The notes beneath the pieces are model-generated. The model did not search any database. It was not told where the DNA came from and saw only the letters and a list, made by a program, of their open reading frames with translations. A stretch of 40,977 nucleotides of DNA from Candidatus Amesbacteria bacterium (GTDB lineage Bacteria; Patescibacteriota; Microgenomatia; CAZETR01; Amesbacteraceae), in NCBI GenBank assembly GCA_963736875.1, contig CAVTQH010000002.1:400663-441639 (forward strand). The letters run 5' to 3'. Positions 1-40,977 of this stretch are shown in pieces. Position 1 is the stretch's first letter. Every line of letters begins with the position of its first letter. A program made the position numbers and the translations under genes.

Positions 1-998
1 AACCCAGAATAATTAGAACTGTCAATATTTTTACCACCTTTAACCCGGGATTATTTCTTTGGAATAATAACCACATCAGAAAAAAGGGAAAAGTCGGAAA
101 CAGATACCAAAACTGGAGTTTAAATAAAGTCACGGGGATCAGGCTCATCATCCAGATTAATAACCAGGGATATGAAGCTGTCTTTTTCTTAATATCATCA
201 ATAATTATTACCAGAGTCCCCAAAAGAGAGATGTACTGACAATATTTTATTCATAAAAATATTGTTATAAAAATATAAAAATGTGGCCGGTATTTTTGCC
301 AGGATTGAAAGCATATCCTGTCTGACCGTATCCTGGTTGTAACCGATCATTCTGGTGATAAATATTCCCGGAGGATGTCTCAGATCAAAAATTACAAACG
401 GCATTATTGCTGAGGCCATACCCAGACAAACCCACAAATTTCGTTTCCAGATAATCCAGAGACCTAACGGAATAATTGCCAGATAATGGTGATGGGTAGT
501 CAGTCCCAACGCCAGGCCGGACAAAAACAGCCACCACGGTTTCTTACTGCCGGATAAAATTAAACCCAAAAAGAACCAGACAAATATCAGGTTGGGATTC
601 CAGGCCCATCGGGACAGTTGCACGAATGGAAATCCGAATGCACCGATAACCACCGCCGCCCATAACATTTTCGGACTGAATATTCTTATACACCAAATAA
701 ATAATCCGGATGTGACCAAGCCCCAAAATACCGCACCGATCGCCGGTCCCAGCGGATCAAAATTAAACACTCACCGCAAACGGCAGCATCATATAGTAGG
801 TAATGAACTGTTAGCATGACTTCTGTCTTCTGATATCGGTCCGATCAAAGTAAGTTTTCTTTTCTACCCAGATTTGATGCATATTAACCAAGTCACTGGA
901 CTCATCAAACAGAAAATGGCTGATTTGTCCAATCTGTATATCCTGACAAATACGGCTGCAGCAATAATTAGAATCGCTAGGATAATTCTTTTCTTCAT
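1..998 (-). CDS. GT-C fold membrane glycosyltransferase (ArnT/PMT_2-like), frameshifted, runs off the window edge
   Basis: ATG at 998 gives MKKRIILAILIIAAAVFVRIYRLD, then FDESSD and TLIGP motifs in shifted frames, then ORF 198..770 (SRWAWNPN, HHHY, FDLRH, multiple TM segments). ATGA overlap with the upstream gene. Confidence 0.75.
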
Positions 999-2571
999 AA
1001 TTCCACCACTCTCAGACTAATATAACCTCCGGCATCGTAAAAGTCTTTGACTTTAACCTCTCTTTCCTTCCTGATATGTTCAATCTCGGAATCCAGCAGT
1101 CTGTAAGTCTGGCCAACAAGTAAAACGTTTTTATGATACAGCTCATAATCTTCAATTTTTCGAAAAACAAATTTCCCGAACCGGTAACCGTAGTTTTCGG
1201 TGTGTTTTAAATCCCTTCTGGCTTCCTGTAAATATTTATCCGGCGGATACTTTCCGTAAAACAGAAAGAAAATATAGGGTGTCGCCTGTCCGGTATCTAC
1301 GACCACCTCGTTGTAATTATTCGACTTTTCCATTACATAGGGCACCATTTCTTCAAACCCGGGTTGGAATTCTCCGAAAGTTTCGTAAGGGGCATATATC
1401 CCGATGGTGAGTATTGTATACAGAGCCGATAAAATAAAAATCCCTCCGAACCCGATTATTACCGGCATTCTGATTTTTTTAAGTGAACTTAATTATTTGC
1501 ATTCCTCCCAAGGCTGCCACTATGGCAAAAACCGGATATAAGGAAAGCGTCCGTACTTCCGAAAACCAGTTCCAGGTAATCACTCCCGGCAGGGGAGTGA
1601 TCAGAAGCAGCACCCAAAGCAGTTTGTTTATATTCAGCCTCTTAAAAAGATTAATAAGTCCGGCTATCCACAACGGAAATAGTTCCAGCGGCAGAAGCCC
1701 CAGAGTCGGAATTCTTAATATCGGTTCATTGGATCCCCTGACAAAAATTGTTACCGGGGAAAAATAAGCCAGGAATTGCCCCACCCCCTGCCAGACCAGA
1801 GCATAAAAAGGGGAAAATATCAGCCGGGGAAAATCGGAAGGTACAAAAGGCCAGAGTTTGAAAATAATTGTCGAAGCCAGACGGCTGCCGGCCGGCTCAG
1901 TCAAAAAACTGATGATTAAAGGTATCAGTAATAATCCGGCAGGGATAAAATCCCTTAATCTGACTTTTTGCTGAAATATATAATGTCAGAGCCAGGAGAG
2001 TCGGAATGGCTATTGCCCGCTGGGCATGATAGGCGTACATGGAGACCACAAAAAGAATTGCCGATACGGTATAAGCCCGGTGATTCTTAAGTGACATTAC
2101 AAATACGGCAATTGCCAGAAAGTAAATTGCCACTCCCAAATTGGCTTCAAAAGCTATCCGCGAAAAATGGATGGCCCATGGACTGACGGCCACAAACAGT
2201 CCTGCCAAAATTCCCGGCCTGATATTTCCCGTCAGTTTGGAGGTGATGTATAAAACCGAAAATACCAGAATGGTTCCGGATAAAACCGATGTTAACCTGA
2301 CAGACAATTCCCCCGGAGATAATACCGCTGTCGGGATTACGGACAGGTAGCTGTAGAGTGCGGGTTTGTAATCATCAAACGATCGCAAAGACACCGGAAA
2401 CGCTTTACCGAATTCGTCCTTTCCGGTTTTCAGAAGCGAATAGGCGTTATATCCGACTGCCGCTTCATCCCAGTTCACCGTCGCCGGTGCTTCTGTCACC
2501 CGCCAGATTCTGACCGCAAAAGCCACTCCGATAATTAATGCCAGAAAAAATAATAATTTAATTTTTTTCAT
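995..2571 (-). CDS. ArnT/PMT-family (GT83/GT39-like) glycosyltransferase, 2 frameshifts
   Basis: ORFs 1897..2571, 1479..1904 and 995..1468 join into one protein: NWDEAAVGYNAYSLLKTGKDEFG, YKPALY, SPWAIHFSRIAFE, and C-terminal PYIFFLFY..YPP..Y, as in the intact paralogs at 29826 and 31445. Confidence 0.85.
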
Positions 2572-4112
2572 TTAATTTTGACAGCCCACACGTAATCCCC
2601 GTTTCCGAAACTCACGGTATCTCTGATTTTTGCCGATTCCAGAAGTTCCCAACCCCGGGGTAATTCACTTGCCCTGAATTCATTTTTGTTATCAACTGCC
2701 CGGTTTCCCAGAAATTCACCCGGCAAACCCACATACACCCCCGTAGTTGCCGGTTTTTCAAAATGGTCAAATTTTACTCCGCTGATTTTCATCCCCGCCT
2801 CCGCTCCCTGCCAAAACTGTTTCGGGGATATTTTTGCCATCCATCCGTAATATAAAAAAGACCTTCCTAAAATTGTAGTCACCTGGCTGGCTTTATATTT
2901 GGCTGCCATTTGCGCCATTACCGAATATACCAGCGGCCGGTTATCCCGCCATACTTCTTCGTGGTACAGAAAGTGATAAAAGGAGGGGACAACGGAAACC
3001 AGAAGAAGCACGGCTATAGCTATCTTACCCCAAAGCTTTATTCTGCTTATAAGCCATGAAATCATTAAAAGGGAGGCCACAAAAAATCCGATGCCGTTTA
3101 CCAGCCAGTCACCGGATTTTCCTGAAATCATGGACAAAATTCCCCATGCACCGAATACTGTAACGGTAAACTTCAATTCCCGGCTGATATTTTTCCGAAA
3201 ATATACCGCAATTAATATCAGCGGTATTTGCCAGAAAAACATCCACGGCAGGGATTTGCTTCCCCATAAATTTCTGGCAACGGTTGCGTCTCCCTGTCCG
3301 GGGAAAGCCATTTTTTCAAAAGAAAATAAACTTACGATTTTTTGTCCCGCTTCCCGCAGGGCAAAATACGGTTTGTTATATACAAATCTTTTAATAAAAA
3401 GCGGAAGCGGTTCCCGGTATCGGTTTAATTTTGTTTCATTCTGTACCCGCTGGTTTACCTGGGCAGTCAGGTCCGAATCAACCGAAAGTGCCGTCCCGGC
3501 AGCGTTTTGCTGCCAATAGATTTGGGCTGCCGTAAACCAGGCGTAAATAACCACTGCCAGCAAAACCAAGCCCATTCTGAAATCTTTTTTCAATAATTTC
3601 ACTCCTGCAAAAACTGCGGCAAATATCCAACCCGGAAAGCTGGTCAAAGAGAGCCACAGATTTAAAAATCCCAGCCAAATTATTTTCTTCTTCTCGTCCC
3701 GATACTTTAATTCTATAGAAATTACTGCAGTTACCAGAAAAAGCGTGACGGCGGCGGGGAAATCAGACATCAGGACCCAGACAACCCCCAGACAGGTGAC
3801 AGCCAATATTCCGAATCCGGCCGGTGCCAATAAAGTAATGACAGCAAGCCATGCCAGGCTGAATACCAGATTGGGAAACCGAAACCAGAATAAATTTGTA
3901 GGGATTTGCCAGGTTACCAGACTTAAGATTGCCGTCGGGACGGGAAACGGCAGTTCCCGGGCGAAGTTGGCAGGTAGGGTGACAGCCGAATACTTGCTCC
4001 AGCCGGCGTACGAAAGCAGTAATTCATCTTCACCCGGAGGAAAACCTGCCAGTAAAAATATGATAATAATCACGATTGCGGCACCTGCAAAATACCACCA
4101 CTTTTTCCCCAT
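2568..4112 (-). CDS. Divergent ArnT-like polytopic membrane protein
   Basis: 514 aa, many TM helices, GEDE after TM1, RFPNL, FVYNKP and a soluble C-terminal domain resembling the neighbouring paralogs. Confidence 0.6.
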   Translation of the reverse strand: MGKKWWYFAGAAIVIIIIFLLAGFPPGEDELLLSYAGWSKYSAVTLPANFARELPFPVPTAILSLVTWQIPTNLFWFRFPNLVFSLAWLAVITLLAPAGFGILAVTCLGVVWVLMSDFPAAVTLFLVTAVISIELKYRDEKKKIIWLGFLNLWLSLTSFPGWIFAAVFAGVKLLKKDFRMGLVLLAVVIYAWFTAAQIYWQQNAAGTALSVDSDLTAQVNQRVQNETKLNRYREPLPLFIKRFVYNKPYFALREAGQKIVSLFSFEKMAFPGQGDATVARNLWGSKSLPWMFFWQIPLILIAVYFRKNISRELKFTVTVFGAWGILSMISGKSGDWLVNGIGFFVASLLMISWLISRIKLWGKIAIAVLLLVSVVPSFYHFLYHEEVWRDNRPLVYSVMAQMAAKYKASQVTTILGRSFLYYGWMAKISPKQFWQGAEAGMKISGVKFDHFEKPATTGVYVGLPGEFLGNRAVDNKNEFRASELPRGWELLESAKIRDTVSFGNGDYVWAVKIK

Positions 4113-4116
4113 GCCC

Positions 4117-4143
4117 CGATTTTAGTGTAAAATCGATTTTAGT
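4117..4143. promoter_or_regulatory. Divergent promoter region with nested inverted and direct repeats
   Basis: CGATTTTA-gtg-TAAAATCG (4117-4135), perfect palindrome TAAAATCGATTTTA (4128-4141), TAAAAT on both strands, between divergent ATGs at 4112 and 4147. Confidence 0.6.
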
Positions 4144-4146
4144 ACC

Positions 4147-5031
4147 ATGTTATCGGTAGTTATCACAGCCTGGAACGAGGCGGAGAATTTACCCCGGGTA
4201 GTCAAATCCGTTATGGATTTGGCCGACGAAATTGTGGTTATTGATACCGGAAGTACGGATGATACGGTTGCAGTAGCCAACAAGCTGGGTTGTCACGTCT
4301 ATCATCACAAAAATACCGGCATTGTCGAGCCGGTCCGCAATTTCTCCATTTCCAAGGCCAAAGGCGACTGGGTTTTGCTTCTGGATGCCGACGAAGAAGT
4401 CTCCTCTTCTTTAGCCAAAGCTATAAGTCAGGCGATAGAAACCGATTCTGCCGATTATTACCGCCTGCCGCGTAAAAATATAATTTTCGGCAAATGGATC
4501 AAGAGTTCCCATTGGTGGCCGGATTATGTCTACCGCTTGTTTAAAAAGGGTTTCATTGTCTGGGGGCAGGCTATTCACAGTGTTCCGGTTACCCGCGGCC
4601 GCGGAGCGGATTTCCCTCCCGATTCCGATCATGCCCTGGTTCATCATCATTATTCTTCAGTCTTTCAGTATGTTGACCGGATCAATCGTTATACGGACCA
4701 TCAACTGCAGTTGCTGATTGATCAGCCTGTCAAATTTACCTGGCCGATGCTTCTTACCAAACCGGGTGAGGAATTTATCCGCCAGTTTTTTGCGAGACAT
4801 GGTTACAAAGACGGGGTTCATGGCTTGGGACTGGCCGGTTTACAGGCATTTTCAGAGTTGGTCCTGTATTTAAAGCTTTGGCAGGTTTCGGGATTTCCGG
4901 AAGAACAGGTTTCTCTTTCGGGATTTAACAAAACTACGACGTCATTATTTAAACAATTGCGCTGGTGGATATATGAACAAAAAGGTCCGGTCTACAAAAT
5001 TTGGCGCAAAATAAAGACGTTTATCATATGA
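4147..5031 (+). CDS. GT2 glycosyltransferase (KdtX/beta-1,4-glucosyltransferase-like)
   Basis: LSVVITAWNE, VVIDTGSTDDT, RN...KGDWVLLLDADE, WPDYVYRLF, IH, DGVHGL. Confidence 0.9.
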   Translation: MLSVVITAWNEAENLPRVVKSVMDLADEIVVIDTGSTDDTVAVANKLGCHVYHHKNTGIVEPVRNFSISKAKGDWVLLLDADEEVSSSLAKAISQAIETDSADYYRLPRKNIIFGKWIKSSHWWPDYVYRLFKKGFIVWGQAIHSVPVTRGRGADFPPDSDHALVHHHYSSVFQYVDRINRYTDHQLQLLIDQPVKFTWPMLLTKPGEEFIRQFFARHGYKDGVHGLGLAGLQAFSELVLYLKLWQVSGFPEEQVSLSGFNKTTTSLFKQLRWWIYEQKGPVYKIWRKIKTFII

Positions 5032-5936
5032 AGGTAGCGGTTATCGTCTTAAGCTATAACAGCGCCGGTTACATTTCCGATTGTCTGACATCACTTCTTA
5101 AATTGGCTTTGGGGGATACCCAGCTGCAGATCATTGTTGTAGACAATGCTTCCACGGATGATTCGGTCAATCTGGTTACCGCCAAATTCCCCGCGGTTAC
5201 CGTAATTCCCAATCCCCAGAATGTCGGATATGCCGAAGGCAACAACGTCGGTATCCGCCAGGCTCTGGCGGACAACGCTGACTTTATCTGGATTATTAAT
5301 CCCGATGTGACCGTCGAACATGAGGCTTTGTCGGAATTGATGCTGGCTACCTCAAAATATCCCGCCGCCGGGATTTTCGGTTCCAAAATTTATTTTGCTC
5401 CGGGTTTTGAATTTCATAAAGACCGCTATTCCAAAAAGGATTTGGGCCATGTTATCTGGTACGCCGGCGGCCAGGTCGACTGGGATAATGTCCAGGCGGT
5501 TCACCGGGGGGTCGATCAGGTAGATACCGGCCAGTACAATCGTGATATTGAGGTGGATTTTGTAACCGGTGCATCAATGTTTATCCGCCGCCGGGTATTC
5601 GAATCTACCGGTCTGATCGATCCGGTTTATTTCCTGTATTTTGAAGAAAATGATTTTTGCCAGCGGGCTTCCAAAAACGGCTGGAAGCTGATGTATGTGG
5701 CTAAAAGTATCTGTTGGCATGCCAACGCCCAGGCCACAGGTATAGGATCCTCTCTTCAGGACTATTACACTACCAGAAACCGGTTGTTATTCGGTACGCG
5801 CCATGCGTCTGCCTATACCAAATTGCTTTTACTTAAAGAATCAATCGGAATGTATTTTCACGGACGCCCCTGGCAGCGCCGGGGGGTCATCGACTTTTAT
5901 ACCCATAAATTGGGAGCCGGTTCTTACCAGCCATAA
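5028..5936 (+). CDS. GT2 glycosyltransferase (WbbL/rhamnosyltransferase-like)
   Basis: Start re-called at ATG 5028 (ATGA overlap). VIVLSYN, VVDNASTDDS, NVGYAEGNNVG, INPD, VTGASM, YFLYFEENDFC, YYTTRNRL. Confidence 0.9.
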   Translation: MKVAVIVLSYNSAGYISDCLTSLLKLALGDTQLQIIVVDNASTDDSVNLVTAKFPAVTVIPNPQNVGYAEGNNVGIRQALADNADFIWIINPDVTVEHEALSELMLATSKYPAAGIFGSKIYFAPGFEFHKDRYSKKDLGHVIWYAGGQVDWDNVQAVHRGVDQVDTGQYNRDIEVDFVTGASMFIRRRVFESTGLIDPVYFLYFEENDFCQRASKNGWKLMYVAKSICWHANAQATGIGSSLQDYYTTRNRLLFGTRHASAYTKLLLLKESIGMYFHGRPWQRRGVIDFYTHKLGAGSYQP

Positions 5937-5942
5937 CCATTC

Positions 5943-6698
5943 ATGCTCTCAGCCGTTATCATCGCCAAAAATGAAGAAAAAATGATCGGGGATTGTCTCA
6001 AATCCCTGCAGTTTGCAGACGAGGTAATTGTTGCGGATTCAGGCAGTACCGATAGGACCGATTTTATTGCCAGGCAGGCCGGAGCAAAAATTGTCACTAC
6101 CAAAGGGACGGATTATTCGCAGTTTCGGAATGCTCCCTTAAAAACTGTCAAAGGAGACTGGATTTTGTATGTCGATGCCGATGAGCGGGTCACCCCGCTT
6201 TTGCGAAAAGAGATCAGCAGCCTGATGTCTCAAACTCCTAACGGAGTCGGAGCCTGGGCAATTCCCCGGCGAAATATTTATTTAGGCAAGTGGATGCATT
6301 ACGGAGGTTGGGGTAATGATTACGTCATCCGCCTGTTTAAAAAGAATTGTCTGAAAAAATGGCAGTATCCCCTGCATGAGCAGCCGGTGTTTACGGGAAA
6401 TCTCCAAAAACTAAAGGGTGAGTTGGTACATTTTTCCCATCGGGATCTGTCTTCGATGGTGCAAAAGACTCTGGAGTTTACCGCTTACGAAGCCCGTTTA
6501 CGTTTTGAAGCCGGACATCCGCCCATGACCTGGTGGCGGTTTTTCCGGGTGATGCTGACCGAATTCTGGCATCGTTTCGTCAGGCTGTCAGCCGGCAGAG
6601 ACGGGATTGAGGGAATTATTGATGGAATTTTTCAGGTTTTTAATACTTTCATTATTTACGCCCGGTTGTGGGAAATGCAGCGTTCAAATGTCAAATAA
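5943..6698 (+). CDS. GT2 glycosyltransferase (KdtX-like)
   Basis: LSAVIIAKNEE, DSGSTDRT, RN...GDWILYVDADER, RLF, LHE, DGIEG. Confidence 0.9.
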   Translation: MLSAVIIAKNEEKMIGDCLKSLQFADEVIVADSGSTDRTDFIARQAGAKIVTTKGTDYSQFRNAPLKTVKGDWILYVDADERVTPLLRKEISSLMSQTPNGVGAWAIPRRNIYLGKWMHYGGWGNDYVIRLFKKNCLKKWQYPLHEQPVFTGNLQKLKGELVHFSHRDLSSMVQKTLEFTAYEARLRFEAGHPPMTWWRFFRVMLTEFWHRFVRLSAGRDGIEGIIDGIFQVFNTFIIYARLWEMQRSNVK

Positions 6699-7740
6699 AG
6701 CCCTAATCTACAATCCGTTTTGGGATACTTTTGGCGGGGGAGAGCGTTATACGGCCACTTTTACCAAAATGCTTCTGGATCACGGTTGGTCCGCGGATAT
6801 TCTTTGGCCGGAAAATATCTCTTCTCAGATCAAGAATCGTTTTGGACTCGATCTTTCCGGTGCCAAATGGCTGCCGGAAAAATTCTCTCCATTCTCAACT
6901 ATCAATTATCAATTAGTTTTCTGGCTCTCTGACGGTTCTATACCGGTTTCGCTGGCCAAAAAAACTCTTATTCATCTCCAGTTTCCCTTTACCGGAATCG
7001 GTGGTCATGCTCCGCAAAATTTCTTAAAATCCCGTTTTTATAAATTTGTGGTTAATTCGGGATTTACCAAAAGTTATATTGACCGGGAATTTCAGGTCCG
7101 AAGCCAAATTCTTTACCCGCCGGTGGATGTGACGGCGTTTGTTCCCGGTAAGAAAGTGCACCAAATTCTGTATGTTGGCCGTTTTTCCAATCTCACCCAA
7201 AGAAAAGGTCAGGAAATATTAATCCGGGCCTTTTCCGGTATATCAAAAAAACTGCCGGGTTGGAAACTGGTTCTGGCCGGAGGCACAGCCGTCGGGACCG
7301 GTAGAAACGATTTGATAAAACTCAAACGCCAAATAGGTAAATTACCGGTAGAAATAATTACCGATCCGGATTTGCCGACTTTGAAAAAATTATATGCCCA
7401 AAGCCAAATCTTCTGGTCAGCCAGCGGTTTCGGGGTGGATGAGGATTCTGATCCCACCGCCGTGGAACATTTCGGAATCACGGTCGTCGAAGCCATGGCT
7501 GCCGGCTGTACCCCGATAGTTACCCGTCTCGGCGGCCATAAAGAAATTGTCACCCAGGGTGTGGACGGATTTTTATTTGATAAACTCTCGGAATTATCTG
7601 ATTACACTCTTCATTTAACCTCCAACCGGGACCTTTGGCAGCAAATCTCCCGGGCAGCAGTTGCCAAGAGTAAAATGTTTAGTGTAGAAAGGTTTAATGA
7701 AAAAGCTTTGGCTCTGGTTAGCTCTGGGACTGATACTTAA
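6688..7740 (+). CDS. GT4 (GT-B) glycosyltransferase
   Basis: Probable start ATG 6688 (MSNKALIYNPFWDTFGGGERY). NSGFTK, YPPVD, VGRF, KG, EHFGITVVEAMAAG (EX7E), GGHKEIV. Confidence 0.9.
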   Translation: MSNKALIYNPFWDTFGGGERYTATFTKMLLDHGWSADILWPENISSQIKNRFGLDLSGAKWLPEKFSPFSTINYQLVFWLSDGSIPVSLAKKTLIHLQFPFTGIGGHAPQNFLKSRFYKFVVNSGFTKSYIDREFQVRSQILYPPVDVTAFVPGKKVHQILYVGRFSNLTQRKGQEILIRAFSGISKKLPGWKLVLAGGTAVGTGRNDLIKLKRQIGKLPVEIITDPDLPTLKKLYAQSQIFWSASGFGVDEDSDPTAVEHFGITVVEAMAAGCTPIVTRLGGHKEIVTQGVDGFLFDKLSELSDYTLHLTSNRDLWQQISRAAVAKSKMFSVERFNEKALALVSSGTDT

Positions 7741-8878
7741 ACTGGTTCTGATTCCGGCTGCGCTGCATCCGGATTTCCGGGCAGTTAATCTGGCCGGATA
7801 TTTTATTGCTCAAAAAGGTCAAATATTCTCCTTTTACGACACTTTAAGCCGCCTGCCGCGTACCGACCGCCTGGTTACTCTGTACGGTGACAATTTGTTT
7901 ATTTATCCGCCGCTTTCATATCTGACTCATGCCGTATTTAACAAGCTGTTTTACCCGGTTTACCCCCAAACCGCTTTTTGGACGCTTATTGATGACATCG
8001 GCCGACTGCGTTCGACTGCCGGTTTCATACCCCTGATGTACTGGCTCAAACTGCCTTATTTATTGGCCGATATATTTTGTCTTTATCTTTTATTTCGCTA
8101 TTTACCCAAAACTCATCACTCAAAACTAATTTGGTTATGGTGGTTTAACCCGGTAGTCATCTATACCTGTTATTTAATCGGCCAGTTTGATATTTTCGTA
8201 GCTTTATTTATTCTTCTGGCCTTAATTTATTCGGGAAAGAAATCATGGCTTTCGGCCGTATTTCTGGGAATCGGTGCCGGTTTCAAACCCTTCCCCCTGT
8301 TTCTTCTGCCTTTTCTTCCGGGAAACAAGTTGAAAAATCTGGCATTCGGAGTCGGTACTTATTTTTTACTGATCGCTCCCTATCTGCATTCTCCGGCTTT
8401 CAAACAGTATGCTCTTCTGGCCAGCCAGTCGGACAAAATGTTTTATGCCAAAATAATGATTTCCGGCTCGCAATATCTGCCGGTATTTCTAATCGGCCTG
8501 ATTTTGCTTTATTGGTGGAATTATTATCATCCTCAAAAATTTCCGGTTTGGGCTTGGCTGTCTGCACCTTTGCTGCTCTTTTATTCCGTTACCCATTTTC
8601 ACCCCCAATGGTTTATTTGGATCATGCCCCTCTTGGTGGCGGGAGTAGCTGCCCGGATTAGCCTGGTTTGGCCTTATGCCGTATTGCTGATCAGTTATTT
8701 TGTTATCGTTCTGTTATTTGAACCATCGCTTAATTTCGGTCTTTTTGGTTCCGCTTTTTGGCTTAATCCGCTTGTAAACCGTTTTATTTCGGTTGATTTA
8801 CTGTCTTCGATCGCCAGAGCAATCCTGGCCGGTTCTGCCGTAGCGGTTATCGTGCCGGAAACCGGAAAAAATGGGTAG
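7697..8878 (+). CDS. GT-C membrane glycosyltransferase (GT87/PIG-M-like), HPD type
   Basis: 393 aa polytopic protein with HPD, YPPL, LKLPYLLAD, WFNP, GQFDI, K.FP and HFHPQW. Paralog of 20523..21734. Confidence 0.7.
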   Translation: MKKLWLWLALGLILKLVLIPAALHPDFRAVNLAGYFIAQKGQIFSFYDTLSRLPRTDRLVTLYGDNLFIYPPLSYLTHAVFNKLFYPVYPQTAFWTLIDDIGRLRSTAGFIPLMYWLKLPYLLADIFCLYLLFRYLPKTHHSKLIWLWWFNPVVIYTCYLIGQFDIFVALFILLALIYSGKKSWLSAVFLGIGAGFKPFPLFLLPFLPGNKLKNLAFGVGTYFLLIAPYLHSPAFKQYALLASQSDKMFYAKIMISGSQYLPVFLIGLILLYWWNYYHPQKFPVWAWLSAPLLLFYSVTHFHPQWFIWIMPLLVAGVAARISLVWPYAVLLISYFVIVLLFEPSLNFGLFGSAFWLNPLVNRFISVDLLSSIARAILAGSAVAVIVPETGKNG

Positions 8879-11207
8879 GATAAAAAGATATTCCTGGCTG
8901 ATTTTCATTTTTTGTTTAAGCTGTATCCTGCTTTTCCCCGTCATTCGCGGCCGGGTACCGCTGCCTCTGGATGCGCTGACCGGATCATACTACCCCTGGC
9001 TTGACTACAAATGGGGGTACAGTGTAGGTGTTCCGGTAAAAAATGCCAGTCTTTCGGATGTCTTTTCCCAGCTTTATGTCTGGCGCAGCCATGCCGTTGA
9101 TCAGATTCGGACGGGTATTTTCCCGCTTTGGAATCCGCATTCATACTCGGGTATGCCGCTTCTGGCCAATTGGCAATCTGCAGTGTTATATCCGTTAAAT
9201 TTATTGATGCTGGTTTTCGGAAACCTGACAGGCTGGACCCTATTGGTATTTCTGCAATTACTTTTAAGCCAGGTGTTTATGTATCTTTTTTTAAGAACCA
9301 TCAACCGGTCGAAAATCGCCTGCCTGACAGGTTCTGTAATTTTTTGCCTCTCCGGTTATATGATGACAAATCTGGAATATGTTACGGTTGGTCATACTTT
9401 TTTGTGGCTACCGGCGGGTCTTCTGATTTTGAACCGTTATCTGACCGCTGGTAAAACAAGGTATTTACTGTATTTGCCGTTTATTATTTATCTTCAAACT
9501 ACAGCCGGCGCAGTTTATCCGCTGGTTTATTCCTGCTTTATCTTTGGAGCCTACCTGATTTATCTGAAATTATACGATAGGTATAAATTACCACTGCTAA
9601 GGCCGATATTATTTCTCATTCTGGGCTTTTTCTTCTCAGCGATTCAGATTATTCCGACAGCAGAATTAGCCGCTCGGTCAATCCGGTTTACTGATCCAAA
9701 TATTATAGAGCATGGTTTTGGTTTACTTCCATTGAAATACCTGTCCACATTAATATCTCCTGATATTTTCGGCAATCCGGGAACCAACAACTTCAGAGGT
9801 TTTTTGGGATATCAGGAAACCTCCGGTTATTTCAGCTTAACCGGTTTAGCAGTGCTGATAGTCAGTTTACCCTGGCTACTCAGAATTAAATACGGTCGTT
9901 TTTGGACTATTTTGGCAATTTTATTTTTAGGTTTTGGCATTCGCCAATCCCATCTCCAGCCTGATATATGATTTTCATCTTCCGCTGATTTCTTCCTGGT
10001 ACGCTTCACGGTCTTTACTGCCTTTCACTTTTGTCATGTCGATAATCGTTTCGATTGCGTTGAACGGTCTTACCAAAATCAAATTCAGGTACTGGGTTCT
10101 AACTATTTTCCTGATAGCCTATGGTTATTTGCGGTCTGGCTTATTGCTTTAGAAGTGACACTGTTTCATTGCGGAATCTGATTCTGCCGGGAATTCTTCT
10201 GGGCATTCTGACATTCGGGTTTGCTGATTTTAAAAAAATCAAAAACCCGGCTGATATTTCTTTTATTGATTATTTCAGCTGACCTCGGGCGCTATTACTT
10301 CAAATTTATCCCTTTTTCTCCATCACATCTTGATTTTCCCGCCACACCGGTAATTGAATATTTAAAATCGAATAATAATAATTTCCGGATTGACCGGGAA
10401 AAGGGTCCGGTCTTTCCGCCTAACAGTCTGGTTGCCTACAGTCTCTCCACTCCTTCAGGTTACGACCCCATGACTTTATACAATAATGCAATTTTCTATG
10501 ATTCTTTTTATAACCTGAATCCCGATTCGGCCCTCGGGGATAAACCCGCCATCACCCGTTACAGCGAACTGACTTCCTATTTATCCCCGGGTTTGGATTT
10601 ATACGGAGTTAAATATCTGGTAGCCTTAAAACGCGATGAAAAAGGTCAGATTCGTCCGTGGGGAGAAATCAATCAACCGGAATTATTAAATCCGAAATTC
10701 CGCCCGGTATTTACCGACGGTGCTACGGTGGTGCTGGAAAATACCCGGGTACTTCCCAGAGCAGTGTTGTATACAGACTATTTAGTCGAACCTGATCCGG
10801 ATAAAACCCTGACACTATTAAAATCCGGTTATGATTTTTATCACAGGGTAATAGTTAACCAAAATCCCGGAAATATTTCCCCGCAACCGGGTTTACCGTC
10901 TGCAGCAGTGATCACAAAATATACCGGAAATCTTGTGGAAATCCTGACGCAAACAAAATATCCCGCCATTTTGGTTCTGACTGACACCATGTATCCGGGT
11001 TGGCAGGTATTTATTGACGGCCGCCGGACAAATCTGTTTTCGGCTTTTACTGTTTTTCGGGGGACAACTATTCCTGCCGGAAATCATCAGGTCACCTTTA
11101 AATATCTGCCGCTTTCCTTCCTGACCGGTCTGGGTATTACTTTGTTGACGTTAACGCTGATCTTTTTGTTATCAACCGGAATTGGGTTAAAATCAAAAAG
11201 CCAATGA
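8871..11207 (+). CDS. YfhO-family membrane protein (GT-C), frameshifted
   Basis: N-terminal D...QLY.W, PLWNPHSYSGMPLLAN.QSAVLYPLN. C-terminal GYDP, ENTRVLPRA, LVLTDTMYPGWQVFIDG, IPAGNHQVTFKYLP. Split over ORFs 8871..9971, 9934..10152 and 10221..11207. Confidence 0.85.
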
Positions 11208-12049
11208 CTACAGCAGTTGTAATACCGGCGTTTAACGGTTTACAGTTTTAAAATCCAATCTGCCGGCGGTAATGGCGTTTGATGGCCGATGAAGTGATTG
11301 TGGTTGATGACGCTTCCACCGACGGTACGGGAGAATTTATCCGAAAATCCTACCCGGAAATTAACGTGATTACAAATCCCGTCAACCGGGGTTTCCCGGA
11401 AACAGTAAATATCGGTTTCAGATCGGCTTCTGCCGATGTGATTATTTTAATAAACCAGGATGTCAGGCCGGATAAAAATCTGCTTTCCGCAGTCCTGCCT
11501 CTTTTTGCCGATTCTAAAGTGTTTGCCGTCTCGTTTAATGAGGGTAAATACGGTCGGGCAAAAGTTGATTTCACCGCCGGTTTTCTCCAATATTCCAGCC
11601 AGAAATCAAAAACCACCGGGATTTCTTTCTGGGCTTCGGGTGGCAGTGCGGCATTCAGAAAATCAGTCTGGGACAAATTAGGTGGTTTTGACCCGGTATT
11701 TTCACCGGGTTATCACGAGGATCTGGATATCGGCTGGAGAGCAAGAAAAGTGGGGTACGAAATACTCTGGTGCCCGCAAGCTAAAGTCGATCACACACGC
11801 GAGACGGCTTTTAACGCAGCTTTTTCGAAAAGGTATTTACAGCGGATAAAAGACAGAAATTATCTGATCTGCCAGTGGAAAAACCTGGATTGCGGAAATT
11901 TAACGATCTCACTTACTGGCGGTTTTCGGCCGCTGTTTAAAATCACCCGGTTATTTCATACCGGTATTTATGGCAAAACTTCATTGGCCGGCAATAATTT
12001 ATTACCGTCTGTCCCACCGGCATCTGCTGCCGGATTCTGCCGTATTTAA
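11204..12049 (+). CDS. GT2 glycosyltransferase, frameshifted
   Basis: ATG 11204 (MTTAVVIPAFNG) joins ORF 11279: VVDDASTDGT, NRGF...VN.G, INQD, GGFD..FSPGYHEDLDIGWRA. Confidence 0.85.
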
Positions 12050-12051
12050 AC

Positions 12052-12835
12052 ATGTCTGAATTTTCAGTAATCATTGTCAGCTGGAATGTTCGCAGATTCC
12101 CTGAACAGGTGTATCAAATCGGTTTTGGATACCAAATACCCGGATTTGGAAATTATTGTTGTCGACAACGCCTCCACCGATAATTCCCTTCTGGTCATTA
12201 AGAATTTTAAGTCAATTAGGTTAATTAAGAATTTTCGTAATATAGGTTTTCCCAAAAGTGTGAACATTGGTCTGCGTCAGAGCAGGGGGGATTATCTGGT
12301 AGTTCTTAATCCCGATACGGTTTTGCCGGAGAATTTTTTTACTTCTTCACTTCAATTTTTTAAAAAATATCCCGATGCCTGGATCATGGGACCAAAACTT
12401 ACCGACCCGGACGGAAAAATCCAGGGTTCCGTATTTCCCGAGCCGTCGATAGGGGATACTTTCCGGGAATTCTGGATGGGTAAAAAAGGACTGACTGCAA
12501 AATATACTCCTCCGGGAGATACCCCGGTCAAAGTCAATGCAGTTTCCGGTTCCTGCCTGGTTTTTCCCCGAAGCACTCTGGAGCGGACAGGTTTACTGAC
12601 CGAAAAAGTATTTATGTATTATGAAGATCTGGATTTCTGTCGGCGTATCAGAAAAATGGGGGGAAAAATATATTTCAATCCCGAAATTTCAATAATTCAT
12701 GAACACGGTTCAAGTTCCAAAAAAACTCCTCTGGCACATAAATATTTACGGGACAGCAGTCTCTGGTACAACGGTTTTCTTAAACACTGGATTATGTATT
12801 TCATTACCCGTTCAGGGCGGTTTCTCGGAGTATAA
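12052..12835 (+). CDS. GT2 glycosyltransferase (WbbL-like), frameshift near the 5' end
   Basis: ATG 12052 (MSEFSVIIVSWN) shifts into ORF 12074: VVDNASTDNS, NIGF, LNPD, VSGSC, FMYYEDLDFC, HEHGSS. Confidence 0.88.
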
Positions 12836-12843
12836 TAACCACC

Positions 12844-13080
12844 ATGACGGAAGGTAAAACAATATTTTTGGGAATAGAATATCCGAATGGCAAACTAAAT
12901 ATAGAAGGCCCTTTTAGTAAATATTCTGCCGAAAAACGCCTCGGATATTTTGCTGAAAAAGCCCATCTGCCGGTCAATTTAACACATGCCGCGAATCTGG
13001 CCGAAGCCACACGGATACTTATGCATTCCGTGTACCTGCGTGAAAGAAATAATCTTGGAAAATCAAAGAAAGTTTTATAA
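12844..13080 (+). CDS. Small hypothetical protein
   Basis: 78 aa ORF filling the intergenic space, with TATAAT (12831-12836) 7 bp upstream of the ATG. Confidence 0.6.
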   Translation: MTEGKTIFLGIEYPNGKLNIEGPFSKYSAEKRLGYFAEKAHLPVNLTHAANLAEATRILMHSVYLRERNNLGKSKKVL

Positions 13081-13087
13081 ATACGGC

Positions 13088-13358
13088 ATGTCTGTAATTA
13101 AAAAGAAAATCCCTCCCGAATATTTTGAACTGATTAAATCAGGGCTAGAAGAGATTTGAGATCCGGGTAGCCGACTTTAGGCTGCACAAAGGTGATACAC
13201 TCGTTCTTGAAGAGTACGATCCCGAATCCAAAAAATACACCGGCAGAATAATCGAAAAGAAGGTGAGTTATTTACTAAAATTTTCCCTGAATAAATTCGG
13301 TCAGAAGCAGCTTGTGGAGAAATACGGTTTGTACGGTATCGGGCTTGATGATTTCTGA
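13088..13358 (+). CDS. DUF3850 / ASCH (PUA-like) domain protein, one frameshift, absent from the ORF track
   Basis: Manual translation: MSVIKKKIPPEYFELIKSG-(shift ~13146)-KRFEIRVADFRLHKGDTLVLEEYDPESKKYTGRIIEKKVSY...YGLYGIGLDDF*. Matches the ASCH pattern G.K.FE.R...GD.LVL.E.....YTGR. Confidence 0.8.
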
Positions 13359-13362
13359 ACTT

Positions 13363-13747
13363 TTAATCTGTTGTTTTACAGATGTTTTGCAGCAGAATTG
13401 AGATATAAAACATTTTTGGCCCGAAACCTCTTCTTGATTTGTATTTCTCCAGATTTACATTGGCCAGCTGCTGCCGGGTAATAATGCCCTCCCTGTTTAA
13501 TCTTCTGATCACCTGGGCGATTTCCGGGTAAACCAATCCTCCTGCTCTTTCAAAACCCCGGATATTCTCAGCCGAAGCCGCTCCGTATTTTTCTGTCAGT
13601 AATTTCTCCTTATTTCTCAAAGGCCGGGATATTCCCGACCGGAATTGCCCTCATCGTTTCCAAAAGACGACTGAATTCCAGACAGGCTTCGGTATGCCTG
13701 ATTTCCTCCTCTGAAAACTGTATAAAATCAATCGACTCTTTTTCCAC
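13363..13747 (-). CDS. Hypothetical protein with C-terminal HhH / RNAP alpha-CTD-like domain, one frameshift
   Basis: GTG at 13747 (TATAAT 6 bp upstream) gives MEKESIDFIQFSEEE...GNIPA, which shifts at ~13621 into ORF 13363..13620 containing RRLNREGIITRQQL....EKYKSRRGFGPK. Confidence 0.55.
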
Positions 13748-13754
13748 TCCCGCA

Positions 13755-14372
13755 TTATAAACCCATTGAAATTTCCACTTCTTCTCCAATTTTCAAATTC
13801 TGGGTTTTTTCAGGTTTGATTTTGACAATCTGTTTCCCCTTCATATCCGGTACCACTGCCATAATTTCTCCGCCTTCAATTTTCTGTCCTGTTTTCACTT
13901 CCAGTTCCGTTTCCGCTTCAATAACCACAGAATCCATATCCAGGATTTTATAAGAGTAGCTGCCGGGAGTGATATTTATACCGACCCGCAATTGTGAATT
14001 ATCAATGACAATTCCGTTTACCGGCGATTTCAGATCAACCGCATCCAGATTGAGTTTAGCCAGTTCCACGGCTTTTACGGAGGCATTTAAAGACGCCTGC
14101 GCCTGGATTTTCTTGTATTTTGTCATATCATCTGCCGGTTTGGGATTGTTTAAAACAAATATCTCAAATTCTGCCCGGACTTTTTCAAAGTCCGCCAGTT
14201 CTTTATCCAGTATTGTCTGCAATTCTTTACGGTCCAAAGAAGCCAGCCAGTCTCCGGTTTTAACACTGTCTCCCGGGTGTTTGTACACCCTGGCTACCTT
14301 CCCCGCAAACGCAAACCTGACGTCAATAATATCCGCCGTTACTTTCCCTTTCATTGATTTATCATATCCCAT
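13755..14372 (-). CDS. HlyD/membrane-fusion-protein-like (biotinyl-lipoyl halves plus coiled hairpin), lacking an N-terminal anchor
   Basis: VRFAFAGKVARVYKHPGDSVKTGDWLASLD, helical hairpin, LKSPVNGIV. The start may be 14354 (MKGKV). Confidence 0.75.
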   Translation of the reverse strand: MGYDKSMKGKVTADIIDVRFAFAGKVARVYKHPGDSVKTGDWLASLDRKELQTILDKELADFEKVRAEFEIFVLNNPKPADDMTKYKKIQAQASLNASVKAVELAKLNLDAVDLKSPVNGIVIDNSQLRVGINITPGSYSYKILDMDSVVIEAETELEVKTGQKIEGGEIMAVVPDMKGKQIVKIKPEKTQNLKIGEEVEISMGL

Positions 14373-14384
14373 TTATCAATTCCT

Positions 14385-14394
14385 ATTATATAAT
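14385..14394. promoter_or_regulatory. Palindromic ATTATATAAT bidirectional -10 element
   Basis: TATAAT on + (14389-14394) 7 bp before ATG 14402, and TATAAT on - (14385-14390) upstream of the HlyD-like gene. Confidence 0.55.
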
Positions 14395-14401
14395 CCACCT
14401 C

Positions 14402-14587
14402 ATGTCTTCAATTGAAGTTGACCAATTTGCCAGATATACCCAGTTGGCTATACATTTGCATAAAGCGCACAGAGCAGGATTATTATCCTCTGAAGACTTT
14501 CTCCTGTTGATGGAATCTGGAATCCAAGGATTGGAGTTTATATACAAATTCAATGGGTATCACCCACCTGGGTTCACCGGAAGGTGA
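14402..14587 (+). CDS. Small hypothetical protein (may extend by frameshift toward ~14700)
   Basis: MSSIEVDQFARY... begins 7 bp after TATAAT. Removing one G near 14570 would fuse it to the MKIDKEEITVYGPG frame downstream. Confidence 0.5.
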   Translation: MSSIEVDQFARYTQLAIHLHKAHRAGLLSSEDFLLLMESGIQGLEFIYKFNGYHPPGFTGR

Positions 14588-14782
14588 TCATATGAAGATT
14601 GATAAGGAAGAGATTACTGTTTACGGCCCCGGGATTCAGAGATATCAGCAAAAAGAGTAAATTATTCTGGAACACACCTTTGATAAGATTAGCGTTTATC
14701 TGATATTAATTTCTTGACCTGCTATTGTATATTCCGTAAGTGTTTTCCATTGTGTTTTTTTCTGTCTGTCCCACAAGTCCGG

Positions 14783-14998
14783 TCAAAAATCGTAAGAAGC
14801 AATATCGATGATTTTCAGAATACTTTGGGGATCATCTCCGGCAATTTCAGCCACTTTGCTTTTTAAAGGTGGGCAAGCACGGCAGTTTCCCTGACATGAA
14901 AGAGGAAATTCGCAATCAAAAGTAATTGTGTGATGCAAAATCTCGCCTTCGGATGTGCAGCAGGAAACAAAAATCAGATTCAACTCCTTTTCCAACAT
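14783..14998 (-). CDS. Small Cys-rich hypothetical protein
   Basis: 71 aa with CC and C-x5-C-x3-C-x2-C. TATAAT (15006-15011, minus strand) lies 7 bp before the ATG. The 3' end may be frameshift-truncated. Confidence 0.6.
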   Translation of the reverse strand: MLEKELNLIFVSCCTSEGEILHHTITFDCEFPLSCQGNCRACPPLKSKVAEIAGDDPQSILKIIDIASYDF

Positions 14999-15036
14999 TG
15001 CCTGTATTATATCCGCTTAGATAATTACGTATGGTA

Positions 15037-16092
15037 TCACACAACTTTGGGGATGACGTAGTAGGTTGCCGGTCCCGCTCCCTGTTTTTCCAGTACCTTG
15101 ATATCCTCAAGCTTTTTGAGTTTTGACTGGGCGGTCCGCTTGGGAACTTTTAAAATATCCGTCACGTCTCCGCTGGTAATCCGGCCTACAGTCACCACAA
15201 AATCCACGATTTTCAACTCGTCATTGTCCAGGATATTACGGCTTGATCCGATATCACCGACAACAGCCAGATTTAATATCTGGTCCTTAACCCTGGCCAC
15301 TTCATCAAGAAATCCCTCCACATAGTAGTTTAACCAGCCCGTCAGGTCCACTCCCTCCCTGGCAGCATAGGTGTCGCCGGTCTGCAGTGCCCGGTAATAT
15401 TTTTTTCTGTCCCGGTTGTAATAATCCTCCAGCACCAGCACCTTTTTAAAATCCCAGCCGGACTGGTAGAGATGAAGGAGGGCTAAAAGCCTACCGGTAC
15501 GGCCGTTACCGTCGGTAAAAGGATGGATGGTTTCAAACTGGTAATGAAAAACCCCGGCTCTGATTACCGGGTGTACCTGGTCATTGGTAACCAGCCAGTC
15601 CAGAAGCTCCCCGATTAAGACCGGCACCTCCTCGGACTTCGGCGGGGTATAGGCCAGTTCCTCTTTCCCTTTGGGCAGCTCATTGACGATGTACACCGAT
15701 CCCTGCCTGAAAACCCCGGTTTTGCGTTCCTCCACCAGGTCTTTAACTACGGTTGTGTGGATGTCCAGGATGTCTTTTGCACTAAAAGTTTTTGCGGTAT
15801 CTGCCAGATCATCAATTTTTCTTAAGGCTATCAGGTAGTTTTCCACTTCCTTAATCTGATCAGCGGCAGCATTGACCTTTTTGCCTTCCAAAAGCTCCTT
15901 AACCTGGTATTCCTGTAAGAGATTGCCTTCAATGGAGGTGGAGGTGTGGGCCATTTTAATCACAGCTGCCCGCCGCAGGAATGCCTCCCTGGCAGGCAAC
16001 AGACCGGACCGCTCCACCATGGCCTTGATCTCAGCAATCTGAGATAGCCGGCTGACTACGGTGTCAGAAACAGAGTAAATAGGCTTAAACAT
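15037..16092 (-). CDS. Fic-family protein (AMPylase) with C-terminal HTH
   Basis: Canonical HPFTDGNGRTGR motif, N-terminal TSTSIEGN inhibitory motif, C-terminal ITSGDVTDILKVPKRTAQSKLKKL...G.GPATYY winged HTH. Confidence 0.95.
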   Translation of the reverse strand: MFKPIYSVSDTVVSRLSQIAEIKAMVERSGLLPAREAFLRRAAVIKMAHTSTSIEGNLLQEYQVKELLEGKKVNAAADQIKEVENYLIALRKIDDLADTAKTFSAKDILDIHTTVVKDLVEERKTGVFRQGSVYIVNELPKGKEELAYTPPKSEEVPVLIGELLDWLVTNDQVHPVIRAGVFHYQFETIHPFTDGNGRTGRLLALLHLYQSGWDFKKVLVLEDYYNRDRKKYYRALQTGDTYAAREGVDLTGWLNYYVEGFLDEVARVKDQILNLAVVGDIGSSRNILDNDELKIVDFVVTVGRITSGDVTDILKVPKRTAQSKLKKLEDIKVLEKQGAGPATYYVIPKVV

Positions 16093-16098
16093 ATGATA

Positions 16099-16135
16099 AT
16101 TATATCACGCAATAATCGCGCAAAAGATCGCGCAA
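16099..16135 (-). promoter_or_regulatory. Fic promoter -10 plus three direct repeats (putative operator)
   Basis: Minus-strand TATAAT (16099-16104) 6 bp before ATG 16092. ATCACGCAA (16104), ATCGCGCAA (16115) and ATCGCGCAA (16127). Confidence 0.6.
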
Positions 16136-16161
16136 GTCTATTTAAACAAAAAACCCATAAA

Positions 16162-16189
16162 TTGACATTTTCATTTAAAGTCGTATTAT
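16162..16189 (+). promoter_or_regulatory. Sigma70-type promoter
   Basis: TTGACA (16162-16167), 16 bp spacer, TATTAT (16184-16189), 8 bp before ATG 16198. Confidence 0.7.
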
Positions 16190-16197
16190 TATAGGAT

Positions 16198-16731
16198 ATG
16201 GCACTTGAATTAAAGCGGTTCGTAGATGATCAGCTTCATAATTTGCCGGAAAATCACCACGACAGGGAATTTTTACAGGTTGCACTTGCAGCCGTAAATG
16301 AATATTTAAGACCCCCGACCACTCCGGGAACAGTTTTTAGGGTAAAAAACGGTGAAATTGATCTGTCTAAAATTCCATTCGATGTCTGCGCTAAAGACGA
16401 ATCACTTGTGCATTTTATCGCTGCCATGGATTTACCGTTGAGGATCAAGAGAGATCTGGTTACCCAAATAGCCAGAGACCAGCATAGTACGGACAAAGAA
16501 TATAGGGTTGATAATATCTACGATCTATACACTGTTTTTTCAAATCCGCAGATTTCTTATATGAGAATTAGGAATGTTGGTAAAAAAAGTGTCCAAATGA
16601 TTGTTGATAATTTAAAAACGGTAGCGGAAACCGGAGAATTTCCGAAACAAATAGATGGAACTGAATTCCATAAACTATGCCAAAGCTTGCAAATGCATTA
16701 CCAAATATATGAGGATGAACCTATTAAATAG
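16198..16731 (+). CDS. Hypothetical protein with RNA polymerase alpha-CTD-like domain
   Basis: IAAMDLPLRIKRDL...VDNIYDL...MRIRNVGKKSVQMIVDNL resembles the RpoA CTD pattern VDDLELTVRSANCL...IGDL...NLGKKSLTEIKDVL. Confidence 0.65.
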   Translation: MALELKRFVDDQLHNLPENHHDREFLQVALAAVNEYLRPPTTPGTVFRVKNGEIDLSKIPFDVCAKDESLVHFIAAMDLPLRIKRDLVTQIARDQHSTDKEYRVDNIYDLYTVFSNPQISYMRIRNVGKKSVQMIVDNLKTVAETGEFPKQIDGTEFHKLCQSLQMHYQIYEDEPIK

Positions 16732-16768
16732 GAATTTCCATCCCTACCCCGATTTTTACGCCATCGTC

Positions 16769-17638
16769 TTACCAGATATTATTCAGCGCCTGTCTGTATA
16801 ACTTGGACCATTTGGGTTTTAGCACCATTCGTAATAGACAGCCGATCGAAACCACTGTTTTTAAAGCCGGTTCCTGCCAGCCCTGATGGTATTTTGAAAA
16901 CCAGTACTTCCAACCTTTGATTTCACCGATTACAGCCGGGGATCTGGTAGGCGAGCTGGCTCCGCACAAATGGGTGGCGGATGCCTCCGGATCAAACCAA
17001 ATTTTAAATCCCTGGTTTTTAATCCGGTATTGCCATTCGATTTCTTCCCCGTACATAAAAAACTTTTCATCCAAACCGCCTACTCTGTCAAACACCCGTT
17101 TTTTGAGCATCATAAATGCTCCGGTGACCCAATCCACTTCGGTCAGTTTGTCATATCTTTTTAATGATCTGACGTGAATTGAATCGATCATGTCTCTTAT
17201 TCCCGGCAGATTATCAATAAAAAACATCATCAGGATTATCCGACGCAGCGAGGGGAAATACCCCCAGGATTGCTGAACCGATCCGTCGTCATCCAGTAAT
17301 TTACATCCCAAAACGTCATATCCCGGATTTTTGCATTTATTAATGATTATCCCGATTGTGTCGGGATTAACAAAACAATCACTGTTTAAAAGTAAAAACA
17401 TATCACCGGAAGCAATTTTCATCGCCTGGTTATTGGCTTTGGCAAAACCGACATTAGTCCGGTTTCGGATTATTTTTACCTGGGGAAATATTTCAGCTGC
17501 TTTATCCGCACTTCCGTCAGTCGAGGCGTTATCCACAAGGATTGTTTCAAAATCGGTTTTATTGCTTTGATACAGCTTCTCCAGACAGGTCAGAGTGATT
17601 TCCCGGGTATTAAAAGACACTATTATTACTGTCAGCAT
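16769..17638 (-). CDS. GT2 glycosyltransferase (WbbL-like)
   Basis: LTVIIVSFNT, VDNASTDGS, NVGFAKANN, LLNSD, DWVTGAFM, GGLDEKFFMYGEE. Confidence 0.92.
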   Translation of the reverse strand: MLTVIIVSFNTREITLTCLEKLYQSNKTDFETILVDNASTDGSADKAAEIFPQVKIIRNRTNVGFAKANNQAMKIASGDMFLLLNSDCFVNPDTIGIIINKCKNPGYDVLGCKLLDDDGSVQQSWGYFPSLRRIILMMFFIDNLPGIRDMIDSIHVRSLKRYDKLTEVDWVTGAFMMLKKRVFDRVGGLDEKFFMYGEEIEWQYRIKNQGFKIWFDPEASATHLCGASSPTRSPAVIGEIKGWKYWFSKYHQGWQEPALKTVVSIGCLLRMVLKPKWSKLYRQALNNIW

Positions 17639-17658
17639 CTGACTGTATAATAGCAGAA
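17639..17658. promoter_or_regulatory. 20-bp bidirectional leaderless promoter
   Basis: TATAAT on + (17646-17651) 7 bp before ATG 17659, overlapping TATTAT on - (17647-17652) 8 bp before ATG 17638. Confidence 0.65.
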
Positions 17659-19279
17659 ATGGGCTTAATTTTAAGTCTTCTTCTTGGCCTTTCGCTTGTC
17701 ATCCGCGGCTTTTCAGTCAGTTCCCTGCCTCCGGAACTTTTTGGTGATGAAATTGATGTCGGGTATCAGGCTTATTCTCTCTTAAAGACAGGAAAGGATC
17801 TTTACGGTCAGCTTTTTCCGACATATATCCATTCACTTTCTGAATGGCGGACACCCCTTCTGATGTACTATACGGTCCCGGCCATTGCCTTGTTAGGTAA
17901 CAGCGAATTGGGAGTCAGGATGCCGGAAGTAGTTTTGGGTGCTCTGTCTCCGGTAATTCTTTTTCTTTTGGTTTACCAATTATCCAAATCCAAAAAGCTT
18001 GGTCTCCTGTCTTCTCTTGTTCTGGTTCTGATGCCCTGGCACATCCTGTATTCCCGCGCCGCTTTCGAGGCCGTTTTACTGCTGGACTTTGTAATGCTGG
18101 GTACATTGCTTCTTTTCAGACGTAACTACATACTGTCAGCCGTCTTTTTTGCCTTGACCTTCTATATATACAGTACTGCCATTGTTTTTACTCCTCTTTG
18201 GATATTTGCGCTTTTCTCTTATTCAGAGACCCAGATTCAGACTTATGCCGGTACTGGTTTTTTCCCTGCTTCTAATTCCTTTTATTCTGACTTTGTTTTT
18301 CGGCAAAGGAGCGGAGAGATTCGGCAAGGTGGGTTTATTTAACAATCAGGAGATTATCGACAATGTGATAGTCACCAGGAATGAAAGCAATTCTCCTCTG
18401 GAGCGGATATTTGCCAATCGGCCGGCATACATCACCCGCAAGATTTTCAATAACTATCTTTCCGCTTTTTCTCCGGAGTTTCTTTTTATCCGCGGTGATA
18501 TTACTGCCCGCCATAGCCTGCAGTACATGGGTCAGCTTCTGCCTGTTTGGGCTCCTTTCCTGGTATTGGGGTTAATTTATTTAATTAAACAAAAAGCCCG
18601 GATATGGCTGATATGGCTGTTACTGGCTCCCATTCCGGCTGCCCTGACGTATGACGGGGCATATCACGCCACCCGCTTGTTTATGATGATTCCTCCCTTG
18701 GCAGTTGCCGTCGGCGGAGGCATTTTATGGATTTTACAGCTCCTGCCGAAAAAAATTGCCGTCTTTACCTATTTTGTGGTTTGGATGGTGATTGCTTTTC
18801 AGTTTATTGACGCCGGTAATTATTACATTTTTCATTATCCTAAAATAACCTGGCGCTGGTGGCATGTGGGTTTCAAAACGGCCATAGAGGAGATTGTCAG
18901 ATTATCCCCAGACTACTCTCAGGTATTTATCAATAACACTTACGAACCGTCCCTGATTCGTTTCCTGTTTTACTCATCTTATCCGCCATCCCAATTTCAG
19001 AAGAATTTTACGCTCGATCAGCCGAAAGCGGACATTTCACCCAATTACTACGGTTTCTTTTTAGATCCGAAATACTTCTTCGGCACCTTTACTTTTCCGC
19101 CCAATAAATCCTTACCTGATGTTATTAAATCTGAGAATTTGTATCTGGTCAGCCAGCGGGATGATATTCCGGGAAACTGGGATTGGCGCACCACTGCCCC
19201 GGGGGGTGTCAAAGTGTTGTTTACTTCCACAAATCCGTTGGGTGACCCGGTCTTTTATCTGATTACCAAATCCGAATGA
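17659..19279 (+). CDS. ArnT/PMT-family glycosyltransferase, one frameshift
   Basis: FGDEIDVGYQAYSLLKTGKD, PWHILYSRAAFE, then ORF 18182..19279 with NYLSAFSPEFLF, HATR and YEPSLIRFLFY. Confidence 0.85.
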
Positions 19280-20551
19280 GACAGCTGGTTTTTTTACTGT
19301 TACTGGGACTTATCCTCAGGCTTGTCCTGAGCACTTCGATTTATAGCGGAGATGTTAATAATCACGTCGGGTGGGCAAAAAGCATTTTAGAAGAGGGGAG
19401 CAGGGGAGCTTATGACCGGAAGTATTCAGGTATTCTTCAGCCCACCTATCCGCCGCTGGCTCTTTATTCTTTTGTCACTTCTTACTGGCTTTACGGGCAA
19501 ACATATTCACTGGCAGAAACACTCAACCGCTCATTTGCCGAATTTCCTTCAAAAGTCATCTGGTTTCTGGAGGATCAGGATACCATGCCCGCTTTTCACA
19601 AAATTATTTCCATGATATCGGACCTGGGGATTGCGGTATTAATTTACGGTTTGTCCAGGCGGTTGTTCAAAGCCTCATCCAGAGCGGCATATATTGCAGC
19701 CGCCGTATATATATTCAATCCGGCCGTCTGGTACAACAGCAGCCTCTGGGGACAGCTGGAATCCCCGCCGATTTTCTGGATTTTGCTTTCCCTTTGGCTG
19801 TTTATAACAAAACGTCCGTACCTAGGATTTATTTCCATGAGCCTTGGCGCTTCTTTTTAAACAATCTTCCCTGATTTTTATCCCGGCATTAACCATATTT
19901 GCAGTCAGCCGGGCGGGAATTAAAAAGACGATTATGGGATTTTTACTTGCCGCGGCTGTTTTCTACGTTTCATATCTGCCTTTTTCGGAAAGTACCAATC
20001 CCCTTTGGCCTTTTCAGGTTTATCTGCACCGGCTGGAGGTAGGTTCGGGATCGGATTATATTTCCGATCATGCCTTCAATCTTTGGGCTCTCTATACCCG
20101 GCTGGAAAAGATTCCCGACTCGATAATTGTCTTTTCCGGTTTACCGGCAGCTCAGGTCGGGAAGATCGCCTTTATCGGGGTAGCTCTCATCTACCTGTTA
20201 CGCTATCTGTTAAGCCTTAAAAGCCGCCACGTCATTTATGTCCTGGGTTTGACTTCATTTGCCGCCTTTATGCTTTTGACCCGGATGCACGAAAGATATC
20301 TGGGACCGGTTATTCCTTTTATGGCAATCACGGCAGCAGCCAAAAAACAGCTTTGGCCGATTTATTTCCTGGTATCGCTGGGCCACGTCATAAATATGTA
20401 TCATCTCTGGTGGTTTCCCGATATCTCTCAGATTATTCCCCTCATCTCCGCCTGGCCCACAATAGTTTTTGTGATTATGTTATTTATTATTTCCTGGCTT
20501 TCCTGGACCGCAGTTTTTGCCGATGAAACCCGCCAGTCTCAACCAGCTTAA
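19276..20551 (+). CDS. GT-C membrane glycosyltransferase (GT87/ALG6-like), one frameshift
   Basis: GDVNNH..W, YPPL, K......D, FNP, WGQ, FKQ, AFNLW and MHERY. ORFs 19276..19860 and 19844..20551. Confidence 0.78.
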
Positions 20552-21734
20552 ATCGCTTTTAATTCCGGCCATTGTCTTACGCCTGCTGTTTTCCGCTCTG
20601 TTTTTTCACCCGGATATTAAAAGCCAGAACTTTCATGCTCAGTATTTATCACGGGGGATAATTAATATTTACGATTTTATCGACAAAAATAAAAGCTCCC
20701 TGCCATATACCGACACGTTTAATTACCCTCCCCTGACTTATTACTTTTTGGGCAGCTGGAATTTTATTGCCGGCAGGATTTTAGGACCTGATCTGAGTCA
20801 CTGGCTGAATGACTGGGGTCCCGGGGGTTACTCCAATCCCGGAATGTTTGAGTTTATGCTGCTTCTGAAATTCCCCTATTTATTGTTTGATCTGGCTATT
20901 GGTTTACTTCTGATGCAGGTAAGCCGCAGATTTCTGGCCTTGTGGCTTTTTAATCCCCTTTCACTGTATGCGATTTATATGATAGGCCAATTCGATATTA
21001 TTCCGGCGGCTTTAACGGTAGCAGCGCTGCTTTTAACCCGTCAAAACAAACTTACTACCGCTGTCATTCTTCTTGGTTTGGGAGCAGCCCTTAAAACCTA
21101 TCCATTACTTTTGGTCCCGTTTGTTCTGATTAGGGCATCCGGATACAAACAGGTGATAGTAGCGGTTTTGGCGTTTCTTGCGGCTTTCATCCTGCCCTTT
21201 TTACCTGTAATTAATTCTTCTGCTTTTCGTTATTCCATGTCCCATTCCAATCTGATGCAGGGGATTTTTTACGCCAACATCGGAGTCAGTGCCACTCAAA
21301 ATATTCCCCTTTATGTATTGATCTGGGGTCTGGTTTTCTGGCTGTCCTGGAAAAGACGTAAAAATACTGATTTATTGCCGGAATTTTTTACACTTACATT
21401 TACAGTGACTTTAATTTCTCACTTTCACGCCCAATGGCTGGTGTGGAGTTTGCCGTTTCTGATTTTGGTATTGGCAAAAAACATCCGGCTCTGGCCGGTA
21501 GTCGCCGCTGTTACCGCAGGCTTTTTCGGTACGGTCTGGCTTATCCCGGATCAATTTGTTTTTCTGGGATTATTTTCCCCCGTCAATCCCCAGGCACTAA
21601 TTTTTCCCTCAATTTACGAACTGGTCAAACCTATGGTTTCGCCGGAATTTATTCAGAGTATGTTTCATACGCTCCTGGCAGCATCCGGAGCCTGGTTAAT
21701 TTTTACGGTTTGGAAATCTTATGAAACTGAATAA
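20523..21734 (+). CDS. GT-C membrane glycosyltransferase (GT87/PIG-M-like), HPD type
   Basis: HPD, FNYPPLTY, LKFPYLLFD, WLFNP, GQFDI, KTYP and HFHAQW. Confidence 0.72.
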   Translation: MKPASLNQLKSLLIPAIVLRLLFSALFFHPDIKSQNFHAQYLSRGIINIYDFIDKNKSSLPYTDTFNYPPLTYYFLGSWNFIAGRILGPDLSHWLNDWGPGGYSNPGMFEFMLLLKFPYLLFDLAIGLLLMQVSRRFLALWLFNPLSLYAIYMIGQFDIIPAALTVAALLLTRQNKLTTAVILLGLGAALKTYPLLLVPFVLIRASGYKQVIVAVLAFLAAFILPFLPVINSSAFRYSMSHSNLMQGIFYANIGVSATQNIPLYVLIWGLVFWLSWKRRKNTDLLPEFFTLTFTVTLISHFHAQWLVWSLPFLILVLAKNIRLWPVVAAVTAGFFGTVWLIPDQFVFLGLFSPVNPQALIFPSIYELVKPMVSPEFIQSMFHTLLAASGAWLIFTVWKSYETE

Positions 21735-22338
21735 ATATTGGCTTATGACTATTGCCTATTGCCTGGTGCCTATAGTCTTTGCCTTAGGTCTTAGCCTTTT
21801 GGTCCGCCGCCTGCCTGATACCGGTCAGTCGCAGGTCGAAAAAGAAATCTGGGTTTATTCCGGGCATCCTGTTTCCCAAGATTATTACCCCGGCCCATGA
21901 CGGATTCAATGTAATCACCGTTTATCTGCGAAATATCGGCTTAAGAAATCAGGATCCGTTTCTTTTCCAAATATCTGACTCCGCGGGGGTGATCAGATCA
22001 ATTTCCCTGACCGGTTACAACATAGGGGACGGCGACAATGTCCGTTTCCAATTTCCACCGATAACAAATTCAAAGAATCAACCACTGACACATTGACATT
22101 TTCATCAGACTCTCCCCAGTCAACGGCTATCGGAGTCGGTTACAGCGACCAGGCTAAAAGCATTGCTTATCAAACTTTCTATTTTCCTACTTCCCGTATC
22201 TCCGTTCTCAAATCCGTAACTATGACATTCCTAACCAATTTATTTCATCTGAAATTTATCGTCATTTTCCTGACTTTGTATTATTTAGCCCAAATTTCGT
22301 GCACCTTCGGGTTCCGGTTCAGTGCCGGCGAAAAATAA
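21721..22338 (+). CDS. Hypothetical membrane-anchored protein (TM - extracellular domain - TM), frameshifted
   Basis: ATG 21721 MKLNKYWLMTIAYCLVPIVFALGLSLL..., shift near 21880 into ...NVITVYLRNIGLRNQDPFLF...GYNIGDGDNVRFQFPPI, then ORF 22093..22338. Confidence 0.55.
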
Positions 22339-22554
22339 TATCCTGGACAGGGTCAGGGCTTTTTCAGCTGACTTTTCCCGGCCTAAAGATCGGGTTTTTA
22401 TTATTGTCAATTCGTTACGAAAATCACTTTCCGGTTTTTTGTGCAATTTCAATATTCTGTCAATGAAAGTATCCGCTAAAGCATCCTGACCCCTGATGAT
22501 CCAGTTGGATATTCTCAGTAAGTCGGTGGATAAATCCAAACTGTCATTTTTCAT
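22285..22554 (-). CDS. Small helical hypothetical protein coupled to the DUF5674 gene
   Basis: 89 aa ORF whose start overlaps the end of the upstream DUF5674 gene. The 3' end is uncertain because it overlaps a convergent gene. Confidence 0.6.
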   Translation of the reverse strand: MKNDSLDLSTDLLRISNWIIRGQDALADTFIDRILKLHKKPESDFRNELTIIKTRSLGREKSAEKALTLSRILFFAGTEPEPEGARNLG

Positions 22555-22886
22555 ATCCGAATTTATTTTTAACCAGGTTAATGAAATCCTGCCTGGTTTG
22601 GGGATCTAATATTTCCTGGCTATTATTATTTTGCCCCGGCCGTAAATTAATCAATGCGAAGGTGTCTACTTGTCTGCTGGTTAAATCCACCCCGCCCCCC
22701 CAGATATCATTTTGGCTGCTGCCACTCTCTATTAGAAGTTTTTCCGCATCAGCGTGCCAAAGACCGCCGATAGCGACCGCTTTTTCCTTTAGGTCAGCCA
22801 CTACTTTCACAAAATCTCCGTAATCTTTCCTTAGCGGTTTGAAGATCAGTATCGGTTACTTTGTCTTTCACCATCACAATTCCCAT
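22544..22886 (-). CDS. DUF5674-family protein, one frameshift
   Basis: ATG 22886 MGIVMVKDKVTDTDLQTAKE, shift near 22826 into ...KVVAD.....AIGGLWHADAEKLLIESGSSQNDIWGG...LINLRPGQNNNSQEILDP..R. Confidence 0.78.
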
Positions 22887-22895
22887 ATGCAGACC

Positions 22896-22903
22896 ATTAT
22901 AAT
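22896..22903. promoter_or_regulatory. Palindromic ATTATAAT bidirectional -10
   Basis: TATAAT on + (22898-22903) 8 bp before ATG 22912, and TATAAT on - (22896-22901) 9 bp before ATG 22886. Confidence 0.65.
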
Positions 22904-22911
22904 CAATCTAC

Positions 22912-24526
22912 ATGCGAAACGGAAAATTATGGATTCTTGGTATCATCGTGATCTTGGCAGCAGGGCTCAGGCTGATAGGGTTGGACAAATACCCTGCCGG
23001 ATTTACTCCCGATGAAGCAGCCTTCGGCTACAACGCTTATTCGCTTTTAAAAACCGGTCATGACGAGTGGGGGATACCTTTTTGGCAGCTTCCATTTACC
23101 AACCTGCGTTCTTTCGGAGATTATAAAATGCCGCTGTATGCTTTTTTGACAGTTCCTTCAGTAACTTTATTTGGACTTAATGAAATTGCTGTTCGTCTTC
23201 CCAATGCAATTTTGGGAATCCTGGCTGTAGTTGTGATTTATTTATTCGGTAGAAAGTTAACCGGAAATAAAAATACCGCGCAAATTGCAGCTCTGATGCT
23301 CGCAATTTCTCCCTGGCATATGCCTCTTTCCCGCGGCGCTTTTGAAGCCAATCTGATTACATTTTTCCTTCCTTTGGGTATATATCTGTATCTTCAGAAA
23401 AAATACCGGTTATCAGTTAATTATTTTTTCACTGTCTCTGTATTCATATCATTCATCCCGGATCATTGCACCGCTGGCTCTGATCGGTTTGTTAATTGTC
23501 TATAAACCTGATCTGAAAAAACTATTTTCGTCGGCTTTATTACTGTTATTGTTTATCCCGGCAGTCTACTCACTGGTTTTTTCCAATGCCCGGGCAGCTG
23601 ACGTTTCGATTTTTCACTCCGACGACAATTGGGCTGCCATGGCCACCGGCCGGTTGAACCTGATCAGCTCCGGCACGCACCCGCTTATCGCCAGGTTGTT
23701 TATCAATAAAATCACTCATACCGGTCTGGTATTTTTTGATAATTTCAAGTCCTATTTCTCATATAAATTTCTTTTCTCCTCCGGTCCGGCAGAGGCAACA
23801 TACGGAATGCTGCCGGGGGTAGGTGTTTTGTATCTGATTCAACTTCCGTTTTTACTGATCTTCGGTTATCAATTAATTACTTCCCGTAATAAAAACTACT
23901 GCTATTTACTGTTATTACTTCTTCTTTCTCCGATTGCTGCCGCTCTGGCCAAAGGTCCGGGTCTGGCGGGAAACCGCGCCGCTTTCATGGTCATCCCCCT
24001 GACCCTGATGTCTGCCATCGGATTTGGTTTTTTAGCCAAAAAAGCAGGTAAATTGTTTTCCGTATTACTTTTACTATTGCTTTTAATATCCGCCGGCTCA
24101 TATCTCATAACCTATATCTTCAAATCTCCGGTCGTTCATGCGCACTCCATGGGTTACGGTTTCAGGCAGATGGCTCAGTATTTATCTGAAAATGAAAGTG
24201 GGTTTTCTCAAATCAGAATCAGCCGTTCACTGTCCGAACCCCATATTTACCTGGCTTTGTATCAAAAAACGGATCCCCGGGTGTATCAGACAGCTGCAAT
24301 ATCCTGGGCGGATTTTGAGAAAAAGGGATTTCGGTTTTTGGACCAGTATGATGGTTATACATTGGGAAAATACCGTTTTGGTGATCTGAATTACGAACGG
24401 TATGACCCTGGTAACATCTTATACGTCGGCCACCCCACCGATTTTCCATCCGAAACCAGAGTCAAAATAATCTCCCTCTTTCCGGATACCTCCCCGGCAA
24501 TTGTTTCTTATTCACCCTCCGACTAA
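22912..24526 (+). CDS. ArnT/PMT-family glycosyltransferase, one frameshift
   Basis: TPDEAAFGYNAYSLLKTGHDEWG, FGDYKMPLY, SPWHMPLSRGAFE. Second half has EPHIYLALY...DP..YQ. Confidence 0.87.
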
Positions 24527-24535
24527 AATACTCTC

Positions 24536-24955
24536 ATGGATCAAAAGACCCTGATTCTGGCAATATTGAGTCTGATCGGTTGGGGAGTCGGATCGTTTAT
24601 CGCCAAGCTGGCTACTAATCGGATCGGAGAAAAAACCGTATTTTGGGATTTGGCAGGGTATGTACCCATGGTAATCATCTACTGCCTGTTTATTTTCCGG
24701 TCAAAAGAACTATTTTCGGCTGACAAGAACGGGATTATCTTGGGTTTGATCGCCGGTTTACTCGGATCTATAGGGGTAATATCATTTTATATTTTATTGA
24801 CCAGAAAAGATGCTTCATCAGCGGTACCTATGACAGCGCTATATCCTATGTTAACGGCAATTTTAGCCATAATATTTTTAAAGGAGTCATTAACTCTGGT
24901 AAAAGCGGTGGGAATTGTCCTGTCAGTTGTTGCACTGGTGTTACTTAGCCTCTAA
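24536..24955 (+). CDS. Half-size EamA/DMT-family membrane protein
   Basis: 139 aa, ~5 TM helices, WG....AK, ASSAVPMTALYP, IFLKESLTLVK..G. TAAAAT (24524-24529) lies 6 bp upstream. Confidence 0.85.
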   Translation: MDQKTLILAILSLIGWGVGSFIAKLATNRIGEKTVFWDLAGYVPMVIIYCLFIFRSKELFSADKNGIILGLIAGLLGSIGVISFYILLTRKDASSAVPMTALYPMLTAILAIIFLKESLTLVKAVGIVLSVVALVLLSL

Positions 24956-25005
24956 AGGCATATATAGTTAAACACGGAAAAGGGGATTGTTATGGCTGAT
25001 TTTGG
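24932..25005 (+). repeat. Direct repeat copy 1 (~74 bp)
   Basis: GCACTGGTGTTACTTAGCCTCTAAAGGC (28 bp identical to 26604-26631), followed by a diverged copy ending TGGCTGATTTTGG. Confidence 0.92.
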
Positions 25006-26577
25006 TTATATACAGTTTTTTTTGTCAAAAGCCTGTCTATATTGCAGAAGAAACGAACCGATATTTTCTTCCATAATTACAGATGAAAAGTAGTTTTCTG
25101 TTTTAATATCTTCTAAAGAAAGTTTTTCAGGTATTCCTCTCATTGGCTCGCGAATATAAAAGCGGATACATGTTAATCCGTTTCCGGGTACGGGAAATAT
25201 ACCCGGGTATCCTAAAACGTTACCGGTTTCAAGAAAAGGCATATACCCATATTTTTTATAACCGTATTGATTGAATAAATAAGCCCAAACTGTTTGTACC
25301 AAATAAGGCATACCTGTAACTCTAAAAGTGAATTGATTACCGTCTGCTTGTTTGTACATTCTATTAATTATTTCAATCTCATCAGAGAGTCTCATGTAAG
25401 GTTGTGCTTTGATTCCCACATTTAAACCATTTATGTTGTTGGTTAAGATTAAGTTTAAGTTACTTATTAATATTAAAATTAGTAATAATGTACAAAGTAA
25501 TATCGATTTCTTTGATATATTTTCAAGCAATACACTAATTCCTAAAATTAACCCTAGCCCAATTCCTACATTCATTTGATACATGTTGTATCCGCCGGTA
25601 AATAACATTAATGATCCTGAAAGAATCCAAATAATTATCACCAATACCGATTTACTTTTTTCTCTGATAGCCTTAAATATTAAAAGTATTATTGTCCCGA
25701 ATGTAAAAACACAGGAAGTTAAAGATTTTACGGTAAAAGAATATATGTTGTCATGGAATATTAGCATTAAGTATTTTAGATAGTTGGAATATTTATTTTC
25801 TCCCGCATCAAGAACATGGAATCCGGAAAAAATTAAATTAAATCCGTTCTTTAGATTTGTGAAGTTATACATCAATTCTCCGATAATAAAACTTGAGGAA
25901 ATTAAAAGGAAAATGCATGAGGCAATCAACCAATGAATTGGTTTAAGAACTCTGAGGTTTTTTCTGAACATAAATAGAAGAAGTAAGCTTAAAGGGATTG
26001 TATAAATCGAATATAGTTCGAATTGAACAGATGAACTTACTCCGATTGACATCAACAAAATTCCTATAAAGGATTTTTTAGGAAATTTATGAATAACCGA
26101 TACTCCCAGGAAAATAAGTAACCATGACAGAATTGCCAGAGAAGGATTCCCGGTAAAAATGGCATATTGTGTTTCCTCAAAAGAAAAAGCAAAAATCAAC
26201 CCACAGATTATTCCGGTCCTGCGATTAAATAAAACTTTTCCAAGATAATATATAAGAAAAACCCCAAGTGAATTAAAAACCCTGAAAAATATTGATACTA
26301 TCAGTGGACTTCCCTGTGCTATTAAGTATAAAGGACCCAAAAAATACCAAAATAGTACTCCGTGATGTAAACCCGTATTACCGGCAGTCGGCCCAATAAT
26401 TTTTAAATCCCTTTCCAGATATATGTTTTGACTGATAAAAGCATCCCTTGCCTCATCGAATCCAAAATATGCAGATTCACTTAAATAGAGAACACGTATT
26501 AACAATGCAACTGTGAATATTAGCAAACATATGGCCAGATCTATTTTGTATTTATCAATATACCTAATTATTCTCAT
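25006..26577 (-). CDS. AT-rich ArnT/PMT_2-like glycosyltransferase, apparently inserted
   Basis: Intact 523 aa with FGFDEARD, LKIIGP and NPS motifs and many TM helices. Opposite strand to its neighbours and visibly AT-richer. TAAAAT lies 8 bp upstream (26586-26591). Confidence 0.82.
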   Translation of the reverse strand: MRIIRYIDKYKIDLAICLLIFTVALLIRVLYLSESAYFGFDEARDAFISQNIYLERDLKIIGPTAGNTGLHHGVLFWYFLGPLYLIAQGSPLIVSIFFRVFNSLGVFLIYYLGKVLFNRRTGIICGLIFAFSFEETQYAIFTGNPSLAILSWLLIFLGVSVIHKFPKKSFIGILLMSIGVSSSVQFELYSIYTIPLSLLLLFMFRKNLRVLKPIHWLIASCIFLLISSSFIIGELMYNFTNLKNGFNLIFSGFHVLDAGENKYSNYLKYLMLIFHDNIYSFTVKSLTSCVFTFGTIILLIFKAIREKSKSVLVIIIWILSGSLMLFTGGYNMYQMNVGIGLGLILGISVLLENISKKSILLCTLLLILILISNLNLILTNNINGLNVGIKAQPYMRLSDEIEIINRMYKQADGNQFTFRVTGMPYLVQTVWAYLFNQYGYKKYGYMPFLETGNVLGYPGIFPVPGNGLTCIRFYIREPMRGIPEKLSLEDIKTENYFSSVIMEENIGSFLLQYRQAFDKKNCI

Positions 26578-26603
26578 TCCAGGTTATTTTACATAAATGT
26601 GTA

Positions 26604-26676
26604 GCACTGGTGTTACTTAGCCTCTAAAGGCTATAATAGTTGGGCATGAAAAGGGGACTGCTGTGGCTGATTTTGG
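26604..26676 (+). repeat. Direct repeat copy 2 (~73 bp), containing TATAAT and the ATG of the next gene
   Basis: GCACTGGTGTTACTTAGCCTCTAAAGGC-TATAAT-AGTTGGGC-ATGAAAAGGGGACTGCTGTGGCTGATTTTGG. Confidence 0.92.
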
Positions 26677-28270
26677 GCTTGCTTCTGATTCCTTCTTTTT
26701 CTCTCATGCTCCGGCCGGGTATTTTTACCATGCATGACCCCCATCTTTTCCGTATTTTTGAATACAGTAAATGTCTTAATGACGGGATATTTCCCCTGCC
26801 GATGGGCACCTGATTCCGGCAAGGGTTACGGCGAACCCCTGTTTAACTTCTACGCTCAGGCTCCGTATTGGATTACTGCCTTTTTTCACCTGATACGTTT
26901 CTCCCTGATAGACTCCATCAAAGCGGCTTTTATCCTCTCTTTGCTAGCCTCAGCCGGTGCCATGTATCTGTACGCCCGGCGTTATTGGGGTAACCTGGGC
27001 GGTCTGGTTTCGGCAGTATTTTATATCTACGCTCCTTACAGGGCGGTAGACGTCTGGGTCAGGGGTTCCCTGCCCGAAAGCCTGGCATTTGTCCTGTATC
27101 CGCTGATTCTGTATTTTCTTGATTTGTTTTTCGAGAATCGTAAACCGAAATATTTGTTATATTTTTCCCTCTCACTTGCCTTGCTGATCAATATTCACAA
27201 CCTTTCATTTTTAATGTTTGCACCTTTTTTGGGAGTTTACTGGTTAGTAAAAAGCTGGTTGCGGAAACAATTCTCCAGTTTCTGGCCAATGATTCTGGCC
27301 GGAATCTTTGCTCTGCTGCTCTCCGCGTTTTACCTGTTACCGGTAATCTTTGAAAGTTCACTCATTACTCTCAATCAGACAGTCCAGGGTTACTATGATT
27401 TTCATGTCCATTTCACCACCCTGCGTGAATTGTTTATTTCCCGGTATTGGGGTTACGGGGCATCTCTTTGGGCTCAAAAGTTTTTAAGTGTTTCAATCGG
27501 CCAGATTCACTGGATTGTTCCCCTGTTATTACTGTCAGCCGCTTTAATAAAACGGAAATTTAACCTCAGCACTTTTTACTTATTACTGTTTTCTACTTCT
27601 GGGAGTTTCCGCCCTGTTTCTAACCCACGGAAAATCCTCATTTATTTGGAATCTGATTCCGGTTATGAAATATATTCAATTTCCCTGGCGTTTTTTAACC
27701 ATCGCTGTCTTTTTCCTGTCACTGGCATCAGGTTACTTTGTTAAATTATTCCCCAAAAGATTAATTCCTGTCTTACTGATACTGTTGCTTTTTACTAATT
27801 ATTCATTTTTCCGCCCTGATATCTGGCGAAACATTTCCGACCGGGAACAGTATTCCGGCGCTCTCTGGGACGAAGCCCGCAGTTCATCACTGACCGATTT
27901 TTGGCCAAAGACTGCCGTAGTACCGACTGATTTTGCCCCCTCCGGGATTCAATTATTATCCGGAGATGTTCAGGTTAACCAGTTTAGTACAAAAAGTCAT
28001 TCCGCCTATCTTGATGTTACGGCTAATTCCATATCCCGTATAACCTTGCCGATTGTGTACTTCCCCGGCTGGGAACTTAAAGTTGATAATCGGGTTAAAC
28101 TACTGACCCCTTCAGCCGATTCGGGCTATATCACTTTCAGCCTGCCCCCAGGCAGGCATGAAATTAATTTGAGTTTTAAAAACACCTGGCCGCGGACAGC
28201 AGGCAATCTGATTAGCCTGTTCGCACTGCTTTCCATACCCGTATGGTTTCTCAAAAAAAAGCTTGGTTAA
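26646..28270 (+). CDS. PTPS-related / YfhO-like GT-C membrane protein, 2 frameshifts
   Basis: ATG 26646 MKRGLLWLIL...MHDPHLFRIFE, then RWAPD.G.GYGEPLFNFY, YAPYRAVDVWVRG, QFPWRFL, YFPGW and LPPGRH. Confidence 0.82.
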
Positions 28271-29829
28271 TCCTGATAATCATTATTTTATTCTCCGGCA
28301 TAATCCGGCTGATAAATCTAAATGCTTTACCCCTGAATTGGGATGAAGTCAGCCACGGCTACAACGCCTACAGCCTCTTACTTACCGGCCGCGACCAGTG
28401 GAATCAGGCCTTTCCCCTTCTTAATTTCCGGGCTTACGGTGATTACCCCACTACTCTCAATTTATACATGTCCGTCCTGCCGTTAAAAGTTTTCGGTATG
28501 ACTGATTTTGCTCTCCGGCTGCCCCACATTCTGATCGGGATACTCTCCGTTGTTCTGGCTTACATAGCAGCTTTCAGGTGGCAGAAAAATCGCTTACTGG
28601 CCTTGTTTGCCGCCTTCTTTGTAGCTTTGGAACCCTGGACATTTTTTCCCTCCAGGGCGGTCTTTCAGTCCAACTGGACGGTGTTCCTGCTCTTTTTGGG
28701 CCTGGGACTTTATTTTTCAAAAAAGACAATTCCTGCGGTTTTAATCTGGGGTCTGTCGCTTTTTGCATATCACAATACCAGAATATTCATTCCTCTCCTG
28801 CTTGTTTTTTTACTCTTTAAAAAGTCCGTCAGGATAAACAAAAAGGTCCTGGGGACTGTAATTTCGGTAATGGTTTTGGGAATTGGTATTTTATGGTTTT
28901 CCCAGGCCCGGGCCCGGGGTAATTGGGTAGGCATTCTGGATTCCGGAGCTATTGCTTATATCGAACAGCAGAGAAACATTTCCCGTCTTCCGCGTCCTGC
29001 TTACCCGTCTTCTGTTTAACCGTCCGGTATTCATGCTGACCAATGCGGTTAAAAATTTCCTGGGTTATTACTCACCGCGTTATTTATTTTTCAGCGGCGG
29101 TACCCAATACCAGTTTTCCCAACCCGGCTTCGGCGTGTTGAACCCTATACTTCTGCCGTTTTTCTATTGGGGAATATTTCAGCTGTACCGTCGCCGCCAA
29201 TGGTTTGTTTTATTATGGCTTTTTCTCTCCCCGATACCCGCAGCCATTACCCGTGATCAGTATGCTGTGATCCGTGCCACCACCATGATTCCGGCTGTTT
29301 ATCTTTCCGTATCATTGGGATTGATATCCTTCTTAAATTTCTTAAAAACCCGCCGGTTGTCTTTAGTATTTCCGATTTTGGTTTTGATTTTATGGTTATT
29401 TTCGCCTGCATTTACGCTTATTCCTATTTCGTAAAATATCCCGTCCGGTACGCTTCCTCCTGGCAGTACGGCAACCGGCAAATGGTGAATTTTATCAAAT
29501 CAGACTTTTCAAAATACGATCAAATATTTATTACCAAAAGATACGGTGAGCCGCATGAATATATTCTCTGGTACTGGCCTTGGGATCCGAAAGCTCTTCA
29601 AAATGACCCGTCCCTTAAATGGGATTTCCATGACAACTGGTATTGGATAAATGCCCTGTCCCGCCTGCGTTTTGTTAATGATTGGGAAATTAAGGATATG
29701 GCCAAAGTTTTACCCCGCGGAAATAAATACCTGATCATCAGTTCAGGCGACAGCCGGCCGGACGGAGCCAAAGTGGGCCAGATTAATTATCCGGACGGCA
29801 GCACCGTCTACGTTATGACAGCCATATGA
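28243..29829 (+). CDS. ArnT/PMT-family glycosyltransferase, 2 frameshifts
   Basis: NWDEVSHGYNAYSLLLTGRDQW, YGDY, EPWTFFPSR, then YSPRYLF, then WQYG, YGEPHEYILWY and YPDG. Confidence 0.85.
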
Positions 29830-31448
29830 ATAAAAAATGGTTGATATTGGCAATTCTGATATTGGGTTTAATCCTAAGAGTTGTTAAGTTAGATTCCCGT
29901 CCGTTTGGTTTCACCTGGGATGAAGCGGCTTTGGGATACAACGCTTATTCGCTTCAAAAAACCGGCAGGGATGAGTATGGTCAATTAGCACCGCTGGTGT
30001 TTAAATCCTTCGGCGACTACAAACCCGGTTTGTATATCTATTTTACCGTCCCGGTTATTAAAGCACTGGGTCTGAATGAATTTTCCACCCGCCTGCCCTC
30101 TGCCATATTCGGTACACTGCTTCTTCCGGTCATCTTTGTATTAACCGGACTGGCTTTTCCCGGTAAATCAAGAAACTTAAGCTTTCTTGCCATGGCGGTA
30201 GCCGCTTTTAATCCCTGGCTTGTACATTTCTCCCGCGGAGCCTGGGAGGCAAACCTCAGTCTGCTTTTAACCGCTCTGGGCGTGGTTTTGTTTATAAAAA
30301 GCGTTAAAAACCAGTCAGTCACAGGCTTTTTATTGTCTTCCGGATTCTTTGGTTTAACACTTCTAACTTATCAGTCGGCAAAACTGTTTACCCCGCTTCT
30401 AATGCTGTCATTATTTATTATTTATTATAGAAAAATCAGGCTTTCAAAGCTTTTACCTTCACTGTTACCATTCCTGTTACTAATACTACCCGTCGTTATC
30501 AATTTTGCCGGCCAATCCGGACGGCTGAAGGTTTTTAATGTTTTCAGCTACACCCGGACCGCTGAATATGTCAAAGAGATTTTTCGCCAGGATGGAACTT
30601 CCGGTAAAAATCTTATTTACTATATATATCATTCAGAATTACTTGATCAGACCAAGGGCGTTTTACAGCGGTATTTAAATCATTTCTCACCCCGGTTTCT
30701 GTTTACGGAAGGGGATTGGACTTCTTTGCGTCACACCACCTACCGTCAGGGATATTTTACTTTAGCAGAAATTATTCCGCTGGTATTGGGAATGTTTTGG
30801 TTTTTAAAGAATTTAAAAAGCCGCGGAGCCAGGGTATTAATAATCTGGATGATTCTGGCTCCCCTTCCAGCGGCTTTCTCGAGGGACCTGGTTTCCGGCG
30901 TCCGGTCCCTGGCATTATCCGTACCTCTGACGATAATTATCGCTGCCGGTATATCTCAAATAACAAAGCACAAGCTTCATCTGGTCATGTTTATTTCCGT
31001 CTGGGTGATTCTTTTCGCTTTGTATCTGGAAATGTACTACTTTCACAGCCAGTTTTATTCAGCCGGTCAGTGGGTTTCCCCGTATAAAAGCGCGTTTCAG
31101 AAAGTGAAACAATACGGGAGTGATTATTCCCGGATATATTTCACCGACAAACTCGGCCAGCCCTACATTTTTGCCCTGTTTTATCTGCAGGTTGATCCGG
31201 CAGATTATCAGAAGCAGGCTGTATTGCAGGCCAATCAAAGCGGTGATGTGGGTCAGGTTACCGGTTTTGATAAGTATGTTTTCCGGCCGATTTTCTGGCC
31301 CGAGCTTAGGGGAAAAACTAATTCCCTGTTCATCGGGGACGAATACGAACTTCCGGAAAAAGACTTAAATATTCCGGGTTTGATTAAAATCGGCGATATT
31401 TTCTATCCTGACGGCAAGTTAGCTCTCAAACTGGTGGGCATTCCATGA
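29826..31448 (+). CDS. ArnT/PMT-family glycosyltransferase
   Basis: Intact 540 aa: TWDEAALGYNAYSLQKTGRDEYG, FGDYKPGLY, NPWLVHFSRGAWE, GQPYIFALFY, YPDG. Confidence 0.9.
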   Translation: MNKKWLILAILILGLILRVVKLDSRPFGFTWDEAALGYNAYSLQKTGRDEYGQLAPLVFKSFGDYKPGLYIYFTVPVIKALGLNEFSTRLPSAIFGTLLLPVIFVLTGLAFPGKSRNLSFLAMAVAAFNPWLVHFSRGAWEANLSLLLTALGVVLFIKSVKNQSVTGFLLSSGFFGLTLLTYQSAKLFTPLLMLSLFIIYYRKIRLSKLLPSLLPFLLLILPVVINFAGQSGRLKVFNVFSYTRTAEYVKEIFRQDGTSGKNLIYYIYHSELLDQTKGVLQRYLNHFSPRFLFTEGDWTSLRHTTYRQGYFTLAEIIPLVLGMFWFLKNLKSRGARVLIIWMILAPLPAAFSRDLVSGVRSLALSVPLTIIIAAGISQITKHKLHLVMFISVWVILFALYLEMYYFHSQFYSAGQWVSPYKSAFQKVKQYGSDYSRIYFTDKLGQPYIFALFYLQVDPADYQKQAVLQANQSGDVGQVTGFDKYVFRPIFWPELRGKTNSLFIGDEYELPEKDLNIPGLIKIGDIFYPDGKLALKLVGIP

Positions 31449-33064
31449 AAAAATATTTAATTCCGGTTTTAATTCTGATATTTGCCGCATTATTAAGATT
31501 GTGGGCGATATCCGATTTTCCTGCCGGTTTGAATGCTGACGAAGCGGCCTTGGGATACAATGCTTATTCCCTGCTTTTGACGGGGCGTGATGAACACGGC
31601 CACCTGATGCCGGTAAATCTTGAATCATTCGGTGATTTCAAGCCCGCTCTTTATACCTATATACTGGTTCCCCTGGTCAAAGTCCTTGGTCTGACAGAGT
31701 TGGCTGTCCGCCTGCCGTCGGCAATATTCGGGATAATTGCCGTTTTGGCAATTTACTGTCTTTCCGGTCTGATTTTCAAGAATCCTCAAATCAAAATAAT
31801 TTCCTCTCTGGCACTGGCAGTCTCACCCTGGCATCTGCATTTTTCCCGCGGGGCCTGGGAAGTCAACGTCGCCACTACTCTGATCCTTATCGGGATCATC
31901 CTTTTTCTCAAATGGACTAAAGACAGAAAATTTTCCACATTTGTCTTCAGTCTGATGCCTTTTATTCTGTCCATGTATACATATCAGTCAGCCCGGGTTT
32001 TGGCGCCGGCTTTGGGTGCGGGATTAGTAATCCTTTACAGACGTCACCTGCTTGGAAATATCAGGCAGACTTTATGGGGATTGGTGCTTCTGCTGCTTTT
32101 TCTTATCCCTCTGGGGTTTTCAATATTTACGTCTTCCGCCGCGTCACGTTTATCCGGAGTGGGATTGCTGGCTGATGAGGGACCTTTGAATTTTGTTAAG
32201 GAACTGAGGGGTCAGCATTCCGCTGCCACCTCAATTATCGGGCGCATATTCCATAATCGCCCGGTGATATACACCCTGCAATTTGTTAAAAATTATCTTT
32301 CTCATTTTGACGGTAACTTTCTGTTTGTAAACGGCGACGAAATCCAAAGAAACCGGATTCCCGAAACCGGCCTTATGTATTTCACGGACTTTGTGTTGCT
32401 GATATTCGGATTAATTTATCTGCTGAACCATCACCAACCAAAAGCCAAAAACCTGATATTACTGTGGCTTATTATTGCCCCCCTGGCATCGGCTATGACA
32501 TTCCAGGTTCCCCACGCCCTCCGGGCCCAAAATATGATTATTCCCCTATCTCTTCTTCTGTCTGCGGGGATATATCAAATACTCCAAATATTCTACAAAT
32601 ATAAAATACTGTTATTGCTGTTACTACTGACTGCCTACGGATGGCAAATTACCCGTTATCTCCACGAGTATTATGTCCATTACCCCCAAACCTACCCGGC
32701 AGCCTGGGAATACGGATTTAAGGATTTGGTGGCCTATGTTACAGCCAACCAGGACCGGTACGAAAAAATCCTGGTCACGGATAAATACGACCAGCCGTAT
32801 ATTCTCTTTTTATTCTACAGCCGTTACAATCCGAAGTTGTTTCAGGGTAATCACGAGCTGACAGCCCGTGATCAGTACAATTTTTCAACCGTCAAAGAAT
32901 TTGATAAATACGTATTTACCGATACCGCCTGGGACAAGGTCAGGGATATCCACGGATCGTTAATTGCTGCCGCGGGGGAAGATATTCCGCCGGTAGGGGT
33001 TAATATTGTCAAAACAATTAATTTTCCAAACGACCAACCGGCGTTTAAAATAGTCTCAAATTAA
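31445..33064 (+). CDS. ArnT/PMT-family glycosyltransferase
   Basis: Intact 539 aa: NADEAALGYNAYSLLLTGRDEHG, FGDFKPALY, SPWHLHFSRGAWE, PHALR, WEYG, DQPYILFLFY. Confidence 0.9.
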   Translation: MKKYLIPVLILIFAALLRLWAISDFPAGLNADEAALGYNAYSLLLTGRDEHGHLMPVNLESFGDFKPALYTYILVPLVKVLGLTELAVRLPSAIFGIIAVLAIYCLSGLIFKNPQIKIISSLALAVSPWHLHFSRGAWEVNVATTLILIGIILFLKWTKDRKFSTFVFSLMPFILSMYTYQSARVLAPALGAGLVILYRRHLLGNIRQTLWGLVLLLLFLIPLGFSIFTSSAASRLSGVGLLADEGPLNFVKELRGQHSAATSIIGRIFHNRPVIYTLQFVKNYLSHFDGNFLFVNGDEIQRNRIPETGLMYFTDFVLLIFGLIYLLNHHQPKAKNLILLWLIIAPLASAMTFQVPHALRAQNMIIPLSLLLSAGIYQILQIFYKYKILLLLLLLTAYGWQITRYLHEYYVHYPQTYPAAWEYGFKDLVAYVTANQDRYEKILVTDKYDQPYILFLFYSRYNPKLFQGNHELTARDQYNFSTVKEFDKYVFTDTAWDKVRDIHGSLIAAAGEDIPPVGVNIVKTINFPNDQPAFKIVSN

Positions 33065-33067
33065 GAA

Positions 33068-33850
33068 ATGGGATCAAAAATCAACCTATCAGTTGTTCTG
33101 GCCACCTTCAATGAAGAAGCCAATCTCGGCAAATGTCTGGAGTCGGTAAAAGATATTGCCGATGAAATCGTGGTGGTAGACGGCCAATCAACGGACAAAA
33201 CAGTCGAGATCGCCAAAACCTTTAAAGCCGGAATAATTTCCACTACCAACAAACCCAACTTTCATATCAATAAAAATATGGCTATCGATGCGGCAAAAGG
33301 GGAGTGGATACTCCAGCTGGACGCTGATGAGGTGGTTTCACCAAAGTTATCTTCAGAGATATCCGAAGTAATTTCCACATCTCCCCCCGAAGCCGGCTTT
33401 TGGATTCCCCGCCTGAATTATTTTCTAAACCGTCCCCTGACCAAAGGCGGTCAGTATCCCGACTATACTCTCCGGTTGTACCGTAACGGCCTGGGTCGTC
33501 TGCCCGGTAAAGATGTGCATGAGCAGGCGGTGGTTAAAGGCAAAGCAGGTTATCTGAAGAATAATCTGCTTCATTTCAATACCCCGGATTTTGAAAATTA
33601 TCTCCTGCGGCATAACCGCTACACTTCGCTTCTGGCAGGGGAGCTCGGAGAGAAAAAAGTTCAGTTGGATTTTACATCGGCAATGGATTACCTTTTTTTC
33701 AAACCTTTTAAAGAATTTTTTAATATTTATGTAATTCACCGGGGATATGTAGACGGTTTTCCGGGGTTTGTATTTGCCCTTTTCTCGGGCTTGCGTTTCG
33801 GGGAGGCATACATTAAATATTGGCAGATTACCAAATATCCGGAAAAATGA
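33068..33850 (+). CDS. GT2 glycosyltransferase (KdtX-like)
   Basis: LSVVLATFNEE, VDGQSTDKT, GEWILQLDADE, YPDYTLRLY, VHE, DGFPG. Confidence 0.9.
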   Translation: MGSKINLSVVLATFNEEANLGKCLESVKDIADEIVVVDGQSTDKTVEIAKTFKAGIISTTNKPNFHINKNMAIDAAKGEWILQLDADEVVSPKLSSEISEVISTSPPEAGFWIPRLNYFLNRPLTKGGQYPDYTLRLYRNGLGRLPGKDVHEQAVVKGKAGYLKNNLLHFNTPDFENYLLRHNRYTSLLAGELGEKKVQLDFTSAMDYLFFKPFKEFFNIYVIHRGYVDGFPGFVFALFSGLRFGEAYIKYWQITKYPEK

Positions 33851-34912
33851 TTAAAGTCGGTCTTGTCACCACCCCCTTATCTTCCGGCCATGCAGCCAGG
33901 GGAGTGGGTTTCTATACCAAAAACCTCCTTTCCGGGCTTAAGTTACTGGCCTCGGGAAGTAACTTTGAAATAGAGGAAATTAAAAGCCCAACAATAACCG
34001 GAAACTATGACATTATTCACTATCCGTTTTTTGATCTTTTCTTTCCTTCCCTGCCGCTTTTCAAACCCACCAGAACCGTAGTTACAATTCATGATGTTAT
34101 TCCCCTGGAGTTTCCGCACTCACTTTCCGCCGGGAGTAAAAGGCCGGATCAATTTAATCCGGCAAAAAATCTCTCTTCTCAACGTTAACCGGGTAATTAC
34201 CGATTCTTACGCTTCGGTTAAAGGCATCCGCAGGCACCTGCGGGTTCCCCATGCAAAAATTAAATTGGTATATCTGGCACCGGCGTCTCATTTCCGGCCC
34301 ATACAGGATAATCGCCTTCTTGCGCAAGTCAAAAAAAAGTACCATCTCCCCGATAAATTTGTGCTGTATGTAGGAGACATCAACTGGAACAAAAATCTTC
34401 CGGGACTGGCCAAGGCTTGCCAAAAGCTTAAAATCCCCCTGGTGATTGTAGGTAAACAGGCTATGGAGATTGACGCTCTGGATACTGCCCATCCCGAGTT
34501 ATCTCACCTTGTATCTCTGAAACCGTATTTTCAAAACGCCAAATCGCCGGTGCTCCGGCTGGGTTTTATCTCAGACGAGGAACTTGTAGCCGTATATAAT
34601 TTGGCTTCCGTTTACTGTCAGCCGTCTTTTGCGGAAGGTTTCGGTCTGCCTGTTTTGGAGGCATTAGCCTGCGGTACCCCGGTAGCCTGCAGTGATACCC
34701 ATTCCCTGCCGGAAATTGCCGAAGAGGCGGCAGTCTATTTCGATCCGGAAAAAACGGATTCGATAACTAAAGCATTAAATAACATCATTACTGATTCCCG
34801 GTTAAGGTCTGACTTAATTGCCAAAGGTCTGCTCCAGGCCAAAAAGTTTTCCTGGGAGAAAACGGTTCGTGATACACTGGACGTTTACCGGGAAGTTAAA
34901 AACTTATCATGA
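33847..34912 (+). CDS. GT4 glycosyltransferase (MtfB-like), one frameshift
   Basis: ATG 33847, RGVGFY, VVTIHDVIPL, shift near 34120, then LYVG, KN, PSFAEGFGLPVLEALACG and FSWEK. Confidence 0.9.
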
Positions 34913-36042
34913 AATTCAAACAATTATTAAAATATTTTCTTTTCTGGCAGATAACAATTGTGGTGATTTTTGCCCTTTCCGGTTTTCTTCTGCCTCTGAA
35001 AAAAAGCGATACCTACCTGGGGGGAGGTATTACCAAATACCTGAAGAATCCGCTCTTAAATTTTCGCTCCAACTATGACGGGGTGCATTATGTACTGATT
35101 GCCACTCACGGCTACAATTACGGCCAGCAAGCCTTTTTCCCTTTCTATCCCTCGTTGATTAAAAGACTTCAGCCGACAATCAAAGACCCGATCCTGGCCG
35201 GTACGTTAATTTCCTCAGTCTCCTTTTTAATTGCCATGTATTTTCTCAGCCGTCTGATCCGGCTGGATGCTTCACCTGCGGTTGCCAAATGGACAATCAT
35301 CTCTTTATTGGTATTTCCCACCAGTTTCTTTTTTACGTCTGTCTATACCGAAGGATTGTTTTTTCTTTTGGTAATTCTCACTTTTTACTCAGCCCGGAAA
35401 AACCGCTGGTTATTGGCGGCAATTTTCGGAGCACTGGCAAGCTATACGCGGTTAATAGGGATTTTTCTTCTCCCGGCTTTATTGGTGGAATTATGGTGGC
35501 AGCAAAACCAAAATCTGATAAAACCCCGGCAATTTGCGTACAAATCCCTGCTGCTTTTAATAATTCCCCTGGGACTATTAAGTTATATGTGGTATCTGCA
35601 CCGGACCACCGGTGATTTCCTGGCTTTTTACAATGTCCAGCCTCTTTTTCTCCAGGCCCGAAGCCTGCACATTACCCTGCCGTATCAGGTCATGTGGAGG
35701 TATATAAAAATGGTTTTAACCGTTTCCAGAAATGACTTTATTTATTTAACCATCTGGCTGGAATTTGTGACAGCCATCGGGTTTCTGGTTCTTTCGGCCA
35801 TTTCCCTGTTTAAACAGCGTCCCTCTTATGCCGTGTTCAGTTTCCTGGCTTTCATTGTTCCGACTTTTACCGGGAATTTCGTCTCCCTGCCCCGCTATGT
35901 ACTTGTCTGTTTTCCGGCCTTTATTCTTATAGGTACTTTATTGGCTAAAAACCGGAAGTTTCGCTATCTCTACCTTGGTCTCTCGGTTTTTCTCCTGGTA
36001 ATTTTCCTGTCCCTTTTTATCCGGGGATATTGGGTTGCCTGA
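34909..36042 (+). CDS. PIG-V-like (Mannosyl_trans2/GT76-like) GT-C glycosyltransferase
   Basis: YDGVHYVLIATHGY, AFFPFYP, FPTSFFFTSVYTEGLF, TRLIG, SLPRY. Confidence 0.85.
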   Translation: MKFKQLLKYFLFWQITIVVIFALSGFLLPLKKSDTYLGGGITKYLKNPLLNFRSNYDGVHYVLIATHGYNYGQQAFFPFYPSLIKRLQPTIKDPILAGTLISSVSFLIAMYFLSRLIRLDASPAVAKWTIISLLVFPTSFFFTSVYTEGLFFLLVILTFYSARKNRWLLAAIFGALASYTRLIGIFLLPALLVELWWQQNQNLIKPRQFAYKSLLLLIIPLGLLSYMWYLHRTTGDFLAFYNVQPLFLQARSLHITLPYQVMWRYIKMVLTVSRNDFIYLTIWLEFVTAIGFLVLSAISLFKQRPSYAVFSFLAFIVPTFTGNFVSLPRYVLVCFPAFILIGTLLAKNRKFRYLYLGLSVFLLVIFLSLFIRGYWVA

Positions 36043-36043
36043 T

Positions 36044-37485
36044 ATGACGGGATTAAAACTTCTGTTAGCCGGTATTATCTTTTCTTTTTTCTTTTCCTGC
36101 CTTCTTTTTCCGGTTTTTATACGAATGACGATTTTTTTCATCTGAAAATCAGTCAGGCAAATTCGTTGTCAGACTTTATCGGGTTTTTTAATCTGAGAAA
36201 ATCAGAGAGCGGTTACGGCTGGTATCGTCCTCGTCCCATGAGTACGCAGGTTTTTTATTTTTTAAATGCAAAGCTCTTTAATTCAAATCCCATCCCGGCC
36301 AGAATATTCATATTCACGGTCTTTGTGCTGATCACTGCCTGGTTTTTTTGTTAACGGGTCTGCTGACAGGATCAAATCTGATTTCCGGATTGGCAGCTTT
36401 CATTTACGCGGTGTCCGTTACCCATTTCGGTCAGTTATATTTTTTCGGTAATCAGGAAATTATTTCCGGATTCTTTTACCTTTTGTCGGTTTTTTTCTGG
36501 TGCAAATATTTTCTGACAGCCGGAAAAGTCTGGTACTCGGAGCTTCGTCACTTTTATGCTTGCTTTGGGATCCAAAGAAACTGCAGTCACCCTGCCATTT
36601 GTTTTTTTGTTGCTGACAGGTTTTTTCAGATTCGACAAATAAAGAAAAATTCAAACCCGGATCATTATCGGTCATTGTAGCCCCTTTGTGCTTTTGGCCG
36701 GAATTTATACTTGGCATCATTATGCCTATTACGGTCTGAACCAGGGAGATTCGTATATTTTTGATCTTTCACCCAGGATTGTTAACACACTGACCTGGTA
36801 CGGTCTTTGGTCGTTGGGACTGCCGGAAATGCTGGTGGATTTTATCGGTCCGGGTCTGAAAATAAATCCTAATCTGATACGTTTTTGGGGGAAGGAAATC
36901 ATCGCGATCGTATTAGTTTTCGGTGCTCTGTTACTGCAAATAATATATTTTATGGCAAAAAAACCCGGGTTGAAAATATTCAGGACTCTGGTTTTTTCAT
37001 TTCTTTGGTTCGGTTTTACCCTTGGACCGATTTTACTTCTTCCCTGGCATAAGTTTTCGTTTTATTTAACCATACCCATGTTTTCCGTCGCGTTGTTTCT
37101 GGCAGCTCTTATCGGACAGTTTCCAAAACTTCAGATTTTACTTTTTTTGGGAACCCTTTTATTAATTACTGTACTGACGTTAAATCTGACTGTCCGTACG
37201 AACTGGATAAGCAAGGGACTGGTTACGGCTAAGAACGTCGATACCTATCTGCGAAATATTTATCCCGCAACCCCGACCAAAACAACAATTGTATTCTATG
37301 ATACCCCAGTGGATAAACAGCTTCCCTGGTCGCCGGCAGGAGTATTAAAAGACGTGTTGTCTGATAACAATTACTTTAGAAGTTTATGCCGTCAAGATCT
37401 TACGGCCGAGTATGTGACCGAAAAACCCGATAAAATCATTCCTGGCCGGGTGTTAATTGAAGCCAGGCAGTTTCTGGGGTACTAA
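36044..37485 (+). CDS. GT-C-like polytopic membrane protein (DD...YRP type), several frameshifts
   Basis: ATG 36044, then NDDFFHL, WYRP and SKE motifs across ORFs 36166, 36348 and 36688, with a soluble C-terminal domain. Confidence 0.65.
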
Positions 37486-37486
37486 T

Positions 37487-38757
37487 ATGAACATTGCCGT
37501 TATCGGAGCCGGATTTACCGGATTATCAGCCGCTCGGCGTCTGGCGGGGGCAGGTCATAATGTGACCATAATCGAGCGGGAAAGCCTTCCCGGGGGTCTG
37601 GCAGCCGGTTTTACCGGCCCCGGATGGGATTGGCCTTTGGAAAAGCACTATCACCATACTTTCTCCTCCGACTCTGTATTTTTAAGTTTGGCAAAAGAAT
37701 TAATTTTCCGGTTACCTTCCGCCGGCCTGTTACCTCAACTTTTTATTCAGGACGGATTGAGCAGCTTGATTCCCCGGCATCACTTCTGAAGTTTTCCGGT
37801 CTTCCGGTTGTGGACAGATTACGCACCGGGTTTGGATTGGCTTCGCTTAAATTTAATCCCTATTGGAAGTTACTTGAGGGTCAGACTGCCAAAAAATATA
37901 TCACTTCCGTGATGGGGCAGTCTTCATGGCAGGTGATCTGGGAACCTCTGTTTACGGGGAAATTCGGGTCATACGCTGACAAAATTTCTGCCGCCTGGTT
38001 CTGGGCCAGGATTGTATCCCGTACCCCCAGCCTGGGTTATCCGGAAGGCGGTTTCGGAAAGTTTGCCATGGCTTTGGATAAATCATTAACCAAAACCGGC
38101 GTAACAATAATGTATAACAGGACGGTTTCCGGGATAACTCCGAAATCCCGGGGTTTTTCCCTGACTTTGGACTCCGGTCAGGACCTGATATTTGATAAAG
38201 TCCTGTGTACTCTTTCATCGGATGTTTTTGCTAAAATCACTCTAAATCTTCCCGAAAGTTATTCCAGGCAGTTGAACAGCTTGGAAAGTCTCGGGGCGGT
38301 AACCCTGATTCTGGCTCTTAAAAAGGCTTTCCTTCCGGGAATATACTGGCTGAATATTAACGACCGCTCGATGCCGTATTTAGCTGTGGTTGAACATACC
38401 AACTTCGTTGATAAATCCCATTACGGCGGGGATCACCTTCTTTACATCGGCAACTATCTGCCCCGGGGACATAAATACTTTTCCTTATCCGATAAAGATC
38501 TGATTAAATTGTTTTCCCCGCATCTGCAAAAAATCAATCCCGCTTTCTCGCATTCATGGATTAACGGGTCATGGATATGGAAAACCTCCTTCGCCCAACC
38601 TATTGTCCCGACTAATTTTTCCCGTCAGGTCCCGTCAATTACCACCCCCATCCCCGGTCTGTATCTGGCCAATATGCAGCAGGTTTATCCCTGGGACAGG
38701 GGAGTAAATTACGCGGTAAAGTTAGGGGAAAAAGCAGCTGATATGATAACCGTATGA
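37487..38757 (+). CDS. FAD-dependent oxidoreductase (amine oxidase/HemY/UGM-like fold), one frameshift
   Basis: MNIAVIGAGFTGLSAA (GxGxxG), IER....GGLA, LEKHYHH, LGYPEGGF, AQP, YPWDRGVNYAV. Confidence 0.88.
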
Positions 38758-40019
38758 ACCTGGAAGGATTTAATTAAAACCACTACCATCCGTCAGTCTT
38801 TTATTACCACGTTCAGTATTGTCACCAACGGAGTACTGGCGGCCGTATTTTATCTGGCAGCGGCCAAAGTCCTGGGAGCGCATGATTACGGCTTGTTTTC
38901 TCTTTCAGCCGCAACAGTAGCCATCATGTCCGTAGTTTTTGATTTCGGAAACGACAAAGGAGTGGTTAAATTCGTTTCCAAATACGGACCGGATTCCGAA
39001 AAAAGCGCCAAAGTCCTCAAAGCCGTATTTTTTACCAAGCTGGCCAGCGGCTTATTTTTTGTATTCTTATTTACCGCCTTTTCCCGCCAGATATCGGTTT
39101 TGGTTTATAACCAGCCGGAAATGGCCTCCTTGCTGCCGTTAACAGCAGTGGCATTTTTTACCAATTGCTGTTATTTTTTGTCACCTATTATTTTCAGGCT
39201 GCTGAAAAATTTTTCACCTGGGGATTTTTGTTTATCAACGCCAACATTGTACGCCTGATTTTGATGTTTGTTTTTCTGGCTCTGGGTAAGCTTAACGCTA
39301 TAACGACTTTATTCCTGTTTGCCCTTACCCCTTTTATCAGCTTTTTGATCGGCTTCTTTATCATGGGATTTAAGTTTTTTAATTCCCGGGTGGATATTAC
39401 GGTATTTAAAGAGCTGTTCTCTTTTAATAAATGGGCATTCGGTTTCAGCTCCGTTTCGACTATCAGTTCGCGCCTGGACACTTTCATGACATCACAGTTG
39501 ATGTCAATCCAAAATGTCGGTATTTACGGTCTGGCTAACCAGGCCACGTTTATCATGCCTAATCTGGTGTCAGCCCTGGGTGCGGTTACATCTCCCAAAT
39601 TTGCCCGGTTTAAAAATCAGCAGGCCAACCGGTCCTATTTATTCAAATCCTCACTATTTTTCCTGCATCGCTTTGGTCTGCGCGGTAGTTCTTACACCTC
39701 TGGGTTACTTATTTATGCGTTTTTCCGGTACCGAGTATTTATCCGGATTTGTACCTTTTCTTCTTTTAATGCTGGCACAGGTGGTGTTTCTGGCATTAAG
39801 CCCGCTTCGTGACAGCCTGCTGTACTATTACTCGCGGCCTGATTTTTTCTTTTGGGTCAGTCTGGGCCACGGCACGGTTACTCTGGTCAGCGGATGATTC
39901 TTTTGCCCCGCATCGGGCTTATGGGTGCGGCAATGTCCAACCTTTTAGGTCAGATATTTCTGAATCTCGTTTGTTATGGTTTTATCGGCGGATTAGTCCT
40001 AAAATCGTCAAATAAATAA
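38754..40019 (+). CDS. Wzx/MOP-family oligosaccharide flippase, several frameshifts
   Basis: ATG 38754. LGAHDYGLFS, DFG, RLDTFM....VGIYGLA, P.FA, P.IGLMGAA. Many TM segments across ORFs 38893, 39165 and 39514. Confidence 0.82.
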
Positions 40020-40020
40020 A

Positions 40021-40711
40021 ATGACTCAAAAAGACATTTACCTGATCATCCCTGCTTTTAATGAGCAGAAAATCTTCCCCGGGTTTTGAATAACGTCGGA
40101 CAGGTATTTGATCCAAAAAGGGTAATAATTGTGGATGACGGCTCCGATCCGCCCCTAAAACTGAAATCTGCTCTATTTACAGTCATCAGGCATAGCCAAA
40201 ATCAGGAAAAGGCTCTGCTATGCGAACCGGGGCGGATCAGGCTTTTAAATCGAGAGCCAAAGCGATCATCTTCATGGATGCCGATGGTCAGCATGATCCT
40301 GAGGAAATTCCCAAGTTTGTCGGAAAACTTATTGCAGGTTTTGATGTAGTGTTCGGCGCCCGGATGATGCCGATTAATACCCCCCTGATTCGGTTTATGG
40401 GTAATAAATTTTCCAGTATGTATGTCAGCCTGATTTTCGGTATTTACTTATCGGATATTCTTTCCGGATACCGCGGGCTGACACTTAAGGCTTACAAATT
40501 AATGCATTGGATTTCAGACGGATACAGCGTCGAAACTGAAATGATAGCCCGGTTGGCCAGGAATAAATCCAAGCTGAAGTTTACGGAATTTCCCATCCTG
40601 GGAATTTACCTGGACGCCAATAAGGGTATGTCTATGATCGACGCGATCAAAGTCCTGTGGGATTCACTTATCTGGAAGATGAAGTTTCTTATTTCTGATT
40701 CCAAGATATGA
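40021..40711 (+). CDS. GT2 polyprenol-phosphate glycosyltransferase (DPM1/ArnC/GtrB-like), frameshifted
   Basis: MTQKDIYLIIPAFNE, IIVDDGSD, RH..N, FMDADGQHDP, DVVFGAR, D..SGYR, YSVETE. Confidence 0.85.
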
Positions 40712-40733
40712 ATCTTTACACAGTTAAGCTTTA

Positions 40734-40977
40734 ATGAAAAATAACTCTTTAGTAATAACACTATATAGACTAATCAGGTATATTCTGAGCTTAGGAATAT
40801 TCTACAAGCTAAATTATTACTTGTTTTATATCAGTCTGGCAGGAATTGGAATTAATAATTATGAAAATGAATCTGTTAGTGGGGAAAAATACTTATTGAA
40901 AAAATTATCTTCTTATTATTTCGACAGGGAAATAACCGCCCTGGATATCGGAGCAAATGTGGGTAATTATTCAGTCA
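40734..40977 (+). CDS. FkbM-family methyltransferase, 5' part only (window edge)
   Basis: Open frame MKNNSLV...SGEKYLLKKL...ITALDIGANVGNYSV with the SAM-binding motif DIGANVG. AT-rich. Confidence 0.75.
   Translation, partial: MKNNSLVITLYRLIRYILSLGIFYKLNYYLFYISLAGIGINNYENESVSGEKYLLKKLSSYYFDREITALDIGANVGNYSV

Follow-up and report, generated by a model that had tools for sequence, protein, structure and literature searches.

The locus lies in a 40,977-nucleotide stretch of DNA (hereafter, the window) from a Candidatus Amesbacteria genome of ca. 1 Mb (997,761 bases), a metagenome-type assembly of 5 contigs. Both junctions described below rest on this one assembly. Within an array of GT-C glycosyltransferase genes, the conserved member GTb (22912–24526, plus strand) is split into two frames (22912–23505 and 23489–24526), of which the N-terminal piece matches Pfam PMT/PMT_2, and the conserved PTPS_related/YfhO-type member GTc (26646–28270, plus strand) is spread over three frames (26646–26813, 26734–27744 and 27665–28270). 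Between them lie an intact gene for a 139-aa, single-domain EamA-family membrane protein (24536–24955, plus strand; Pfam EamA, E = 8.8e-17) and, on the minus strand, a gene for a predicted GT-C fold glycosyltransferase of 523 aa (25006–26577; hereafter, INS), which is enclosed by two direct copies of the junction between EamA and GTc.

The INS protein matched Pfam PMT_2 (PF13231) with 23.3 bits, under the curated cut-off of 26.1, although 10 of its 11 aligned homologues matched this family at E ≤ 0.001. INS had no match in NCBIfam, nor did a profile search of PDB sequences return any. Its AlphaFold2 model (mean pLDDT 93.3, pTM 0.92) was more informative: all 28 Foldseek matches in the PDB at E ≤ 0.001 were GT-C enzymes, including AglB, PglB, ArnT (TM 0.58/0.56), ALG12 and PMT. 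On the basis of this model, INS can confidently be predicted to adopt the GT-C fold, with a multi-helix membrane domain and a C-terminal soluble domain, which bears out the assignment of this gene in a preliminary description of the window. The first outside loop contains an acidic motif, FDEARD (residues 40–45), which is presumably catalytic. Across 53 sequences, D45 and R28 do not vary, and D41, R44 and A43 each reach a conservation of 90% or more. Because the reading frame is intact and the acidic loop motif is kept, INS is probably in use.

The insert contains almost nothing but this reading frame, as had been described. The INS stop codon (25006–25008) abuts the left repeat copy, and its ATG lies only 26 bases (26578–26603, minus strand) away from the right copy. 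These 26 bases hold a −10-like TAAAAT (26591–26586), positioned 8 bases ahead of the ATG; the sister gene at locus L046 has CATAAT 7 bases ahead of its own ATG. The left end of the insert, however, cuts the C-terminal tail of INS. The protein stops 1 residue past a conserved Cys, whereas all 10 homologues compared run on for 5–10 residues. The insert thus seems to end where the DNA happened to break and not at the designed edge of a cassette, contrary to the earlier view of it as a minimal cassette.

The left repeat copy (24932–25005, plus strand) aligned with the right copy (26604–26676, plus strand) in both MAFFT and local alignments. Their opening 28 bases (24932–24959 and 26604–26631) are identical and correspond to the last 7 EamA codons and the stop, at the 3′ end of the target gene. 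Past this core, the remaining 46–47 columns contain seven substitutions and three single-base indels (ca. 80% identity), and the differences are significantly skewed between the two parts (0 in 28 bases vs. 10 in 47 columns; Fisher P = 0.011). If one mismatch is allowed, the repeat grows 4 bases leftward (24928/26600) to a total of 74–78 bases, and the extended form shows 86% identity across 79 columns (blastn). A TGT microhomology lies just beyond the left edge. The 28-mer has exactly two matches in the window at ≤ 3 mismatches (0 expected from 100 shuffles), and a third copy of the repeat was not found anywhere in the 997,761-base genome.

The two copies differ in what they preserve. The left copy holds the true EamA 3′ end with its stop, followed in decayed form by the GTc promoter and 31 bases of GTc gene start; the right copy opens with a redundant EamA 3′ end (24 bases plus the stop) and continues into a working-looking junction. 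Accordingly, the right copy has TATAAT at 26632–26637 and the GTc ATG at 26646, where the left copy has ATATAT and ACG. In six of the seven substitutions, the right copy carries G/C and the left copy A/T. Genome G016 carries GCTATAATAG upstream of its own GTc, at the same place as the right copy; therefore, the right copy is the ancestral form. The preliminary description had already recognised the repeat as a duplicated EamA-end, promoter and next-gene-start junction, identical over its first 28 bp and with the TATAAT and ATG lost on the left only, and the alignment, together with direct inspection of the sequence, confirmed this. A consensus promoter and terminator scan reported 12 sites against 9.3 expected, with neither junction promoter nor the TAAAAT upstream of INS among them. 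The three coding differences between the copies are all synonymous Leu changes; a case built on them for a donor-derived left copy was set aside as uninformative, because roughly one in two of the G/C-to-A/T transitions that could occur there would be synonymous (hand count, P about 0.125).

To place these features in the history of the array, six same-family genomes were picked from 24 that hold a GTc orthologue. The array was collinear with the window in all six, and GTb was followed by GTc at a distance of 0–30 bases in five. None of the six contained an EamA or INS homologue between the two genes. EamA homologues were present in 9 of 41 genomes, in contexts other than GTb–GTc. Judged from this synteny, the ancestral order is GTb directly followed by GTc, with EamA arriving first and INS later at the EamA–GTc junction; the junction must be older than the arrival of INS because the repeat includes the EamA 3′ end. 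As EamA is itself a lineage-specific addition, the same site was hit twice. The claim that both neighbours of the insert were left intact did not stand: GTc has two frameshifts, the first caused by an additional C in TTTCCCCTG (26792–26796) after ca. 50 codons, whereas relatives keep one open frame of 508–622 aa. GTb orthologues in G004 and G017 are likewise single ORFs.

The composition of INS sets it apart from its surroundings. Its GC content of 0.314 (genome mean, 0.456) ranks among the lowest 0.3% of genome windows of 1572 bases, and its GC3 of 0.28 falls at the 1.4th percentile of 764 ORFs, whereas the other array ORFs range from 0.39 to 0.52. These values substantiate the AT-rich character noted earlier. 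The gene-minus-flank difference in GC is −0.127 for INS, but lies between −0.066 and +0.028 at all 49 homologue loci. In the phylogeny, INS is sister (SH-aLRT 100) to a 32% GC gene located within 32% GC flanks. The protein of this sister gene shows 55% identity, and the best identity in the database search was only 55%. The loci of the closest homologues have no neighbours in common with the window, and no INS relatives were found among viral contigs in a test of phage carriage. Taken together, the family synteny without INS, the outlier composition and the sister in a 32% GC genome indicate that INS is foreign and entered from outside this lineage as a single-gene insertion, as had been proposed.

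Two explanations would dispense with such an insertion. The first is that INS and EamA were ancestral in the array and were lost by the relatives examined. Homologues of the INS orthogroup are indeed patchy in the class, being present in G040 (45% identity) and G008 (42%). However, the loss would have to be repeated in six genera, each time with clean abutment of GTb and GTc, and it would leave the composition outlier, the duplicated junction and the differing neighbours of the G040 and G008 orthologues unexplained; we give it only the slightest chance. A 144-aa ORF beside the G040 orthologue was considered as an EamA homologue and ruled out for lack of homology. The second is an artefact, with either the assembly or a mixed population as its source, in which the insert, or a free 1672-base circle sharing the 28-mer, was threaded into the chromosome. 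The metagenome-type assembly in 5 contigs and the many frame breaks in the region might raise this suspicion; eight of the breaks fall in the array and may be true pseudogenes or consensus errors. However, an assembler cannot make two diverged 74-base copies, the foreign piece of a chimera would have to begin and end with an identical 28-mer, and elsewhere the genome retains intact ORFs as long as 3258 aa. An artefact is thus highly improbable.

A scan of 51 window ORFs detected no transposase, integrase or recombinase family, in agreement with the preliminary description, and no inverted pair was found at the insert ends (25006/26603). Insertion sequences and other transposons also duplicate their target directly on both sides of the insert; their known duplications measure 2–15 bases. 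Unlike these elements, the insert has a single ORF, no transposase, no terminal inverted repeats and a duplication of 74–78 bases, and insertion by an IS or transposon was therefore rejected. An integron gene cassette appears unlikely as well, for there is no integrase, the flanking repeats duplicate the target junction and do not look like an imperfect-palindrome attC, and no inverted end repeat is present. With no integrase beside the repeat or anywhere in the window, an island carrying its own integrase does not fit either. A Xer/dif reading of the 28-mer was dropped because its two 11-base arms, judged by eye, are not mutually inverted.

The locus also resembles the islets of tyrosine integrases, which are bounded by attL and attR at the 3′ end of tRNA or protein genes. 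The exact core lies at a gene 3′ end, the cargo is low in GC and the end of the target gene is restored. Site-specific integration would make the 28-base identity an att core for a tyrosine recombinase that either acted in trans or belonged to a larger island, since reduced by deletion to its single useful gene. The genome encodes two tyrosine recombinases (PF00589), located only at 188 kb of contig C4 and 55 kb of contig C3, whereas no serine recombinase (PF00239) was matched in it. A second islet in the same genome also lacks an integrase: an AT-rich 238-aa ORF (C4:133717–134608) is flanked by a ca. 70-base repeat consisting of the 3′ half of tRNA-Phe and 32 further bases. This single repeat-flanked ORF speaks for site-specific integration, as do the position of the core and the recombinases elsewhere. 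Against it, the similarity extends 46 bases past the core into the target promoter and the start of the next gene, which an unrelated attP would not produce, and the insert has room for INS as its sole cargo gene, with its own end cut. Furthermore, only five of 44 AT-rich islands of the genome had boundary repeats above the null 95th percentile (P = 0.067), too weak a signal for a genome-wide habit of repeat-flanked AT-rich islands, even though low-GC DNA lies between the copies of four of the 39 isolated repeat pairs (null 2.3%; P = 0.013). Site-specific integration therefore seems distinctly doubtful.

Campbell-type integration through a short homologous segment is the basis of insertion-duplication mutagenesis in naturally transformable bacteria. 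Applied to this locus, a small circle carrying INS and a homeologous 74-base junction would have entered by a single RecA crossover within the 28 identical bases, so that the insert would have brought along the 46 AT-rich bases now found in the left copy. Such an event places the insert between direct copies of the target, requires no dedicated recombinase and allows loss through recombination between the copies. It would account for the absence of differences in the 28 bases against 10 in the following 47 columns, for the left copy differing almost only towards A/T, as the insert does, and for the undiluted donor-like composition of INS; the flanking direct repeats are the duplicated target segment that it requires, and RecA is encoded in the genome. 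A length of 28 bases is near the minimum for RecA-dependent recombination in Escherichia coli as quoted in passages of Touzain et al. (2010; PMC2884548). Nevertheless, the 74 bases of homology (28 of them identical) are far below the segments that work efficiently in the laboratory, and neither a circular form nor a junction-bearing donor was seen here. The donor must already have owned an EamA-end/GTc-start junction, and none of the six relatives examined has one. The genomes of the two closest INS homologues are without a small EamA orthologue (G061 has none; G062 has a distant 301-aa form), and the repeat was absent from all 49 loci holding INS homologues. As no ready-made junction was found, Campbell-type integration merely shifts the origin of the structure back by one step. 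Nor would a cycling cassette be expected to carry INS with its C-terminal tail cut. We regard this route as possible but rather unlikely.

The explanation that we favour, although we rate it at somewhat below an even chance, is illegitimate insertion with duplication of the target in situ, followed by GC-to-AT decay. In a one-off event independent of any recombinase, the chromosome would have gained a piece of DNA whose ends were arbitrary and which had probably come in via the ComEC competence channel; the genome encodes a ComEC-type domain as well as RecA. The target could have been duplicated during repair, through the filling-in of a staggered break or through a switch of replication template at a microhomology of a few bases. 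As the duplication would have disrupted neither the EamA C-terminus nor the GTc promoter, the event would have been tolerated. The redundant promoter and gene start in the left copy would then have decayed, mainly through G/C-to-A/T transitions, while the 28 bases would have stayed identical because they were useful twice, as EamA coding sequence on the left and as the region upstream of the promoter on the right.

Several points count against this favoured explanation. Plain decay of two identical copies predicts that the right copy, too, should have changed within its 28 redundant bases. Selection on the 28 bases upstream of the promoter appeals to a region in which no promoter was called, and the frameshifts in GTc weaken the case for selection on its promoter. 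Additionally, if the ca. 15%–20% decay of the left copy implies an old insertion, the still donor-like composition of INS is unexpected. We know of no bacterial target duplication by break repair as long as 74 bases.

A broader proposal would make INS and one junction copy a recombinase-free cassette, cycled by RecA between circle and chromosome as a general route by which competent, transposon-poor CPR bacteria gain and exchange surface-glycosylation genes; we consider this very unlikely. The cassette would be a 1672-base circle that crosses over within the 28-base identity and carries along a copy of its landing site. The same process would also have produced the gene flanked by tRNA-Phe repeats and the remaining AT-rich islets of the genome that lie between repeats. 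The exact 28-mer had no match in the metagenome contigs searched. A protein search with GTc returned 13 loci, all at ≤ 49% identity, and thus no genus-level relative was found. A public read run, X1 (0.06 of sampled words), was compared with positions 20000–32000 of the window at 80% likeness and yielded 35 short-contig pieces of a relative, nine at 95%–99%, eight at 90%–95% and 18 under 90% identity. These pieces fall on array genes in 17 of 30 bins, all outside 24010–26816, and no contig bridges this stretch; they show neither an empty site nor the insert in that relative. Repeat-flanked low-GC inserts were not found in any of the arrays of the six relatives, which does not favour the earlier suggestion that this is how the GT-C array grows. 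Overall, the preliminary interpretation held with regard to a foreign insertion, a duplicated junction and the lack of a recombinase in the window, but not with regard to intact neighbours, a minimal cassette or array growth.

Small strain-specific segments without mobile-element genes have been described by Touzain et al. (2010), and passages of that work (PMC2884548) report that 10%–18% of them are flanked by direct repeats, which are under 30 bases in 66%–94% of cases. The same passages attribute the variable segments to illegitimate recombination and note an over-representation of membrane-protein genes. The present insert differs from the segments described there in that a complete foreign gene is enclosed by repeats of 74–78 bases, which duplicate a functional gene junction. 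With respect to Patescibacteria, PMC12455944 reports much gene exchange within the group, with most of the detected single-gene transfers running between its members and competence genes proposed as the route. The terms 'direct repeat' and 'integrase' do not occur in its main text; thus, integration footprints are not described in that part of the study.

The footprint reported here is unusually legible: the array supplies the empty state, the composition marks the foreign gene, and the duplication gives both the place and the order of events. Patescibacteria have tiny genomes with few classical mobile elements and, to our knowledge, the physical footprint of gene integration has rarely been seen in them. 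Should circles or empty sites turn up in read data, the locus would allow gene mobility without a recombinase to be put to the test; otherwise, it stands as a well-documented single event. The stretch just upstream of GTc received first EamA and later INS, and the conserved members of the surrounding array are breaking down; this suggests that surface-glycan genes are turned over by replacement.

The window forms the final 41 kb of contig C2 of its own genome (997,761 bases in five contigs, 91% complete and 0.7% contaminated) and is filled by a glycosylation cluster comprising GT2, GT4 and many GT-C genes, a Polysacc_synt flippase and a PIG-V-like gene. Within this array, where the neighbouring genes all lie on the plus strand, a foreign gene was inserted and 74–78 target bases were duplicated. 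The inserted gene (INS, 25006–26577) is a 523-aa ORF on the minus strand. Its left repeat copy (24932–25005) aligned with the right copy (26604–26676): the first 28 bases were identical, and the remainder differed by seven substitutions and three one-base indels. When one mismatch was allowed, the repeat began 4 bases earlier and spanned 79 columns at 86% identity. At up to three mismatches the 28-mer occurred twice in the window, against zero expected from 100 shuffles, and no further copy of the repeat was found in the genome. The left copy consists of the true 3′ end of an EamA-family gene (EamA, 24536–24955, 139 aa; Pfam E-value 8.8e-17), followed by a spoiled version of the continuation in the right copy, in which TATAAT is replaced by ATATAT, and ATG by ACG with one base added. 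The right copy carries a redundant set of the last seven EamA codons and the stop, then TATAAT (26632–26637) and the ATG (26646) of the downstream GT-C gene, GTc. The right copy is the ancestral form, as a related genome (G016) has GCTATAATAG at the matching place upstream of its GTc. The preliminary description had read the repeat, the differences between its copies and the edges of INS from the sequence alone; alignment and direct reading confirmed all of these statements.

The GC content of INS (0.314) fell within the lowest 0.3% of genome windows, the mean of 1572-base windows being 0.456. GC1/GC2/GC3 were 0.35/0.31/0.28, compared with a GC3 of 0.39–0.52 in the other array ORFs, and the GC3 of INS ranked at the 1.4th percentile of 764 ORFs. 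The top identity to INS in a set of 5.8 billion clustered proteins was 55%, with 73 proteins at E ≤ 1e-20. The best matches in 61 related genomes were found in G040, which belongs to another family (45%), and G008 (42%); in both, the neighbours of the orthologue differed from those in the window. Homologues were present at 49 loci in genome_contigs, the named sources being Collier-, Davies-, Woese-, Roizman-, Levyi- and Blackburnbacteria and ‘Patescibacteria group’. The difference in GC between gene and flanks ranged from −0.066 to +0.028 across all 49 loci, versus −0.127 in the window. In a tree of 53 rows, from which six of 58 loci were left out as their matches were under 400 residues, INS was sister to the homologue at locus L046 (SH-aLRT 100; 55% identity), and the pair fell within a 23-row clade (SH-aLRT 100) containing one same-family member only. 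Given that INS is an outlier in its own genome and that the L046 gene and its flanks share a GC of 0.32, INS matches in composition the genomes to which its nearest kin are native. Thus, the earlier proposal of a foreign, AT-rich gene was borne out by GC and GC3, synteny and the tree, and INS is foreign to this lineage. Many homologue loci (L042–L089) were titled ‘uncultured Gammaproteobacteria’ or ‘Pseudomonadales’; these labels look unreliable, since the contig proteins clustered tightly with CPR ones and two matched G008 and G040 proteins exactly, both of these genomes being kin of the window's genome.

GTc orthologues occurred in all 24 same-family genomes searched (48–65% identity), as single open frames of 508–622 aa. 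When 19-kb stretches of six relatives (G004, G017, G016, G015, G007 and G001) were compared with all window ORFs of at least 110 aa, the arrays were collinear with the window between the array gene GTa and the PIG-V-like gene. Five of the six had the GT-C gene GTb (22912–24526 in the window) directly before GTc, with an ATGA overlap of stop and start in G017, G015 and G001 and 25–30 intervening bases with TATAAT in G004 and G016; in G007, GTc was preceded by other GT-C paralogues. No EamA or INS homologue lay between GTb and GTc in any of the six, indicating that both (24527–26645) are additions of the window's lineage. Ancestral presence followed by later loss would be the least probable of the readings considered. 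EamA homologues were patchy, occurring in nine of 41 genomes and always in other contexts; the best matches were those of G010 (55%) and G040 (42%). The two edges of the EamA insertion (24527–24955) share only the 5-base CTAAA, possibly by chance.

The INS stop codon abuts the left copy, and 26 bases including TAAAAT separate its ATG from the right copy. This interval retains a −10-like box 8 bases from the start codon, and in the sister gene at L046 a CATAAT is set 7 bases from the start codon. The INS C-terminus lies one residue past a conserved Cys, beyond which 10 of 10 homologues continue for 5–10 residues; therefore, the left boundary of the insert lies inside the original gene tail. No inverted repeats were found at the insert ends. 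With the tail cut and the upstream box kept, the ends look like those of an arbitrary fragment trimmed to necessities, and the notion of a cassette with defined sites was not upheld.

Three modes of insertion were considered, and we infer, tentatively, that the leading one is illegitimate insertion with in-situ target duplication and later decay. It is favoured because it requires no donor with a pre-existing junction and accords with the arbitrary ends and with decay from G/C to A/T. Of the seven substitutions between the copies, six had G/C on the right and A/T on the left, and the GC of the left part was 0.39, against 0.48 for the right part. Duplication could proceed via a staggered break and fill-in or via a template switch, after which the repeat would decay from G/C to A/T. 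Its weakness is that the differences are unevenly spread, with none in the 28 bases and 10 in the 47 columns beyond them (Fisher P = 0.011); the sole explanation offered is that selection on both copies kept the 28 bases identical. A Campbell-type crossover within these identical bases, involving a circle that bore a diverged junction copy, would account for this spread and for the AT-rich left copy. However, it requires a donor with the EamA–GTc junction, which occurred in none of the six relatives and was not seen in the two genomes with the closest INS homologues; moreover, the repeat was in none of the loci holding INS homologues. This route appears rather unlikely. Less likely still is a recombinase acting in trans on the 28-base core. 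It is suggested by the position of the core at the 3′ end of a gene and by a comparable repeat of ~70 bases at the genome's tRNA-Phe, which likewise encloses one AT-rich ORF, but similarity extending into the target promoter and the next gene would be left unexplained. No transposase or integrase families were found among the 51 window ORFs, in agreement with the preliminary description. The genome encodes two tyrosine recombinases on other contigs, RecA and a ComEC-type competence domain, and no serine recombinase was found in it.

At the tRNA-Phe islet (contig C4, 133717–134608; 2717–3608 of locus L094), a lone AT-rich ORF of 238 aa lies between two copies of a ~70-base stretch; the ORF matched no Pfam or NCBIfam family, and the islet has no integrase. 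The stretch comprises the tRNA-Phe 3′ half and a further 32 bases that include a promoter-like box; in the second copy, directly before the next gene's start, the tRNA part is a decayed pseudo-tRNA end. Three further low-GC islets on contig C2 were bounded by direct repeats without an integrase (163338–163897, 189387–191428 and 247925–255435). These are an exact repeat of 29 bases at the 3′ end of RNase J, enclosing a 95-aa ORF; a 36-base repeat enclosing three genes before recA (AadA-like nucleotidyltransferase, alpha/beta hydrolase and deoxyribosyltransferase-like); and a 49-base repeat (80% identity) enclosing a 7.4-kb defence-like island with AAA_15/AAA_21 ATPase, MazG-like and NERD genes.

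Among isolated direct-repeat pairs 300–10,000 bases apart in the genome, four of 39 enclosed DNA whose GC was lower than that of the flanks by 0.07 or more (null 2.3%; P = 0.013), and no integrase was found in these four islands or the tRNA-Phe island. Only five of 44 AT-rich islands had boundary repeats above the null 95th percentile (P = 0.067), INS being the strongest by far (score 97 versus 58 for the next), and the arrays of the six relatives contained no repeat-flanked low-GC insert. Therefore, the suggestion that the array grows by such inserts was not supported. In G017, one opposite-strand GT-C gene lies between GTb and GT87 (contig C3; L037, 12583–14136), with host-like GC and without a flanking repeat.

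Eight frame changes were counted in six conserved array genes (17659–34912) when these were set against the intact ORFs of G004 and G017: one each in GTa, a 459-aa gene (19276–20551), GTb and a GT4 gene, and two each in GTc and GTd. The first break in GTc stems from an extra C in TTTCCCCTG, and most break zones contain short homopolymers. GTe and GTf, like INS, EamA and GT87, are whole, and intact ORFs of up to 3258 aa occur elsewhere in the genome. The breaks represent either real decay (pseudogenes) or local consensus errors; that the INS arrangement is itself an assembly artefact seems very unlikely. Contigs of a relative in a public run (X1; 80–99% like the window) had one-base omissions at 23417 in the GTb break zone and 27594/27596 in the GTc break zone, and three more (21879, 22081 and 22087) between GT87 and GTb, a gap (21734–22912) holding small ORFs only, including a minus-strand DUF5674 gene (22544–22810). 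The contigs of this relative did not cover 24010–26816 and none bridged that interval, so they speak neither for nor against the insert. More genes were apparently split into adjoining overlapping ORFs at 995–2571 (PMT_2 fragments), 37457–38757 (amine oxidase) and 38893–39812 (Polysacc_synt flippase).

Structural modelling identifies INS as a predicted GT-C enzyme. Its Pfam PMT_2 match was sub-threshold (23.3 versus 26.1 bits) and NCBIfam and PDB sequence searches gave no match; PMT_2 was matched by 10 of 11 aligned homologues. The model, built from 53 sequences (mean pLDDT 93.3), matched 28 PDB chains at E ≤ 0.001, all GT-C transferases (AglB, PglB, ArnT with TM 0.58, STT3, ALG12 and PMT), and an acidic FDEARD loop motif is conserved. 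By analogy with ArnE/ArnF and GtrA, the 139-aa EamA-type protein beside the GT-C genes could be a lipid-linked-sugar flippase subunit. Since the repeat includes the EamA 3′ end, EamA already adjoined GTc when INS arrived; as EamA is itself absent from this position in all six relatives, the stretch directly upstream of GTc received two successive insertions.
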